Shown in pieces: positions 1 through 64,000 of a stretch of 64,000 nt of DNA. Position 1 is the stretch's first letter; each line of letters opens with the position of its first letter. Below the pieces are notes generated by a model. The model worked only from the letters and a program-made list of their open reading frames with translations. It ran no database searches and was not told where the DNA came from. The stretch is from Bacteroidales bacterium (GTDB taxonomy: Bacteria > Bacteroidota > Bacteroidia > Bacteroidales > UBA3663), in NCBI GenBank assembly GCA_045576355.1, contig JAZNGG010000015.1, positions 9,123 through 73,122 of the forward strand, given 5' to 3'. Position numbers and translations under genes: made by a program.

Positions 1-264
1 GCTCTCTTAGACATCAGCTACCTGGGCGATGTGGCTCGTCTCTACCTCAACGGCAAACTCATCGATGACAACTTCTGGAACGGACGCTCTTTCCGATACG
101 CTCTTTGGCGACTTCCCAAAGATTGTCATGAGATTGAGCTACGCATCCTCCCATTACAAAAGGAGATGCCCATCTATTTCCCATCCGCATTCCGGGCCGA
201 GGTGGAGAAGGGAATCGAAGTAGGAGAACAAGTCAACAAAGTGACTGTAATCACCTGTCCATAA
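1..264 (+). CDS. 3' end of a glycoside-hydrolase-like protein (C-terminal beta-sandwich domain); the 5' part lies outside the window
   Basis: Frame 1 is open from base 1 (ALLDISYLGDVARLYLNGKLIDDNFWNG...) to the stop at 262-264. The GDVARLYLNGK-type motif is common in C-terminal jelly-roll domains of Bacteroidota glycosidases. The family cannot be assigned from 87 aa. Confidence 0.45.
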   Translation, partial: ALLDISYLGDVARLYLNGKLIDDNFWNGRSFRYALWRLPKDCHEIELRILPLQKEMPIYFPSAFRAEVEKGIEVGEQVNKVTVITCP

Positions 265-324
265 AAAGAGTTTAATGGATCCGATGACACTCTGTTAAAA
301 CCTCTCTATAAAACCGTTTTTAAT

Positions 325-2097
325 ATGTCTAAAACAGCATACATTTATAAGACTTTTCATATTCTGACAGCAGTCTGCAGCATCCTGCTCTCTTGCGTTT
401 CCTGCGATACGAAACAGGATGCCTGGCTCAATATCCGCAACGACTGCTTTTGGGACACTGCCGAGGGGACACCGCTCTACTCCCAGGGAGGGGGCATCTT
501 TCGCTACTACGATCCTGCCGAACAACGCGAGCGATACTTCTGGTATGGGATGCACTATAGAGAAGCTGATGAGTACCGCCATAACCCGACTCACAAATAT
601 CGGGGATGTACGTTCGAATCGGTCACCATCTATGTTTCAGACGACTTAGTCAATTGGCATTTTGTCGGAGATGCAATAGACAGACAAGAGATCAAGCGCA
701 ATAACCTCCCCATGGGATGGTTAGGGAGAATGGGTGTGGCTTATATAGAGTCCGCTCAGAAGTTTGTCTTGATGATGCAGCACAACAACTCCGTCCTCAT
801 GGCACTGAGCGACACTCCGAGAGGTCCGTTTACCTACTACCGCAGTCTCGACATGACCTCCTATTGCAGCACACCCAACACAGGTGACCAGACCGTCTTT
901 GTTGATCCCGACACAGGACGAGGCTACCTGATCTACTGCAAAGCTCAAGGTCGCAACAAAATCTATATTTCCGAAATCGGTGTCACTGCCAACGACAGCA
1001 TAGGATTGCTCTCTTGTCATGAAGTGTTTCAGGGAGCCGGCAGAGAGGGCAACTGTATGTTCAAGTACGATGGGCACTACTATCTCTGCGCCTCCGATCT
1101 TTGGGGATGGGACTGCTCTCATGCCTATTTCCTAAAATCCGAACAGATCGAAGGCCCATATTTACCGACTAACCAAATGCAACTATTCATCCACAGCGAG
1201 CGAGACTTTGCACATCTCACACAAACCGGATTCTTCTATACCCATCGTAGCGAAGGCGGAAAAGAAACGGTCTTGTACTGCGGCGATCGTTGGGCGAACT
1301 TTGCTAATAACGGATTGGGATACAATCAGTGGATTCCGATCTCATTCGACGATTCCGGCACCCCCATCTTCAACTCCGTCTCCTCCTGGGACTTTAATCA
1401 CTCCACCGGCGAATGGCGCGTGGCATCAGACAACAACTACATCCTCAATGGCAGTTTCGATGCCGATCGACGACTCATCCCCGAACCGACCAAGCCTCGT
1501 CAGGCATTCCTGACCGGATGGGACACCGAGTTTATCTCCGGACGGATCGTGGCACATGAAGACTCTCTATCCCCTCGTCTCAACCGATCCAATTCGCCCG
1601 AAGATCAAGCATTCGTGACAGGCAAGATGTCCCTCAATATCTCCGACCGGGAAGCGTTCCGTCGTCGGGTATCACAGCGTGTAGAGGAGACTCCGACCCT
1701 CCCTTTCCCGGCAGGAGACTATCTGCTTCAAGCGCGGGTCAAGGGTAAGGGTGAATCCCTCTCTTGTACTCTATTTGCCACTTCAGACAAATCCCTGCCG
1801 ACCACTCATCCCTTGGTTTCAAGAGAGTATAACGATGGTCTTCCGACATTGGGCAACGGCACGAAAGAGCTCGTTCTTGCACCTTCAGAGCGACCATCGG
1901 ATACTTCCGAATCACCCACCTATGATTTAGGCACTCTCACGGTGGTTCCCTCCGAAACGTGGCAGACCATCCGGATACCGATCCACATAACACAGCCTTC
2001 ACTCCGCATCGGATTTGATGTCACAGGGGCTGCCGGTGCATATTGTCACATCGACGATGTCACATTGGTACGACAACTACAGACAGACCAACAATAA
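325..2097 (+). CDS. Glycoside hydrolase family 43 lipoprotein with a C-terminal carbohydrate-binding-like domain
   Basis: Lipoprotein signal (LLSCVSC). GH43-type blades (FVDPDTGRGYLIY; REGNCMFKYDGHYYLCASD). The C-terminal roughly 200 aa form a beta-sandwich-like region ending YCHIDDVTL. Confidence 0.8.
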   Translation: MSKTAYIYKTFHILTAVCSILLSCVSCDTKQDAWLNIRNDCFWDTAEGTPLYSQGGGIFRYYDPAEQRERYFWYGMHYREADEYRHNPTHKYRGCTFESVTIYVSDDLVNWHFVGDAIDRQEIKRNNLPMGWLGRMGVAYIESAQKFVLMMQHNNSVLMALSDTPRGPFTYYRSLDMTSYCSTPNTGDQTVFVDPDTGRGYLIYCKAQGRNKIYISEIGVTANDSIGLLSCHEVFQGAGREGNCMFKYDGHYYLCASDLWGWDCSHAYFLKSEQIEGPYLPTNQMQLFIHSERDFAHLTQTGFFYTHRSEGGKETVLYCGDRWANFANNGLGYNQWIPISFDDSGTPIFNSVSSWDFNHSTGEWRVASDNNYILNGSFDADRRLIPEPTKPRQAFLTGWDTEFISGRIVAHEDSLSPRLNRSNSPEDQAFVTGKMSLNISDREAFRRRVSQRVEETPTLPFPAGDYLLQARVKGKGESLSCTLFATSDKSLPTTHPLVSREYNDGLPTLGNGTKELVLAPSERPSDTSESPTYDLGTLTVVPSETWQTIRIPIHITQPSLRIGFDVTGAAGAYCHIDDVTLVRQLQTDQQ

Positions 2098-2121
2098 CAA
2101 ATCAAGCTAACAAATAAACTT

Positions 2122-5100
2122 ATGTCAGCAAAAGCGTGGAAAGAACAGGTGACCATCCCCACCTATGAAGTGGGCAAACCTGAAAAGAATCCCATATTTC
2201 TGGAGAAACGTGTCTATCAAGGTTCGAGCGGAGTAGTCTATCCTTACCCCGTGATCGAGTCAATGAGCGACGAGCGGGTGGACAAGGAGTATGAAGCCAT
2301 CTATCTCGAAAACGAATATATCAAAGTGATGATCCTGCCCGAGCTGGGCGGTCGTGTCCAGATGGCATACGACAAGATCAAGCAGCGTCATTTCGTCTAT
2401 TATAATCATGTCATCAAGCCTGCCCTGGTCGGCTTGGCCGGCCCCTGGATCAGTGGCGGCATCGAGTTCAACTGGCCGCAACACCACCGTCCATCGACCT
2501 ACCTGCCCGTCGATACGACGATCGAAGAGCATGCCGATGGTTCGGTCACAGTCTGGATCAACGAAATGGAGCGGATGTTCCACCAGAAAGGGATGGCAGG
2601 GTTCACTCTCCGTCCCGGTTGTGCCTATCTGGAGATAGAGGGCAGGCTGAGTAACCGCACCTCCATGCCGCAGACCTTCCTTTGGTGGGCCAATCCTGCG
2701 GTTGAGGTCAACGACTATTATCAGAGTGTTTTCCCGCCGGATGTCAATGCCGTGTTTGATCACGGCAAGCGAGCCGTCAGCTCCTTCCCCATAGCGACAG
2801 GCACCTATTATAAGATGGACTATTCGGCTGGTGTCGATATCTCCAACTATAAAAACATCAAAGTCCCGACCTCCTACATGGGCGTTAACTCCAAGTATGA
2901 CTTTGAGGGAGGTTATGAGAATGACACCCACGGAGGCATGCTACACGTGGCAAGCCACCATTTCAGCCCCGGCAAGAAACAATGGACCTGGGGCAACGGC
3001 GACTTCGGTCGTGCCTGGGATCGTTGTCTCACCGACGATGACTATGAGGGTGCACCCGGCGTATTCCGCCCCTACATTGAACTGATGGCAGGCATATATA
3101 CCGAAAACCAACCCGACTTCACCTGGCTGATGCCTTATGAGGAGAAACAGTTTGTGCAGTACTTCATGCCCTACCGTGAGTTAGGCATCGTCAAGCAGGC
3201 GACCAGAGATTTTGTCTTCAACATCGAGCAGGCTGCAGCGGGGAAAGTCCGTATCATGGTGATGAGTACTTCTCGTCAGCAGGTATATCTCTCTTTGCGT
3301 CACAAGGATTTGACTCAGGAATTTTATCAGAAGCAACTTACCCTCACGCCCGAAGAGATTCTGGAGGAGGAGATCCATGTCGGAGAATGCACTCTCAACG
3401 ATCTTCACTTCACCATCTCCAAAGATTTTGAGGGACAAGAGAGACTCACCCCCTCGGCACACTATCCCTTCCACGGTCGTATCGTACTGGAGTGGTATGC
3501 CGAGCCGGACGAGATCCGTCCCATCCCCGATGCCGCCGAGGCAGCACTCACTCCGCAAGAGACCAAGACCATCGATCAGCTTTACCTGACCGGTCTGCAC
3601 CTCGAGCAATATCGTCACGCCACATGGTCGGCGCTCAATTATTATGAGGAGGCTCTCCGTCGCGACCCGTTGGACTATCGATGCAACAATCAGATCGGCT
3701 TGTGGTATCTCCGCCGCGGACGATTCGATAAGGCTGAACAATATCTGCGCACTGCGGTCAAAGTCTTGCAGAAGCGTAACCCCAACCCCTATGATGGCGA
3801 ACCGCTCTTCAATCTGGCACTCTGCTTAAAACACCAATTCAAGTTGCAAGAGGCTTACCACTGGTTTTGGAAATCGACATGGAACAAGGCCTGGGCAGAT
3901 GCCGGATACTTCGAAGCCGCCTGCATCAGTACCGGCCAGCGCCGCTATGAAGAGGCTCTCGACGAGGTGGAACGCGCACTCATCAGCAATGCTCGCAACC
4001 ACAAGGCACGCGCTCTTAAAGCGATCATCTTGCGCAAGATGGGACGCACCGACGAGGCTCTGACATGGATCCGCTCGTCTCTCGCAGTCGATCTCTTCAA
4101 CTATGTCTGCCGCTACGAGCAGTACCTCCTCACCCGAGATGAGACCTTGCTGGCAGAGTTGAAGCGACTCTTGCGCGGATCATGCCATAACTATGACGAG
4201 GTGGCATTAGACTATCGGCAGGCAGGACTCACCGATGAGGCTCAGGCCATCTGGCGCTTAGCCATCGAGGAGCAAGCCGTCAGCCCCATGACCTATTATT
4301 ATATGGGTGACTACGAGCAAGCTGAAAAGATCTCTCCGGACTATTGCTTCCCCAACTCCGTCGATGCCATCATCGCACTCACACTCGCCAAGGCATGCAA
4401 CCCACAAGGCGCTCGCGCACCCTATTATCTCGGATGTCTCTATTACGACAAGCGTCAGTATGACCTGGCACGCGACAATTGGGAACTCTCTGCTCGGCTC
4501 GACCCCGAGTTCCCCACCGTGTGGCGCAACCTGGCTCTCTATTATTACAACAAACAGAAGTGCCGCGACAAAGCGATCGACTGCATGGAGCGGGCATTCA
4601 GCCTCGACACCACAGACAGCCGCATCCTCATGGAGCTGGATCAACTCTACAAAGTGACCGGCAAGCCTCACGCAGAGCGACTCGAATTTTTGGAGCAATA
4701 CCCGGCACTCATCGCCGAACGCGACGATCTGCTGCTCGAACAGATCACTCTGCTCAATCAGCTCGGTCACTACCGCGAGGCTATGAACCTCCTCGACAGA
4801 CACATCTTCCATCCGTGGGAAGGTGGCGAAGGCAAGGTGCCGGCACAATATCAATTCTCCCGTGTGGAATGGGCGAAGCAGATATTAAAAGAGGAAAAAG
4901 GGAAAAAGCAGATCGATAAAGCAAAGATGGATCTGTGTCTGGACCTTCTCCTGGAGTGTTTCGACTACCCGCATCATTTGGGAGAAGGCAAACTGCTGGG
5001 GGCACAGGAAAATGACTTCTCATACTTCATGGGCCTTACCTACGAGTATCTGGATGACCTCCCGACCGCTCGCATCTATTGGGAGAATGCCACAGTAGGA

Positions 5101-5475
5101 TCCACCGAGCCGGCTGCTGCAATGTACTATAACGATGCCAAACCCGAAAAGATCTTCTATCAAGGCATGGCTCTGCGCAAGCTGGGACGCATCGATGAAG
5201 CCAACAGCCGTTTCCACAAGTTGGTCAACTACGGCAAACAGCACATCTTCGAACCACAGGTGATGGACTACTTTGCGGTCTCACTCCCCGACCTGCAGAT
5301 CTGGGATGGTGATCTCAACCTGAAAAACCGCATCCACTGCCTCTTCATGCTCGCCCTTGGCTACATGGGTCTCAATGAGATCCATAAGGCAGAGCGCTAT
5401 ATGAAAGAAGTGGAGCAACTGGACATCAATCACCAGGGGATACAAGCACTACGAACATTCATGGAGCAGTATTAG
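2122..5475 (+). CDS. DUF5107 domain protein with a long TPR-repeat C-terminal region (1117 aa)
   Basis: The N-terminus (IPTYEVGKPEKNPIFLEKRVYQGSSGVVYPYP ... LPELGGRV ... IKPALVGLAGPWISGGIEFNWPQHHR) matches my memory of the DUF5107 signature. The remainder is TPR-like helical repeats. It starts 24 nt after the GH43 stop and is probably co-transcribed. Confidence 0.75.
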   Translation: MSAKAWKEQVTIPTYEVGKPEKNPIFLEKRVYQGSSGVVYPYPVIESMSDERVDKEYEAIYLENEYIKVMILPELGGRVQMAYDKIKQRHFVYYNHVIKPALVGLAGPWISGGIEFNWPQHHRPSTYLPVDTTIEEHADGSVTVWINEMERMFHQKGMAGFTLRPGCAYLEIEGRLSNRTSMPQTFLWWANPAVEVNDYYQSVFPPDVNAVFDHGKRAVSSFPIATGTYYKMDYSAGVDISNYKNIKVPTSYMGVNSKYDFEGGYENDTHGGMLHVASHHFSPGKKQWTWGNGDFGRAWDRCLTDDDYEGAPGVFRPYIELMAGIYTENQPDFTWLMPYEEKQFVQYFMPYRELGIVKQATRDFVFNIEQAAAGKVRIMVMSTSRQQVYLSLRHKDLTQEFYQKQLTLTPEEILEEEIHVGECTLNDLHFTISKDFEGQERLTPSAHYPFHGRIVLEWYAEPDEIRPIPDAAEAALTPQETKTIDQLYLTGLHLEQYRHATWSALNYYEEALRRDPLDYRCNNQIGLWYLRRGRFDKAEQYLRTAVKVLQKRNPNPYDGEPLFNLALCLKHQFKLQEAYHWFWKSTWNKAWADAGYFEAACISTGQRRYEEALDEVERALISNARNHKARALKAIILRKMGRTDEALTWIRSSLAVDLFNYVCRYEQYLLTRDETLLAELKRLLRGSCHNYDEVALDYRQAGLTDEAQAIWRLAIEEQAVSPMTYYYMGDYEQAEKISPDYCFPNSVDAIIALTLAKACNPQGARAPYYLGCLYYDKRQYDLARDNWELSARLDPEFPTVWRNLALYYYNKQKCRDKAIDCMERAFSLDTTDSRILMELDQLYKVTGKPHAERLEFLEQYPALIAERDDLLLEQITLLNQLGHYREAMNLLDRHIFHPWEGGEGKVPAQYQFSRVEWAKQILKEEKGKKQIDKAKMDLCLDLLLECFDYPHHLGEGKLLGAQENDFSYFMGLTYEYLDDLPTARIYWENATVGSTEPAAAMYYNDAKPEKIFYQGMALRKLGRIDEANSRFHKLVNYGKQHIFEPQVMDYFAVSLPDLQIWDGDLNLKNRIHCLFMLALGYMGLNEIHKAERYMKEVEQLDINHQGIQALRTFMEQY

Positions 5476-5477
5476 TT

Positions 5478-5650
5478 GATGGGGACTTCGTCCTGCTATG
5501 GCTGATGGCGATGGCGCGATTGGTTTAAGGGTACCTTTTAGGCATTAAGGGCATCAAGGCCTTAAAATTATAATCCTCTGCCATCAGCCATAGCAGGACG
5601 CAACCCCTAAACCCTTAAACCCCTAAACCAACAAACCAACAAACCAAACG
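5478..5650. repeat. Mosaic intergenic repeat locus R1
   Basis: A perfect 20-bp inverted repeat, GTCCTGCTATGGCTGATGGC (5490-5509) and GCCATCAGCCATAGCAGGAC (5580-5599), surrounds a 70-bp spacer. It is followed by the heptamer run CCCTAAA/CCAACAA (5603-5648). The locus begins 3 nt after the upstream stop codon. Confidence 0.85.
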
Positions 5651-5670
5651 TTAAAAAACCTTTCCCCCTC

Positions 5671-5701
5671 TTGACATTGGCTTTCGGATGTTATATCTTT
5701 G
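5671..5701 (+). promoter_or_regulatory. Bacteroides-type promoter of candidate sRNA A
   Basis: TTGACA at 5671-5676 and a perfect -7 box TAtcTTTG at 5694-5701. The whole 45-bp block is conserved in copy B. Confidence 0.5.
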
Positions 5702-5707
5702 TAAAGT

Positions 5708-5787
5708 TTAAGTTGAAAGATAGATGAAGCGTTGAGACGTTGCAGGGCAGATCGCCCTACATGTTTCGATGCTTCATCGCTTTTTTG
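5708..5787 (+). ncRNA. Candidate small RNA A (about 80 nt) ending in a long hairpin plus U-tract
   Basis: Hairpin at 5723-5778 (GATGAAGC...GCTTCATC outer stem, GGGC/GCCC apical stem) followed by GCTTTTTTG. Several G-U pairs exist only on the + strand. A paralog lies at 19255-19356 (-). Confidence 0.4.
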
Positions 5788-5878
5788 TCTCCCTGCACTC
5801 GGCCGTTCGGATGAAAATTCAATGGTCCGAAAGAGTCCATTCATAGAGTTTATTTGCTTAAAAGGCCGAGGCTTTTTA

Positions 5879-6032
5879 CTTCACGAGCGTACCCTCATTA
5901 TTCAACGAGCGTACCCTCGTTGGTCGATGAGCGTACGCTCGTTGTGCAACGAGGCTACGCGTGTTAAAAATTAGCCCCGCCGCGTTACACTAAATAAGCC
6001 AATGAAAATCTCATGAGAGCCAATGCGTGAAA
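5879..6032. repeat. 22-bp-period minisatellite, array A
   Basis: Units are CTTCACGAGCGTACCCTCATTA, TTCAACGAGCGTACCCTCGTTG, GTCGATGAGCGTACGCTCGTTG and TGCAACGAGGCTACGCGTGTTA (5879-5966). About 3 decayed units follow. Confidence 0.85.
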
Positions 6033-6224
6033 ATTTTCTCTTTTTCAACTTTTAGCTCAGACTTTACTATGATTTTCACTTTATGTTCAGATCCCTATTC
6101 AAAAAATCATTAAGAGGCATCCATTGTGTTAGGCTTCATACCGAACTATATGCAAAATCGGATAAAATGATATACGAAGATGGCATTTACATGTTAATTT
6201 TCTAAAAAACGATAGCTCAGGGCT

Positions 6225-6492
6225 GCGAGTTGAGAAGAGTACAGAGAACAGAGTACAGAGAACAGAGAAGCCATAGCGGACGAAGTCCCTTATTTGGTTT
6301 AGAAGTTTAAAGGTTTAGAAGTTTATTTTTTCAACCCTTCAACCCTTCAACCACTAAACCAACCATAGCCATCAGCCATAGCAGGACGCAACCCCTAAAC
6401 CACTAAACCACTAAACCACTCAACCACTCAACCCCTAAACCAACCATAGCCATAGCCATCAGCCATAGCAGGGCGCAGCCCCTAAACCCCTC
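6225..6492. repeat. Mosaic intergenic repeat locus R2
   Basis: A GA-rich run is followed by CCATAGCGGACGAAGTCC, then GGTTTAGAAGTTTA twice, CAACCCTT twice, CCATAGCC/CCATCAGCC units and ACCACTAA/ACCACTCA runs. The same words recur at R3, R7 and R8. Confidence 0.85.
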
Positions 6493-6594
6493 AACCCAAA
6501 AAGAGCGGCATGCCGACATAAAATCGACACACCGCCCCGTCCCACGCTGTTAGGATATTATCTATACAAGACCCTCAAAGAGGTCCCGCACAAA

Positions 6595-6759
6595 TTACAT
6601 ATTTTCGTACTCCAACCATGCAGCACCACGGTTTGAACCTTTCTGCATGGCATTCTCATCATCGAAAGAGGGTCCATTATTCACCCCGATAGAGGCAGAA
6701 ATGACATACTGTGGTTCGGCATAAATGACTTCTATCGTCGGTTTGCTATACTTTTTCAT
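6595..6759 (-). CDS. Possible small protein (54 aa), below the ORF-track cutoff
   Basis: ATG at 6759 to TAA at 6595, reading MKKYSKPTIEVIYAEPQYVISASIGVNNGPSFDDENAMQKGSNRGAAWLEYENM. It lies 59 nt downstream of the 1105-aa gene and is co-oriented with it. I recognise no homolog. Confidence 0.3.
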   Translation of the reverse strand: MKKYSKPTIEVIYAEPQYVISASIGVNNGPSFDDENAMQKGSNRGAAWLEYENM

Positions 6760-6818
6760 ATTCTGAATATTCTTATTATTTTGATCTTGTTTACGTTTTT
6801 TACTCTCTCGATATAAGA

Positions 6819-9800
6819 TTACTTCACGAGCACCTTCTTACCGCCCACGATGTAGAGACCCGGAGCCTTCACTTGCTCCACCTTCTGACCCTGGAGGTTA
6901 TAGATGTCGGCGGCATGCTGCTCTGCTGTTACACCTTCAATACCGGTCTCAGCAGTAGCGATACGCACCTTCGGTGCTGCGGCAGCTGCCGGGAGCACGA
7001 GGAATGCCTTATTAGCCGGGATGTAGCTACCTGTGTACTGATAGAATGCGGTCTCGCTGTCGATGGTAGTGAGCGCATAGATCGAACCACTGAAGTTGGA
7101 TGCAGCCGTACGCACTGCCACACCACTGAGATCTGACTCAACAGCTTCAGTCTCCCCGGTATAAGCCACCATATCGTAACTACCAGGTTCACCGGCAAGC
7201 ACCACACCGGTCTGAGCCGGGATATAACCCTCAGTAAGTTCAACGAGGCTGAGATAATCAGCGGCGTCAGACAATGCACCAACGTATGCTGTCAAACCTG
7301 CAGGCACCGCCACAGCATGATTAGCATAGAAAGTAGAATATCCGCTTTCGTTGATGGTGAGCGTAATGTTCTCGATAGGCTCATAGCATACGGAAATCAG
7401 CAAATTGGCTTGAGTACCTCCCGTACATGCAAAATCTATAGTATTAACAGCATTCACATTCTTGATCAAAAGGTTGCAAGCAGAAGTCGCTGTTTTATCT
7501 GTCAGTACGAGAGACTCTGAGATGATGTTATTCACATAGTCTCCATCTGCATATACACCCTCGATGGTTACAGCTTCGTCATAGTTAGAGTTACCGACCA
7601 AGCGAATATGTTTCAATTTATAACCTGCGTTAGGAGTAATCCGGAAACCTTTCACCTCTCCGGCAGTCTGACCTGTACGGATCTTCAGACCATCTGAAAT
7701 GTTGTTTCCGCTCTCTCCTCCGGCAATATAAGCACCGGGCACGGTATATGAGGTTCCGACATTATCCTTATTCGTTTCACTACCGTTTTCCTTAGTTACT
7801 GTTTCCCAATCAGCTGTCGTTGGATATACTACCTTAACAAGACTGATATAACCGGCATCTCCACCCACTACTATAGTATTCTTTGCGTCAGTACCGGAAA
7901 TCGTATAGCTGATGGTCTTACCCGCAGCGTAATCGGTACTACCCTCGATGGTGGTAGAAGACAACTCGTTATAGGCTGTAATAGTAACTATTGCGCCTTG
8001 ACAAGAAGGGAAACTAAATATGGTACCATTATTCACCTGTGCCCACTCATCAGAGCGACCGATATTATAGATTTTACCATTGGTTCCATCCAAATCAAGT
8101 TTGAGATCCATAGTAACACCTTCCACAGACACCTGTGTCACAAGAATTCCTTTTTTACCTTGATAATTCAAAGCAGGAGCACCATTTTTAGGTCCGAAAT
8201 ACCAATTAGCAGTTATAGGTTCATAATCATGTTTTGCCAATGACACAGTATTTTCTGTAAATACCGGGGTCAATGTGACATCTTCTGTGATAGTTACTTT
8301 GGCACCTATATTATAGGTAGTATTTCCATCGGTCCAACCGGTCAAGGTGTATCCCTCTTTATAGAGAGTCTTATTAGTCGGGATGGTAACCTGACCTCCA
8401 TTATCAACATATTCTACTTCAGGCACGATCCCTTCTACAGACTCTACAGAACCTAAACCATAAGCAACAACCAACAACTTCTCAAAATTTGCAGTCAAAT
8501 TGACATTGGCAGAAAGAGAAGCAATCGCGTAAGTTGCATTTTCAGAGATTACATTAGACTCTGCATCTGTCCAATTGACAAATTTATAACCCGTATTGGC
8601 ATTGGCTGTAAATGATACTGCTGTACCCTCGTCAAAACTTGAGCCGGCAGGAGACTGTGTAATAGTTCCTGCTTCTGCAGGAGAAACAGAAGTTGTCACT
8701 GTGTACTGTGGCACCTCTATAATTGTTCCGGCATACTCTCCCTCGATTTTCACATTGGCAAAACCGACATGCTTTCCTGGATCCAGGTTATAAACATAAA
8801 CGGTCAGATAAAAATCATCTGAAATAGCCTCAAATCCGGTAATATCCAACTCGAATGAAACATCTCCGGCATCACCATTATTACGAATCGGCTTGACTCC
8901 GGTAGCCAACGTTTTAGAAACATCATCTCCGGCACTCACAACGATATCAAACAAACCACCTCCGGTGCCGAAACGACAAATATCGGCACTCACTTTCTTC
9001 GGTGTAAATGTCAATCCACTTTTCAAATCCACTGCCCAAGAAAAAGAATGTCCGTTGGTCTTTTTTGTAACTTTTGCAGATGGAGTAGCAGTAGTGAAGA
9101 CTACACTATTATAACCGGTCTGTGCTTTTTGACCGGACATCTCTGATCCAAGAGAGAAAGATGCAGTAGAAACGACATTATCTACTGACACTTCGTATGC
9201 AGGAGTTGTAGTACCCTCACTCATCGTCCATGAAACAGCTACACTGGTAGTCTCTTCAAAATTGGCGGTCAAGTTAATGTCTGCAGAAACATTATCAATA
9301 GTATAAGAAGCATCCGTAGAGACTTCATTACCCTCGCCGTCTGTCCAGTTTTGAAATGCATAACCGGATTTAGCAGAAGCATTGAGTGTTACAGAACCGC
9401 CCTCATACACTTCAGTCCCGTTGGCTGGAGTTACTACACCGGCATCAGCAGGGTTTACAGATGTCGTAATTGTGTACTTGGAAGCTGAAAGAGAGACTAA
9501 CTCTCCGGTCAATTGCAACTTTTCAGCGGCAAGATATTTAGAATTACTACCAGCATAATAATAATAGACCTTAACATTTATGGCTCCTGTCAAATTACTA
9601 ACAGAAAGGTTCTCCGTAAAAGTCGAATTAGAAATAGATGAATTATTATAATTAGATACTGTATAGCTTTTGGGAGTATTAATAGTAGTAGCAACATCAT
9701 CTACAACATTCTCTACAAGCACTTTATAAGTAAAATTATTACTAACTAAAAAAACGGAGTACAACTGTGAAAGGCTCAAAGAATAACCATCTGGCACATC

Positions 9801-10136
9801 TAAAGTGAATCCAAAATAAGCATCATCTTTAAATTCGGATAAATTACCTCCATCATATTGAGATCTGAAACAATAATCAGGAACAGTAAAACCTACCGCA
9901 GATGAAGTTATAGTATAAATACTTCCTTTATTGGTATTTTGACTTGCTTTTGCACCTTTAATAGCAGTCACCGTCACCAAATCATTCTCCGAAGAGAAAA
10001 CTGCTTCGCTTGCGGTTTTAGCAGAGGTATCCAAAGTACGGGTTATACCCATTTTGAAGCTCTCAGCATACGCACTTCCTATGCCAGCGATCATCATCAC
10101 GATCGCGAAGAACAAATTAAGTAATTGTTTTTTCAT
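6819..10136 (-). CDS. Large T9SS-secreted surface protein with InlB-B-repeat and Listeria-Bacteroides-type repeats
   Basis: Signal peptide MKKQLLNLFFAIVMMIAGIGSAYA. Two InlB-B-like modules (YTITTSVNPADAGVVTP...GYAFQNWTD and YTVTTSVSPAEAGTITQ...GYKFVNWTD) and GYTLTGWTDGNTTY. The C-terminus is a T9SS sorting domain (...IYNLQGQKVEQVKAPGLYIVGGKKVLVK). Confidence 0.8.
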   Translation of the reverse strand: MKKQLLNLFFAIVMMIAGIGSAYAESFKMGITRTLDTSAKTASEAVFSSENDLVTVTAIKGAKASQNTNKGSIYTITSSAVGFTVPDYCFRSQYDGGNLSEFKDDAYFGFTLDVPDGYSLSLSQLYSVFLVSNNFTYKVLVENVVDDVATTINTPKSYTVSNYNNSSISNSTFTENLSVSNLTGAINVKVYYYYAGSNSKYLAAEKLQLTGELVSLSASKYTITTSVNPADAGVVTPANGTEVYEGGSVTLNASAKSGYAFQNWTDGEGNEVSTDASYTIDNVSADINLTANFEETTSVAVSWTMSEGTTTPAYEVSVDNVVSTASFSLGSEMSGQKAQTGYNSVVFTTATPSAKVTKKTNGHSFSWAVDLKSGLTFTPKKVSADICRFGTGGGLFDIVVSAGDDVSKTLATGVKPIRNNGDAGDVSFELDITGFEAISDDFYLTVYVYNLDPGKHVGFANVKIEGEYAGTIIEVPQYTVTTSVSPAEAGTITQSPAGSSFDEGTAVSFTANANTGYKFVNWTDAESNVISENATYAIASLSANVNLTANFEKLLVVAYGLGSVESVEGIVPEVEYVDNGGQVTIPTNKTLYKEGYTLTGWTDGNTTYNIGAKVTITEDVTLTPVFTENTVSLAKHDYEPITANWYFGPKNGAPALNYQGKKGILVTQVSVEGVTMDLKLDLDGTNGKIYNIGRSDEWAQVNNGTIFSFPSCQGAIVTITAYNELSSTTIEGSTDYAAGKTISYTISGTDAKNTIVVGGDAGYISLVKVVYPTTADWETVTKENGSETNKDNVGTSYTVPGAYIAGGESGNNISDGLKIRTGQTAGEVKGFRITPNAGYKLKHIRLVGNSNYDEAVTIEGVYADGDYVNNIISESLVLTDKTATSACNLLIKNVNAVNTIDFACTGGTQANLLISVCYEPIENITLTINESGYSTFYANHAVAVPAGLTAYVGALSDAADYLSLVELTEGYIPAQTGVVLAGEPGSYDMVAYTGETEAVESDLSGVAVRTAASNFSGSIYALTTIDSETAFYQYTGSYIPANKAFLVLPAAAAAPKVRIATAETGIEGVTAEQHAADIYNLQGQKVEQVKAPGLYIVGGKKVLVK

Positions 10137-10259
10137 TGTTGTTTGATTATGTTTTATTCGTGTTTGACTGCTTTAGCTTCTCACACAGACGGCTGATCGG
10201 AATATCGTTAATAATCAACAGATAAAGACAGCACATAGAGAAGACGGCTATTTAGGGTG

Positions 10260-10267
10260 CAAAGGTA
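10260..10267 (-). promoter_or_regulatory. -7 promoter box (TAccTTTG) for the 1105-aa gene
   Basis: The reverse complement of CAAAGGTA is TACCTTTG. It lies about 125 nt upstream of the ATG at 10136. Confidence 0.45.
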
Positions 10268-10380
10268 GAAAAAATAAACGAAAGTAACAAATATTTAGAA
10301 ACATAAACAACAATTATACACCACTTTGACCCTATTTTACTCCTTAAACCTCAAATCGGCAATTGGAGCAAAAGAATATT

Positions 10381-10548
10381 AAGTAAGAAAAAGAGCAAAG
10401 AGGAAACTGAAAACAAAGCCATAATCTATCGCCATCAGCCATAGCGGGCGCAGCCACAAGCCCTCGCCATAGCAGGACGAAGTCCCCCTGCCATAGCCAT
10501 AGCCATAAGCCATAGCGGGCGCAGCCCTTTAAACCCCTCAACCACCCC
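10381..10548. repeat. Mosaic intergenic repeat locus R3
   Basis: A GA-rich tract is followed by CCATCAGCCATAGCGGGCGCAGCC, CCATAGCAGGACGAAGTCC, CCATAGCC twice, CCATAGCGGGCGCAGCCC and finally TTAAACCCCTCAACC. Confidence 0.85.
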
Positions 10549-10690
10549 GGGTGTAATCCACAATTATTCCACCTATGAGAGAATTTCCACCTCCTATAAA
10601 AGGCGAAGCAACGGCTGAATCACTCAGACGTTGCCCCTAATTGTAGCTTATATACCATGAATTTACTGAAAAACAAATTATTTACGGGTG

Positions 10691-10698
10691 CAAAGATA
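10691..10698 (-). promoter_or_regulatory. Second upstream -7 box (TAtcTTTG) that would read through repeat R3
   Basis: The reverse complement of CAAAGATA is TATCTTTG. The GGGTGCAAAG context is shared with the box at 10260. Confidence 0.3.
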
Positions 10699-10765
10699 AT
10701 ATATTTCCAACAAATATCAGGTGTAATAATTGACCAAAATAGGGGGAAAATCGTTAGATTTAACT

Positions 10766-13700
10766 TTATTCCATATCATTTGATTCATTTTTAATACTAT
10801 TATCCTCCTCGCGGCTACGGTTCACTTTCTGTTTGTACTCCACCGGTGGCATTCCCATATCTCGCTTGAAGCACTTACTGAAATATTTCGGGTCAGAGAA
10901 TCCTACTTTATAGGCGACATTGGCCAAAGAATCTTCGCCGGCATTGATGAGCTGCACCGCCCGACGAATACGGATCTTACGGATAAAATCGACCGGCGGC
11001 ATCCCTAAGACGGACTTCACTTTCCGATAGAAGCTCGTACGACTCATGTTGAGCGCATCGGCAAAGTCCTCCACGGAGAGTAAAGGATTGGACATATTTT
11101 GCTCGAAGTAGTCCATCATCCGAGTAACAAACTCCTTGTCATAATCGACCACCTGCGGTGCAGAGAGCGGGATGACATGAGCCGCACCCTCCTTATCGTC
11201 ACTCCGCTCGGGGAGACAACTTGCCAGGAATGCCTGCTGCAACATCTGTCGCTGGTGGAGCAGATTATCTACACGGCTCCGGAGATATGTGGCACTGAAT
11301 GGCTTGGTGAGATAGTCATCGATGCCATGTTCCAGTCCCTCGATGCGGTCATCGATCGAAGACTTGGCAGAGATGACCACGATCGGGACATGACAGATGA
11401 GCGGATCGGCTTTGATGCGGCGCACCATCTCCATGCCATCCATCTCCGGCATCATGAGATCGGTCAGGATGAAGTCTATCTCCTCGCGCTTGACGATGTC
11501 CAGGCCCTCTTTGCCATTGGTTGCCTCCCGAAGTCGGTAGGTCGGAGCGAGGATCGAACAGATAAATTGACGGAGTTCCTCATTGTCCTCGACCACAAGG
11601 ATCGTGGCAGGACGCTGTGGCTTGCCTTTATTGGAGAGCGTGCCATTCTCCTTTTCTGCACTCACCTCTTCGTGCTCGTCCGCCTCTTTGCGCGTCTTCT
11701 CCTCAGTCTCTCCTATGACAAAATCGACCAGCGCATCATCGAGATAGGTCTCCCGTTTGCGGCTGAATGTCACCGTGAAGCATGTCCCTTCGCCCGGTGT
11801 ACTCTTGACATCGATGTGGGCATGATGGAGATGGACCAACTCTTTCACCAGAGATAGCCCGATGCCCGAAGAGGGCTGCATCTCACTGATCTCCGGGAGG
11901 GAGACAAAGCGCTCAAAGATCTTGTTGAGCTGCGAGGATTCGATGCCCCTGCCCTCGTCTGCCACAGCGACGCGCACTTCATCCTCAGAGACACGCATAG
12001 AGACGGTGACAGCCTTGCCGGCATCGGTAAACTTAAAGGCATTGGAGAGGAGATTGAAAATGATCTTCTCTACCTTATCGGCATCGAGCCAAAGCTCCAA
12101 TGTCTCGACCTCCACTTCCATGGTGTAACGGATCTGCTTTTCGCGAGCCTTATCGTCAAAGTATGACTTCACTTTCTGGAGCAGGGGGACTATGTCGGTT
12201 TGACTCAACGTGAGCCGGACGTGTCGGGTCTGTATCTTGCGGAAGTCGAGGATCTGATTGACCAACTCCAGCATCCGCGAAGTGTTTTTATGGGCGAGTT
12301 CGAGGTGATTACGAGCTTGCAGGGAGAGCGGTTCCTGCGCCAGGACATCGCTGATAGGACCGGAGATAAGGGTAAGGGGGGTGCGCAGTTCGTGAGAGAT
12401 GTCGGTGAAATACTTCATCTTGAGGCGGGATATCTTGCGCTCCACGTCCATCTTATGACGGAGTTTGAAGATATAAGTATATATATAGGTAACGATGGTA
12501 ATCAGCACAAAGAAGACCAGGAAGTAGAATAGCCAGCTCCATGGGGTCTCCCAGAAGTTACGTTCGATCTCGATGGAGAGCAGACGGGCATTGTCACACC
12601 AGATGCCATCATGATTGGTGGAGCGGACCTGCAGATGATGGGTCCCACCGGAGAGATTGACAAAATTGACTTTAGGGGCAGAAGAGTAGGTCCAGGGAGT
12701 CTCCTCCGTACCATCCATTTTGTAGGCATAACGGACCAGCGAGGAGGGCGAAAAGTCCAGAGCAGCAAAGGAGAGTCCGAAATCCCGCTGATCGGCCGAG
12801 AGGCGGAGGGTGTCCAGATCATTGAGCGGGATCTCCTCACGATTGGCATAGGAGACACCGGTGAAGACCACACCGGGTGTAAAACGGCTCTTTCGCAGAT
12901 GGTCATAAGAGAAGGTCAACGAACCGCCAAACAGGCCGGCGACCACTTTGCCGGACGGGTGGATGGCAGGCATTGCCTCTGTGAACCGATAATCGCGATC
13001 GAAGTCAGTGCGGTCATAATATTCAAAACGATGTTCCGCAGGATAATAACAAGAAAGGCCGCGACTTGCCACGATCCACAAACGATCATGGAGATCCAGA
13101 CAGGCAGAGAGCGAGACATCGCCTCCGGGGTTCTCCCGATTGAGATAGGTGTCAAAACAGAGTGAATCTGTGAGCAGGTTATCTCCCTGCACTTCGCTCA
13201 CCCCCAATCCATAGGTGCAGACCAATGTCTTCCCCTCAGAGGTGTAGGCGACAGCCATCACATCGTTGCCGGGCAAAGAGGCAGGATCAGCCGAACGATG
13301 GAAATGTTTATAGAAGATGATCTCTGCCGGACGTTCAAAGATGCCGGAGAAAGAGATCAGACCATCTGTCGTACCGACCAGGATGACCCCATCCCGGGCA
13401 CCGGTGATGCACCGGATGTTGTTAAAGTCGAAGTAAGGATAGTTCTGTAGGCGGTTGTTTCGGTTGTTGAAGCGCTGGCCTGTTCCCGTGATCGAAAACA
13501 CATTGAGTCCACCCCCATAGGTGCCAATCCATAGGTGCCGGCGCTCATCCTCATAAAGAGCATATACATTATTATTACTGAGGCTGAAACTGTTGTTGGC
13601 ATCATGCTTGAAGTGCTGTATCGTGATCGATCCATCAGGCTGAAACCAGATGCGATAGAGCCCATCACCTTTCGTCCCGACCCAAAGCGACTTACGTGAG

Positions 13701-15217
13701 TCGCGCAATATGGTGTAGATTCCCTCTGTAGAAAACCGAACCGGAGCATCACTCCAGTGACCAGAGGAAGAGAGATAACGGGGAGCACCGGACGTTTGAT
13801 CCCGATAATAGAGATGTCCCTCTTTGTTGCCATACCAGATCCGATCACCATCGGAATAGACGGCACGCACTTCGCTCTCGGAGATTTCCGGATGATGCTC
13901 AAACTGATGAGACTTGAAAGAGAAATGGAAAAGGTGTGCCGAGGAGACCCAAAGGTTTTTCTGGTTATCGACAAAAAAGCGATTGAAGTTGATCCAGGTG
14001 GTTTTGTCCGAAGCATGATCTAAAACCTCATCATATGGGCGCAGGGCGTCTGTCTCGGGGTCGTACCAGGAGAGAGGTCCCTCTTCGGGCTTGATCCAAA
14101 GGGTCGAGTTGCGATCCTCAAAAGCGACGTGCATACCCTCGAGTTGATTGGTTTGCTCATAGACACGCGGGGAAGCATACCAGCAGACCTTTTGCAGATC
14201 TGCGCTGATGCGATAGACCCCCTCACCCGAAGCATAGAGCCAGAGGTTCTTTTTATGATCGGCAAAGACATGTGAGACATAACGGATCTTCCTGCCATCA
14301 TCCGTCTCGGAGATGAGCTGAAATTCCGCTGTCCCGACATTATAGAGAAACAGTCCGGCATCTGTCCCGATGGCAAGCATCCCATCATCCAATTGATCCA
14401 TGTAGGAGATCCGCCGCACGACCGAAGGAAAGTTCAGAAACTTCACACGATTCTCCTGAGGGACATACTCCGCCAAATAACCATCTGAGGTGACGAGAAA
14501 AATCCTCCCATCCACTTCCCGGATGTCGGAAAAAGTATAGCCGGAGAGGGCACGCTTCTGCCCGTAGATATAGACTCCATGATCGGTCAATATCCACTCC
14601 CTGCCGGACGAGTCGTTGAAGAAGTCATAGACCAGACGTTCCTCAGTGCTACCGCCCTCATCCGATACATCTCCTAAGAAATAGTCAAAATCCGAGAGAT
14701 CATCGTCATTAAATCGGAGACATCCCCCTCCCTGCAGGGCAATCCAGGAGACATGCTTCTCCGGGAAATTGCAAATAGGATGCCACAACTTGGAGGCGAC
14801 CAGATAATTCTTACCAACGATCCGGGAAATATCCTCAAAATGGGATGTCGAAGAGTTAAAACGATAGAGTTTCAGATCGTGGGTGACACACCAGATGTTA
14901 TCCCGACTATCACTGGCAAGGCGTATGATGCGATTGGAAGATTGCGGGTTATCATTGCCCGGCTCAGACCGAAAGAGGAGAAAATCCTTACCATCATAAC
15001 GGCAAAGTCCGTTGCGCGATGCCATCCAGATAAAACCCTTATTGTCCTGATAAAAGTCCGCAATGTGCGTCTCCGTCAACTCGTTGCCGGGAGTGTATTC
15101 TTTAAACTTACACAGCGGACGGGCAGAAAGTGTCGCATCGGGTGCAATCCCAAAAACAGAAGTTAGGAACAAAAACGTAAAACAGAAATATTTCAATTTG
15201 GCAATACCCACTCTCAT
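10766..15217 (-). CDS. Hybrid two-component system sensor kinase/response regulator with AraC-type HTH (HTCS)
   Basis: Domain order is N-terminal beta-propeller/Y_Y_Y-type periplasmic region, TM segment, HisKA (ISHELRTPLTLI), HATPase (GIGLSLVKELV), receiver (ILVVEDNEELRQF...DLMMPEMDG) and AraC HTH (FSDPKYFSKCFKRDMGMPP). Confidence 0.9.
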   Translation of the reverse strand: MRVGIAKLKYFCFTFLFLTSVFGIAPDATLSARPLCKFKEYTPGNELTETHIADFYQDNKGFIWMASRNGLCRYDGKDFLLFRSEPGNDNPQSSNRIIRLASDSRDNIWCVTHDLKLYRFNSSTSHFEDISRIVGKNYLVASKLWHPICNFPEKHVSWIALQGGGCLRFNDDDLSDFDYFLGDVSDEGGSTEERLVYDFFNDSSGREWILTDHGVYIYGQKRALSGYTFSDIREVDGRIFLVTSDGYLAEYVPQENRVKFLNFPSVVRRISYMDQLDDGMLAIGTDAGLFLYNVGTAEFQLISETDDGRKIRYVSHVFADHKKNLWLYASGEGVYRISADLQKVCWYASPRVYEQTNQLEGMHVAFEDRNSTLWIKPEEGPLSWYDPETDALRPYDEVLDHASDKTTWINFNRFFVDNQKNLWVSSAHLFHFSFKSHQFEHHPEISESEVRAVYSDGDRIWYGNKEGHLYYRDQTSGAPRYLSSSGHWSDAPVRFSTEGIYTILRDSRKSLWVGTKGDGLYRIWFQPDGSITIQHFKHDANNSFSLSNNNVYALYEDERRHLWIGTYGGGLNVFSITGTGQRFNNRNNRLQNYPYFDFNNIRCITGARDGVILVGTTDGLISFSGIFERPAEIIFYKHFHRSADPASLPGNDVMAVAYTSEGKTLVCTYGLGVSEVQGDNLLTDSLCFDTYLNRENPGGDVSLSACLDLHDRLWIVASRGLSCYYPAEHRFEYYDRTDFDRDYRFTEAMPAIHPSGKVVAGLFGGSLTFSYDHLRKSRFTPGVVFTGVSYANREEIPLNDLDTLRLSADQRDFGLSFAALDFSPSSLVRYAYKMDGTEETPWTYSSAPKVNFVNLSGGTHHLQVRSTNHDGIWCDNARLLSIEIERNFWETPWSWLFYFLVFFVLITIVTYIYTYIFKLRHKMDVERKISRLKMKYFTDISHELRTPLTLISGPISDVLAQEPLSLQARNHLELAHKNTSRMLELVNQILDFRKIQTRHVRLTLSQTDIVPLLQKVKSYFDDKAREKQIRYTMEVEVETLELWLDADKVEKIIFNLLSNAFKFTDAGKAVTVSMRVSEDEVRVAVADEGRGIESSQLNKIFERFVSLPEISEMQPSSGIGLSLVKELVHLHHAHIDVKSTPGEGTCFTVTFSRKRETYLDDALVDFVIGETEEKTRKEADEHEEVSAEKENGTLSNKGKPQRPATILVVEDNEELRQFICSILAPTYRLREATNGKEGLDIVKREEIDFILTDLMMPEMDGMEMVRRIKADPLICHVPIVVISAKSSIDDRIEGLEHGIDDYLTKPFSATYLRSRVDNLLHQRQMLQQAFLASCLPERSDDKEGAAHVIPLSAPQVVDYDKEFVTRMMDYFEQNMSNPLLSVEDFADALNMSRTSFYRKVKSVLGMPPVDFIRKIRIRRAVQLINAGEDSLANVAYKVGFSDPKYFSKCFKRDMGMPPVEYKQKVNRSREEDNSIKNESNDME

Positions 15218-15366
15218 GATATATAAAGATTAATGTGTAAATGAGACAATAATGCAAAAGTACAATTTTTTTATGACGATACAAGTCTAAAAGAGAACTT
15301 TTCATGGACAACGGCTCTTTTTTTACTTAAATCGAGTTACAATTTGCAAAATACAATTAAAAATCA

Positions 15367-15374
15367 TACATTTG
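15367..15374 (+). promoter_or_regulatory. -7 promoter box (TAcaTTTG) for mscL
   Basis: Perfect TAnnTTTG about 30 nt upstream of the ATG at 15405. Confidence 0.5.
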
Positions 15375-15404
15375 CAGCGTAAAACCAATTAAAAAACGAA
15401 CAAT

Positions 15405-15839
15405 ATGGGAATGCTTAAAGAATTTAAAGAGTTTACCATGCGCGGCAACGTTGTCGATATGGCTGTCGGTGTGATCATCGGTGGTGCTTTTGGTAAAATC
15501 GTTTCTTCACTTGTTAATGACGTGATCATGCCTCCAATCGGTGCACTCATCGGTGGTATGGACTTTACTGATCTCAAACTCATTGTCAAAGATGCTGTGA
15601 TGAATGGCGAAGAGATCGTTAAACCGGCAGTTACACTTAACTATGGTAACTTTATTCAGGTCACTGTGGACTTCTTGATCATCGCGTTCTCTATCTTCAT
15701 GCTCATCAAGATGATCAATATGCTCAACCGCAAGAAGAAAGCCGAAGAGGCTGCTGCTCCTGCACCTCCGCCGGCACCGGCTGAACCCTCTGAGGACATC
15801 AAATTGCTCACAGAGATTCGCGACTTGCTGAAGAAATAA
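15405..15839 (+). CDS. mscL: Large-conductance mechanosensitive channel
   Basis: [44 protein letters not shown] is the canonical MscL N-terminus and TM1. Confidence 0.9.
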
Positions 15840-15868
15840 ACCAAGTCCTAATAATACATATATTATAT

Positions 15869-15906
15869 ATACAAATAGCTGCGTCCATGGTCGCAGCTAT
15901 TTGTAT
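15869..15906. terminator. Hairpin terminator after mscL (15-bp stem)
   Basis: ATACAAATAGCTGCG, loop tccatggt, CGCAGCTATTTGTAT. The 3' arm overlaps a TAtcTTTG box at 15904-15911. Confidence 0.7.
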
Positions 15907-15913
15907 CTTTGCG

Positions 15914-16170
15914 AGGGCTGATGGCTGCAATGGCTCATAGTGAGGGCTTATGGGGCTGCGCCCGCTATGGCTGATGGCGATAGCTTATAGCTTTGTTTTC
16001 ACCTTTCTCCTTTCCCCTTTCAGTTTTCTCCTTTCCTCTTATCAAGGCGCAGCCCCTTATCACGCGCAACCAACGACCAAAGAGAGTAACCCTTCAACCC
16101 CTCAGCCCCAAAACCCCTCAACTCCTAAAACCCTCAACTCCTAAACCAACAAACCAATAAACCAATAAAA
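15914..16170. repeat. Mosaic intergenic repeat locus R4 (two head-to-head modules)
   Basis: GGCTGATGGC/CTATGGC units and GGGGCTGCGCCC are followed by a CT-rich tract. Then come GGCGCAGCCCC, CGCGCAACCAACGACCAAAGAG and CCCTCAAC/CCTAAACC/CAACAAAC heptamer runs. Confidence 0.85.
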
Positions 16171-16225
16171 AAACTAAATTCTTGAATTTTTTTTGAGAAA
16201 CTCTTGCTATATTGTACAAAAGCAT

Positions 16226-16233
16226 TATCTTTG
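16226..16233 (+). promoter_or_regulatory. -7 promoter box (TAtcTTTG) for the Fur-family gene
   Basis: Perfect TAnnTTTG about 43 nt upstream of the ATG at 16276. Confidence 0.5.
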
Positions 16234-16275
16234 CAGCACAAACAAAAAGTGTAACGATTACAAAGAGTGTAAAAC

Positions 16276-16680
16276 ATGGAAGAAGCAAGAGCTATACTAC
16301 AGCAACATGACATCAAACCGTCTTATATGCGGATACTGATCATGCAATATCTGATGAAGCACCCTACTCATCCGACGGTGGATCGAATCTATCAGGACTT
16401 ATCTCCTGAAAATCCTACCCTCTCCAAGACTACAGTGTATAACACACTTAAACTTCTGGCAGAGAAAAAAGCGATCCTCTCGCTCTCCATCAATGAGAAA
16501 AATGCGCAGTATGATGGCGACACTTCTCCACACTCACACTTTCTTTGCCGCTCATGTGGGGCTGTAATGGATCTTCCGGCAGAGTTGATCTCCATCCCCA
16601 AAGAGGCCGAGAAAAAAGGACTCGAAATAGATGAAACGGAGCTCTTCTTTTATGGTCTCTGCAAAAATTGCAGAAAGTAA
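16276..16680 (+). CDS. Fur-family transcriptional regulator (PerR-like)
   Basis: Winged-helix N-terminus, then [15 protein letters not shown] and GLCKNCRK (CxxC pairs). It lies directly upstream of rubrerythrin. Confidence 0.85.
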
Positions 16681-16739
16681 AAGAGACCCGAAGTGAAAAT
16701 AACAACAACCTTATTACTAACTATAAAAAACTTACAACT

Positions 16740-17279
16740 ATGTCAAACAAATTGAAAGGAACAAAGACTGAAGCAAACTTGATGAAGGCATTTGCCGGTG
16801 AATCACAGGCTCGTAACAAGTACACTTACTATGCATCTCGCGCTAAGAAAGATGGTTTCGAACAGATCGCTGCCCTCTTCCAGGAGACTGCTGATCAGGA
16901 GAAAGAACACGCAAAGATGTGGTTTAAGTTCTTCCACGGCATTGGTGACACTGAGCAGAACCTCCTTGATGCTGCACAGGGCGAGAACGATGAGTGGACA
17001 GATATGTATCCTACTATGGCTAAAGAGGCTCGTGAAGAAGGCTTCAATGACATCGCCGACATGTTTGAATTGGTAGCTGCTGTCGAGAAAGCTCACGAGG
17101 AGCGTTATCGCAAACTTCTTGCCAACGTGGCAGGCAAACTCGTCTTCACTCGCGATGGAGACTGCATCTGGCAGTGCCGCAACTGCGGACACCTCCATGT
17201 AGGTAAAGAGGCTCCGAAAGTTTGCCCAACTTGCAAGCACCCACAGGCTTACTTCCAGTTGAAGGCTGAAAACTATTGA
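16740..17279 (+). CDS. rbr: Rubrerythrin
   Basis: Start trimmed to [32 protein letters not shown] (diiron four-helix bundle). The C-terminus is a rubredoxin-like WQCRNCGH...CPTCKHPQ. Confidence 0.9.
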
Positions 17280-17291
17280 TATTCACTGATA

Positions 17292-17333
17292 AAATAAACG
17301 GCAGCATCATCGAGATGCTGCCGTTTATTTTAT
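17292..17333 (+). terminator. Intrinsic terminator after rbr (17-bp stem plus T-run)
   Basis: AAATAAACGGCAGCATC, loop atcga, GATGCTGCCGTTTATTT, followed by TAT. Confidence 0.8.
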
Positions 17334-17334
17334 T

Positions 17335-17570
17335 GGTTTAGGAGTTGAGGGGTTGAGGAGTTTAGGGGCTGCGCCCCACTATGGCTGGGACTTCGTCCAC
17401 TATGACTGATGGCGATGGCTGGGGCAAAGCCCACTATGGCTGATGGCGATGGCTATGGCTTTCCACTTTTCGCTGTTCTCTTTTCTCTTGGAATATGGCG
17501 TTGTTTTCATCTTTCCTCTTTCCTCTTTTCTCTTTCCTCTGTACTGTCATATTTTTTTCTCACACAGAAA
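17335..17570. repeat. Mosaic intergenic repeat locus R5 (reverse orientation)
   Basis: GGTTTAGG/GTTGAGG heptamers, GGGGCTGCGCCCC, GGGACTTCGTCC, GGGGCAAAGCCC and CTATGGCTGATGGCGATGGC units, then a CT-rich tract and GTACTGTCATATTTTTTTCTCACACAGAA. It abuts the fmt stop codon. Confidence 0.85.
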
Positions 17571-17581
17571 TGCCAAGGCCT

Positions 17582-18571
17582 TCAACCGACAAAGTCCCAC
17601 GGACTCCAGCCATTGAGCAGCGAACGGATATCCATCCGTTTCTTGCCGGGCAACTGCACTTCAGTCAAGGCCAATACTCCATCGGCACAATGCAGATGCA
17701 GATAACTCTTACCATCACTCTCCACCTGCCCGACCCGAGCAGTATTATCTCTACCCTCACTGATCACCTTGGCAGCATAAACCTTAATCACCAACTTCTC
17801 ACCGGAAGAGGAGACCAATTCGGTCCACGCAGCCGGATATGGAGAGAGTCCACGTACCTTATTATATATATGTATCGCCGTATCGCTCCAATCGAGCCGA
17901 CACGTCTCTTTAAAAATCTTAGGAGCCGGACGCAACTCTGTCTGATCGTCATAGAGCGTAGTCTGATCGATCGTTTCAATGCGAGAGACATCTCCGTCAG
18001 CCTCCAATAGGAGATCGACAGTCCGCGTCACCAATCCCTTACCCATCATCATCATACGGTCATGTACCGAACCGACATTCTCGTCCGGAGCGATCGGAAG
18101 TTCCTCCTTTAAGATGATTCGTCCGGTATCTATCTCATGATCTAAGAAAAAAGTTGTGGCACCGGTCACACGATCCCCATTGATTACTGCCCAATTGATC
18201 GGAGCAGCTCCACGATATTGCGGAAGGAGTGCTGCGTGAAGATTGAATGTGCCCATGCGGGGCATATCCCACACCACTTCGGGCAACATCCTAAATGCTA
18301 CGACGATCTGCAAATCGGCTTTCCAGGATCGCAATGCCTCCAAAAAGTCCGGATCTTTAAGTTTCTCGGGTTGCAAAAGGGGCAGATCATGCGCCAAGGC
18401 ATACTCCTTGACCGGTGAAAACTGCAACTTGTGCCCTCGCCCTGCCGGCTTATCGGGCATCGTAATAACCCCTACGACATTATACCCTCCGGTGACCAAC
18501 GCATCAAGTGTCGGCACGGCAAATTCGGGTGTCCCCATATAGACTATCCTTAAATCCTCCTTTTGCATCAT
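17582..18571 (-). CDS. fmt: Methionyl-tRNA formyltransferase
   Basis: Start trimmed to MMQKEDLRIVYMGTPEFAVPTLDAL. Contains HAALLPQYRGAAPINWAVINGD. Confidence 0.9.
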   Translation of the reverse strand: MMQKEDLRIVYMGTPEFAVPTLDALVTGGYNVVGVITMPDKPAGRGHKLQFSPVKEYALAHDLPLLQPEKLKDPDFLEALRSWKADLQIVVAFRMLPEVVWDMPRMGTFNLHAALLPQYRGAAPINWAVINGDRVTGATTFFLDHEIDTGRIILKEELPIAPDENVGSVHDRMMMMGKGLVTRTVDLLLEADGDVSRIETIDQTTLYDDQTELRPAPKIFKETCRLDWSDTAIHIYNKVRGLSPYPAAWTELVSSSGEKLVIKVYAAKVISEGRDNTARVGQVESDGKSYLHLHCADGVLALTEVQLPGKKRMDIRSLLNGWSPWDFVG

Positions 18572-18699
18572 TATCTTACTCGTTTTAACAGGTGTGCACC
18601 ACCTAAATAACAAAAAATAGCGGTTTACTCAGGCAAATATAGCACACTCTTATGGTTTTTCCAAAGAAATCGATGAGTTCTTATTCGTAAGGGCGATAG

Positions 18700-18895
18700 T
18701 TAGGGGGTGCAGCCCTTAAAGCCGCTAAACGCATGACCGAAGGGAATAGATAACGCACGCTATAGCTTGCGTTTCCCCTCCGGAAGTGAAGCTCCGGGAA
18801 GCAGTTGCGCCCTGCGAGATCTGTGCGCTCGTGCAAAAAAATGGCGTACTTTTTAAAGAGAAAAAGTGAAAGCCATCTGCCATCGCCATTAGTTA
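18700..18895. repeat. Mosaic repeat locus R6a
   Basis: GGGGGTGCAGCCCTTAAAGCC, ACGCATGACCGAAGGGAATAGATAACGCACG, the hairpin ACGCA...TGCGT, GTGCAAAAAAATGGCGTAC, a GA tract and GCCATCTGCCATCGCC. These are related to modules at 19590-19760. Confidence 0.75.
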
Positions 18896-18991
18896 AAGTT
18901 TAAAAAATATTAACGCTCCATTGCCATCTCAGTTTGACAATTAAGGAGACGTCGGGCGAAGTTTTTAGGAAAAATGAAACAAGAAAAAATT

Positions 18992-19190
18992 TTCACTCAT
19001 CGGCTCGCGTAAGATCACGGATCGGCACGTGTTGTTTCACGCGTCGAGTCTCGTTACATAACGCGTCGAGTCTCGTTGCATAACACGTCGGCATGTGTTT
19101 AAACACGCGTAGCCTTGTTGCATGATTCGCGTAGCCTTGTTATGTCATGAGGGTAGCCTTGTTACGTCATGAGGGTAGCCACTTCAAACA
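18992..19190. repeat. 22-bp-period minisatellite, array B (about 8-9 units)
   Basis: The + strand units include TCACGCGTCGAGTCTCGTTACA, TAACGCGTCGAGTCTCGTTGCA, TAACACGTCGGCATGTGTTTAA, ACACGCGTAGCCTTGTTGCATG, ATTCGCGTAGCCTTGTTATGTC, ATGAGGGTAGCCTTGTTACGTC and ATGAGGGTAGCCACTTCAAACA. Confidence 0.85.
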
Positions 19191-19254
19191 CTTAAACCTA
19201 TGTTTTGTCTCACTCGAACCTATGAATTTTAGTGGGATAACAGAGTGTGAAGAC

Positions 19255-19356
19255 AAAAAAAAGATGAAGCATCGAAACATGGAGGGCGATTCACCCTATG
19301 ACGTCTCAACGCTTCATCGTTTACTACCCCTAAACTTGGGGTAATCACCAAAAATA
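19255..19356 (-). ncRNA. Candidate small RNA B (about 100 nt), paralog of candidate A
   Basis: Read on the minus strand: hairpin 19318-19263 (GATGAAGCGTTGAGACGTCATAGGGTGAATCGCCCTCCATGTTTCGATGCTTCATC) followed by T8 (19262-19255). The 5' segment differs from copy A. Confidence 0.4.
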
Positions 19357-19361
19357 TAATA

Positions 19362-19392
19362 CAAAGATACAACAATCAAAAGCCGATGTCAA
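19362..19392 (-). promoter_or_regulatory. Bacteroides-type promoter of candidate sRNA B
   Basis: Read on the minus strand: TTGACA (19392-19387) and TAtcTTTG (19369-19362). The block is nearly identical to 5671-5701. Confidence 0.5.
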
Positions 19393-19575
19393 GAGGGGAA
19401 AAGTTTTTTTAACAATTCGGTGCTGCGGCGAAAGAACAGAGAACAGAGGAAAGAGGAAAGATGAAAGGAGAAAGGAGAAAACGGATAGCCATAGTGGACG
19501 AAGTCCCTAAGCCATCTGCCATCGCCAATAGCCATAGTGGGCTTTGCCCCAGCAATAGCGGAGAATGATTTGGTA

Positions 19576-19728
19576 TTTTTGCACACAGAAGACACAGAAC
19601 CCGCGTAGCACACGACCGAAGGAAATAACACACAGAGCGCACATGTTTCGCAGTGCTTCCCTTCCGGATGGTAAACGCAAGCGTAAGCGTGCGTTTTCTG
19701 TGTATTTTATGTATTCTGTGTGCAAAAA
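19576..19728. repeat. 153-bp unit bounded by 15-bp inverted repeats
   Basis: TTTTTGCACACAGAA (19576-19590) pairs with TTCTGTGTGCAAAAA (19714-19728). An internal hairpin ACGCAAGC-GTAA-GCGTGCGT is present. Confidence 0.75.
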
Positions 19729-19833
19729 AAATGACAGTACAAAGAAAAGAGAAAAGAGAAAAGAGGAAAGGAGAAAACAAAGCAATCTGCCATAGTGGGC
19801 TTTGCCCCAGCAATAGCGGAGAATGACTTGGTA

Positions 19834-20018
19834 TTTTTGCACACAGAAAACACAGAACCCGCGTAGCCCACGACCAAAGGGAGTAAGACACAGACCACGC
19901 GTAGCACACGACCGAAGGAAATAACACACAGAGCGCACATGTTTCGCAGTGCTTCCATTCCGGATGGTAAACGCAAGCGTAAGCGTGCGTTTTCTGTGTA
20001 TTTTGTGTATTCTGTGTG
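19834..20018. repeat. Second inverted-repeat-bounded unit (with a roughly 30-bp internal duplication)
   Basis: TTTTTGCACACAGAA (19834-19848) pairs with TTCTGTGTG (20010-20018). The CGCGTAGCxCACGACCxAAG word is duplicated inside. Confidence 0.7.
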
Positions 20019-20400
20019 AGACAAAAACTGTAGAAGACGGCTTTAAGGGCTAAAAAAGGCAAAAAGGGCAAAAAGGCATCCAACCAACCGCATAGTAATA
20101 ACAAGAGTACAGAGAAAAGTGAAAGGAGAAAGGAGAAAGGAGAAAACAAAGCCATCTGCCATCGCCATCAGCCATAGTGGGGCGCAGCCCCTAAACTCCT
20201 CAACCCCTAAACCCCTAAACCAAACAGGGCGCAGCCCTAAACTCCTCAACCAACCACAAATCATTTTCAGTAAATATACACATTTTATGCGCCATAAATA
20301 TAAATTTCATACGTTTTCTGTATCTTTTTCCCATTATTTTGCTATTTTACCAAAAATTCTGCTTATTTTTGCGCCATTGATTAAAAAACTTTATGATGCT

Positions 20401-21894
20401 ATGGTTACTTATCCAGTCTTAACTGCCGAAGAGGCAGCTCGCTTAATCCAACACAACGACACGATCGGAATCGGAGGATTCTCCTCTGTCGGAACGCCCA
20501 AAGCCATTCCGGCAGCATTAGCAACATACGCGAAACAACAGCATGAAGCAGGCAAAGAGTTTCAAATCGGGCTCATCACTGGAGGTGCCACCGGCAACCC
20601 CATCGACACAGCCCTCGCAGAGGCAAAGGCTGTCAAATTTCGCACCCCATTCCAGTCCAATAAAGAGATGCGCAATGCCATCAACCGTGGCGAAGTGCAA
20701 TATTTCGACCTCCACCTCTCAATGATCGGGCAGGATGTCCACTACGGTTTCCTCGGCAAGATCGACGTGGCTATCGTCGAAGCATCAGCCATCACTCCTG
20801 ACGGAGGGATCATCCTCAGCACATCAGTAGGCATCGCCCCCACTCTCGTGGAGAAAGCGGACAAAGTGCTTATCGAACTCAATGACTATCACGCCGGCAA
20901 ACTGACCGGCATGCACGATATCTACATCCCGGAGTGTCCTCCTCATCGCAAGCCGATCGCCATCTGTCATCCCGGCGAGCGCATCGGTACCCCGGACATC
21001 AAGGTCGATCCGCGCAAGGTGATCGGTGTTGTCAAGACATGTGATCGAGACAACCTCGCACCATTCACCCCACTCAATCGGGAGACACAGCAGATCGGAT
21101 ACAACGTCGCTGCATTCCTCTCTGCCGAACTCAAGCGCGGAGGCATCCCTAAGGAATTTCTCCCACTGCAAAGCGGCGTGGGCAACATTGCCAATGCCGT
21201 ACTCGGAGCATTGGGCGATGACGACTCTCTCCCTCCCTTCTCGATGTACACCGAAGTGATACAAAACTCAGTCATCGATCTGATGAAGAAAGGTCGTTGC
21301 GAGTATGTCACCGGCAGTTCGCTCACACTCGACGAGGAGAAACTCGACGAGATGTATAGCAACATGGACTTCTTCGGCAAGCGCGTATTGCTCCGTCCGC
21401 AGGAGATCACTAACCACCCGGAGGTGATCCGTCGTCTCGGCATCATCGCTGTCAATACCGCCTTGGAGATGGACATCTTTGGCAATGTCAATTCGACCCA
21501 TGTCCTCGGCACAAAGATGATGAACGGCATCGGCGGTTCGGCAGATTTCGCCCGCAATGCCTATCTCTCCATCTTCACCACTCCCTCGACAGCCAAGGGA
21601 GGACTCATCTCCTCCGTCGTGCCGATGGTTTCTCACGTCGATAGTTCAGAACACTCCGTCCGTGTCGTGGTGACCGAACAGGGAGTGGCAGACCTGCGCG
21701 GCAAGTCTCCGGCTCAGAGAGCGCGTTGCATCATCGAAAACTGTGCCCATCCGGACTATAAAGAGTTGCTCTGGGACTTCTTAAGACTCTCAGAGGGGAA
21801 AGGTTATCATACCCCCACCTCACTCAGCAATGCTTTCCGGATGCACCTTGCATTTGAAGAGACCGGAGACATGCGCAACACCCAGTTTATCTGA
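20401..21894 (+). CDS. Acetyl-CoA hydrolase/transferase family protein (succinate/acetate CoA-transferase type)
   Basis: Start trimmed to MVTYPVLTAEEAARLIQHNDTIGIGGFS; the upstream part of the track ORF runs into the repeat. Contains SGVGNIANAVL and EMDIFGNVNSTHVLGTKMMNGIGGSADFARNA. Confidence 0.85.
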   Translation: MVTYPVLTAEEAARLIQHNDTIGIGGFSSVGTPKAIPAALATYAKQQHEAGKEFQIGLITGGATGNPIDTALAEAKAVKFRTPFQSNKEMRNAINRGEVQYFDLHLSMIGQDVHYGFLGKIDVAIVEASAITPDGGIILSTSVGIAPTLVEKADKVLIELNDYHAGKLTGMHDIYIPECPPHRKPIAICHPGERIGTPDIKVDPRKVIGVVKTCDRDNLAPFTPLNRETQQIGYNVAAFLSAELKRGGIPKEFLPLQSGVGNIANAVLGALGDDDSLPPFSMYTEVIQNSVIDLMKKGRCEYVTGSSLTLDEEKLDEMYSNMDFFGKRVLLRPQEITNHPEVIRRLGIIAVNTALEMDIFGNVNSTHVLGTKMMNGIGGSADFARNAYLSIFTTPSTAKGGLISSVVPMVSHVDSSEHSVRVVVTEQGVADLRGKSPAQRARCIIENCAHPDYKELLWDFLRLSEGKGYHTPTSLSNAFRMHLAFEETGDMRNTQFI

Positions 21895-22096
21895 CACTCC
21901 GCAGAGAGTTCTCCCATGACCGATTGGGGATAAAACATAGGTGGTTTACACCATTAAAATAGTATGTCTATGAGGGTGGTAAATGGATACGTGTCGATGG
22001 CAGTGGTACTATAAACATCAAAGCTATCAAGTACGATAGGATTTAAGATTTCTACTTAAATAATAGGTCGTTATACTTGATTTCAGATAAAAGCAG

Positions 22097-22104
22097 TATC
22101 TTTG
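22097..22104 (+). promoter_or_regulatory. -7 promoter box (TAtcTTTG) ending only 4 nt before the yhcG-like ATG
   Basis: GCAGTATCTTTGCACTATG. This implies a leaderless or near-leaderless mRNA, or use of Met4. Confidence 0.45.
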
Positions 22105-22108
22105 CACT

Positions 22109-23164
22109 ATGAAACAGATGCAGATTCATAATAGCACAGATATTATTGCCGATATTAAGCAGATTATCGATCAAGCGAGAAAACAAGCATACACTTCGAT
22201 TAACACATTGATGATACAATCGAATTGGTTGGTGGGTCGTCGTATTGTGGAGGAAGAACAAGGTGGAGCTTCACGAGCTGAATATGGCAAGGCTCTGCTG
22301 AAGAATCTTGCCACCGAGTTGATGCCGATATACGGCAATTCATATTCAGCCCGTCGCTTGCAGGATTATCGTCAATTCTATCTTTATTGCAAGGATATAG
22401 AGAATTGGCACACGCGAGTGCCAAATCTTACTTGGACACATTATCGTGAATTGCTTACGGTTAGCGATGAGACTGCTCGTCAATGGTATATGCAGGAGGC
22501 AGCCAAAGAAATGTGGAGCGTCCGCACTCTTCACCGCAATATATCATCGCAATACTATTATCGTTTGTTGCAATCGCAAACAAAGGATGTGGTAATCGAT
22601 GAGATGAAACAGATTACAGCACCTATGCAGGGTGACAAGTTGGAGTTTATCAAGAATCCTGTTGTTGCAGAGTTTTTAGGGCTGGCTCCGAATACAAAAT
22701 TCTCTGAAACTGAATTGGAGAGTGCCATAATCACCCATCTTCAGAAATTCATTATGGAATTGGGGAAAGGTTATGCCTTTGTTGCTCGTCAACAACATAT
22801 CCGAACAGATATGGGCGACTTCTATATCGACCTCGTGTTCTACAACTACATTCTCAAATGCTTTATGCTTGTTGATTTGAAAACAGAGCAAATAAGTCAT
22901 CAAGATGTAGGGCAGATGGACATGTATATCAGAATGTACGATGAGTTGAAACGAACGGAGGGCGATAATCCGACAATCGGACTTATCCTTTGCTCTCGTA
23001 CAAGTGAGGATATGGCACGATACTCTATGCTTAAAGATAATGATCGATTGTTTCAAGCAAAATATCTCACATTCTTGCCAACAAAAGAGGAATTGACAAA
23101 TGAGATTGAGCGTCAAAAAATGATATTCAGATTGCAGCAAGAAAATGACACTCCCGAAGAATAA
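22109..23164 (+). CDS. PDDEXK nuclease domain protein, YhcG/DUF1016 family
   Basis: The N-terminal helical domain (NWLVGRRIVEEEQGGASRAEYGKALLKNLA...YRQFY) and the C-terminal PD-(D/E)xK core (FYIDLVFYNYILKCFMLVDLKTEQISHQDVGQMDMYI) are typical of DUF1016. Confidence 0.8.
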   Translation: MKQMQIHNSTDIIADIKQIIDQARKQAYTSINTLMIQSNWLVGRRIVEEEQGGASRAEYGKALLKNLATELMPIYGNSYSARRLQDYRQFYLYCKDIENWHTRVPNLTWTHYRELLTVSDETARQWYMQEAAKEMWSVRTLHRNISSQYYYRLLQSQTKDVVIDEMKQITAPMQGDKLEFIKNPVVAEFLGLAPNTKFSETELESAIITHLQKFIMELGKGYAFVARQQHIRTDMGDFYIDLVFYNYILKCFMLVDLKTEQISHQDVGQMDMYIRMYDELKRTEGDNPTIGLILCSRTSEDMARYSMLKDNDRLFQAKYLTFLPTKEELTNEIERQKMIFRLQQENDTPEE

Positions 23165-23384
23165 GTAATCGGGAGTGTTTCTGTATATGCGAAATAAATT
23201 TTGAGTGGCTTAGCTTTATTTAGGAAAATTGTTATACCTTTGTCGTACAAGAGTTATTTGAGAGTATTGCTACCGCAAACCGCAGAAATTCGCACGATTC
23301 CCAAATCGTTACCTCGCTCTTTTCAAAATAATTTCAAGTGTTCATTCTTCAAACGATTATATCAAATCGATGAAATATTTAAAT

Positions 23385-23426
23385 AAGAAGAGAGGCTGTG
23401 CCCCAACCGGCAAAGCCTCTCTTCTT
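23385..23426. terminator. 13-bp-stem hairpin shared by the convergent yhcG-like and CPBP genes
   Basis: AAGAAGAGAGGCT, a 16-nt loop, AGCCTCTCTTCTT. On the minus strand it is followed by ATTTAAATATTT, directly after the CPBP stop. Confidence 0.7.
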
Positions 23427-23429
23427 ATT

Positions 23430-24260
23430 TTAATCATCGGTGTCCGACTGAAACTCCTCTTTATAGGGCGGAGCTTCCGGCAAAGACTCTTTCAAATAAA
23501 AGTACATACCGACCATTATGACAAGCACACCGGCAAAGAGCAGGTAAGTCGATGTCACTCCTATATGGTCAATGATCTTAGTGCTATAATCCTCTTTAGA
23601 CATCGTCGCTGCCAAAATGGTAGCAATGCCATTATTGATGAAGTGTCCGATGATGCCGGGTACGACACTTCCCGTCCGATAATACAACCATCCGAATATC
23701 ATACCGATAGCAAAGGCAAACACGACTTGCGCAGGATTAAAATGAACGATGCCAAACACGGCTGAAGCAATCAAAATAGCATATATCGGCTTCATACCTC
23801 TCCTCAACAAATAACCTTGGATTGCTCCACGAAAAAGAAGTTCTTCGACAATCGGAGCCATAATAGCTATCGAAATGATGCCAAACACATCCCGACTCAT
23901 CGAAAATAAAGTATCCTGCATGTAATCGGGAAGTTCGAGAAACTCGCTACAAAGATTAAAAAATACCATCGAGGCTAATATGAATGGGATACTCAGCCCA
24001 ATCGTTTTACCCGAAACTTCTGAAAAACTCTTCAGATTAAATCTGACATATTTGAAATGAATGAGATGCCATACCATCGCGACACCGGACAACAACAAGG
24101 AAAGAGCGGTATAGGTTCCGGTATTAGCCGGATTGGAAAGCACCGCGAGGTCCCCTCCACTATTTACAAACTGAATCAAAAGAGTCGGAACAAGAATGAT
24201 CGCTGTAAAGAGAAACTGATAAAGGAAATAGTAAATGACTAATTTAATGGTTCGTAACAT
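23430..24260 (-). CDS. CPBP family intramembrane glutamic endopeptidase (CAAX protease/Abi-type)
   Basis: A multi-TM protein with the EELLFRG and HFINN motifs. Confidence 0.8.
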   Translation of the reverse strand: MLRTIKLVIYYFLYQFLFTAIILVPTLLIQFVNSGGDLAVLSNPANTGTYTALSLLLSGVAMVWHLIHFKYVRFNLKSFSEVSGKTIGLSIPFILASMVFFNLCSEFLELPDYMQDTLFSMSRDVFGIISIAIMAPIVEELLFRGAIQGYLLRRGMKPIYAILIASAVFGIVHFNPAQVVFAFAIGMIFGWLYYRTGSVVPGIIGHFINNGIATILAATMSKEDYSTKIIDHIGVTSTYLLFAGVLVIMVGMYFYLKESLPEAPPYKEEFQSDTDD

Positions 24261-24355
24261 AACTTATAGATATTGAATAGTTTACCAATGATTATTCTCA
24301 CAAAAGAATCTAAGAAATGACTTTGGAAAATCATTATCACCTTTTGTTTCAATTG

Positions 24356-24363
24356 CAAATATA
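24356..24363 (-). promoter_or_regulatory. -7 promoter box (TAtaTTTG) for the CPBP gene
   Basis: The reverse complement of CAAATATA, about 95 nt upstream of the ATG at 24260. Confidence 0.4.
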
Positions 24364-24381
24364 ACTACTTTCTCCTAATTG

Positions 24382-27090
24382 TCAAAAAAATCGCCACCAG
24401 TCAAGGCGGACATCGCCTTCTGCTTGATCGATACAGAGATATAGGTCATGTACCCCTTGAGCACCTTGAATCTTGGTTTTGAATGAGCGATATTTCTCCA
24501 CACTGCCGGTAGGCTTGAGCAGAACAGTTCCCACGACCGGACCCTCCGGACTATCGAGCCGCACGGTCAATGTGGCAGAACCTGTACCTGCAGCAGAAAG
24601 GGAAAATCGCTTGGCTCCCGTTCCGAAATCGACACCGCGCAAACGGATGTATTCGTTCGGGTCAAGATCATAGATATACATATTTTTCTTTCCCTCAGAG
24701 AAGGGCATCTGTTCCACAATGCCCGTATTATCAAATCCGACTTTAGCACTCTTCAAGCCGTATCCCCAGTTCATCGTCTCAGCCTCTACCCGACGGTATG
24801 GGTCGAAGGTGTGGAGCTGTTCGGCCGGCTGCTGATCGAGCCAATAAGGGAGTTCGGCGATGGTGCCATCGGGATTGTACTTCATCTCGGTAAAAGTGAC
24901 CGAACGACGCTCATAATGGCGCAAGATGTCGATATTCTTCAAGTCATAGTTCTGCCCGAAAAGATAAGTACGTCCCTTGAAATCGGCGATACCGGGATGA
25001 TTGCCGCGAGTGCGCGGAGTGTGATCCATGATGTGACCTTTATGTTCCCAGGGGCCTGTGGGGCTCTGGCTCATGGCATAACCAATACCCTCCGGACAAC
25101 AAGTGGAGGCAAAAGCCATGTAGTAGTAATCACCTCGTTTATAACACCAAGGTCCCTCCTGATAGTCCGGGATGCGAGGCAACTTAACGATGTCGCCCAC
25201 CGTAGAGATCATATCCTCCCCGAGTTTGACATAGTAGGTATTAGGATTACCCCAGTACATATAGGCCTGTCCGTCATCGTCGATAAAGACAGTGGGATCG
25301 ATATCATCCCAATGTTCGCGTTGCCAAACGAGCGGTTTGCCGAGCGGATCCTTATAAGGTCCATAGGGAGAGTCTGCAACGAGAACACCGATACCATGCC
25401 CATGCAGAGGAGCATAGAGATAATATTTGCCATTGCGAGAGACGGTTTGGATCGCCCAAGCACCATTGTCCCGACTGCGCCAGGCAAAGTCTTTGAGCGA
25501 GGCTATCGCACCATGTTCTGTCCAATTGACCATATCGGTAGTGGAATAGAGCAACCAGTCATACATAAAGAAACCCGCCGAACTGCGCTCATTCGGGTCG
25601 GCGATGTCTTCGGGAGAGGAGTCATGAGAGGTGAAGAGGAAAAGAGTATCCCCCACGACCAACGGAGAAGGATCGGCGGTGAATTTGGTCTGCGTAAACG
25701 GCATATTGGCTTGCTCCACGCCACGCATCTCCCACCAGTCGAAATTCATCAAGTGGGGTCCCTTACGACCGGTAAAGCAGAGATAGAGGTCATGCACACC
25801 TGTAACCTTAGTCTTGATGTCTGCCACCAAAGTCTGCCAATTCTCCCATCCTCCTGTACCGGGCACATCAAGACGGGTGAGCAACTCGCCTTTCAGACTG
25901 TCCACACGCACCTCGATGGCACCTCCACGCAGACCACTTGCCACACGGGCAGTAAATGTGCGGGGCAACATACGACCGAAATCCACGGCTTGCAACTTGA
26001 TGTAGTCCCCATTATGCGCATCGGTGACATAGACTCCGATCTCATCGTTTTGCTCGGTCTTCAATCCTCGAGAGAAAGCCATCGTCTCTGCCTCGACACG
26101 GCGATAAGGACAGAATGTCCCGACAGGTTTCACTCCGGCATCGGTGGGATGAATCGTGGGGAATGATCCATCAGGGTTATAGGTAAACTCCTCGATGGCT
26201 ACACTACGACCGAAACCGCCTCCTCCGGGCAACTTGCCGGTGTGATAGAAAAAGTAGCTATGCCCTTTATAATCTGCCACTCCGGCATGATTGGTAAACG
26301 AACCTGTATTGCCCAAAGGCATAATCTCTCCGGCGTATTTCCACGGACCGGTCGGGGAGGTCGCTGTGCTGTAAGAGATGTGTTCCGGCACCCCTCCGGC
26401 AGCATAGATGAGCTGGTAAGTGCCGTTGCGCTTGGTGAGCCAGGGACCTTCGACATAGCAGTCCTTGTACTTCTTGCCCTGCTCGCGGTTCTTCATCAGC
26501 GGAGCACCAAAAGCCTCCTCGGTCATGTCGGCAACGATGAGGTCTCCCTCATAGGAGATCATATCCTCGTTGAGTTTGAGATAATAGAGCTGCGGATTGC
26601 CCCAGCACACCCATGCCTGTCCATCGTCATCGATAAAGACACTGGGGTCGATGTGGTCCCATGAACCATTTTCATATAGAGGCTTCCCGATGGCATCGCG
26701 GAACGGGCCCGTCGGCGAATCCCCCACTGCCACACCAATCGCCATACCTCCGGAGAGTTTGGAGTGGGCGCAGATGTACCAATAGAACTTGCCGTTGCGC
26801 TCGATCGCCTGTGCCGCCCAGGCACGATCATCTGCCCATGAGAAAGACTCAAGGGCCAAAGGCGAACCATGGTCGAGCCAATTGACCATATCGTCAGACG
26901 AGTAGATACGCCACTCCTGCATCCAGAAGAAGTCTGCCCCATCTTCATCATGACCGGTATAGACATACATACGTCCGTCATGCACCAGCGGAGCGGGGTC
27001 TGTGGTGAAACAAGTCTGCACGATTGGATTTTGTGCGAAACCCTGCAGGACAAAAGTCAGAAGCAGGGATAAAAGAGATATCTTTTTCAT
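24382..27090 (-). CDS. Tandem GH43 glycoside hydrolase with two CBM6-like modules
   Basis: Signal peptide. Two GH43 modules (NPIVQTCFTTDPAPLVHDGRMYVYTGHD and FTADPSPLVVGDTLFLFTSHD). Each is followed by a CBM6-like module (YRRVEAETM...GDYIKLQAVDFG and YRRVEAETMNW...YIRLRGVDFG). Confidence 0.85.
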   Translation of the reverse strand: MKKISLLSLLLTFVLQGFAQNPIVQTCFTTDPAPLVHDGRMYVYTGHDEDGADFFWMQEWRIYSSDDMVNWLDHGSPLALESFSWADDRAWAAQAIERNGKFYWYICAHSKLSGGMAIGVAVGDSPTGPFRDAIGKPLYENGSWDHIDPSVFIDDDGQAWVCWGNPQLYYLKLNEDMISYEGDLIVADMTEEAFGAPLMKNREQGKKYKDCYVEGPWLTKRNGTYQLIYAAGGVPEHISYSTATSPTGPWKYAGEIMPLGNTGSFTNHAGVADYKGHSYFFYHTGKLPGGGGFGRSVAIEEFTYNPDGSFPTIHPTDAGVKPVGTFCPYRRVEAETMAFSRGLKTEQNDEIGVYVTDAHNGDYIKLQAVDFGRMLPRTFTARVASGLRGGAIEVRVDSLKGELLTRLDVPGTGGWENWQTLVADIKTKVTGVHDLYLCFTGRKGPHLMNFDWWEMRGVEQANMPFTQTKFTADPSPLVVGDTLFLFTSHDSSPEDIADPNERSSAGFFMYDWLLYSTTDMVNWTEHGAIASLKDFAWRSRDNGAWAIQTVSRNGKYYLYAPLHGHGIGVLVADSPYGPYKDPLGKPLVWQREHWDDIDPTVFIDDDGQAYMYWGNPNTYYVKLGEDMISTVGDIVKLPRIPDYQEGPWCYKRGDYYYMAFASTCCPEGIGYAMSQSPTGPWEHKGHIMDHTPRTRGNHPGIADFKGRTYLFGQNYDLKNIDILRHYERRSVTFTEMKYNPDGTIAELPYWLDQQPAEQLHTFDPYRRVEAETMNWGYGLKSAKVGFDNTGIVEQMPFSEGKKNMYIYDLDPNEYIRLRGVDFGTGAKRFSLSAAGTGSATLTVRLDSPEGPVVGTVLLKPTGSVEKYRSFKTKIQGAQGVHDLYLCIDQAEGDVRLDWWRFF

Positions 27091-27100
27091 GTGTATTAGG

Positions 27101-28861
27101 TTATTTTATTACAATCTTATTACTTCTGCACGAGCCATCCTGCAGGGTCTCCCGACAGATATAGATGCCCGGAGACGATGCCTCACGGGTCATCCCTGCC
27201 ATGTCGAAATACTCGACGGAGATCACCTTGTCGTCAGAGTCTGAGACTCCTGAGAGGGCTGAGACCGCCCCCTTATGAGTGAGGGAGGCACGACCGATGA
27301 CCAGATCTGCCCACGGCGCATCTGCCGTGTAGAAAGTGACCATATAGTAGCCTTTTTCGTGAATGTCAAAAGAGAAAGTCTTGGCTGTAGTGCCCGAAAA
27401 GTTATTGGTGGCAGCGTTGCCGACATTGGCTGTCGGGGTAAACGTATTGGCATAGACCGTCTTGCCCTCCAGTGTCTCTATCGCCACCGTAACAGGGGAG
27501 AAAGTCGGGATGTTCCAGTTGCAGACACGGGTGGAAAACTGGTAGTTGCCGGGATGTAACAAGAGCGAGATCGCAGTCTCTTCGGCAGCATAGCGGGCGT
27601 AGCCGGCTTTGACCCCTCCGGTGGCGTTGCGGGTGTAAAGTCCCCACTCAAAGTCCTTCTGCGTGCCGGTGAACTGAAACACACGGCTTCCGGATGAGTA
27701 ACCGGACGAATATCCTACTCGCTTCTCATTGCCGTCATAGGTGGTCCACCCATTAGGGACACTCCCTGCGGTGGCAAAGACACTCGCCATCTGATGCGTG
27801 CCGGTCACCTCCTTCACCGCGATAGAACGCTGAAAACTCCCTGTGCGCCCCTCATCATCGGTGACTACGGCGCGGATGTAGTGCGTCCCTCTGGACAGAT
27901 TCTCCAAGACATAAGTATAGGGGGCTTCGGTCATCTCGGCGAGGAGCGATCCGTTGAGAAAAAACTCCACTTTAGCCACCTTGCCATCCGGATCACTGGC
28001 TGTGGCACTGATGGTGATGGGGGGAACATCGACAGCTCCGCCGATGGCTACAAACGTGAGTCCGTCTTCGGGAGAAGTGAGCTTCACCGAAGGCTCTTTG
28101 ATCTCCAGGGAGTAACGCTTACAGAAGTTCCAGATCTCTTCGCCCGTAAAGACGACATCATTAGAGATCCAGTGACCCTTGTTGGCAAGCTCCAGCAGCA
28201 CCACCTCTACCCCATTCTCTCCGGGGCCCCAGGTGTGTCGGGTGATGTGATTGGCACGATAGGGACTCTTGACCTTGGCTGTGGTGGGGCATCCGTTGCG
28301 TTTGACCCAGCCGGCAAGGATGTTGGCAACGCCTCCAAAGTTCACCACGTCGTCTGTCGTGCCGTGCGTATGGATGATCGGCACCGGACGGGAACTGGTG
28401 TATGTGCCTCCACCCATCGGGTAACCACTGATGGGGGCAAAAGCGGCAAACTTGTCCGCCATACGGTTCATGGCATGATAGGTAAACATGCCACCCATGG
28501 AGAATCCGGAAATATAGACCCGATTACGATCGATGTCATACTTGGTAACCATCTCGTCGATCAATGCCTCCATGAACTTAAGGTCACGGTCACCACCGAT
28601 GTCCCATCCGCGGTCGATGCCGTTGGGGAAGACGGTGACAAACTTGGCAGTATCGGCGATGCTCTCAATCTTCAGCATATCTCTCTGATAGGCGGCATCT
28701 TGATTCATGCCGTGGCAAGAGATGAGCAATGGGCGCTGGGGTCCCAGGTTTTCAGGGGCATAGACCAGATAATTACGGCTGGTATTATCGACCGTAATAG
28801 TCTCTGCACTCAGAGGTGCAACAAGCAATAAGGCAAGTAAAAAGCCGAATAGTCTTTTCAT
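27101..28861 (-). CDS. PHB-depolymerase-family / CE1-like esterase with Ig-like and beta-sandwich domains and a T9SS sorting domain
   Basis: LISCHGMNQDAAY...FPNGIDRGWD...VYISGFSMGGMFTYH (GxSxG nucleophile elbow). A Big-like module (ISATASDPDGKVAKVEFFLNG). The C-terminus is ...PGIYICRETLQDGSCRSNKIVIK. Confidence 0.8.
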   Translation of the reverse strand: MKRLFGFLLALLLVAPLSAETITVDNTSRNYLVYAPENLGPQRPLLISCHGMNQDAAYQRDMLKIESIADTAKFVTVFPNGIDRGWDIGGDRDLKFMEALIDEMVTKYDIDRNRVYISGFSMGGMFTYHAMNRMADKFAAFAPISGYPMGGGTYTSSRPVPIIHTHGTTDDVVNFGGVANILAGWVKRNGCPTTAKVKSPYRANHITRHTWGPGENGVEVVLLELANKGHWISNDVVFTGEEIWNFCKRYSLEIKEPSVKLTSPEDGLTFVAIGGAVDVPPITISATASDPDGKVAKVEFFLNGSLLAEMTEAPYTYVLENLSRGTHYIRAVVTDDEGRTGSFQRSIAVKEVTGTHQMASVFATAGSVPNGWTTYDGNEKRVGYSSGYSSGSRVFQFTGTQKDFEWGLYTRNATGGVKAGYARYAAEETAISLLLHPGNYQFSTRVCNWNIPTFSPVTVAIETLEGKTVYANTFTPTANVGNAATNNFSGTTAKTFSFDIHEKGYYMVTFYTADAPWADLVIGRASLTHKGAVSALSGVSDSDDKVISVEYFDMAGMTREASSPGIYICRETLQDGSCRSNKIVIK

Positions 28862-28930
28862 GTCGGAGACAATTTAACGTTAATAAAATCTGTTAATGGT
28901 ATTGATTGGGACAAAGATATGTCTCCGACA
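28861..28930. repeat. 11-bp perfect inverted repeat bracketing the esterase promoter
   Basis: TGTCGGAGACA (28861-28871, overlapping the ATG) pairs with TGTCTCCGACA (28920-28930). The -7 box lies between them. Confidence 0.7.
28912..28919 (-). promoter_or_regulatory. -7 promoter box (TAtcTTTG) for the esterase gene
   Basis: The reverse complement of CAAAGATA, about 50 nt upstream of the ATG at 28861. Confidence 0.5.
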
Positions 28931-28942
28931 AGAACTTATCTA

Positions 28943-31864
28943 TCAGTTTTGTGACAAAACATGATAGTTTTGTAACGTACCGTCATAATCGATCACTATA
29001 CCCCCTGCAGGATCGGCATCCCAGGGGTAAGGATGCTCCGGAGAGATCGGAATCACCCTCAAAGTGATACGTTCCGGCATCGTGGGAAATGAGCCTTGTC
29101 GTGCCCCGATGGTAAGGCTATGATCGGCCTCGTTATATGAGATCGGAATACGGGCATACTCGCCGCGCTCGTAACCATAGTCCGTACCGGCATCATCATA
29201 GAGCGTAAAGTGCGCATCGGCACCGGTGTAGAGCAAAAGGGTGATCTGATCCATCGGCTGCTCGTCGCTCCACTGCAGGTCTTTGCCCAATGGGAGGATC
29301 GTTCCGGCAGGTACATGCAGCGGGATCCGCTCATAAGGGGCTTCCACCTCGCACATCTCTCCGCCAGAAGAGACCCGTTTACCACTATAGAAGTCATACC
29401 ATCCGCCGGGTGTCTCGGGGAAGTAAAGGGTGCGTGTCCTGTCGCCATATCGATAAATGGGCGAAACCATCAGCGAGGGTCCCAGCAAGAACTGATCACC
29501 GATGTCGCGGACGCGGAGATCAGCCGTATAATCCATGACCAGAGGACGCATGAGGGTGTAATCCTCAAAGTGTGTCCTGCCGGCCAGCGAGTAGAGATAG
29601 GGGAGCAATCGGTAGCGAAGACGGAGGTAATAGGCGATGGAGCGATAGGCAGGATGCTCCTCCGGTGCGATATTCCACGGTTCACGGGGTGGATATTGTC
29701 CATGAGCACGAAACAGAGGGACAAACGCGCCGAACTGATACCAGCGGGTATTCAACTCGCGCCACTCCTTCAGATCCTCGTTTTCACGTCCGGTCTTCTT
29801 ATACTCTTTCCAGGCTTTCTCATACCGTTTTTCGACACAAAAACCACCGATGTCCATCGTCCAATAAGGGATGCCACTGATCGAGAAATTGAGTCCGGCA
29901 GAGATCTGAGCCTTCATATCCTCCCAGCGTGTGGCGATGTCCCCACTCCATGTGGCAGTGCCGTAACGCTGCAGTCCGGAGAAGCCCGAGCGGGTGAGCA
30001 GGAAGACGCGGCGGTCGTCTTTACCCTCGTGGGTCGGTGTTGTCTCATCGACACCGCCGGCGGAGCGCTGTCCATCGTAGATGGCTTCGGCATTCATCAG
30101 CGCATAAGCATTGAAAAACTCGGTCGATGACCCCAATGCCGTAGGTCCACAGAGCGCCTTGCGATAAGGGAGGTCGGTACAGTCACGGATGTTCGGTTCG
30201 GAGGCATCCATCCACCAGGCATCGATGCCGAGCGGATAGAGTTTCTCTTTCATCTGCTGCCAGAAGAGGCGACGGGCATCGGGGCTATAGGCATCATAAA
30301 ACGAGTAATGATAGCCCTGACCGATCCAGTCCTTGAGACTGTCGCGGACCGCCTGCCGATACATCCACCCCCGCTCATCAAACTGACGGAAGTGCTCCGT
30401 ATCGACATAAAACTTGGGCCACACCGAGATCATCAGTCGGGCATGGCGGGCATGGACACTATCGACCATCGCCCGGGGATCGGCAAATCGGGCGACATCA
30501 AAATCATGACTACCCCATGCCTCCTCCGGCCAGTAGTTCCAGTCGAGGACAATGTTGTCTATCGGCAAACGACGGCGGCGAAACTCTGCCAGATTGGCGA
30601 GAAGCTCATCTGCCGTCTTATATCGTTCGCGGCTCTGCCAGTAACCCATTGCCCAGCGGGGCATGACCTGAGACTTGCCGGTCAGGGTGCGATAGCCCAA
30701 GATGATCTCATCCATATCTTCACCGGCGATCAGATAGTAATCCAGCTGGCGGGTCATCTCGCTCCACCAGGAGTGTTGTCCTTGCTGCTGAGGATCGACC
30801 GGGGCAAGGGCACGCAGTCCGCAATAAGACTCGCCTCCATCGGGTCGCCACTCCACTCGGATCGGGACACGACGCCCTGCCTCCAGAGTGACGGCAAACT
30901 TATAGGCGTTGGGGTTCCATGCCGTGCGCCAACGTTCTGCCACGACCTCCCGATCGTCGATAAAGACCCGGACATATCCGGCATAGTAAAGGATAAACTT
31001 AAACTCACCGCTCTCGCGAGGTTCGATGGCGCCCTCATAGAGCACTGACGAACCATAAAGGGGGAATTTCTCCGGGAGATTGCGGATCGTCTTGAGGTTC
31101 TCAAAGTAGAGTGAATCCTCGCGGCGCACCACCGTCTCACCCCGCTGCGGAGTGTAGGTGCCGGTCAAGGCGCCCTCTACACCCTCCTTATCATAGAGCC
31201 GAAAGAGGCGATGCAGCTGGTCATAGTCGCGCGGATTGCCGAAGCGACAGAGCGAATAGCTGTCGAGCAGCAGTCCATAGCCTCGGGTGGAGACGACAAA
31301 GGGGAGAGAGACTTTGGTGTTATACTGGAAAAGTTCCTCATTTTTACCTTTATAATTAAACTCATCTGCCTGATGTTGTCCCAGGCCATAAAATGCCTCA
31401 TCATCGGGAGAGTCAAAGACTTGTCGGATCGTGTAGCCCTCCGTCTCATCGACACGGATCGGGGTAAACTGCTTGCCTCCACCCTGCGGCTCGGCGAGGA
31501 TAACCTTGCCGTCCCGGTCGGTAAACCGGACCTCTCCGGTCGAGGCAATGACCGAGGCGGTCAATGCAGCAGTCTGCAGCGAGATGGTGTCTCCCTGCCG
31601 TGCGACGGTGTAGGGGGTGACATGCTCACGGGGGACGACCACGAGGGAGGTCGGATCGGCAAAACGCCGTTCGGGGGTGGCTGAAACACGGATGATGCGC
31701 TCACCCATCACCTCAAATCGTACCAATCGGGCATCACCCTCCTCTTGTGCTGCCACATGGACGGTCACAGACTGTCCCTCCTGTTTGTAGTCGCCCACAG
31801 AGGTACATGCCATCGGCAACCAGGCTGCCAATAATCCCATAGGGATCGCTCTCTTTATCTTCAT
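28943..31864 (-). CDS. Glycoside hydrolase family 31 (alpha-xylosidase/alpha-glucosidase type) with a PA14-like insert
   Basis: The track ORF starts at a TTG (31882). I prefer the ATG at 31864, which gives the lipoprotein signal MKIKRAIPMGLLAAWLPMACTS. GH31 motifs are LPIDNIVLDWNYW, GIDAWWMDASEPN and FLLTRSGFSGLQRYG. Confidence 0.85.
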   Translation of the reverse strand: MKIKRAIPMGLLAAWLPMACTSVGDYKQEGQSVTVHVAAQEEGDARLVRFEVMGERIIRVSATPERRFADPTSLVVVPREHVTPYTVARQGDTISLQTAALTASVIASTGEVRFTDRDGKVILAEPQGGGKQFTPIRVDETEGYTIRQVFDSPDDEAFYGLGQHQADEFNYKGKNEELFQYNTKVSLPFVVSTRGYGLLLDSYSLCRFGNPRDYDQLHRLFRLYDKEGVEGALTGTYTPQRGETVVRREDSLYFENLKTIRNLPEKFPLYGSSVLYEGAIEPRESGEFKFILYYAGYVRVFIDDREVVAERWRTAWNPNAYKFAVTLEAGRRVPIRVEWRPDGGESYCGLRALAPVDPQQQGQHSWWSEMTRQLDYYLIAGEDMDEIILGYRTLTGKSQVMPRWAMGYWQSRERYKTADELLANLAEFRRRRLPIDNIVLDWNYWPEEAWGSHDFDVARFADPRAMVDSVHARHARLMISVWPKFYVDTEHFRQFDERGWMYRQAVRDSLKDWIGQGYHYSFYDAYSPDARRLFWQQMKEKLYPLGIDAWWMDASEPNIRDCTDLPYRKALCGPTALGSSTEFFNAYALMNAEAIYDGQRSAGGVDETTPTHEGKDDRRVFLLTRSGFSGLQRYGTATWSGDIATRWEDMKAQISAGLNFSISGIPYWTMDIGGFCVEKRYEKAWKEYKKTGRENEDLKEWRELNTRWYQFGAFVPLFRAHGQYPPREPWNIAPEEHPAYRSIAYYLRLRYRLLPYLYSLAGRTHFEDYTLMRPLVMDYTADLRVRDIGDQFLLGPSLMVSPIYRYGDRTRTLYFPETPGGWYDFYSGKRVSSGGEMCEVEAPYERIPLHVPAGTILPLGKDLQWSDEQPMDQITLLLYTGADAHFTLYDDAGTDYGYERGEYARIPISYNEADHSLTIGARQGSFPTMPERITLRVIPISPEHPYPWDADPAGGIVIDYDGTLQNYHVLSQN

Positions 31865-31909
31865 AAGTCTTTTATTATTCAATTATTTATATGTATCGCT
31901 TTACGGCTT

Positions 31910-31917
31910 CAAAGATA
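31910..31917 (-). promoter_or_regulatory. -7 promoter box (TAtcTTTG) for the GH31 gene
   Basis: The reverse complement of CAAAGATA, about 45 nt upstream of the ATG at 31864. Confidence 0.5.
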
Positions 31918-31998
31918 CGTTTTTATCTTGGAAAAAAGAAGTTTCTCTCTCTCTTTTCTCTCCCATGAGAGCCTTTCTCTCACCGTTCTGTCAGCCTA

Positions 31999-32086
31999 TA
32001 CACATTACACGGCAGCGTCATACACGTTACACGGCGGCGTCGTGCAAGTCACACGGCGGCATCATGCAAATACATTTCCGAAACAT
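31999..32086. repeat. 22-bp-period minisatellite, array D (different unit sequence)
   Basis: Units are TACACATTACACGGCAGCGTCA, TACACGTTACACGGCGGCGTCG, TGCAAGTCACACGGCGGCATCA and a decayed TGCAAATACATTTCCGAAACAT. The array is preceded by a CT-rich tract. Confidence 0.8.
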
Positions 32087-32302
32087 CTTTATTTAGAGCC
32101 ACTTACCACAATACGTTTTCTCCACACTTCTTCACAAACAAAGAAAAAAGAGACTGCATCAAGTAATCTTGACACAGCCTCAATGTTCTCGTTCATAACG
32201 ATCAATACGTCTATCAAATTCCAATCTGACAACCTCTGACATCAAATCATGTGGTTATAATCAAATTAGGATTATAGTATTCGGAGAGTTTTAGAGAAAA
32301 CT

Positions 32303-33538
32303 TTATCTGTTGCTAACAGGTCTTACATATAACACTCCACCACCTTTGACCTCTTTTTCCTCATAAAAATTATATTTCTTGCCCGTTATTGGATGTGTCC
32401 AATCAAACTCTTTGTCACTCCTAAATGGACAAAGGACAAGCCCATAGTCACAATATGTGTGAGCTTTTTCTGTCAGCACTTCACCGACTCCGATTTCTTT
32501 CTCAATAGATACTAATTCGTTATGAAAATCGGCTTTTATTTCTCGAAAGTCATCATCGGAAAGACCACCGACGTTACAATTTCTCTTATATTGTTCTCCA
32601 CAATCTACTGCATCTTTTAAATACCCAATAATGTCTTCTGAAGCACTCAAATAGACGGTGATGTCATGCTTGCTGCTTTTTTTAACGTATGGAAGAAAGA
32701 TCACAGATGTACCATCTACTTTATCACTGATATAAAACCCTTTAGTACCATTATACTCACCGCTTTTCCAACAGCACTCCTCTTCCAGTTCCTGCCACTC
32801 CCATTCTGTGGGAATACGATACTTGTTCCCCATAGTTCGAGTTGCGACATCATATTTAGAATTTCCTAACCAATTATTATCATCGACATCCTCAGGTACA
32901 AAATAACGTGTCTCATCGGAAGATATATCATACAAAGCATCAGATTCATCATAATCAAATGGCTTAAATGCAAAACGCTGCTGTAATAAAGTTCCGGCAA
33001 GCGACGAAGAACTTGCACCCATATTGTATGATGCCCACTTTACGCTCAATCCTAAATCGACTAAATCATCGTCAGACAACTTAAAATCAGGCGTTTCAAA
33101 ACTGCGGATTTCCCCATTGTATTTGGTTCCTCCAACATAAGCATAGGCACGATAATAATAAATGGTGCCCGGCTCTAATAATCCTTCACCATCTGAAATA
33201 AGATCTGTCGTGAAATGTCCATTAGAAACACCGCTGTTAGAAATTGCAAACTTTGTCTCACTGGTATTAAAATTGGGTTGGAAAGGGGTAAACTCTACTC
33301 CTAAAGTGCTATATGCGCCCTGATAAACGGTATTAATCGAAGATAATATAGTAGCTGTTAATGGTTTCACATCTCGATAACCTCCGGTAGCCACAAAGCT
33401 ATTTTTTGTGATTTTACCATAATCTTCGGAAACATCTACCATAGGATCTAATTCTTCATCATCTTCACTACAAGCAGCAAAGTTCACACACATCAGAATG
33501 GCAATAACAGCCATCCCAATTTTTCTTAAAGTTTTCAT
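32303..33538 (-). CDS. Lipoprotein with an Fn3-like N-domain and a FISUMP/DUF1566-like C-domain
   Basis: Start trimmed to MKTLRKIGMAVIAILMCVNFAACS. Contains GTIYYYRAYAYVGG (Fn3-like), VDLGLSVKWASYNMGA and KYRIPTEWEWQEL (the FISUMP-type WRLPT-EW-L pattern). The gene is AT-rich. Confidence 0.6.
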   Translation of the reverse strand: MKTLRKIGMAVIAILMCVNFAACSEDDEELDPMVDVSEDYGKITKNSFVATGGYRDVKPLTATILSSINTVYQGAYSTLGVEFTPFQPNFNTSETKFAISNSGVSNGHFTTDLISDGEGLLEPGTIYYYRAYAYVGGTKYNGEIRSFETPDFKLSDDDLVDLGLSVKWASYNMGASSSSLAGTLLQQRFAFKPFDYDESDALYDISSDETRYFVPEDVDDNNWLGNSKYDVATRTMGNKYRIPTEWEWQELEEECCWKSGEYNGTKGFYISDKVDGTSVIFLPYVKKSSKHDITVYLSASEDIIGYLKDAVDCGEQYKRNCNVGGLSDDDFREIKADFHNELVSIEKEIGVGEVLTEKAHTYCDYGLVLCPFRSDKEFDWTHPITGKKYNFYEEKEVKGGGVLYVRPVSNR

Positions 33539-33582
33539 TAAATATAAAAATAAAAAGAAGGCGTAAACTATTCGATACTCGC

Positions 33583-33706
33583 CTTTGCTTAAGGTTACCG
33601 CCAAGTGACCACGTTTACGACAAGCACGAACAGCCCACACCTAAGTGTGAACTTACTTCGCTGCTTATTCTCGTAAACTGAATGATTGGCGGTATTCAAA
33701 GCAAAG
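33583..33706. repeat. 124-nt rod-like near-perfect palindrome
   Basis: Nested helices: CTTTGCTT/AAGCAAAG, TACCGCCAA/TTGGCGGTA, GTTTACGA/TCGTAAAC, AAGCACGAA/TTCG(C)TGCTT, and CACAC-ctaa-GTGTG. There are no G-U pairs, so the strand is undetermined. Confidence 0.75.
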
Positions 33707-33908
33707 AGAACAAGGGCTAAAAGCTCAAAATCCAATATTTAAACAAGTCCAAATGAGAACGCTCTCCTTAGTTAATAATATGTATATATAAAAGAGTTCT
33801 CTCGGTGAAGTGCACCCCTCAGGGGACAGCAATCTTCAATGCGTTCATCGGGTACTGTCTGTTTCTTAACGGAATGTATTTATGGGGTTAATAATCAATT
33901 TGTCATGG

Positions 33909-33916
33909 CAAATATA
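33909..33916 (-). promoter_or_regulatory. Possible -7 box (TAtaTTTG) giving a roughly 370-nt leader for the lipoprotein gene
   Basis: The reverse complement of CAAATATA. It is the only consensus box I see between 33539 and 34046 on the minus strand. Confidence 0.3.
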
Positions 33917-34046
33917 CTATTTGTTAAGTGAAAAACAAAATAAACATCGTATTTTTAACCCCATCGTTAATTATCTATGGGAATTTATAGGACCCACCTA
34001 TAATAAAAATGTATGGTAAAACCATAGTTCTTTCGGAAATCTTTTG

Positions 34047-34054
34047 TACCTTTG
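34047..34054 (+). promoter_or_regulatory. -7 promoter box (TAccTTTG) for uvrA
   Basis: Perfect TAnnTTTG about 38 nt upstream of the ATG at 34092. Confidence 0.5.
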
Positions 34055-34091
34055 TCCGCTACAAAACATCTAAATACAGACAGGCAAACAG

Positions 34092-36959
34092 ATGGCTAAA
34101 AAGACGAATCACGACAGCAATACCTCCCAACTGACGCCGGAGGAGCAAATCATAAAGGCTCCTAACAGCATCTTTATCAAAGGGGCACGTGTCAACAATC
34201 TTAAAAACATCGATGTGGAGATCCCCCGCGACCGACTGATCGTAGTGACCGGTCTGTCCGGATCGGGGAAGTCCTCACTCGCTTTTGACACCCTCTATGC
34301 AGAGGGGCAACGCCGCTACGTGGAGTCCCTATCATCCTATGCCCGACAGTTTTTAGGGAGGATGGGGAAACCGGAGTGCGACTACATCATCGGAATCCCT
34401 CCGGCTGTTGCCATCGAGCAGAAAGTCGTGGTCCGCAACCCCCGTTCGACCGTCGGCACATCGACCGAAATCTACGACTATCTGAGACTGCTTTATGCCC
34501 GCATCGGCAAGACCTACTCCCCCATCAGCGGAGAACTGGTCAAGAAACATACGACCGAGGACATCATCCGTCGCATCGCCGAACTGCCGGACGGCACACG
34601 CATCGCCCTCTTTGTCAACGCAGATGTCCCCTCCGGCCGATCGCTGGCTGAGCATCTGGAGATCCTGAAGAAAACCGGATTCTCTCGCGCAGAGAGTGAC
34701 GGCAGATTTATCAAACTCGAAGAGGTATCGGCTGCGCCGTTTCATCTGGTCATAGACCGTATGGCTCTCCCCCTGGCAGATCAGGCAGCAGAGAGCCGAC
34801 TAGCAGACTCCATCGAAACCGCATTTTATGAGGGGGACGGAGAGTGCGCCATCAAGGCATGGACTCCGGATGGCAATATCAGAGAGATGCTCTTCAGTAA
34901 GCGTTTTGAGGCAGACGGCATGACCTTTGAGGAGCCGTCAGAGATGATGTTTAACTTCAATAGCCCTATGGGAGCATGTCCTCGCTGCGAGGGCTTCGGA
35001 AAGATATTAGGCATCGACGAAGATCTGGTCATCCCCAACAAGACTCTGTCTGTCTATGAGGACTGTGTCGTCTGCTGGCGAGGAGATAAAATGTCCGAAT
35101 GGAAGAAAGACCTGATCGCTCATGCTGCCGAGGTAAACTTCCCGATCCATCGCCCCTATTATCAGCTGACCCAGCAGGAGAAAGATCTTCTTTGGCACGG
35201 ATGTTCCGCTTTTTACGGCATCGACGACTTCTTTAAGATGGTCTCTGAGAACCTTTACAAGATCCAGTATCGGGTCATGCAGGCCCGTTATCGGGGAAAG
35301 ACGCTCTGTCCCGAATGTCACGGCTCACGTCTGAAAAAGGAGGCAGGATATGTCAAAGTGGGCGGAAAGAGCATCACCGAATTGACTCAAATGTCCATCA
35401 CCGAGTTGTCCCGCTTCTTCGGTCAGCTCACGCTCGACGAGCATGATGCCCAAATCGCCAAACGACTCCTCACGGAGATCAACAGCCGACTTAAATTTCT
35501 CAGTGATGTCGGCCTCAGCTATCTGACCCTCGACCGACTGAGCAACACCCTCTCGGGAGGTGAAAGCCAACGCATCAATCTGGCAACCTCGCTGGGCAGT
35601 TCGCTCGTCGGCTCCATGTATATCCTCGATGAGCCGAGCATCGGACTGCACTCCCGAGACACCGAACTGCTGATCAACGTGCTGAAACAGCTCCGGGATC
35701 TGGGCAACACGGTCATCGTCGTCGAACACGATGAAGAGATCATCCGTTCAGCAGATTATCTGATCGACATCGGACCGGAGGCAGGACGGATGGGCGGCGA
35801 GATCGTCTTCCAGGGAGAGATAGAGAAACTCTCTTCGAATTATGATGCTGCCGAGAGAGATAAAATCATCATTGACCCGGAGATCCTAAAACGTAGCCAT
35901 ACCGCCCGATTTATCACCGGCGCAGAAAAAATAGATCTCCCTTTACGACCCCGTCCCTGGAACAGCTATATCGAGGTAAAAGGGGCTGTGCAAAACAATC
36001 TGAAAAACATCTCTGTAAAGTTTCCTATAGGGGTCATGACGGTCGTGACCGGTGTCTCAGGATCGGGCAAATCGACGCTCGTCCGGGACATCCTCTACCG
36101 AGGATTGCTCCGTCACTTAGGAGAAGCCGGAGATGCCCCCGGAGACTTTGCCGGATTGGGTGGCGACCTCCGGAGGATCCGAAACATCGAATTTATCGAC
36201 CAGAACCCCATCGGCAAGTCCTCACGCAGCAATGCCGCAACCTATATGAAAGCCTATGATGAGATCCGCCGCGTATTCGCCGATCAGCAGATGGCTAAAC
36301 AACTCGGATTTACTCCGGCGACCTTCTCGTTTAATGTCGAGGGGGGACGCTGCGAGGAGTGTAAGGGAGAGGGAACGATCACCATCGAGATGCAGTTTAT
36401 GGCCAATCTCGTCATGGAGTGTGAAGCCTGTCACGGCAAGCGATTTAACAGCGATGTCCTCGAGGTGCTCGATAAGGAAAAAAACATTGCCGATGTGCTC
36501 GATATGTCTGTCGATGAGGCAATCGAGTTTTTTGCAGAGCAGCCCAAGGTGGTGCAACGTCTGCTCCCCCTGAAGCATGTCGGACTGGGATATATCAAAC
36601 TCGGACAATCCTCCTCCTCGCTCTCCGGCGGAGAGAACCAGCGCGTCAAACTCGCCTATTACCTCGGGTCGGATGAGAAACCCGATACGCTCTTTATCTT
36701 TGACGAACCGACGACCGGTCTGCACCTGCATGACGTGAAGATCCTGATGGAAGCCTTTAATGCCCTCCTGCTCAAAGGACACACGATCATCATCATCGAG
36801 CATAATCTCGATGTCATCAAATGCGCAGATCACATCATCGACCTGGGTCCGGAGGGAGGAGATGCCGGAGGCAATCTGGTCATCCAGGGGACACCGCAAG
36901 AGGTGGCTGCCTGCGCAGAGTCGCACACAGGAAAATTCTTAAAAGAGAAAATACGTTAG
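34092..36959 (+). CDS. uvrA: Excinuclease ABC subunit A
   Basis: Two ABC modules ([10 protein letters not shown] / LSGGESQRI and [10 protein letters not shown] / [12 protein letters not shown]) and zinc-finger cysteines ([24 protein letters not shown]...CEACHGKR). Confidence 0.95.
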
Positions 36960-37071
36960 TTAAGCCGTTTTTGCACGAATGTCTTCGGAAACTTGCGGGA
37001 ATACATTCGGACAAGCGTCGGAAGGGGAATCAGAAAAATCCGGGCATCTCTGAGGGAGTACCCAAGAGAGA

Positions 37072-38373
37072 TCAAAAGCAATGCCCCATGGAGGCATTAT
37101 ATAAGCGGCTGCCCTTCGGGGGACGAAGGAAATCGATCTGCGGCAAAGCACCATCGGCCTGACGCGGTGCGGTCAAGAGATCGGCATCGACAGAGAGAAA
37201 GTCCCCGGCAGAAATATTCATATCAGATGGGACAAAGCTGTTATTGCCTATCACACACCTCGTGGTATCCACATCAATCAGGTGCCGACCGGGAGAACGA
37301 GGCTCTAAAGAGACATTGCCCACCAAGACATGACCATAGCCCAACGTGTCTCGCACCACCGCTGGAGAGATGCGATTGAGCATACAGAAGTTTGAGGGAT
37401 TCTTATATCCGGTATTATTTTGCCAAACGATGCCTGATAGATGGTGGTTGGCATAAAAGCCTTTATTCTTATTCATGTAGGCAATGCAGTTCTTTACCGT
37501 ATGTTGCGGCACGACATGCAGGTGTTTCACTCTCGGCTTCATCCCATATCCGCCGGACTTAAAGCCGGTCCCATCACCGGCACGATCCATCGTCCCGGGC
37601 TGATAGCCATTGAGGAAAGCCCAGCAATCTTCTATCACATAGGCAGCATGGGCATTGATCAGGTCAAAACCATCGTCGCTGTTCCACCATGCCCGGCATC
37701 CGCGGAAGACATTGCCCGTGCATGACTCATCGAGAACATGACCTCCAAAGCCATCCACATTGCCCCCGTATGGGCCTTCTGAATAGGGATCATAGTTATT
37801 ATAGGCATCACAGTTGAGCACAAGATTGTCCGACCCTGCCACCTGATAATAACCGATGGCCATCCCGTCATGCATCGCAATGTTTTCGACGATGCAATGC
37901 GAGCCGCCTCTGGCACTGATGCACTCCGACTGGGTGTGCCCCTTGACCGTGACTTGCACTCCGACGATCTCAAAATTGCGCAGGTGAAGCCATGAGCCTT
38001 GCATATAAACGGCACTGACACGCTTGTTGCGAGGACGCACTGCCGAGAAGTCAAAGACCGGACGCTCTCCCGGCAAGCCGAAATAACAGATGCGGGCATC
38101 ACGCACTCCGCTCTTATCCAGATCTATGACATGGACATATCGCCGATCTTGTGACATGATTTGATCCTCAGTCACCCGATAAAGACCGCCTGCCATCCAA
38201 AGGGTATCCCCTGCCTGCATGGCTTGCTGCGCCCTCCTCCACGTAGCCCACGGAGCAGACAAGGAAGTTCCGGCAGCGGCATCATCGCCCCCGGGGGAGA
38301 GATAAAACTGACGGGCTGAGATCGGCAAAGCCGACAAAAGGAGAAAAAGCAAAGAAAAAGCGCTGCGTATCAT
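37072..38373 (-). CDS. Right-handed parallel beta-helix protein, pectate-lyase-like (PL9-type features)
   Basis: Start trimmed to MIRSAFSLLFLLLSALPISA. Contains FYLSPGGDDAAAGTSLSAPWATWRRAQQAMQAGDTLWMAGGLY, plus DGFGGH and WWNSDDGFDL as in PL9-like lyases. Confidence 0.65.
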   Translation of the reverse strand: MIRSAFSLLFLLLSALPISARQFYLSPGGDDAAAGTSLSAPWATWRRAQQAMQAGDTLWMAGGLYRVTEDQIMSQDRRYVHVIDLDKSGVRDARICYFGLPGERPVFDFSAVRPRNKRVSAVYMQGSWLHLRNFEIVGVQVTVKGHTQSECISARGGSHCIVENIAMHDGMAIGYYQVAGSDNLVLNCDAYNNYDPYSEGPYGGNVDGFGGHVLDESCTGNVFRGCRAWWNSDDGFDLINAHAAYVIEDCWAFLNGYQPGTMDRAGDGTGFKSGGYGMKPRVKHLHVVPQHTVKNCIAYMNKNKGFYANHHLSGIVWQNNTGYKNPSNFCMLNRISPAVVRDTLGYGHVLVGNVSLEPRSPGRHLIDVDTTRCVIGNNSFVPSDMNISAGDFLSVDADLLTAPRQADGALPQIDFLRPPKGSRLYNASMGHCF

Positions 38374-38517
38374 AATGTGAAAAATACAATTAGTAATGAC
38401 CGGACAAAAGTAAAGATAATTTATCAAAAAAACACACTTCTCTCCGTTATATTTGTTTTCTGCTCAGATAATTCGCCAAATCTGCAAACGTTTTTTGGCT
38501 AATTGGATACAAATCTG

Positions 38518-38525
38518 TAAATTTG
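38518..38525 (+). promoter_or_regulatory. Possible -7 box (TAaaTTTG) for tyrS, implying a roughly 125-nt leader
   Basis: CTGTAAATTTGCTGCC. A second box, TAtaTTTG, lies near 38449. Confidence 0.35.
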
Positions 38526-38654
38526 CTGCCATTATTCCGAATCGCGAAACTCTGATCGGAGAGCATGATCTCAGAGGGTGACGACCGCCCTTATGAGCAT
38601 CTCGAGAGTGAGAATCAAAGTATATTATTTTCAAATTTTAATCATATTATTTCT

Positions 38655-39980
38655 ATGAATTTCGTTGAAGAATTGAAATGGCGCGGCATGATCCAGGACT
38701 TTATGCCGGGCACAGAAGAGCAACTTGAGAAAGAAATGACCTCGGCTTACCTCGGCATCGACCCGACAGCCGACTCTCTGCATATAGGACACTTGGTCGG
38801 AGTGATGATGCTCCGCCACTTCCAGCGCTCCGGCCACAAGCCGATCGCCCTTATCGGTGGTGCCACCGGCATGATCGGTGATCCCTCCGGCAAGTCTCAG
38901 GAGCGTGTCCTGATCGACGAGGAGCGCCTGAGACACAATCAGGAGTGCATCCGCAAACAGCTCTCCAAGTTCTTGGACTTCGACAGCGATGCCCCCAACC
39001 ATGCCGAGCTCGTCAATAATTATGACTGGATGAAGGACTTTACGTTTCTCGATTTCATCCGCAACATCGGTAAACTCATCACCGTCAATTACATGATGAG
39101 CAAAGACTCCGTGAAGCGTCGTTTCACCGGCGAGAATGGTGCTGACGGTATGTCATTCACAGAGTTTTCTTATCAGTTGCTTCAGGGATATGACTATCTC
39201 TATCTCAATACCCACAAGAACTGCAAACTGCAGTTGGGTGGTGCCGATCAATGGGGTAATATCACCACCGGCACAGAGATGATCCGCAAAGTGACCGGAG
39301 CAGAGGCATTTGCCATCACTTGCCCACTCATCACTAAGGCTGACGGCAAGAAGTTTGGCAAGACAGAGAGCGGCAATGTGTGGCTGGATCCCAAACGGAC
39401 CTCTCCCTACAAGTTCTATCAGTTCTGGCTCAATGTAAGCGATGATGATGCTGCTCGCTATATCCGCATCTTTACCAGCCTCACTCAAGAGGAAATCCTG
39501 GCACTCGAAGCCGAACAAGCAGAGGCTCCTCATCTCCGTCCTCTCCAGAAGCGCCTCGCTAAGGAACTGACCATAATGGTACACAGCGAAGCAGATTACG
39601 AACAGGCTGTGGCAGCCTCTAACATGCTTTTTGGCAATGCCGACAGCGCAGCACTCAAGTCTCTCGACGAAGAGACCCTTTTACAGGTATTTGAAGCGGT
39701 CCCTTCATACACCATCGAGGAGAATCGCCTCGCTGAAGGGATCAAAGCTGTAGATCTGACCACCGAATGTAAACCGACCACAGAGGGTGGTGCTCCGATA
39801 TTCGCCTCCAAGGGTGAAATGCGTAAACTCGTTCAGGGTGGTGGTATCAGCATCAACAAGAGCAAACTCGCAGCCTTTGATCAGGTCATCACAAGTGAAG
39901 ACTTGCTCCAGGGCAAATACCTCATCGTGCAGAAAGGTAAGAAAAACTATTATCTGATCACTGTCGTTTCAGGTAACTAA
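38655..39980 (+). CDS. tyrS: Tyrosine--tRNA ligase
   Basis: Start trimmed to [20 protein letters not shown] motif (SLHIGHLV), KMSKS-like motif (KFGKTESG) and a C-terminal S4-like domain. Confidence 0.95.
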
Positions 39981-40013
39981 ACAAATATCCACCTACTCAA
40001 CCCAGTCGTGACA

Positions 40014-42089
40014 ATGAAACGTCTCCTCCTATTAACAACCTTATGCTTCGGCACTATGATTGTGGCTCATGCCCAGCAAGTAAAACACGGATTAAGCGGT
40101 TTTGCCGCCACCCCCGCTTATGGGCTTGAAGGGACAATCGGAGGAGGACTGGGAGAGGTGGTCTATGCCACATCTGAAGCAGAATTACGCAAGTATTGTC
40201 AAGCCTCCGAGCCTTATACGATCCTGTTTGAAGGGACAATCAGTCTGACTAACGAGAAGGATATTCAGTTGTCCTCCGACAAAACCATTATCGGCCTTAA
40301 TGGCAATGCCGTTCTGGACGGAATCGGGTTTAACGCTAGCAATGTGAGCAATGTCGTCATACGAGGATTTACCATCAGAAATGCCCATCAGGATGCCATT
40401 GCATTTCGCACATCGCATCATGTTTGGGTAGATCATTGCGATCTGTCGGCATCCGATGACGGTTTGCTCGACTTCACAATCGGTTCAGATCTGCTTACGG
40501 CTTCATGGAATAAGTTTCACGACCATGACAAGGTATCTGTTTGTAACTCCGGCACACAGCACTATGAAGATGTGGACAAAGAGAATGTCTCTTACCACCA
40601 CAATGCTTTCATAAAGACGACCCAGCGCAATCCTCGCATCGGGTACGGACGCGGACACGTCTGGAACAACTATTATGAGAGTGTCTCTTCCTACTGTGTC
40701 GGCTACTTCACCGGTGCCAAAGTCATTATCGAGAAAAACTATTTCTACAAGAGCAAGACCCCGCTGAAACAGATGTATTCGTCCGATCCGACATCGGCAC
40801 ACTATGCGGAAGCACTCTCCATAGACAATGTTTTCTCCGGTTGCTCCGGCAACACCCAAGGGACAGGAGATGCGTTTGATGCACTCTATTATTATGACTA
40901 CGAGATGATGCTCGATGCTGCTGCCGATGTGCCCAACGTGGTGAAAGGGAGTGCAGGACCCATCAAAGGTCTGGAATATGACTTGATCCCCTTGCCCAAT
41001 CACGGCAGGATCGATTATCCGGAAGTCAACCCCACACTGCGATGGAGCAAAGCTCCCGGAGCGATCTCTTATGACGTCTATCTCTCCACATCTCCGGAGA
41101 CGCTTGGGGCAAATCTGATAGGGACAGTTACAGACAATGCCATTGAACCACTTTCACTCTCTCCCTCTACAACCTACTACTGGCGAGTGGATACCCGACT
41201 GGCAGAAGAGGTGAAACAGGGCGCAGTGTGGCAGTTTACCACCGCCGGAGAAAAAACCTCCAAGCCGTACCCTGCTGATGGCGAAACCAATGCACAACTG
41301 CAAGCTCAAAAGAGCGCTAATACCACTCAGCCCATGACTTTGAGTTGGTCTCCGACATTAGGAGCCGAGGGATATAGCGTCATGCTTTCCGATGGTGAGG
41401 GATACGTTGAAGCCGCCGAACTGGGAGCCGGTGTTACCACTTGGCAACCTCCTACCCTACGCAGAGGTCGCCAATACAGATGGAAAGTTACACCTATCAT
41501 CAATGGAAATCCGAGTACATCCGGTGAGACATGGACTTTCTCAGCTCCTATAACTCCAATTAAAGAGGGAATATCCGAAGCAGAAGCATGGACGCGAGGT
41601 CTGCGTGCCTACATAGAGAACCCCACCGGATGGTTTACCGCATCAGGCAGCAGGGTTGTCGGTGGAGAGTCCGGACCCGGCACTCTCAATGCCGAATGGC
41701 GTGGAGACCACGTCAAAGCGAATATATCGGTCTGTATGTTTGATGAAAGTGACGGAAAGGGAACTTACAAACTTTTTGTCAATGACATAAAAGTCGGATC
41801 TGCAACTGCCTCGACCAACAATGATAAACTCGTCACTTATGCCCTTTGCTCCACAGAACTTCAATCCGGAGATCAGATCCGTTTGGAATTTGCTCCGGAG
41901 GGTGGAGAAGGCTGCCGCACGGACTATGTGAAAATCGATGTTTCAGAGATCATCAGCGGCATCGAAGATATTCATCCCGATACAGAAGGCCAAAGCCGCA
42001 CCTATAATCTCTTGGGTATTCCTGTAGAAGAGGGTTATGAAAGCTTCATCATCCGTGACGGAAATATTACCATCACTCGCCCCCAATAA
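40014..42089 (+). CDS. Pectate lyase (PL1) with Fn3-like modules, a beta-sandwich module and a T9SS sorting domain
   Basis: ATG at 40014 (the track begins at a GTG two codons upstream). Contains HHVWVDHCDLSASDDGLLD and NPRIGYGRGHVWNNYY. The C-terminus is ...RTYNLLGIPVEEGYESFIIRDGNITITRPQ. Confidence 0.85.
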   Translation: MKRLLLLTTLCFGTMIVAHAQQVKHGLSGFAATPAYGLEGTIGGGLGEVVYATSEAELRKYCQASEPYTILFEGTISLTNEKDIQLSSDKTIIGLNGNAVLDGIGFNASNVSNVVIRGFTIRNAHQDAIAFRTSHHVWVDHCDLSASDDGLLDFTIGSDLLTASWNKFHDHDKVSVCNSGTQHYEDVDKENVSYHHNAFIKTTQRNPRIGYGRGHVWNNYYESVSSYCVGYFTGAKVIIEKNYFYKSKTPLKQMYSSDPTSAHYAEALSIDNVFSGCSGNTQGTGDAFDALYYYDYEMMLDAAADVPNVVKGSAGPIKGLEYDLIPLPNHGRIDYPEVNPTLRWSKAPGAISYDVYLSTSPETLGANLIGTVTDNAIEPLSLSPSTTYYWRVDTRLAEEVKQGAVWQFTTAGEKTSKPYPADGETNAQLQAQKSANTTQPMTLSWSPTLGAEGYSVMLSDGEGYVEAAELGAGVTTWQPPTLRRGRQYRWKVTPIINGNPSTSGETWTFSAPITPIKEGISEAEAWTRGLRAYIENPTGWFTASGSRVVGGESGPGTLNAEWRGDHVKANISVCMFDESDGKGTYKLFVNDIKVGSATASTNNDKLVTYALCSTELQSGDQIRLEFAPEGGEGCRTDYVKIDVSEIISGIEDIHPDTEGQSRTYNLLGIPVEEGYESFIIRDGNITITRPQ

Positions 42090-42903
42090 GATTTTCTTGC
42101 TTGAGTAAACGCTCGTTCATCATCTTCCGTTCAGAGTCAAAAAACCATCCCCACTTGTTGAAGTAGCGGCACATATTTACAAAGTGTACCCACAACATGG
42201 AGAGGCTCTTATAACTGGCGGCATGATGATCGTGGACAATAATCGCGCCCGGAAAAAACATCGTCTGCCAATGGCGATGGATGCGCCGTGTAAGATCGAT
42301 GTCCTCAGGATAGAGGAAGAAATGCTCATCAAAAAGTCCCGTCTCTCGAAGGGCATCGACTCGCAAAAACATGAAGCACCCGGTGTGATAAGGGACATTC
42401 ATCTCATGGTCATAGCCGGTCAATGCAAGCGTATAAATCTGCCTGCGATGGTCACACCAGCTCTTAGGCAGGAAACGACGAATAAATAGATCCATCGGTG
42501 AGGGCAACAGACGACAAGCATACTGCAATCTACCATCCGGATAGATCACTTTCGGGATCACTTGCCCAACGTCCGGATGGTTTTCCATATACTCCATTAC
42601 CAATTCAAGATTCCCCTTGTCATAATAGACATCGCTATTGATGACCAGGTGATACTTGACATTATCCTCTGCCATAGATTTACGGAGTGCCACATTATGC
42701 CCGGCTCCGTAACCGGTATTGGAATGAGCTATATAGATAATCCGCTTATCATCTTGCTGCGCACAAAAGAGTTTCAGTCGCTCTTCTTCTCCGTTATCAA
42801 CGATATAAACATGATGGACAAAAGAGGAGATCAACAGCGAATCCAAACATCTCTTCAACTCTTCGGCAGGCGTATGATAAGTAACAATCGAAACGTTTAA
42901 CAT
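42073..42903 (-). CDS. Glycosyltransferase family 2
   Basis: MLNVSIVTYHTP..., GYGAGHN and an NSDV (DxD-like) motif give a GT-A fold. The 3' end overlaps the pectate lyase 3' end by 17 nt. Confidence 0.8.
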   Translation of the reverse strand: MLNVSIVTYHTPAEELKRCLDSLLISSFVHHVYIVDNGEEERLKLFCAQQDDKRIIYIAHSNTGYGAGHNVALRKSMAEDNVKYHLVINSDVYYDKGNLELVMEYMENHPDVGQVIPKVIYPDGRLQYACRLLPSPMDLFIRRFLPKSWCDHRRQIYTLALTGYDHEMNVPYHTGCFMFLRVDALRETGLFDEHFFLYPEDIDLTRRIHRHWQTMFFPGAIIVHDHHAASYKSLSMLWVHFVNMCRYFNKWGWFFDSERKMMNERLLKQENLIGGE

Positions 42904-42925
42904 AAGTATTTACCTACTTTTGACG

Positions 42926-42934
42926 CAAAGATAA
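42926..42934 (-). promoter_or_regulatory. -7 promoter box (TAtcTTTG) for the GT2 gene
   Basis: The reverse complement of GCAAAGATA, about 25 nt upstream of the start. A second identical box lies about 40 nt further upstream. Confidence 0.45.
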
Positions 42935-43008
42935 TGTATTATGTCGAATGCAACAAATTCATCGGCAAAGATACAACAATATTGGTATCAGATAGATATA
43001 TTATTTCT

Positions 43009-43584
43009 CTACTCCCTAAGCAAGAGTGAAAAACTGAGAGAATTGAGTCCTGAGATTTCTTCATCGGAGGGATAGCCGGGGTAAAGAGCGATGCGATAGT
43101 CTCCATGATAAGGAAAGTCTATCGGCAACCGGCAAACATCATTGAGAGAAATCAACGACCCCCAAGAGTCTCCTCTCCATCGGATGTTATGGCCGATGGC
43201 ATCTTTATCTTCGGTCTCGATAAGCAGTATTTCGATCTTCTCCCTATGGGTATAATAAGTTCGAGCATTGGAGTCTGTAAATTGTATCTCTAACCACAGA
43301 CAAAGAGAATGATGGCGAAAGAGATGTTCATGTCTGAGAGAAATGAGAAGAAGATAAGGTGTTTGCTCGACGATATAAGGATCGTCCGGCATAAGCCCTT
43401 CACGTATAGTCCCTGCAGGCAATACCTCCAATGGGATATAAACCGTATCGGTCGGCATCCAAGTAGCAGGGATGTCGACCGATGATAGGAGTACCTCTCG
43501 TTGCTCTGTACAAGCTGTATTAAAGCTGATGATAGCAGCAGCGATAGTGCAGAATAAGAGGGAGATGCGAATACGTAATTTCAT
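43009..43584 (-). CDS. gldH: Gliding-motility/T9SS-associated lipoprotein GldH
   Basis: Lipoprotein signal (...ISFNTAC). GldH-like blocks LLLISLRHEHLFRHHSLCLWLEI and RWRGDSWGSL. It sits in the conserved position directly downstream of the PSP1 gene. Confidence 0.6.
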   Translation of the reverse strand: MKLRIRISLLFCTIAAAIISFNTACTEQREVLLSSVDIPATWMPTDTVYIPLEVLPAGTIREGLMPDDPYIVEQTPYLLLISLRHEHLFRHHSLCLWLEIQFTDSNARTYYTHREKIEILLIETEDKDAIGHNIRWRGDSWGSLISLNDVCRLPIDFPYHGDYRIALYPGYPSDEEISGLNSLSFSLLLRE

Positions 43585-43605
43585 GTGTTCGGATTACTTT
43601 TCATT

Positions 43606-45072
43606 TCACTTCCCCTTATTTTCAGGGTGCTCATGCCGTTCTCGGGAGTGGTGCACACCTTTAGATCTGTCTCCGCTTCGATTCTCTCTGTGCCGATCGT
43701 TACCACGTTTACCCTCATTCGTTTTGTCACCATTGCGGGGCTCTTTGGGTCGATCATTGTTTCGTTTCCCCTCTTTAGGGATTTCGTCGTTGTGGTTTTC
43801 CTTGTTATCCCGATGTCTGTCACCTCGATTTTTCTTATTCTTTTTGCGACGATCGAACCTTGTCAAATCTTCATCTCCTACACCATCTGTAAACTCGGGT
43901 AATGCCTCCTTCTCATCATCACTGAGAGACAATTTCTCCGGTTTATGTCCGCGCTTGTTCATATTGATAATCTCCCACGCACGAGAGGAGCTGATGGTAA
44001 CAAGGTTAAAAGGTCCATCTTTGGAAGTAGAGTAGGTGACGCTACGACTTAAGATATCAGCCTTAAAGAAGTAATAATCCTGATCCTGTGTCTGGAGGAC
44101 AATATCTTTTTGCGGAATTTCGCGGTTTGCCTCCATATAGCAGTCCACCTCATAGTTAAGACAGCACTTGAGTTTAGCGCATTGTCCTGCCAACTTTTGA
44201 GGATTCATGGAGAGATCCTGAAATCGGGCAGCTGCCGTACCTACACTCATAAACTTAGTGTGCCATCCAGCACAACAGAGTTCGCGTCCGCATGGGCCGA
44301 TACCTCCGATACGTCCTGCCTCTTGACGAGCGCCGATCTGCTTCATCTCTATGCGCACCTTAAACACATCGGCAAGCACCTTGATGAGCTGACGGAAGTC
44401 CACTCGTCCATCTGCAATATAATAGAATATGGCTTTATTTCCATCTCCTTGATACTCGACATCACCGATCTTCATCTCCAGATTCAGATCTTCTGCGATC
44501 TTACGAGAACGAAGCATGGTGTCATGCTCTTTGGCTTTGGCCTCACGATAACGCTCCATATCGCTGGGTTTGGCTATACGGAAAACTTTACGGATGGGAT
44601 CCCGATCGTCAAAGCGCACATTCATCTTCTTGATTTGCAAAGAGACGAGATGGCCGGTCAGAGTAACCTCTCCAATGTCATGTCCGGGATTGCCTTCGAC
44701 GGCAACAATATCCCCCTTATGGAGCTTAAGGTGATTTTGATTGAGGTAATAACCCTTACGAGTATTTTTAAATTGCACCTCAACAAAGTCACACTCTGCA
44801 TTAGCCTCCGGGGCATGTCGCATCCAGTCATAGACCATCAACTTCTTATTGTCACGGCAATTAGCACAAAGGCTCCGCGGATGATCTCCAATCGGTCTCT
44901 CATCGATCTCCTGCTGGCACTCTGCCGGACAACCCTCTTTAGGCTCCTGCGGCTCAACTACCGATGACTCAGCCATAGGTTGCTCTACTGCCGGAGACTC
45001 TGTAACGGGGGTCTCTGTCGGGGATATTATATTATTATTAGGATTGAATGTTTCGTCCATAGGAAGAATCAC
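43606..45072 (-). CDS. PSP1/RicT-family (stage 0 sporulation-like) protein with a charged low-complexity C-terminal tail
   Basis: PSP1 core (VEVQFKNTRKGYYLNQNHLKLHKGDIVAVEGNPGHDIGEV...; CGRELCCAGWHTKF). An alternative ATG start is at 45060. The last roughly 90 aa are R/K/D/E/N-rich. Confidence 0.8.
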   Translation of the reverse strand: MILPMDETFNPNNNIISPTETPVTESPAVEQPMAESSVVEPQEPKEGCPAECQQEIDERPIGDHPRSLCANCRDNKKLMVYDWMRHAPEANAECDFVEVQFKNTRKGYYLNQNHLKLHKGDIVAVEGNPGHDIGEVTLTGHLVSLQIKKMNVRFDDRDPIRKVFRIAKPSDMERYREAKAKEHDTMLRSRKIAEDLNLEMKIGDVEYQGDGNKAIFYYIADGRVDFRQLIKVLADVFKVRIEMKQIGARQEAGRIGGIGPCGRELCCAGWHTKFMSVGTAAARFQDLSMNPQKLAGQCAKLKCCLNYEVDCYMEANREIPQKDIVLQTQDQDYYFFKADILSRSVTYSTSKDGPFNLVTISSSRAWEIINMNKRGHKPEKLSLSDDEKEALPEFTDGVGDEDLTRFDRRKKNKKNRGDRHRDNKENHNDEIPKEGKRNNDRPKEPRNGDKTNEGKRGNDRHRENRSGDRSKGVHHSRERHEHPENKGK

Positions 45073-45139
45073 AATGTTAATGTTAATCCTCTGGAGACTG
45101 TGTGAAAATATTATTTTACGCAGCCTCCTCTATCAGGTG

Positions 45140-45169
45140 GTCATAATGTGTACTAAGCCACATTATGAC
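45140..45169 (-). terminator. 11-bp-stem hairpin downstream of rny
   Basis: GTCATAATGTG, loop tactaagc, CACATTATGAC. There is no clear U-tract, so it may be an attenuator or processing site. Confidence 0.4.
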
Positions 45170-45204
45170 TCGCCGATCTGAGGAAAGGATGTCGCTGTTA
45201 GTTA

Positions 45205-46749
45205 TTATTTTGCGTAGCTGACAGCGCGAGTCTCTCTGATGACAGTGATCTTCACCTGACCCGGATAGGTCATCTCAGTCTGGATCTTTCTTGCGATATC
45301 TGCCGACAACTGTTCTGCCTGAGCATCGTCAATCTTATCCGCTCCAACGATGACACGGAGTTCACGACCTGCCTGGATGGCATAAGTCTTAATTACGCCG
45401 GGATAAGAGAGAGCCATGCGTTCGAGATCCTGAAGACGTTTGATATATGCCTCGATGATTTCACGACGAGCACCCGGACGGGCACCGGAGATGGCATCAC
45501 ACACCTGGACGATCGGAGCGATCAAAGAGTTCATCTCACACTCATCGTGGTGAGCCGCGATGGCATTACAGATATCGGGTTTCTCTTTATATTCCTCTGC
45601 TATCTTAGCACCGAGAAGTGCGTGTGGCAATTCCGGTTCATCATCCGGCACTTTACCGATATCGTGTAAAAGACCTGCACGACGGGCTTTCTTGACATTC
45701 AGACCCAACTCAGCTGCCATGATGGCACAAAGATTGGCTGTCTCACGGGCATGCTGCAAGAGGTTCTGACCATAAGAAGAACGGTATTTCATCTTACCGA
45801 TCATACGAATCAACTCAGGATGCAAACCATGGACACCCATATCGATAGCTGTACGCTTACCGGTTTCGATAATCTCCTCTTCGAGTTGTTTACGCACTTT
45901 GGCAACCACCTCTTCGATGCGTGCAGGATGGATACGGCCATCCAAAACGAGCTGATGGAGCGCCAAGCGAGCGGTCTCACGACGCACCGGATCAAAGCAT
46001 GAAAGAACGATAGCCTCCGGAGTATCATCGACAATAATTTCCACACCGGTTGCAGCCTCAAGAGCGCGAATATTGCGACCCTCACGACCGATAATACGGC
46101 CCTTAATTTCGTCACTATCAATATGGAATACGGTAACCGCATTCTCTGTTGCAGTCTCTGAGGCTACGCGCTGGATGGTTTTAATCACTATAGACTTAGC
46201 CTCTTTATTGGCTGTGAGACGGGCCTCGTCCATAATCTCATTGATGTAAGAAGCGGCTTCTGTCTTTGCCTCATCTTTAAGACCTTCGATCAGTTTAGCT
46301 TTAGCCTCATCTGCACTGAGCCCGGCAATCTGTTCCAGCATGGTACGTGCCTCTTTCTTGATATCCTCCACTTCCTGACGGCGCTGATCGACAAGAGCCA
46401 ACTGGTTTTTCAGATTTTCGCGTTGGTTATCATTGTCAGAAATCTTACGATCCAACTCCGATTGCTTTTGAGACAATTGCTGCTCACGCTGTTTGGCTCG
46501 CTGCTCGCTCTGTTGCAATTTCTGGTTACGCTGATTGGCCTGACGATCAAAGTCAGACTGCATTTTGATGATTTTCTCCTTAACTTCTAAGAGTTTTTTC
46601 TCTTTCAGCATATCTCCCTCTTTGATTGCTTTTTCCCGCTCGCTCTTATATGTCTTACCAAAGACATACTTCATCACCAGCAGAACAATCACACCTCCCA
46701 GCACAAGGCCCACGATGGAGGCGATAGCTATTATTATTTCTTGGTTCAT
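45205..46749 (-). CDS. rny: Ribonuclease Y
   Basis: N-terminal TM helix, coiled coil, KH domain ([15 protein letters not shown]) and HD domain (LLHDIGK). Confidence 0.95.
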
Positions 46750-46899
46750 GATAAGAATAAAAAATTAGTATATAATTGATTAATTGGGTTTCTCATATAG
46801 CTCCTCATTAAAGGAAGCATACATATATATATAAAACAACACTGCTCCCATTGCTGGGGGTAGTGGTGCATGGTTTCGAGATTATTTAGAGACGTGGTA

Positions 46900-47193
46900 T
46901 TATTGATTCAGATACTGGCGCAACTCTGCCGCCATTTTTTCTATCTCTTCGCCGGCAGCATCAGCATTGCTGTCTGCATCCTGCTTGAGGAATCTAACTG
47001 CAATATCGACAGCCGTAAAGACCAGCATATGTTCTTGTGACAACCCGGCTCCTCTATACTTCTCTGCGTATTGAGCCAATCGGGTATTGATCATAGCGGC
47101 AGCTTTCCTTATCACTCCCTCTTCTTCCGGCTTGACCTGGAGCGGATATTTCTGGTCGGCTATCTTTATATTAATTTTCAATCTCTCACTCAT
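46900..47193 (-). CDS. zapA: Cell division protein ZapA
   Basis: 97 aa. INIKIADQKYPLQVKPEEEGVIRKAAAMIN is a ZapA-type N-terminus, followed by a coiled-coil tail. Confidence 0.8.
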   Translation of the reverse strand: MSERLKINIKIADQKYPLQVKPEEEGVIRKAAAMINTRLAQYAEKYRGAGLSQEHMLVFTAVDIAVRFLKQDADSNADAAGEEIEKMAAELRQYLNQ

Positions 47194-47221
47194 TGCCTAA
47201 CTCTTTTTCACATTATCTAAG

Positions 47222-47521
47222 TTATCCATTGAGTTTTGCAATGCAATCGTCAATTTCATGCACCATACCGAGAAATCTGTCTTTTAGCATTTTGATCTCT
47301 TCTTCCGAATGTGCGGACCCTAATGCCATTCCGGACTGCAAATCCCGATAGTTGCTTTCCAGTCTTGTTTTTTCTGCTTCGAGTGCTTCTATCCGTTTTT
47401 GCTGCTGCTCCACCTGCTGCAGTAATTCTGCATTATATGATTCTGACGCCGTGCATCGCTCCTCTAAGGTCACTATCAGCGCGCGTAGTTCATGCAGCAA
47501 TTTCTTAAAATCGACACTCAT
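47222..47521 (-). CDS. Small coiled-coil protein upstream of zapA (function unknown)
   Basis: 99 aa and heptad-rich (LLQQVEQQQKRIEALEAEKTRLESNYRDLQ). It is co-oriented with zapA, 28 nt upstream. Confidence 0.6.
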   Translation of the reverse strand: MSVDFKKLLHELRALIVTLEERCTASESYNAELLQQVEQQQKRIEALEAEKTRLESNYRDLQSGMALGSAHSEEEIKMLKDRFLGMVHEIDDCIAKLNG

Positions 47522-47551
47522 AGCCTCTTGTCTTGACTGTGAAAATCTTTA

Positions 47552-47559
47552 CAAAGATA
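47552..47559 (-). promoter_or_regulatory. -7 promoter box (TAtcTTTG) for the coiled-coil/zapA operon
   Basis: The reverse complement of CAAAGATA, about 30 nt upstream of the ATG at 47521. Confidence 0.5.
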
Positions 47560-47815
47560 TAATTTATTTTTGATATGACAATTCTTTAGTGCAACTTTTT
47601 TCATTTTCACTATTAAAAAAGCCCCTTTCACCCTGATAACAGAACGTTTTTATTATCATAACCTACCGGTGTCCGACAAAACTTTTCTCTGTAATATAAA
47701 GGTTATTTCGTGCACTTAATTTTTTGAGGCACCTCATTTCTCCTCTTTTTTCACCCTCTCTGATACGCGAAAAAAAGTTATTTTTGGGTTTAAGCTGAAG
47801 AGCTGTGACCTTCTG

Positions 47816-47947
47816 CTTCACGAGGGTACGCTCATGACGCAACGAGGGTACGCTCGTGAGGCAATGAGGCTACGCTCGTGATACAACGAGGGTACGCTCG
47901 TGAGGCGATGAGGCTACGCGCGTTATTCAACGGGACTCTTGACAAAT
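47816..47947. repeat. 22-bp-period minisatellite, array C (cleanest copy)
   Basis: Units are CTTCACGAGGGTACGCTCATGA, CGCAACGAGGGTACGCTCGTGA, GGCAATGAGGCTACGCTCGTGA, TACAACGAGGGTACGCTCGTGA, GGCGATGAGGCTACGCGCGTTA and one decayed unit. Confidence 0.85.
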
Positions 47948-48089
47948 CATTCCACAACCTTTACACCGATCATACGCCAACAATTATCAGTTTTATCCGC
48001 CTCTTCATAAAAAACTAAAATAAGAAAGAAATATTTCGCAAACCAATCCTTTTATATTAATTTATGGTCTATCATTGCGGTGAAAACAT

Positions 48090-48872
48090 TTATTTTCTGA
48101 TGAAATAAATAGATACTTCATAGAGCATGTATAACGGCAAAGTGACCAAAAGCATGGAGAAGATGTCCGGTGGGGTAATGATGGCAGAGACAATCATTAT
48201 AGCCACAAGGGCATGACGACGATAGTTGCGTAACGTTTGGGGTGATATTAATCCCACTTTATGCAGCAAACGGATAGCAATGGGAAGTTCAAAGACACAT
48301 CCCATAGTTAGCATCAGACAGGAAAATGTAGAGATGTAAGAAGAAAGTGTAATCGTGCTGGTCACTTCAGGACTCACCTGATATGATCCCAAAAAATGGA
48401 GCGCGATAGGGAAAATAATATAATAGTTGAGCAGACACCCGAGAGCAAAAAGAAGATAGGTGACCGGGAAGATGATGCGGGCAAAGCGGTATTCGTTTTG
48501 ATAAAGAGCCGGAGCAACAAATTTGAAGATTTGCCAAAGCAAATATGGAAGAGCCAAAAGAAATCCTCCCATCAAAGCCACTTGCAAATGAGCCGAAAAT
48601 TGGGCAGACAACTCCGTACTGATGAGATGGAGATGGAAGTCTCCAAAAAAATTCTTGTCTGCACCCAATATGATACGGCTTAACTCATCTAACCCCCGAT
48701 AGGTTGGGAAGTCGGGCGAACAAGGAGCAAGGATCATATCAAACAAAGGCTCCTTGGCAACGAAGAGCGTAACTGCAACCAAGATCACCGCCACGACACA
48801 TCGCCAAATGACACCCCGCAAAACCTCCAGATGATCCCAGAATGTCATGGGAGAATGTGCATCCTCATTCAT
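48090..48872 (-). CDS. tatC: Twin-arginine translocase subunit TatC
   Basis: Six-TM TatC topology. It starts with a 4-nt overlap with tatA. Confidence 0.9.
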
Positions 48873-49081
48873 TTAGGATCTTTGTTATATTTACCAGTGT
48901 CTTCGTTTTTATTATTCGCTTTGTCGTCATCGACTCCGTTCATACCATCTTTAAAGCTCTTGACGCCTTTGCCCAGCCCTTTCATCAATTCAGGGATCTT
49001 CTTCCCTCCGAAGAGGAGTAAAATAACAATGGCGATAACCAACACTTCAGAAGTTCCTAATCCAAACATCAAGAATTTCAT
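48869..49081 (-). CDS. tatA: Twin-arginine translocase subunit TatA/E
   Basis: [36 protein letters not shown] is the canonical TatA TM segment plus amphipathic helix. Confidence 0.9.
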
Positions 49082-49105
49082 AACAATTCGTTTTTAGTAT
49101 TTCGG

Positions 49106-49113
49106 CAAAGATA
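49106..49113 (-). promoter_or_regulatory. -7 promoter box (TAtcTTTG) for tatAC
   Basis: The reverse complement of CAAAGATA, about 25 nt upstream of the ATG at 49081. Confidence 0.5.
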
Positions 49114-49182
49114 GTCAATTATTTTTGATTAATACAACATTAGCTCTTGGTTTTTCACATTATCGACAATCGGTCACATAAA

Positions 49183-49212
49183 GAGGGTGCGCCAATTTTT
49201 TGACACACCCTC
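49183..49212 (-). terminator. Hairpin downstream of frdB with the conserved loop CCAATTTTTTGA
   Basis: GAGGGTGCG, loop ccaattttttga, CACACCCTC. The loop and flanking stem bases recur at 58615-58648. Confidence 0.5.
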
Positions 49213-49282
49213 ATCTAAAGTAATATCTTCTTTCCCCTCGCTTCGAGTTACAAATGTCTCTCAGAGCTGTGGGAAGTTGGGA

Positions 49283-50038
49283 TCAATCGTTGATTTTTGC
49301 CTTGATAAACTCACGATTCAAACGAGCAATATTGCTGATCTTCACGCTCTTTGGGCACTCCATCTCGCAAGCGCGAGTATTAGTACAGTTACCAAAGCCG
49401 AGTTCATCCATCTTAGCCACCATGGCCTTTGCGCGACGAGCAGCCTCTACACGACCTTGCGGGAGGAGAGCGAACTGGCTCACTTTAGCAGAGACGAAAA
49501 GCATGGCTGAACCATTTTTACATGCAGCAACACATGCGCCACAACCGATACAGCTTGCTGAATCCATCGCCTCATCGGCATCAACCTTAGAGATCAAAAT
49601 GGCATTTGCGTCCTGTGCAGCACCTGTATTGACAGAGGTATAACCACCAGCTTGCTGAATCTTGTCAAAAGCCGAACGATCAACCATCAAGTCACGGATG
49701 ATGGGGAAACCAGCAGAACGCCAAGGCTCTACTGTGATTGTCTCCTCATTTTTAAACTTACGCATGTGTAACTGACAGGTAGTGATGGCGTCATCGACAC
49801 CGTGCGGACGGCCGTTGATGTAGAGCGAACACGTACCACAGATACCTTCGCGACAGTCGTGATCAAACACGATAGGCTCTTCGTGTTTGTTGATAAGTTG
49901 CTCGTTGAGTGTGTCCATCATTTCGAAGAAGGACATTTCAGTTGATACGTTCTCGACGCGGTATGTTACGAACTTACCCGGTTCTTTGGGTCCGCGCTGA
50001 CGCCAAACTTTTACGTTTACATTGATTAATTTTTCCAT
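49283..50038 (-). CDS. frdB: Succinate dehydrogenase/fumarate reductase iron-sulfur subunit
   Basis: Cluster ligands [21 protein letters not shown] and [13 protein letters not shown]. Confidence 0.95.
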
Positions 50039-50116
50039 GTGTAGTCAATTTCTAAAATTAAGAAGTTGGATAATGGCGATTTGTAGCGCCGGTTTTACCC
50101 GGCTGCTACTGCGCGA

Positions 50117-52096
50117 TTAGTTCTTATAGTTACGGGTCTGTACTTTAATATACTGATAGTTGAGTTCCTCCTTGATAAGTTCGGGTGTCTCACCTTCGCC
50201 TGTGTACTTCCAGCAGCCGACATAAGAGAACTTATCATCATGACGGAGAGCCTCTCCTTCCGGAGTCTGGTGCTCTTCACGGAAGTGACCACCACAAGAC
50301 TCTTCACGATTATAAGCATCAAGAGCCATCAACTCACCGATTTCGATGAAGTCAAGGAGACGTAGAGCCTTGTCAAGCTCTACGTTGAGCGTAGAAGCAT
50401 CACCCGGCACATAAACCTCTTTCCAGAATGTCTCACGGATCTCCTTAAGCAACTTGATACCCTTTTCGAGTCCCTCTTTAGTACGTCCCATGCCGACATG
50501 CTCCCACATGATGTGACCCAACTCCTTATGGATGCTGTCCACAGTGCGAGTTCCTTGCACCTTCATGATGCGGTCAATCTTCTCCTGGAGAGCCTTCTCT
50601 GCAGCCTCAAATTCAGGAAGATCGATAGAGAAACGAGGCACCTGAATCTGATCAGCGAGATAATTCTGAATAGTATAAGGCAATACGAAGTATCCGTCAG
50701 CAAGACCCTGCATCAAAGCAGAAGCACCCAGACGGTTAGCACCATGATCAGAGAAGTTAGCTTCACCGATGGCGAAAAGACCCTTGACAGAGGTCATCAA
50801 TTCGTAATCCACCCAAATACCACCCATAGTGTAGTGAATAGCAGGATAGATCATCATCGGTGTCTCATACGGATCCTGATCTGTGATCTTCTGATACATC
50901 TGGAAAAGGTTACCATAGCGCTCCTCAACAGCCTTCTTACCGAGACGCTGGATAGCAGAGCTAAAGTCGAGGAATACGGCAAGGCCTGTAGAGTTTACAC
51001 CATAACCCTTGTCACAACGCTCTTTAGCAGCACGTGAAGCTACGTCACGGGGCACAAGGTTACCGAAAGCAGGATAACGACGCTCCAAATAGTAGTCGCG
51101 ATCCTCTTCTTTGATATCTGTAGGTTTGATTTCACCTTTCTGAAGTTTCTTGGCATCCTCCAGGTTCTTCGGCACCCAGATACGACCATCGTTACGGAGA
51201 GACTCAGACATAAGAGTCAACTTAGACTGAATGTCACCATGTACCGGGATACAAGTGGGGTGAATCTGTGCATAGCAGGGGTTAGCAAACCAAGCGCCCT
51301 TGTGGTAACACTGGATTGCAGCCGAACCATTGCAAGACATAGCATTGGTAGAGAGGAAGTAGGCATTACCATAACCACCAGTACCGATTACTACCGCATG
51401 AGCAGCATGACGCTCAATCTTACCGGTCACAAGGTCACGCACGATGATACCACGAGCGCGCTCTACACCTTCGCTATCCTTAACGAGAACGACATCAAGC
51501 ATCTCATGGCGAGAGTACATCTTAACAGTACCCTTGTTCACCTGACGCATGAGCGCGCTATATGCACCGAGGAGCAATTGCTGACCAGTCTGACCTTTAG
51601 CATAGAATGTACGTGACACCTGTGCACCACCGAAAGAACGGTTAGCAAGTGTTCCGCCATATTCGCGAGCGAAAGGCACACCTTGAGCTACACACTGGTC
51701 GATAATATCGTTAGAAACCTCTGCGAGACGATAGACATTAGCTTCGCGAGCACGATAGTCACCACCCTTGATAGTGTCATAGAAGAGACGGTAGATAGAG
51801 TCACCGTCATTTTGATAGTTTTTAGCAGCATTGATACCGCCCTGTGCTGCGATAGAGTGAGCACGGCGAGCACTGTCTTGAATACAGAAACACTTAACGT
51901 TAAATCCCATTTCACCGAGAGATGCAGCTGCAGATGCTCCGGCAAGACCAGAACCAACGATGATCACGTCAAGACGACGTTTGTTGGCAGGATTGACAAG
52001 TTTCTGATGAGCTTTATAGTTGTTCCATTTCTCTGCCAACTCGCCTTCCGGAATGCGCGAGAGAGCGGGGTCGAGAATAGTTGTTTTAAGTTCCAT
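50117..52096 (-). CDS. frdA: Fumarate reductase/succinate dehydrogenase flavoprotein subunit
   Basis: FAD-binding [14 protein letters not shown], plus HPTCIP and HYTMGGI. Confidence 0.95.
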
Positions 52097-52186
52097 TTTT
52101 ACTTCCGTAAATTAAGGGTTAAAAAGAATTGGTGTTTTTTGGGGTGGGATGTTAATATCCCTGATTATGCCAATAGTGAGAAAAGA

Positions 52187-52873
52187 TTACACACCACAGC
52201 ATGCACCGCAACTCCAGTTACGAATCACTCCGGCGAGGATAACTGCCAGGAATCCGAGACAGAGAAGCGTGGTATAAATACGGCTGATGCAGATCCAGCG
52301 GTTGAGCCATACTTTACCGCTCCAGCCCAATGTGTGCATAGCGCTCCAGAAACCATGATTCAAGTGGAACCAAAGAGCTGCGATCCAAATAACATAGATA
52401 CACACATAAACCGGGCAAGAGAAAGTCTGCTCGATCCAGTAAGAACCATCAGCGGCATGAGCGAGGTCTCCTGTGTGAGTAAGCTCAGCAAACATCATCT
52501 TAAACCAGAAGTTGTAGCCATGGATAGCCAAACCGCAGAGAACAACAACGCCCAAAGCGAGCATGTTTTTAGATTCCCATTCGATGGGCTGCTTGCCGGA
52601 AACGGCATAACGCTCCTTGCCACGAGCACGGAGGTTCTGCACATTGAGCCAAAAAGCATAAATGATGTGGATCACGAAGAGAGCAGCCAAAGCGCCGGTG
52701 GCAGCAACAGCATACCAGTTCGCACCCAAAAATTCACACACCAAGTTGTAACCCTCCCGAGAGAAGATATACACGAGGTTCATCGCCATGTGAAAGGTAA
52801 GAAAGAGGATCAAGGCGGTACCTGTCACACTCATCACTACCTTACGGCCGATAGAGGAAGATGTTAACCACAT
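52187..52873 (-). CDS. frdC: Succinate dehydrogenase/fumarate reductase cytochrome b subunit
   Basis: Five predicted TM helices with conserved His residues. It is the first gene of the frdCAB order typical of Bacteroidales. Confidence 0.85.
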   Translation of the reverse strand: MWLTSSSIGRKVVMSVTGTALILFLTFHMAMNLVYIFSREGYNLVCEFLGANWYAVAATGALAALFVIHIIYAFWLNVQNLRARGKERYAVSGKQPIEWESKNMLALGVVVLCGLAIHGYNFWFKMMFAELTHTGDLAHAADGSYWIEQTFSCPVYVCIYVIWIAALWFHLNHGFWSAMHTLGWSGKVWLNRWICISRIYTTLLCLGFLAVILAGVIRNWSCGACCGV

Positions 52874-53096
52874 AGAGTTTAAAAAAAATTGATTGTTATT
52901 GAATAGATTTAATTAATATTGTTTCCGTATGGTATGGAATAAAACGATGCGAAAATAATGATTTTTATGCATTCTGCCAATTTTCCGCACTCATATTCTA
53001 TTTGGAAGCCCTTATTTTACCCTCTTTTGAGATGTCGGCTTTCTGTTTTTGTTTGATAAATTTTGTTTTCCGCACGCGTTGCATTATCTTCGCGAC

Positions 53097-54086
53097 ATGA
53101 AAATAGCAGATATTACATTTCCTGATCGCCCAGTTTTTCTTGCTCCGATGGAAGATGTCACCGATGTCGGTTTTCGTCTTTTATGTAAGGAACAAGGAGC
53201 AGACATGGTCTATTCGGAATTTGTCTCAGCCGATGCACTCATCCGCTCGATCGACAAGACCCAACGCAAGCTTCACCTCTTAGAAGAAGAGCGTCCTGTA
53301 GTGATACAGATCTACGGACGAGATGTGGTGTCGATGGTAGAGGCAGCCCGGCTTGTCGAAGAGGCTCGTCCGGACATCATCGATCTCAATTTTGGGTGTC
53401 CGGTTAAACGAGTTGCCGGCAAGGGTGCCGGTGCCGGACTACTGCAAAACGTCCCGTTACTACTTGAGATCACTCGCGAAGTGGTCAAAGCTGTAAAACT
53501 TCCTGTGACGGTCAAGACCCGCCTCGGATGGGACTGCGAACATAAGATTATCGTCACATTGGCAGAACAACTCCAAGACTGCGGCATCGCAGCTCTCGCC
53601 ATACATGGACGCACGCGAAGCCAGATGTACACAGGCGAGGCTGACTGGCGTCTGATCGGAGAGGTAAAAAATAATCCTCGGATGCACATTCCCATCATTG
53701 GCAACGGAGACATTACCTCTGCAGAAATTGCCCGTGAGCGTTTTGAGCAATATGGGGTAGATGCCATCATGGTAGGTCGTGCCACATTTGGTCGTCCATG
53801 GATATTCCGCGAAATCCGTCATCTGCTCGACACAGGATCTCCACTCCCCCCTCTTTCGGTGGAGTGCTGCATCGGATTGTTGCGTCGGCAAGTAGAGGAG
53901 AGCGTCTCTCGCATTGGAGAGTATCGCGGCATCCTGCACATCAGGAGGCACCTGGCAGCGACACCTCTATTTAAGGGAATTCCCAATTTCCGGGAGACCC
54001 GCATCCGAATGCTTCGCGCAGAAACCGTAGAGGAATTATTTGCAGTGATGCAAGAGGCGGCAGAAATGGTCTCCGGCAAATCATAA
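53097..54086 (+). CDS. dusB: tRNA dihydrouridine synthase DusB
   Basis: Start trimmed to MKIADITFPDRPVFLAPMEDVTDVGFRLLC. Contains DLNFGCP and AIHGRTR. Confidence 0.9.
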   Translation: MKIADITFPDRPVFLAPMEDVTDVGFRLLCKEQGADMVYSEFVSADALIRSIDKTQRKLHLLEEERPVVIQIYGRDVVSMVEAARLVEEARPDIIDLNFGCPVKRVAGKGAGAGLLQNVPLLLEITREVVKAVKLPVTVKTRLGWDCEHKIIVTLAEQLQDCGIAALAIHGRTRSQMYTGEADWRLIGEVKNNPRMHIPIIGNGDITSAEIARERFEQYGVDAIMVGRATFGRPWIFREIRHLLDTGSPLPPLSVECCIGLLRRQVEESVSRIGEYRGILHIRRHLAATPLFKGIPNFRETRIRMLRAETVEELFAVMQEAAEMVSGKS

Positions 54087-54115
54087 AAAGTACGACTTAA
54101 GGCGCTTAGACATTA

Positions 54116-54152
54116 ATTCCCCCTGTAGCAATTCATCTGCTGCAGGGGGAAT
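54116..54152. terminator. 15-bp-stem hairpin between convergent dusB and trmD
   Basis: ATTCCCCCTGTAGCA, loop attcatc, TGCTGCAGGGGGAAT. One T-G position pairs only in the + strand RNA. Confidence 0.7.
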
Positions 54153-54187
54153 TTATATTCGAAATTATATGGGATGACCCGACAACC

Positions 54188-54862
54188 TTAAAGCAAGTCC
54201 GGGCGAAGCTTTTGAGTCCGTTCGACAGCCTGCTCGTGCTCCCACTCACGGATCTTTCTTTCATGTCCTGACAGTAGAATCTCCGGCACCTTCCATCCCT
54301 TATAGTCTGCCGGGCGAGTATAAACCGGAGGGGCAAGCAGATTATCTTGAAAACTATCAGACAGCGCACTCTGCTCATCACCAATCGCACCCGGTATAAC
54401 ACGTATAACTGCATCAGCAATAATAGCAGCAGGTAGTTCTCCTCCGGTTAGGACATAATCTCCGATCGTTATTTCTTTGGTGATCAGATGTTCACGGATT
54501 CGATAGTCAATCCCCTTATAATGACCACAGAGGATGATAATGTTTTCCAGCATCGACAGTGCATTGGCCATCGGCTGATTAAACTGCTCGCCATCCGGAG
54601 TCACAAAGATCACCTCGTCATAGTCCCTTTCTGCTTTGAGAGCACTGATACAACGATCGATCGGTTCGCACTGCATCACCATGCCGGCAGTTCCCCCAAA
54701 GGCATAATCATCGACCCGACGATGACGAAGATCTGTGCTATAGTCACGCAGGTTGTGAATATGTATCTCAGCCAGCCCTTTGGCTTGTGCCCGCTTAATA
54801 ATAGACTGATTGAGCGGTCCCTCTAAAAGTTCGGGGAGAACAGTAATAATATCGATGCGCAT
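54188..54862 (-). CDS. trmD: tRNA (guanine37-N1)-methyltransferase
   Basis: [13 protein letters not shown]..., [13 protein letters not shown] and [13 protein letters not shown]. Confidence 0.95.
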
Positions 54863-55048
54863 AATAGATTAAGCAAATTATGTTATTGGCGTAGCAAAAG
54901 TACATAAAAAAATCCATAAACGCCCCTTTTCTCTCCTTTTTTGTTATCTGCCACCTCTCTTCCATACATTTTCGCATCTTTCATGATCTTGTTTTCAAGG
55001 TTTTTCTTTATCTTCGCAGTGTTATACACTTATATTAATTATCTTCTT

Positions 55049-57883
55049 ATGAAACATTTATTACAACATTTAGCCGTTCTCATCGCGGCTTTGTTTATCG
55101 GAGTGGGGGCACTGCATGCTGACATGACCGAAAAAACACTATTGGCCAATGGCAACACCAGTAACGAACCCAATGCCGGTACGAGCTATAGCATCAGTGG
55201 CACGTATGTAGCCGGAGGTGGCAATGTCAATTGCCCTCTCATCAGCGATAAAGGAGTGAAACTCCGCTGCCAGCGTCAAGCCGGAGACCTCAATAATACG
55301 ATCCGAATCGACGTAAACGAGGGCTTTTTGATTACCGGTGTACAGGGACAGGCAGTCTCCAATTATGACACCCCATGCACCTTGACTGCAGTCTATGTGG
55401 ATGGTGACACAGAGCATAATCTCCTCACGACCTCCTGCACATTCCCCGCTAAGGGAGAGACTGCTACAAAGTTTGAGGTGAATGGCTTTGAAGCAAAAAG
55501 TTATGTCGATCTTGTGACAGACGGAGGTAGTGCTCAGGTCAATTTCGGAGCGATCATCTCTTATAAGCTCCCGGCCATGCCCGATCCCGACGCTAATGAC
55601 ATTCTCTATCTTTACAACTCCTCTTATGCCACATACTGCGGCATCAATAAGGACCCCCTCTATGCAGCCATAGCTGATCATCTTTCCACCTCGGGCCTCG
55701 ACCTGGTGGCTTATGACATGAACGGCAGAAGTGCTTCAGATCTGGATCAAGTAGCACTCGCCCGTGCCATCATCTCCACAGAGGCTAATGCCGGTTCTAA
55801 CGAACTCGGTGTAGCTCTCGCTGAAGCCGCCACCCAAGTGCCGATGCTCAATCTGAAAACCTTCTACTTCAGCAGCGGAAGATGGGGATGGGGCACAGCA
55901 GCCAATCCCTCTGCTCCCACACCAACCATCACTATTGGAGCTCCGGGCCTGGCACTTTTTGAAGGCCTTCTTATGACAGATGAAGGGCAAGCAGATCTCT
56001 TCACTCCTACCACTCTGAGTAATCTGATACAGGGAGCCTCCATCTCTGGCAACGATGTGGAGACTTTGGCAGAGGTGGAAAACTATCAAGCCGTATTCTC
56101 TCGTGGAGACAACTTCATCCACATCGGCTACTCTTATGACGACATCTCTGAGATCAATGGCAATGGCAAACAATTGGTACTCAACGCACTCGATCTTTTG
56201 CTGGCAGGTAAGGGATTTAAAACACCGAGGACACAGCCCCGCCTGGTTCACATGACGATCGATGGAGCCGCCGTCTCCTCTGCATTTTTAGGACGGCTCT
56301 CCGGAGGGGAAACCACAGAGACTCTTTATGCCCTTCCCGATGCATTTCCGGTCGTAGCAGCCGAAGCTACAGCCGGTGGCACAGTAGAAATACAACAAGC
56401 CACAGCCGCAACCCCAAAAGCAGTTATCACTCTGAAGGATGCTACCGGGACCGAGTTGAAGACCTATGTCATCCACTTCAATATCAAGGTAAAAGAAGCA
56501 GCCGAGAAACATAAATTTGACTTCGTAGTAGGAGTTGACGGAGATATCAACGAGGCTTTTGCCGCCATCGAACGCTTCTCCGGATCCGGTCGTTATCACG
56601 TCTTCATCCCCGATGGGACACACCGCCTCACCGGTAATACAACAATCAACATCGAAGAGAGCCGCACATGGAATGACTCGACCGGTGTGGACAATCGTAA
56701 TTATGTCGGACAACAATATAACAATGCAATGACATGGATCAAAAAGAGTAATATTTCACTGGTCGGTCAGAGCACATCCGGTACAATCCTCTATAATGAG
56801 CCACTTTTCTGCGGCATCTCATACACCTCTACGGTCGAACTCCGCAACAGCGCTAAAGACTGTTACCTGCAGGATCTCACCCTCAAAAACAATTATGCTT
56901 ATGGCAGACACGATCGCGGTGTGGCAGTAGCATTCTACGATCGCGGCACCCGCTCCATCCTCAAAAATGTCAAACTTTGGAGCAACCAAGACACATATAC
57001 CTCTGCCGGCGATCGTTGCTATTATGAGACCTCAGAAATCTGCGGCACGGTGGACTTTATCTGTGGCAGCGGCAATATGTGGTTTGAGCGGTGTAATCTC
57101 ACCATCAACAATCGCTCGGGCAACGTCATCACTGCTCCTCGCACTACCGAATCTCAGGCTTGGGGTTATGTCTTCAATCACTGTGTCATAGACCGTGCAT
57201 CGGGTGCCTCCTCTGTCAAAGATGGCAACTGGACATTAGGCCGTCCTTGGGGAGCTTCTCCTGCTGCCACTTATCTGCACACGACAATGAAGGTAAAACC
57301 AAGCAATGCAGCTTGGACTAAAATGACCAACGATCTGGTATGCCGATTCCACGAATTTGGCAGTGTGGACGTGAACGGCAATGCCATCAGCCTCTCCTCT
57401 CGATCCATCTCAGCTTGCAATCCCGCAGAAGGCAGTGACAACCCGGTACTTAGTGCAGCAGAAGCAGCACTCTATACGGTGGAAAAAGTCTTAGGTGGAG
57501 AGGATGGATATGATCCGACAGAACTGACAAGTCAATGTAATGCTCCGGCTGTCACAGCAGAGGGTAACCTATTGACATGGGACGATGATGTTTATGCCTC
57601 TTGCTATGTGATTTTCCTCGATGGTGAATATCTGGCTAACCAGGTAGAAACCACTTTCCGTGCCACACTACCCGGCAAATATACCGTGCGAGCAGCCAAT
57701 GGACGAGGTGGTCTCGGAGCGGCATCAGCTCCCGTAGAGATTGCAACCAGTGGTGTCGATAACATCTCTGCGACAACTCTTACTGATGATAATAAACTCT
57801 ATGACCTGAGTGGTCGTCCAGTGCAAAAACACTCTCGCCCGGGCATTTATATCCAAGGCAATAAGACCATTATAAAAAACTAA
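55049..57883 (+). CDS. Pectinesterase (CE8) with a large N-terminal region and a T9SS sorting domain
   Basis: Start trimmed to MKHLLQHLAVLIAALFIGVGALHA. CE8 motifs are WSNQDTY, GTVDFICGSG and LGRPWG. The C-terminus is ...LYDLSGRPVQKHSRPGIYIQGNKTIIKN. Confidence 0.85.
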   Translation: MKHLLQHLAVLIAALFIGVGALHADMTEKTLLANGNTSNEPNAGTSYSISGTYVAGGGNVNCPLISDKGVKLRCQRQAGDLNNTIRIDVNEGFLITGVQGQAVSNYDTPCTLTAVYVDGDTEHNLLTTSCTFPAKGETATKFEVNGFEAKSYVDLVTDGGSAQVNFGAIISYKLPAMPDPDANDILYLYNSSYATYCGINKDPLYAAIADHLSTSGLDLVAYDMNGRSASDLDQVALARAIISTEANAGSNELGVALAEAATQVPMLNLKTFYFSSGRWGWGTAANPSAPTPTITIGAPGLALFEGLLMTDEGQADLFTPTTLSNLIQGASISGNDVETLAEVENYQAVFSRGDNFIHIGYSYDDISEINGNGKQLVLNALDLLLAGKGFKTPRTQPRLVHMTIDGAAVSSAFLGRLSGGETTETLYALPDAFPVVAAEATAGGTVEIQQATAATPKAVITLKDATGTELKTYVIHFNIKVKEAAEKHKFDFVVGVDGDINEAFAAIERFSGSGRYHVFIPDGTHRLTGNTTINIEESRTWNDSTGVDNRNYVGQQYNNAMTWIKKSNISLVGQSTSGTILYNEPLFCGISYTSTVELRNSAKDCYLQDLTLKNNYAYGRHDRGVAVAFYDRGTRSILKNVKLWSNQDTYTSAGDRCYYETSEICGTVDFICGSGNMWFERCNLTINNRSGNVITAPRTTESQAWGYVFNHCVIDRASGASSVKDGNWTLGRPWGASPAATYLHTTMKVKPSNAAWTKMTNDLVCRFHEFGSVDVNGNAISLSSRSISACNPAEGSDNPVLSAAEAALYTVEKVLGGEDGYDPTELTSQCNAPAVTAEGNLLTWDDDVYASCYVIFLDGEYLANQVETTFRATLPGKYTVRAANGRGGLGAASAPVEIATSGVDNISATTLTDDNKLYDLSGRPVQKHSRPGIYIQGNKTIIKN

Positions 57884-57928
57884 GCACATTCACAAATAAG
57901 CCTCTAAAAGGCATTCCGGGATAAATCA

Positions 57929-57960
57929 GCGAGGACAGATCGATGAGATTTTGTCCTCGC
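57929..57960 (+). terminator. 9-bp-stem hairpin after the pectinesterase gene
   Basis: GCGAGGACA, a 14-nt loop, TGTCCTCGC. The trailing T-run is weak. Confidence 0.45.
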
Positions 57961-58614
57961 ATTACTTTATCCCCATCGATCATTAGCCCCAAAAGACGAT
58001 ATTAAGCTATTGCTGTGTCTGTTTTCAGACGATAGTGCACACCTTCTCACCCGTCTTACGCTAATCGGACAACTCCTGTTGGATCTATGTTGCCTTATGC
58101 TCTATATATTAATCAGTAAATAAAACTATATTCATCCCTTAACATAGATAATAAGAACGCTTTAAATAAGCATGAAGAACTCCAATTATTTAATAAATAC
58201 AATATTGCGGCGGATTATACATAACATTGTGGAGCATTATCCCAAATATTGTGTATAATTGTACTGCGTATTGTGTACATTTTTATGAAGGCATTTTTTA
58301 TGGGTTTGTTTGCCTGTCCTAATACTTTTAATAAGCGTTCCTATCTACTTTCTTGTGCTATTCTTTTTGGAGTATGTCCCGTTATGTTTATAAACACCTC
58401 TGCACCAAGTATGACGACCTCAGGAGGGCAAGCAAATGCGCACTTACCGACAGACGTTCATTGGGAAAGAGCCCTAAAACCGGATTCTGACGATAGCTTA
58501 TAAAGTAGAACCAGCCATAATATCAAGCAAACCTTAATCTTCAGAGCTGCGTCTTCGAGAGGCAACTTGATGGTCTAAAGACCGACTTGGGGTTAATCAC
58601 ATTATTACATAGCT

Positions 58615-58648
58615 AAAGCGGGTGCGCCAATTTTGACGCACCCGCTTT
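58615..58648. terminator. 12-bp-stem hairpin with the conserved loop CCAATTTTGA, downstream of the FKBP-like gene
   Basis: AAAGCGGGTGCG, loop ccaattttga, CGCACCCGCTTT. It is related to the hairpin at 49183-49212. Confidence 0.5.
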
Positions 58649-58747
58649 CACATCCTTATACTTATTCTTATGCCCGACAGAAGCCTAAAAATTTATACTC
58701 TCCAAAGCATTAAGTGGTTTAGATATTCACCTTTACCGGTTACTCTC

Positions 58748-59419
58748 CTAACGTTTTTGAGCTTTGCTTGTACCTCCCCACCAAGTGATGTCACACAACT
58801 CTATGCGGAAGAACAAAGACGAGTAGGGCTTAATGCCGCCGGAGGATTGCCCTGCCTGACCGTAGCCTAATTGCCAAGGCACAGCGATCAGCCAAGAGTC
58901 TCCGATATGCATATTCTGAAGCACATCTGCCCATCCATCAATGACATCAGCACATGTAAAGTCCTCAAAAAACAACACCTGCATAGACTCTAACGTATCA
59001 GCCTTGATCGAACTATCAAAAAAGATCGAGTCCATCACAGCCGGATCATTAAACGAAGTACCATCCGCAGGGAGAAGATCGAGCACTGACTCCGTATCAT
59101 AGAGGGTGTAGTGCACCTTCAACGTACTAGTAAAATAAGGGGAATACCATTTATTGATTGCTCGCAGACTATCTTCGTTAGCCGCTTTCAGCACACGATA
59201 GTAGGTCTTAAACGAAGGGTAAGACAAGGACTGAATCGCATTAGCAAAATAAGCCTCCTCTCCATAGTCTGACAAATAACCTTCCATCGTATTAAACAAC
59301 GAATCGTTACGATCTCGCCAATCGTAGTACTTGCTGTAATCTACTACATTGGTATCATCGTCTATACACGAGACTATGAGCATCGGCAAGGCCAAAAGGG
59401 CAAAAAAGATTCTTTTCAA
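58748..59419 (-). CDS. FKBP-type peptidyl-prolyl isomerase-like lipoprotein
   Basis: A TTG start gives the lipoprotein signal MKRIFFALLALPMLIVSC. The C-terminal block GWADVLQNMHIGDSWLIAVPWQLGYGQAG...SSLFFRIEL is FKBP-like. Confidence 0.6.
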   Translation of the reverse strand: MKRIFFALLALPMLIVSCIDDDTNVVDYSKYYDWRDRNDSLFNTMEGYLSDYGEEAYFANAIQSLSYPSFKTYYRVLKAANEDSLRAINKWYSPYFTSTLKVHYTLYDTESVLDLLPADGTSFNDPAVMDSIFFDSSIKADTLESMQVLFFEDFTCADVIDGWADVLQNMHIGDSWLIAVPWQLGYGQAGQSSGGIKPYSSLFFRIELCDITWWGGTSKAQKR

Positions 59420-59443
59420 AGCAATAAAGTTTTTTAGAGTGTT

Positions 59444-60994
59444 TTAATCATTCTCGATCTTGCGGAGCAAAGATGAGATATTGACAGAGTCACCGATAAT
59501 CTTGTGCAAGTCAGCAATAGCCACACGCTCTTGAGCCATCGTGTCACGATAACGCAAAGTCACGGTGTTATCCTCCAAGGTCTGATGATCGATCGTGACA
59601 CAATAAGGAGTACCGATAGCATCCTGACGACGATAACGCTTACCGATAGAGTCCTTGATGTCTATCTGACAAGTGTAGTCATAACGGAGTTCCTTCATGA
59701 TCTCATCAGCCTTCTCCGGGAGACCATCTTTTTTCACAAGAGGCAAGATAGCCACCTTCACCGGTGCTAAAGCAGCCGGCAAGGAGAGGACTACACGAGT
59801 CTCGCCATTTTCGAGTTGCTCCTCCTTATAAGAAGCTGCCATCACGCTGAGGAACATACGATCCACACCGATTGAGGTCTCAATGACATAGGGTGTGTAA
59901 GACTCTTTAGTTTCAGGATCAAAGTACTCAATCTTCTTACCACTGAACTTAGCGTGCTGAGAAAGATCGAAGTTAGTACGGCTGTGGATACCCTCCACCT
60001 CCTTAAAGCCAAACGGCATGTTAAACTCGATGTCAGTGGCCGCATTGGCATAGTGAGCCAACTTTTCATGATCGTGATAACGATACATGCAATCGCCAAA
60101 GCCAAGCGCTTTATGCCATTTGAGACGAGTCTCTTTCCACTTGGCAAACCAGTCTAACTCTGTGCCGGGCTTCACAAAGAACTGCATCTCCATCTGCTCA
60201 AACTCACGCATACGGAAGATAAACTGACGAGCCACGATCTCATTACGGAATGCCTTACCGATCTGAGCGATACCAAAAGGCAACTTCATACGGCCGGTCT
60301 TCTGCACATTGAGGAAGTTGACAAAGATGCCTTGTGCCGTCTCAGGACGCAAATACACCTTCATAGCGCCATCAGCAGTCGAACCCATCTCAGTAGAGAA
60401 CATCAAGTTAAACTGACGCACATCAGTCCAGTTACGGGTACCACTGATCGGATCCACGATCTCCTCGTCGAGAATGATCTGCTTCAGTTCTTCGAGATTC
60501 ATCTCGTTCATTGCCACACTGTAGCGCTCATGCAGCGCATCCCACTTAGCCTGATTTTCGAGGACGCGAGGATTGGTCTCACGGAACTTCTGTTCGTCAA
60601 AAGCCTCACCAAATCTCTTGGCAGCCTTCTCCACCTCTTTCTTCATCTTATCCTCATACTTCGCCAGCTGTTCCTCGATCAGAACGTCTGCACGATAACG
60701 CTTCTTAGAGTCACGATTATCGATCAACGGATCATTAAAAGCATCGACATGGCCGGAAGCCTTCCAAATAGTCGGGTGCATAAAGATGGCTGAATCGATA
60801 CCGACAATATTCTCATGGAGGAGAGTCATAGCCCGCCACCAATACTGTTTGATATTGTTTTTCAGTTCGACACCATTCTGACCATAATCATAAACAGCTC
60901 CGAGACCATCATAAATTTCACTTGAGGGGAACACAAAGCCGTACTCCTTACAGTGAGAAACCAGCTTTTTGAAAACATCTTCCTGAGTAGCCAT
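59444..60994 (-). CDS. glyQS: Glycine--tRNA ligase (dimeric class II type)
   Basis: 516 aa. Class II motifs (FRNEI..., GIDR) and a C-terminal anticodon-binding domain. Confidence 0.95.
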   Translation of the reverse strand: MATQEDVFKKLVSHCKEYGFVFPSSEIYDGLGAVYDYGQNGVELKNNIKQYWWRAMTLLHENIVGIDSAIFMHPTIWKASGHVDAFNDPLIDNRDSKKRYRADVLIEEQLAKYEDKMKKEVEKAAKRFGEAFDEQKFRETNPRVLENQAKWDALHERYSVAMNEMNLEELKQIILDEEIVDPISGTRNWTDVRQFNLMFSTEMGSTADGAMKVYLRPETAQGIFVNFLNVQKTGRMKLPFGIAQIGKAFRNEIVARQFIFRMREFEQMEMQFFVKPGTELDWFAKWKETRLKWHKALGFGDCMYRYHDHEKLAHYANAATDIEFNMPFGFKEVEGIHSRTNFDLSQHAKFSGKKIEYFDPETKESYTPYVIETSIGVDRMFLSVMAASYKEEQLENGETRVVLSLPAALAPVKVAILPLVKKDGLPEKADEIMKELRYDYTCQIDIKDSIGKRYRRQDAIGTPYCVTIDHQTLEDNTVTLRYRDTMAQERVAIADLHKIIGDSVNISSLLRKIEND

Positions 60995-61100
60995 TGTTTT
61001 TGATTTATTGATATATTATAATTGTTTCTTTTAAACTTTAAACACAAAGAGATAAATGCTTCTTTGCGATCCAATAACCATTGGGGTGTTAAATGCGGCG

Positions 61101-61108
61101 CAAAGATA
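61101..61108 (-). promoter_or_regulatory. -7 promoter box (TAtcTTTG) for glyQS
   Basis: The reverse complement of CAAAGATA, about 105 nt upstream of the ATG at 60994. Confidence 0.45.
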
Positions 61109-61227
61109 ACTCTTTTCCCACACATAAGCGGTAAATCCTACAATAATTTCACTTCAGAGAGACGATAATTGACAGATTTTTAGCATTCGAAGTCTCCAAC
61201 TTACAATCTTTAACTACAATGGTTTCG

Positions 61228-61938
61228 TTAGTTTTTAGCGTGTTGTCTTCTTTTATAACACATCGCGTAGTCGCACAGACCGCATGAGTATTGTTGGGGT
61301 TTCACCTCTTTACCCACACCGATTACACCACTAACCGACTTGATGGGAAGCATAAGACAAGACTCGGTCAAACGGATACCGCAGGGAGTGGACGAAGGGA
61401 AGAGAGAGAAAAGCTCCTTCTGTCCGGACAAATGCCAACCACAATAACCGGGACTGAACCGTAACGTATGATGCAAATCCACCGAGTCTAACCGGCTCTG
61501 CAAGTCTGCCTCCATAAGGTCTGCCACTTTTTCGACCAATGCCGACCCGATGGCATCCGCAATATAAACTTTCAGCATATCACCCTCTCGCTTCAGTTGC
61601 TCCATCCACAGATCAAACTCCTCTCCGACTGTCGCTGTAAAAATGAGAAACAGCGTGGCATCTTGGAGTTGGTGGGCAATGATCTTCCCCACCTGAAAAA
61701 GAGACTTCCGCTCTGCTCCCAATGTTAAGGTTGCGGCCGTTCGGTCAAGAGTTCCCGGTACGAAAAGATAGGTATAGCGGGGCAAAGCACAACTCACAGC
61801 TTCTGCATAGAGGGCATCCACCTCCCGGATTAAAGAATCTCCTTCGCTATGATGCGGCAAAGCATCTCCCATCGCCTCCAGTATCTCGGAGCGCGAGAGA
61901 GCCCATTCATCATGAGAAAGTTTTCGTTCGATTTGCAT
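61228..61938 (-). CDS. Protein with a vitamin-B12-dependent methionine synthase activation-domain-like fold
   Basis: RFSPGYCGWHLSGQKELFSLF resembles the SPGYG-type block of Met_synt_B12-like proteins. These commonly sit beside URO-D-family methyltransferases. Confidence 0.55.
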   Translation of the reverse strand: MQIERKLSHDEWALSRSEILEAMGDALPHHSEGDSLIREVDALYAEAVSCALPRYTYLFVPGTLDRTAATLTLGAERKSLFQVGKIIAHQLQDATLFLIFTATVGEEFDLWMEQLKREGDMLKVYIADAIGSALVEKVADLMEADLQSRLDSVDLHHTLRFSPGYCGWHLSGQKELFSLFPSSTPCGIRLTESCLMLPIKSVSGVIGVGKEVKPQQYSCGLCDYAMCYKRRQHAKN

Positions 61939-61971
61939 TTTGGTTGAGTAGTTGAAAGGATGAATGGATTC

Positions 61972-62163
61972 TTAGAGAAAAGGAAAACTGAAAGGTGAAA
62001 ACTGAAAACAAAGCCAAAAGCCATAGCGGACGAAGTCCTTGTTTAGTTTAGAAGTTTATTTTTTAGCACGCGAAGCCCATGACCAAATAAAGATGAAAAC
62101 TGAAAACAAAACCATCAGCCATAGCAAGGCGCAGTCCCCTAAACCACTAAACCAACACTGCCA
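61972..62163. repeat. Mosaic intergenic repeat locus R7
   Basis: A GA tract, CCATAGCGGACGAAGTCC, TTGTTTAGTTTAGAAGTTTATTTTTT, CGCGAAGCCCATGACCAAATAAAG, a second GA tract, CCATCAGCCATAGCAAGGCGCAGTCCCC and CTAAACCACTAAACC. Confidence 0.85.
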
Positions 62164-63198
62164 TCAGCCAATATTCCACTTTGCCACTGCATCAAAGAAA
62201 GCTTCTATATTGGCAGCAGATACTCCGGGAGGAATATCACAACCCGAGGAGATAACAAAATTGCGATATGTCTGAGTAGCATCCAAGAGTTTCAGAGTCT
62301 CCTTACGCACCTCGTCCGGACTTGCCTGTTGGAAAATACTAACAGGATCAATATTACCCATCACTAAGACATCTGAGGGACACTCCTGCAAAGCAGCTGT
62401 CATATCGATCTTATTACCGAAATGATAAGCCGCAGCACCTGAAGCCACCATGGCCGAAGTGCATTGTCCTGTATTGCCACAATTATGAAGGATTACCATA
62501 AAATGCTCATCCTGAACACGCTCCACGATTTCCTTGACATAAACCGAGGAGAAGAGGCGGCAATCATCGTCTGAAAGGAGTCCTGCTGCCGGCTCAGCCA
62601 TCATAACCCCCTGCACGCCACAGGCTTTCAACGCCAAGCAGTAATCGATCAGAAATGCCGTACACTTCTCCAGCAACCGGCGCGCAGCAGCCGGATTGAC
62701 ATAGATCAGCATCATGATCTCAGACATGTCATAAAGTCGGCCGGCCAAAGAGTAGGGTCCGATACAACCCGCCAAGACCGGACGATCTGTGATGCTCCGA
62801 GAGAGGAGCAGATTGGCACGCAGATATTCGGGTACGCGACCGGCAGAAAGCGCCGGAACCTGCAGACGATCGATGTCTCGCTCGTTGTGGAGCAGCCTGC
62901 CGACGACACTCGGCACTTCATCTTCCGGAAAGACCACCTCTGCGCCAAAAGCCTCAGCCTCCACCGTCAGATCCATAATCACCGTGGCAGCTGCACCCGG
63001 ATAACGATGAGCGACAGCCTCAACGGCTTCGGCATGAACACGACCATCGGTCACCGCACGACACACAGTCTGTCCGATCATTTCGATTCCCGGATGAGTC
63101 ATAATCGGGCAAGCCACCCGATTATGTGACACCATAATCTCATTTGCCCAATGGGACATATCACACTGCTTCATTGTATAACTCTTTAATTCTTTCAC
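62164..63198 (-). CDS. Uroporphyrinogen decarboxylase-family methyltransferase (MtaA/CmuA-like)
   Basis: 344 aa with a URO-D fold. It is typical of corrinoid-dependent methyltransferase systems. Confidence 0.75.
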   Translation of the reverse strand: MKELKSYTMKQCDMSHWANEIMVSHNRVACPIMTHPGIEMIGQTVCRAVTDGRVHAEAVEAVAHRYPGAAATVIMDLTVEAEAFGAEVVFPEDEVPSVVGRLLHNERDIDRLQVPALSAGRVPEYLRANLLLSRSITDRPVLAGCIGPYSLAGRLYDMSEIMMLIYVNPAAARRLLEKCTAFLIDYCLALKACGVQGVMMAEPAAGLLSDDDCRLFSSVYVKEIVERVQDEHFMVILHNCGNTGQCTSAMVASGAAAYHFGNKIDMTAALQECPSDVLVMGNIDPVSIFQQASPDEVRKETLKLLDATQTYRNFVISSGCDIPPGVSAANIEAFFDAVAKWNIG

Positions 63199-63209
63199 TT
63201 TTAGTCAGG

Positions 63210-63217
63210 CAAATGTA
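63210..63217 (-). promoter_or_regulatory. -7 promoter box (TAcaTTTG) for the URO-D-family gene
   Basis: The reverse complement of CAAATGTA, about 12 nt upstream of the ATG at 63198. Confidence 0.45.
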
Positions 63218-63321
63218 AGAAATAATATGTAATTATCCGAAATCTCAGGCGAAAAAGCTACAAACTTTCCTTAATACAAGAAAAAATTATTACCTTCGCT
63301 CCGAAAAACATCTTTTCTTGG

Positions 63322-63562
63322 CAAAGAAAAGTAAAGAGCAAAGAGAAGCCATCAACCATTGCGGACGAAGTCCTTGTTTGGTTTAAAAGTTTAAAGGTTT
63401 AGAAGTTTATTTTTTCAACCCTTCAACCACTCAAACCTTCAACCCGCGAAGCCCACGACCAAATAAAGAGCAAAGATGAAAGAGCAAAGCCATAGCCATC
63501 GCCATCAGCCATAGCAGGGCGCAGCCCTTTAAACCCCTCAACCCTTCAACCACTCAACCAAA
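63322..63562. repeat. Mosaic intergenic repeat locus R8
   Basis: Same module order as R7 and R2. A GA tract, GCGGACGAAGTCC, TTGTTTGGTTTAAAAGTTTAAAGGTTTAGAAGTTTATTTTTT, CAACCCTTCAACC, CGCGAAGCCCACGACCAAATAAAG, a second GA tract, CCATAGCC/CCATCGCC/CCATCAGCCATAGCAGGGCGCAGCCC and heptamers. Confidence 0.85.
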
Positions 63563-63587
63563 ACAAAACCAATTACTACTATACACG

Positions 63588-64000
63588 ATGAGAAAACTAC
63601 TATCACTTCTGCTGGTTGCCCTTGCTGTCGGCACCTCGCAGAGCCATGCCGCTCCACAAGTCCGCTACACCGGAACGACTTTGAGCAATCCTTATTTGCA
63701 TGACGGAGGGTTAGCCCCCATCATTGGCACACATAACATACAGACCATGCGTGCCAACCGCGAACAACCGGATGAGACCAACTGTCAGGGGTGGACCTAT
63801 AACCACCAGCCGATGATGGCATATTGGCACGGACGCTTCTGGCTACACTACCTCTCCGACCCGATCAGCGAACACATCCCGCCCTCTGTGACCTGGCTCC
63901 AGACCTCCACCGACGGACGGCAATGGACCAACCCGGAGATTATCTTCCCCGAGTATCAAGTGCCCGACGGATTCCGCAAAGAGGGACAAAACCGCGAGGC
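63588..64000 (+). CDS. 5' part of a secreted protein (runs off the window); function not assignable
   Basis: ATG at 63588 with signal peptide MRKLLSLLLVALAVGTSQSHA. The frame stays open to base 64000 (...GWTYNHQPMMAYWHGRFWLHYLSDP...TSTDGRQWTNPE...). It is absent from the ORF track because no stop lies in the window. Confidence 0.6.
   Translation, partial: MRKLLSLLLVALAVGTSQSHAAPQVRYTGTTLSNPYLHDGGLAPIIGTHNIQTMRANREQPDETNCQGWTYNHQPMMAYWHGRFWLHYLSDPISEHIPPSVTWLQTSTDGRQWTNPEIIFPEYQVPDGFRKEGQNRE

Follow-up and report, generated by a model that had tools for sequence, protein, structure and literature searches.

Introduction

Does the intergenic segment at 19255-19392, which has an inverted counterpart in the same DNA, hold a gene for a regulatory RNA, and if so, which of its parts would carry the function? 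The initial annotation had proposed a pair of paralogous, trans-acting sRNAs in which a conserved promoter and terminator hairpin enclose different seed regions. To our knowledge, very few regulatory RNAs have been characterised in Bacteroidota. These bacteria lack Hfq, and the few regulatory RNAs studied in them control glycan use and gut colonisation.

The window, to which all positions refer, is the whole stretch of 64,000 nucleotides that was analysed. The host is an uncultured gut Bacteroidales of a Prevotella-like lineage, rich in plant-polysaccharide enzymes; for two of its proteins, the closest relatives with a name belong to metagenome-assembled genomes labelled 'Bacteroidales bacterium', 'Bacteroidaceae bacterium' and 'Prevotella sp.'. 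The evidence base consists of two loci in this 64-kb window and one near-identical strain variant (L014).

Two inverted copies of a promoter-hairpin unit

Both loci were read and aligned, which bore out the proposed match between the reverse complement of 19255-19392 and 5671-5790. Copy B covers 19251-19413 on the minus strand and is the counterpart of copy A at 5650-5790. The features of the two copies, each read along its own strand, are as follows.

5650-5790, plus strand: sRNA unit of copy A (alignment, fold, covariance model 99 bits, -34.2 kcal/mol)
5671-5676 and 5694-5701, plus strand: promoter of copy A, TTGACA and TATCTTTG
5704-5722, plus strand: 5′ segment of copy A
5723-5778, plus strand: hairpin of copy A
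5781-5786, plus strand: U-tract of copy A
19360-19413, minus strand: promoter block of copy B, with an A-tract, a -33-like TTGACA (19392-19387) and the -7 box TATCTTTG (19369-19362)
19349-19356, minus strand: second -7 box, TATTTTTG, in copy B only, inside a 22-nt insertion (TAnnTTTG boxes thus at 19369 and 19356)
19319-19357, minus strand: 5′ segment of copy B, with UACCCC (19343-19338), loop AAGUUUA (19337-19331) and GGGGUA (19330-19325)
19263-19318, minus strand: long hairpin of copy B, with 18-nt arms (19318-19301 and 19280-19263) and a 20-nt apical part that contains a 6-bp stem
19255-19262, minus strand: U-tract of copy B, 8 T, with the hairpin a predicted intrinsic terminator

The near-identity of the promoters was confirmed: 47 of 54 positions are the same between 19413-19360 and 5650-5703, and all seven differences lie outside TTGACA and TATCTTTG. 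Both copies read cTTG(ACA), 17 nt, TAtcTTTG, which is the canonical Bacteroidota promoter, with a perfect TATCTTTG in each. The block of copy B scored 10/12 in the promoter scan and its box also appears in the list of TAnnTTTG matches. In the window, 35 of the 45 TAnnTTTG occurrences are intergenic, and the motif is found within 200 nt upstream of 17 of the 37 genes, mostly 30-130 nt before the start codon. Judged by this placement, TAnnTTTG is clearly a promoter box in use in this organism, in agreement with the published Bacteroidota consensus (bioRxiv 10.1101/2024.04.05.588293; PMC11697453). Downstream of the promoters of copies A and B, the first 785 nt are free of protein genes. A third promoter match, at 28265, is weak and lies within a gene; it was judged to be due to chance.

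Copy B differs by its second -7 box, TATTTTTG, located 13 nt 3′ of the first. The 22-nt insertion that carries it looks like a tandem duplication of the -7 region. With two -7 boxes available, the 5′ segment of copy B could be either ~41 or ~27 nt long.

A conserved, strand-specific long hairpin

The hairpin is 56 nt long. Its 5′ arm, GATGAAGCGTTGAGACGT, lies at 5723-5740 in copy A and 19318-19301 in copy B, and its 3′ arm, ATGTTTCGATGCTTCATC, at 5761-5778 and 19280-19263. As had been reported for the outer stem, the arms are identical between the copies (36/36); the window holds two occurrences of the arm 18-mer, where 0.02 would be expected. The two apical differences described initially were found as well: a C-G pair in copy A is a U.G pair in copy B, so that pairing is kept, and an A.C mismatch in copy A is a G-C pair in copy B. 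All in all, the apical changes are one-sided, with pairs kept or gained and no compensatory double change.

To what extent this identity exceeds that of the surrounding DNA can be read from the rest of the duplicated region, where copies A and B agree at 165 of 259 positions (0.64). At this flank identity, 36 identical positions out of 36 in the arms have P = 9e-8, and at least 47 out of 54 in the promoter block have P = 1e-4. Conservation between the copies is thus concentrated in the signals, that is the promoter, the strand-specific hairpin and the U-tract. The apex enclosed by the invariant arms is identical at 13 of its 20 nt only, a contrast which argues for selection and against gene conversion.

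On the proposed strand, copy B folds at -45.9 kcal/mol (z = -7.1) and copy A at -39.3 kcal/mol (z = -5.5), whereas the opposite strands reach only -27.7 and -28.6 kcal/mol. Four of the 18 arm pairs are G.U, which makes the fold strand-specific. A covariance model of the hairpin likewise gave 99-107 bits on the proposed strand versus 40-47 on the other (107 versus 40 for copy B), and the search with this model found no further hairpin copies in the 64-kb window. Among 111 hairpin-plus-T-run sites in the window, those of copy A (-34.2 kcal/mol) and copy B (-32.4 kcal/mol), with 24 pairs each, are the most stable; the next best, at -23.8 and -19.3 kcal/mol, are ordinary terminators.

The stem is the most conserved part of the unit, and a plain terminator would not be expected to need sequence identity. 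With the stem sequence fixed and its apex drifting, a role as terminator through structure alone becomes less likely; a partner that recognises the sequence may be involved, either a protein or RNase III acting on the 24-bp duplex. Reading frames through the unit are not conserved between copies A and B, being broken by indels directly 3′ of the hairpin.

The 5′ segments share an exposed heptamer

The least conserved part is the 5′ segment, with 10 of 19 positions identical and a 22-nt insertion in copy B. The segment of copy B is indeed longer (27-41 nt, versus ~19 nt in copy A) and has a hairpin of its own, UACCCC-AAGUUUA-GGGGUA. The heptamer AAGUUUA is common to both segments: in the alignment, the AAGTTTA of copy B corresponds to 5704-5710 of copy A. 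It is predicted to be exposed in both RNAs, at the extreme 5′ end in copy A and in the 7-nt hairpin loop in copy B.

The proposal of different seed regions therefore stands in part. The rest of the 5′ segments does diverge, but AAGUUUA is shared and the extra sequence of copy B is mostly the duplication of the -7 box; to read the two segments as different seeds appears overstated. Moreover, a fixed stem beside a variable 5′ end would be atypical for seed-driven sRNAs. Target prediction covered 36 translation-initiation regions in the window (~2% of a genome), and none of them scored better than shuffled sequences.

The candidate sRNA unit is the leader of a larger repeat module

The duplicated unit had been taken to be the sRNA module of 120-138 nt. 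This had to be revised: the homology spans a mosaic of ~400-450 bp, which runs for another 260-290 bp 3′ of the terminator, a point missed in the initial annotation. The order is the sRNA unit, which forms the leader, a spacer of ~90 nt, a 22-bp tandem array and a tail. Identity between copies A and B is 61% in the spacer, 62% in the array and 68% in the tail. The homology ends at ~6053 (copy A) and ~18970 (copy B), beyond which identity is 46%, as for aligned unrelated sequence.

5791-6053, plus strand: spacer, 22-bp array (5883-5953) and tail of copy A
19163-19254, minus strand: post-terminator spacer of copy B, 61% identical to 5791-5882
19039-19180, minus strand: 22-bp arrays of copy B, of two unit types (19109-19180 and 19039-19090), from Tandem Repeats Finder and as repeat family D12
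18970-19038, minus strand: tail of copy B (68% identity), with the conserved island GAGCCGATGAGTGAAAATTTT
47779-47940, plus strand: partial copy C, with a -7 box at 47779, the GGTTTAAGCTGAAG pre-array segment and 4.7 units of the 22-bp array

The tail island conserved between the copies centres on GTGAAAATTTT. In copy C, the array (47820-47932) and the pre-array segment are related to those of copies A and B; it has no long hairpin and is thus sRNA-less. In strain L014 the array of module B is one 22-bp unit longer (L014:495-516 compared with window position ~19085), which indicates that it behaves as a minisatellite. A derivation of the hairpin from array units was considered and rejected, the similarity not being significant. 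Likewise, the arrays were rejected as a conserved RNA structure: those of copies A and C fold on both strands and that of copy B not at all.

Arrays with a 22-bp period occur at five loci of the window, three of them homologous (A, B and C) and two with unrelated units (31998-32069 and 58201-58253). The array at 31998-32069 precedes a GH31-esterase-GH43 gene string, at 80-150 bp upstream of its TATCTTTG box. Its position makes it plausible that it provides direct-repeat sites for a regulator of the AraC type or of the hybrid two-component type.

In both tails there is a GTG-start ORF of exactly 28 codons (6027-6113, plus strand, MKIFSFSTF...; 18910-18996, minus strand, MKIFSCFIF...). Another frame of both tails holds a Phe-rich mini-ORF of 10-11 codons (6021-6053, plus strand, MRENFLFFNF; 19002-18967, minus strand, MSENFFLFHFS). 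These tail ORFs, although the GTG ORFs are equal in length, are probably a by-product of T-rich sequence.

The ends of the modules were also inspected and have only weak A/T-rich similarity. IS5-type terminal inverted repeats (GAGACCTTTGCA-like, up to 2 mismatches) gave five matches in the window against 5.8 expected, none of them near the modules.

Neighbourhood and distribution

The modules lie in a carbohydrate-utilisation neighbourhood, with genes for GH43, a DUF5107 protein and a hybrid two-component sensor. Locus B could be compared with relatives. In the window (18572-20400), the genes for acetyl-CoA hydrolase and fmt are divergent and separated by ~1.8 kb of repeat-rich DNA that includes module B. 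A related species (L022) has an fmt protein with 93% identity and an acetyl-CoA hydrolase with 97% identity; there, fmt comes head-to-tail after the hydrolase gene, the two being 105 bp apart and no module lying between them (L022:373-466). This difference in gene order places module B at a site of recent rearrangement or insertion. In the fmt relatives found (77-93% identity), the neighbours are other genes and the module is absent; in relatives further away, fmt is preceded by a chloride-channel gene. An inversion between A and B was rejected as the cause of the fmt rearrangement, as its reversal does not restore the L022 order (hydrolase then fmt). For the DUF5107 protein, the best relative is 69% identical, too distant for a comparison of loci.

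The searches for further members covered RNA families, genomes, metagenomes and proteins. With Rfam 15 there was no match in the whole window at gathering thresholds and none for locus B at E up to 10; for locus A at E up to 10, three sub-threshold chance matches were obtained (two miRNA families and a ClpQY promoter), FopS/GibS not being among them. The exact 18-mer of the arm had 13 matches in 185,579 GTDB species genomes (one genome per species), about the chance expectation, and the 3′ arm was found in none of these genomes. A wobble-tolerant arm pattern had no match in IMG/VR or in JGI metagenomes, and the promoter block a single chance match in JGI metagenomes, within a coding region. 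Module B returned nothing by blastn against plasmids and phages. Finally, a concatenated six-frame peptide query, aimed at spurious ORFs called over homologous hairpins, returned nothing from 5.8 billion predicted proteins at E up to 10.

The sole other occurrence among these searches is in strain L014 (Logan run DRR768612), which is 98% identical over 1 kb. Assembled independently from another sample, it bears out the position of module B next to fmt. Over ~1 kb a single base is substituted, by a C-to-A change in the otherwise invariant 3′ arm of the hairpin, which breaks a G-C pair; the U-tract has one extra T (9 T versus 8 T). The organism is also carried in Logan runs DRR773891 and DRR773901, and the related species with the 93% identical fmt in ERR15157040/41. 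The candidate sRNA family, which rests on two loci, appears to be lineage-restricted.

Comparison with known systems

In Neisseria, the Correia (CREE/NEMIS) elements are small repeats of intergenic DNA, with inverted-repeat arms that form long hairpins as RNA. Repeats of this type can carry promoters, terminate transcription and be cut by RNase III. They are present in high copy number, and their terminal inverted repeats and TA duplications are clear. Compared with this description, the hairpin here is 56 nt, the copy number seen is low and there is no duplication.

Closer parallels exist within the Bacteroidales. Like FopS/GibS of Bacteroides thetaiotaomicron (PMC11697453, PMC7366714), the units described here are multicopy candidate sRNA genes of a Bacteroidales host with canonical TAnnTTTG promoters, and they share the location in a carbohydrate-utilisation neighbourhood. 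The organisation is also alike, with a canonical promoter, a single-stranded 5′ part and a terminator hairpin, all predicted in the present case. Both copies have a sigma-ABfr promoter, TTG(ACA)-N17-TATCTTTG, and a Rho-independent terminator composed of the hairpin and 6-8 U. FopS has a conserved 5′ seed (R1′) with variation downstream, and is conserved across Bacteroidaceae (PMC11697453, PMC7366714). Here, by contrast, the pattern is the reverse, with a fixed stem and a variable 5′ part, and the hairpin is found in one lineage only; it is also far longer than in FopS/GibS (24 pairs, -32 to -34 kcal/mol). Of the known systems, the unit would by analogy work most like the FopS/GibS type. It is not to be counted as a member, given the lack of an Rfam match and the opposite pattern of conservation.

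The whole module, on the other hand, resembles BrickBuilt of Porphyromonas gingivalis, which has ~19 dispersed intergenic copies per genome and is reported only in P. gingivalis and P. gulae (PMC4596501). Going by the description of its layout, in both a leader is followed by tandem repeats with no spacers (23 nt in BrickBuilt, 22 nt in the window) and then by a tail. In the window this corresponds to 22-bp arrays flanked by a leader and a tail that are homologous between copies A and B, copy C having the array and pre-array segment only. Further points in common are the Bacteroidales host, the strictly intergenic location, the existence of copies with partial or absent leader or tail, a repeat number that varies between copies and strains, internal promoter elements and a host range confined to a species or genus. 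BrickBuilt differs in being defined by IS5-type ends; neither these nor target-site duplications were found here. A promoter-hairpin-terminator sRNA unit in the leader has not been described for BrickBuilt, and the copies here, counted in the 64-kb window, are two full and one partial.

Paralogous sRNA genes or a repeat acting in cis

The conserved promoter, strand-specific hairpin and U-tract, together with the lack of a conserved ORF, make an independent transcription unit the simplest reading. The initial claim of paralogous trans-acting sRNAs is in this respect sustained; what has to be given up is the simple picture of different seeds. Our best explanation, which we hold tentatively, is that copies A and B are paralogous genes for a lineage-restricted candidate sRNA of ~85-110 nt, whose transcription, action in trans and use of the stem we infer from the sequence. 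Each copy would be transcribed from the canonical housekeeping promoter of Bacteroidota, and each transcript would end at an unusually long hairpin (24 pairs, G.U included) followed by the U-tract. The RNA would most likely act in trans by pairing through its exposed 5′ part, in which AAGUUUA is common and the rest divergent; the start regions of mRNAs are the presumed partners, this being the default mode for such an RNA in Bacteroidota. The sequence-fixed stem would give stability and is probably also a recognition element for a protein or RNase III. As these genes form the leaders of intergenic repeat modules of ~400 bp, the family would spread and evolve as part of a repeat element. On the whole, what the repeat module carries may be described as a new candidate sRNA family whose general kind is known.

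Should it prove to be expressed, an uncultured, Prevotella-like Bacteroidales lineage would have a new sRNA family, and the coupling of an sRNA gene to a repeat module with a minisatellite would illustrate the origin and spread of new sRNA paralogs. At present this orphan prediction, made from two loci, is of value in that it offers transcript mapping a well-defined candidate.

The main rival starts from the module as a whole. The 400-bp unit may be an intergenic mosaic repeat like BrickBuilt, in which promoter and terminator act in cis (to insulate, terminate or drive the neighbours) and the short RNA is a by-product with no function in trans. Several observations point this way: the homology continues through spacer, 22-bp array and tail; copy C has an array and its own -7 box with no hairpin; the copy number of the array differs between strains; the intergenic DNA is full of other repeats; and locus B was recently rearranged or inserted, L022 having no module between hydrolase and fmt. 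Hairpin A is, in addition, the only terminator-like site after the DUF5107 gene, and BrickBuilt has promoter activity besides the same succession of leader, 23-nt tandem repeats and tail (PMC4596501). Against it, there are neither terminal inverted repeats nor target-site duplications at the modules, no IS5-type repeat lies near them and no transposase is encoded in the window, where only two full copies and one partial copy occur in 64 kb. More to the point, a terminator acting in cis needs structure but not 36 identical positions out of 36 with the G.U pairs kept, and the selective conservation of the promoter boxes contrasts with the 64% identity to which the rest of the module has drifted. 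We therefore regard this explanation as rather unlikely.

A reading that combines both aspects makes the module a new class of Bacteroidales mosaic repeat with its own sRNA gene. Function would centre on the perfectly conserved 18-bp stem with its G.U pairs, which RNase III or a dedicated RNA-binding protein could recognise; copying of the module would leave the 5′ end free to vary, and the 22-bp array, in which each unit spans two helical turns, would bind a protein and in this way adjust expression. This more elaborate scheme we consider improbable; if true, it would describe a repeat element that makes and diversifies regulatory RNAs.

The conserved inverted repeat could also act as DNA, as a protein-binding or recombination site that perhaps inverts the 13.4-kb segment between the modules. 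The copies are indeed inverted and flank 5790-19250, the gene order at fmt is unlike that of L022, and the arm sequence is conserved without covarying. Yet four of the 18 arm positions are G.T or A.C mismatches as DNA, the symmetry being good only as RNA and on one strand; there is no recombinase nearby and no remnant of the module at the other breakpoint. Together these points leave the proposal quite improbable. Still harder to sustain is a leader or attenuator acting in cis, in which the hairpin would be a regulated terminator for downstream genes. Copy B does lie upstream of fmt on the same strand (~640-685 nt, according to the start codon chosen), but 70 nt before its start fmt has a TATATTTG box of its own, and in relatives it is expressed with no such leader. 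Copy A has no co-oriented downstream gene, the next genes converging on it, and neither an alternative antiterminator fold nor an Rfam riboswitch could be seen; we hold this explanation to be very unlikely.

Finally, the idea that the unit encodes or controls a small peptide, such as a type I toxin-antitoxin pair or a leader peptide, draws on the ATG codons of the 3′ arm, at which short hydrophobic ORFs start in both copies, and on the 28-codon GTG and Phe-rich 10-11-codon ORFs of both tails, but it is barely credible, as indels directly after the hairpin break the frames between the copies, the Phe richness results from T-runs, complementarity between sRNA and tail is not found in both copies (P ~0.02, marginal, in A; ~0.38 in B) and no database protein matches any of the six frames.

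Other repeats and variable segments in the window

The same set of short repeats was observed in many intergenic regions of the window, including every one between 5 and 20 kb. It is made of an 8-bp CCCCTAAA-type run, which is telomere-repeat-like, 7-bp GAGAAAG runs, GCCATAGCCATC runs and a GGGGCTGCGCCCC hairpin. The related species (L022) has these short repeats too, and public short-read assemblies break there.

5480-5650, 6230-6520, 10390-10545, 15944-16180 and 17325-17560: short-repeat regions
19430-19560, 19730-19800, 20100-20260, 61980-62010 and 63380-63560: short-repeat regions

Next to module A, and directly downstream of the gene for a 1105-aa surface protein with Listeria-Bacteroides repeat domains, there is a 54-aa ORF (6595-6759, minus strand, MKKYSKPTIEVIYAEP...). 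It has no Pfam match; its occurrence in identical form on 20 contigs from many samples indicates that it is probably a real small gene. The contigs with this gene all end in simple repeats before module A.

The plus strand at 19531-20030 holds a tandem pair of units, 258 and 296 bp long and 95% identical, the second having a 38-nt internal duplication. Each unit has a perfect TAnnTTTG box (19574 and 19832) and a small hairpin with a U-run. They share ACATGTTTCG..TGCTTC with the 3′ arm of copies A and B; their scores with the covariance model do not exceed 16-17 bits, and their folds reach a z of only -2 to -2.8. The two units may represent another sRNA-like pair, divergent from copy B.

A last difference between strains concerns 21960-23384, a 1.4-kb segment with a gene for a YhcG/DUF1016 PDDEXK nuclease (22109-23164). 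It is absent from the 99%-identical strain L025 and is a strain-variable insertion.

Follow-up and report, generated by a model that had tools for sequence, protein, structure and literature searches.

The closest described counterparts of the repeats reported here are the BrickBuilt elements of Porphyromonas gingivalis, which consist of 23-nt repeats joined without spacers, are accompanied by a leader and a tail, lie in intergenic regions, and differ in unit number between strains (PMC4596501). Their leader has promoter activity, and copies without the leader or the tail also exist (PMC4596501). According to the same study, 22-nt tandem repeats had been reported earlier in P. gingivalis strain W83, and a default BLASTn search gave no match to BrickBuilt outside P. 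gingivalis, with homologues found only in P. gulae (PMC4596501). We found no description in the literature of a general class of 22-bp repeats in Bacteroidales beyond BrickBuilt. Repeats of similar length are known from replicons and transposons: the iterons of plasmids R6K and pPS10 are 22 bp long, the sopC site of F is composed of 43-bp repeats with a 16-bp palindrome in each, and the ends of Tn7 and Mu carry multiple 22-bp transposase sites.

Four arrays of 22-bp units (A to D; Table 1) are present in the 64-kb window (i.e., the whole stretch of DNA that we analyzed). Directly observed were the 22-bp period, a homology between A and B that extends to their flanks, the variation in length by whole units between strains, the intergenic position, and the lack of associated genes. 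We consider it moderately likely that the arrays form the minisatellite core of a noncoding repeat family of the same kind as BrickBuilt, dispersed over intergenic sites and with a core that evolves by slippage. They constitute a new sequence family of the repeat type known from P. gingivalis and not a new kind of system.

The window (G+C content, 47.8%) contains housekeeping genes and genes for plant-glycan degradation (i.e., those for GH43, GH31, pectate lyases, pectinesterase, and a hybrid two-component regulator, together with fmt, tyrS, trmD, sdhA, tatAC, zapA, and rny), and its promoters are of the Bacteroidetes TTG/TAnnTTTG type. In a search of 185,579 species genomes, a collection without the source species itself, the best matches of its RNase Y were uncultured Bacteroidales metagenome-assembled genomes (MAGs; 81 to 86% identity). 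The arrays belong to the chromosome of an uncultured gut Bacteroidales. ORF maps place all four in intergenic regions amid the housekeeping and glycan degradation genes. No tRNA gene was detected in the window, and Rfam 15 gave no match at the gathering score over its whole length; in evalue mode, the leader hairpin and the arrays gave chance hairpin matches only, far below gathering. Genes for a transposase, Rep, ParAB, or RAYT were not found in the window, and no Y1 transposase was present among 30 ORFs scanned.

Table 1. Coordinates of the 22-bp arrays and of the features associated with or compared to them. Positions refer to the window unless a locus is named.
Feature	Position	Strand	Description	Evidence
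Array A	5879-5966	.	Four 22-bp units, near-palindrome CA-ACGAG-CGTACC-CTCGT-TG	TRF, lag-22 identity, folds
Array B	18992-19190	-	About nine 22-bp units, three subtypes, nondyad	TRF, lag-22 identity, folds
Array C	47816-47947	.	Five units and a degenerate sixth, near-palindromes ACGAG-GGTACG-CTCGT	TRF, folds, ORFs
Array D	31998-32075	.	3 to 3.5 units of ACACGGCGGCGTCATGCAAGTC, nondyad	TRF, lag-22 identity, folds
Promoter-like site, element A	5671-5701	+	TTGACA-17-TATCTT(TG); kept in B	Consensus scan, 10/12 matches
Leader hairpin, element A	5723-5789	+	18-bp stem with four G.U pairs, apical stem, then T-run	Fold z, -6.6; terminator scan
Leader, element B	19251-19392	-	TTGACAT at 19392-19386, TATCTTTG at 19369-19362, hairpin at 19318-19263, T8	Fold z, -9.3
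Tail, element A	5967-6047	+	Nonperiodic, ends in GCCAATGCGTGAAAATTTT	Homologous to the B tail
Intrinsic terminator of the lipoprotein gene upstream of D	32150-32181	-	14-bp stem and TTTTTTCTTT, detected by terminator scan; ~75 nt before array D	
Short-tandem-repeat blocks	5480-5650, 6230-6500, 10380-10550, 15940-16180, 17320-17570, 18855-18892, 19430-19560, 19730-19820, 20050-20240, 61980-62170, 63330-63570			
22-bp arrays in other Bacteroidales	L015:5830-6100, L029:7500-8000, L067:5628-5715, L072:5551-5615, L087:5707-5775, L017:7327-7412			

A sequence-only reading of this DNA had described three arrays of back-to-back 22-bp units, and the spacer-less organization that it claimed is borne out by TRF, by a scan of self-identity at different lags, and by shuffling. 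TRF called period-22 repeats with 0% indels at 5883-5953, at 19039-19090 and 19109-19180, and at 47820-47923 (the last, array C, with a 44-bp superperiod as well), and a further one in array D (31998-32069; period 22; 0% indels). When lags of 5 to 60 were scanned across the window, lag 22 yielded three regions in which self-identity over 66 nt reached 72% or more, and the only other lags yielding any region were 16 (a microsatellite) and 44 (i.e., 2 x 22). The lag-22 identities were 0.73 for A (5879-5966), 0.66 for B, 0.70 for C, and 0.69 for D, compared with a shuffle maximum of 0.40 to 0.48 (2,000 shuffles; best of 16 lags, 15 to 30). A two-unit array pattern had 5 matches in the window versus 0 in 100 shuffles. 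The arrays are genuine features, well outside what chance would produce. The limits given in the earlier reading stand for B and C but not for A, which had been extended to 6032 and ends at ~5966: positions 5945-6032 show no periodicity (lag-22 identity, 0.24), and array A therefore comprises four units, not seven. Array D had been missed.

Neighboring units of array B are pairwise identical, as had been described. The unit of array D is distantly similar to one of the unit types of array B, and no core motif common to A/C, B, and D was found. Strong divergence of the units between arrays together with near-identity between neighbors inside one array represents concerted evolution.

For comparison between strains, we used contigs from the assemblies of other sequencing runs that encode identical TatC, ZapB, or Fmt proteins and whose flanks are ~99% or more identical. 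Upstream of fmt, array B of one contig (L090) is longer by a single 22-bp unit (CGACGTGTTATGCAACGAGACT); over ~970 aligned bases, this contig otherwise differs from the window by one SNP and two T-run lengths. In array C, L098 is without the last 22-bp unit, and L001 and L093 have the same unit count as the window. The arrays are VNTRs that change by whole units, with differences seen in B and C. The proposal in the sequence-only reading that the arrays grow through local duplications without leaving the 22-bp phase is supported by these one-unit differences, and the comparison of unit number between strains that the reading had suggested as a check came out positive, with a gain in B and a loss in C. 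Single-base and conversion-like variants within units were also found: in array C, the first unit's state is reproduced by an ACGAG-to-ACGCG change in L002, L006, L097, and L100, and another variant, AGCCTCG, is present in L099.

Most contigs break inside array C, with those of seven samples ending there, as would be expected of a repeat that causes an assembly graph to branch. The loci of arrays B and C are constant across the samples seen. In one contig (L096, Logan DRR773917; positions 1-28), all similarity to the window is lost ~20 nt past the zapB-side end of array C (window, ~47795-47800); the 28 nt available of the alternative sequence gave no match in the window, and this junction could represent an array-less allele or a rearranged allele. 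No exact matches were found to the proteins encoded next to A and D. The nearest genomes identified by RNase Y were considered as empty-site controls and rejected as too distant, with ZapA/ZapB ~35 to 47% identical and tatC nonadjacent.

Arrays A and B are each part of a composite element of 400 to 440 bp, and the two copies (A, 5650-6047, +; B, 19413-18975, -) align throughout (alignment and nhmmer). C and D are bare arrays. Each composite element consists, in order, of a promoter, an 18-bp hairpin with a T-run, a weakly conserved spacer of ~75 to 90 nt, the 22-bp array, and a tail. The promoter common to A and B is TTGACAT-N16-TATCTTTG, and that of element A fits the Bacteroidetes -33 TTG/-7 TAnnTTTG type. 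The arms of the 18-bp hairpin are 100% identical between A and B; given its four G.U pairs, the hairpin is fully paired on the transcribed strand only. The apical stem shows a C-G to U.G change between the copies, and in the leader of element B, an insertion of 22 nt gives rise to an additional 5' hairpin ahead of the 18-bp hairpin. The tails of A and B both end in GCCRATGNGTGAAAATTTT, and their homology was detected by BLAST (6008-6047 versus 19015-18975; 83%) and nhmmer (E = 1.7e-6). The tail sequence GCCRATGNGTGAAAATTT of A/B resembles the array end GCCGATGGGCGTGAAAATTT at locus L015 of another Bacteroidales genome, possibly by chance.

Judged from sequence features, the leader looks like a small-RNA gene in its anatomy (i.e., a short single-stranded 5' end that leads into a terminator hairpin), and the module (5671-5789, +; 19392-19251, -) is a candidate multicopy small RNA. 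The FopS RNAs of Bacteroides have the same build as the A/B leader (PMC11697453). The leader shares with the FopS/GibS small RNAs a sigma-ABfr-type promoter and occurrence in several copies, but FopS genes are not described with tandem repeats after them (PMC11697453), and no Rfam family (FopS/GibS included if in release 15) matches the leader at or near thresholds. A covariance model of the leader hairpin recovered only the two copies in the window and generic terminator hairpins from 678 kb, and the hairpin pattern had 0 matches in viral contigs.

The sequence-only reading also placed a dyad with 7-bp arms in each unit. This applies to A and C, whose units are near-palindromes of the form CA-ACGAG-SGTACS-CTCGT-TG (complementary positions, 7-9/10), although the perfect arms are 5 bp long (ACGAG/CTCGT) and reach 7 bp in some units only; it does not apply to B and D, in which 4 to 6 of 8 to 11 positions are complementary. 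Similarly, A and C fold much better than their shuffles (z-scores, -7.4/-7.1 for A and -3.2/-4.5 for C), whereas B and D fold no better than theirs (-1.4 to +0.7; D, +0.5 and -0.1). Since the folds of B and D are indistinguishable from those of shuffles, the property common to all four arrays is the period, not the palindrome. The near-palindrome of A/C is a trait of that unit lineage and not a requirement of the family.

On the + strand, A and C both start with CTTCACGAG and both end with GAGGCTACGCG(T/C)GTTA. The reported swap of centers between the inner units of A (CGTACC) and C (GGTACG) is literally correct. Two substitutions, one at each of the symmetric S positions in ACGAG-SGTACS-CTCGT, account for it, and the intermediate with the center CGTACG, the perfect palindrome GAGCGTACGCTC, is unit 3 of array A. 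With a unit so close to a 20-bp palindrome, a strand flip is about as good a fit: BLAST of A versus C gave 85.7% in the reversed and 79.3% in the direct orientation, and the degenerate unit pattern matches both strands at identical places. For the orientation of C relative to A, nhmmer favors +, BLAST of the inner units favors the reverse, and the flank alignments are weak both ways.

The folding of A and C, in which adjacent units pair into long stems, would suit a string of hairpins in RNA or single-stranded DNA that serves as a terminator, a 3'-end stabilizer, or a REP/BIME-like palindrome cluster. Every array lies 3' of a transcription unit, and array C, which is located between the tatC stop (48090, -) and the zapB/zapA/rny promoter (~47552-47581, -), lies 143 nt past that stop, with no canonical terminator found in the spacer. 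We nevertheless regard such a hairpin string as quite improbable. B and D do not fold beyond chance, and strong intrinsic terminators precede arrays A, B, and D by 60 to 90 nt (~90 nt for the leader terminator of A and ~73 nt for that of B); at D, the TATCTTTG box of the next gene follows ~85 nt past the array. Behind these terminators, A, B, and D are probably poorly transcribed, and with three of the four arrays in this position, an RNA-level role is argued against. Nor is there compensatory change, since the arm variants ATGAG and CTCAT never occur together in one unit, or a strand preference, since these variants, which produce a wobble when read on one strand and a mismatch when read on the opposite one, are evenly split between the two strands.

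The arrays resemble the REP/BIME sequences of Enterobacteria and Pseudomonas (extragenic imperfect palindromes of ~20 to 35 nt, clustered 3' of genes) in their position and, for A and C, in their hairpin potential. However, the units are direct head-to-tail repeats with a fixed 22-bp period, unlike the alternating units and variable linkers of REP/BIME, and B and D are not palindromic; neither a RAYT gene in the window nor a GTAG-type 5' tetranucleotide before the stem was seen. REP/BIME membership was rejected on the direct orientation, the restriction of palindromes to A and C, and the lack of a Y1 transposase among the 30 ORFs.

The same terminators, by making transcription of A, B, and D improbable, favor a DNA-level over an RNA-level role, as would be expected of phased protein-binding platforms (i.e., iteron-, centromere-, or operator-like arrays), in which a dimeric protein would occupy the 16-bp ACGAG-N6-CTCGT and act cooperatively at the 22-bp spacing. 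The exact unit spacing found by TRF and the 16- to 20-bp near-palindromes of A and C, with conserved half-sites and a variable 6-bp spacer, are in line with such platforms, and the arrays share with plasmid iterons and sopC-type centromeres direct repeats ~22 bp (or 43 to 44 bp) apart with palindromic subsites. We consider this explanation unlikely. Palindrome and half-sites are absent from B and D, which leaves the family without one protein site shared by all arrays; the position of the arrays relative to promoters is inconsistent; and unit number and sequence differ between nearly identical strains. In contrast to iterons and centromeres, the arrays are chromosomal, are found at four places within 64 kb, lack a neighboring rep, par, or regulator gene, and have no common core. 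An iteron origin or a partition centromere was rejected on the same grounds (four loci, no rep or par gene in the window, and no common core). The two functional readings proposed from the sequence, a same-face binding array and a hairpin string, lack support in the form proposed: either would require a feature common to all arrays, and the dyad is absent from B and D. Both are further weighed against by the strong divergence of units between arrays, by the terminators upstream of A, B, and D, and by the absence of rep, par, and transposase genes nearby. At 10.5 bp per turn, 22 bp make 2.1 turns, and each unit would be rotated by ~34 degrees relative to the one before.

The leader-array-tail anatomy of A and B, which recalls that of the BrickBuilt MITE, would also make sense if the arrays were remnants of transposon or MITE ends, with the 22-bp units as multiple transposase-binding sites mobilized in trans from elsewhere in the genome, as at the ends of Tn7 and Mu. 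Several 22-bp arrays in other Bacteroidales are closed by an inverted copy of the unit (L015, L029, L067/L072, and L087), a further point in favor of transposon ends. We hold this origin to be very improbable: neither terminal inverted repeats nor target-site duplications were found at the bounds of A or B, no transposase gene is present in the window, and the location of the arrays does not change among the samples seen. The IS5-like terminal inverted repeats of BrickBuilt (GAGACCTTTGCA/TGCAAAGGTCTC) occur at chance level only (5 matches at <=2 mismatches versus 5.8 expected), with none at the element ends. A generic MITE was likewise rejected as an assignment (no terminal inverted repeats, no target-site duplication, and constant loci across samples, with one divergent junction, that of L096, available over 28 nt), as was a CRISPR array, since the units abut without spacers and the window has no cas genes.

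The BrickBuilt-like minisatellite reading, which we favor, accommodates both the composite and the bare arrays. As in BrickBuilt, the repeats are found in a member of the Bacteroidales, are 22 to 23 nt long, head to tail and spacer-less, and are strictly intergenic, with a unit number that varies between strains; some copies have a nonrepetitive leader and tail and others are bare; the leader has promoter elements; and the family is species restricted and without an Rfam match. The combination of intergenic position, spacer-less units, and strain variation in unit number that characterizes BrickBuilt was thus found here as well. The differences are a unit of 22 nt instead of 23 nt and of apparently unrelated sequence, arrays of 3 to 9 units instead of up to 23, and a leader that forms a compact promoter, hairpin, and T-run module like a small-RNA gene. 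Membership in BrickBuilt itself was rejected on the 22-nt period and the absence of IS5-type terminal repeats.

Under this reading, an ancestral 22-bp unit would have been copied to several intergenic sites and, at A and B, would have become part of the 400- to 440-bp element with its promoter, small-RNA-like terminator hairpin, and tail. Each array would then evolve separately through replication slippage or unequal exchange, with whole units gained or lost, a process that would account for the exact phase, the near-identical neighbors, the drift between arrays, and the differences in unit number between strains. Because the bounds of A and B have neither terminal inverted repeats nor target-site duplications, mobility of the element is not demonstrated. 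The small number of copies visible in the 64 kb (two complete composites and two arrays of the bare type) and the absence of the family from the genome and metagenome collections also count against this reading. We infer that the arrays have no dedicated cellular function; a function would also be consistent with their persistence at constant loci in several samples.

Other repeats occur in the same intergenic regions. Many of the longer ones contain blocks of short tandem repeats (Table 1) whose order recurs: heptamers rich in purines (AGAGAAC/GAAAGGA) come first and are followed by hexamers (GCCATMG), by a small GC hairpin (GGGGCGCAGCCCC/CAGGACGC), and then by octamers (AACCCCTA/AACCACTA). 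Inverted copies of the blocks produce long hairpins directly past stop codons (e.g., 5482-5509 with 5580-5607), and repeats of the ACCCCTMAAACC type are also present at related MAG loci (L010 and L012). An element of ~150 to 190 nt bounded by 24-nt inverted repeats (TTTTTGCACACAGAA...TTCTGTGTGCAAAAA) is present as two tandem copies that are 81% identical (19576-19731 and 19834-20027), with its core again upstream of fmt (18748-18814) and a repeat of 38 bp inside it (19850-19932). The element, which outperforms shuffled sequence in folding (z = -3.5 and -4.1) and has no Rfam match, is a candidate MITE or structured RNA. TRF also called a weak period-22 repeat at 58201-58253 (unit AATATTGTGGAGCATTATACAA; 2.4 copies with 74% matches), in the gap that separates the ORFs with ends at 57883 and 58748.

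The two-unit array pattern had 0 matches in the 185,579 species genomes, and a more degenerate version gave 2 chance matches only in JGI metagenomes, both coding-like and nontandem, and 0 matches in viral contigs. A TRF survey of 80 rny-centered loci from other Bacteroidales (704 kb) revealed period-22 arrays of unrelated units in L015, L017, L029, L046, L067/L072, L087, and a few others; a period-22 array in L047 may be coding. Among periods of 19 to 26, with multiples of three excluded, period 22 accounted for 7 to 8 of 11 to 12 independent arrays (binomial, ~2e-4 to 6e-4), and in a lag scan of these loci, 22 ranked first, with small numbers. Those arrays, from Parabacteroides-, Prevotella-, and Tannerellaceae-like MAGs, are often located just 3' of rny, between convergent genes. 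Locus L029 additionally contains a large palindrome built of 12-bp TTAATTAACG-type repeats, and the unit of L017 (TGAGCATAGCACCTCA) resembles a unit of array C (GAGCGTAGCCTCA).

We regard the overrepresentation of period 22 in Bacteroidales loci as a lead rather than a result. Simple inheritance of one unit does not explain arrays of unrelated units with the same period elsewhere in the order. A period of 22 or 23 in intergenic arrays is found in the window, in the 23-nt and 22-nt repeats of P. gingivalis, and at the Prevotella, Parabacteroides, and Tannerellaceae loci named above. It is conceivable, though doubtful, that what matters is the fixed length of ~22 bp rather than the sequence, through a lineage-wide mechanism that sets this length. 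The length could be set by a host protein that binds DNA in a two-turn phase or by a replication or repair process that makes and amplifies 22-bp duplications. If the preference for 22 bp across Bacteroidales is true genome-wide, it raises the mechanistic question of how the length is set.

The arrays described here break short-read assemblies, and they are usable as VNTR markers for strain tracking in metagenomes. Minisatellites of the BrickBuilt type are not peculiar to Porphyromonas but are also present, with an unrelated unit, in an uncultured gut lineage that degrades plant polysaccharides.
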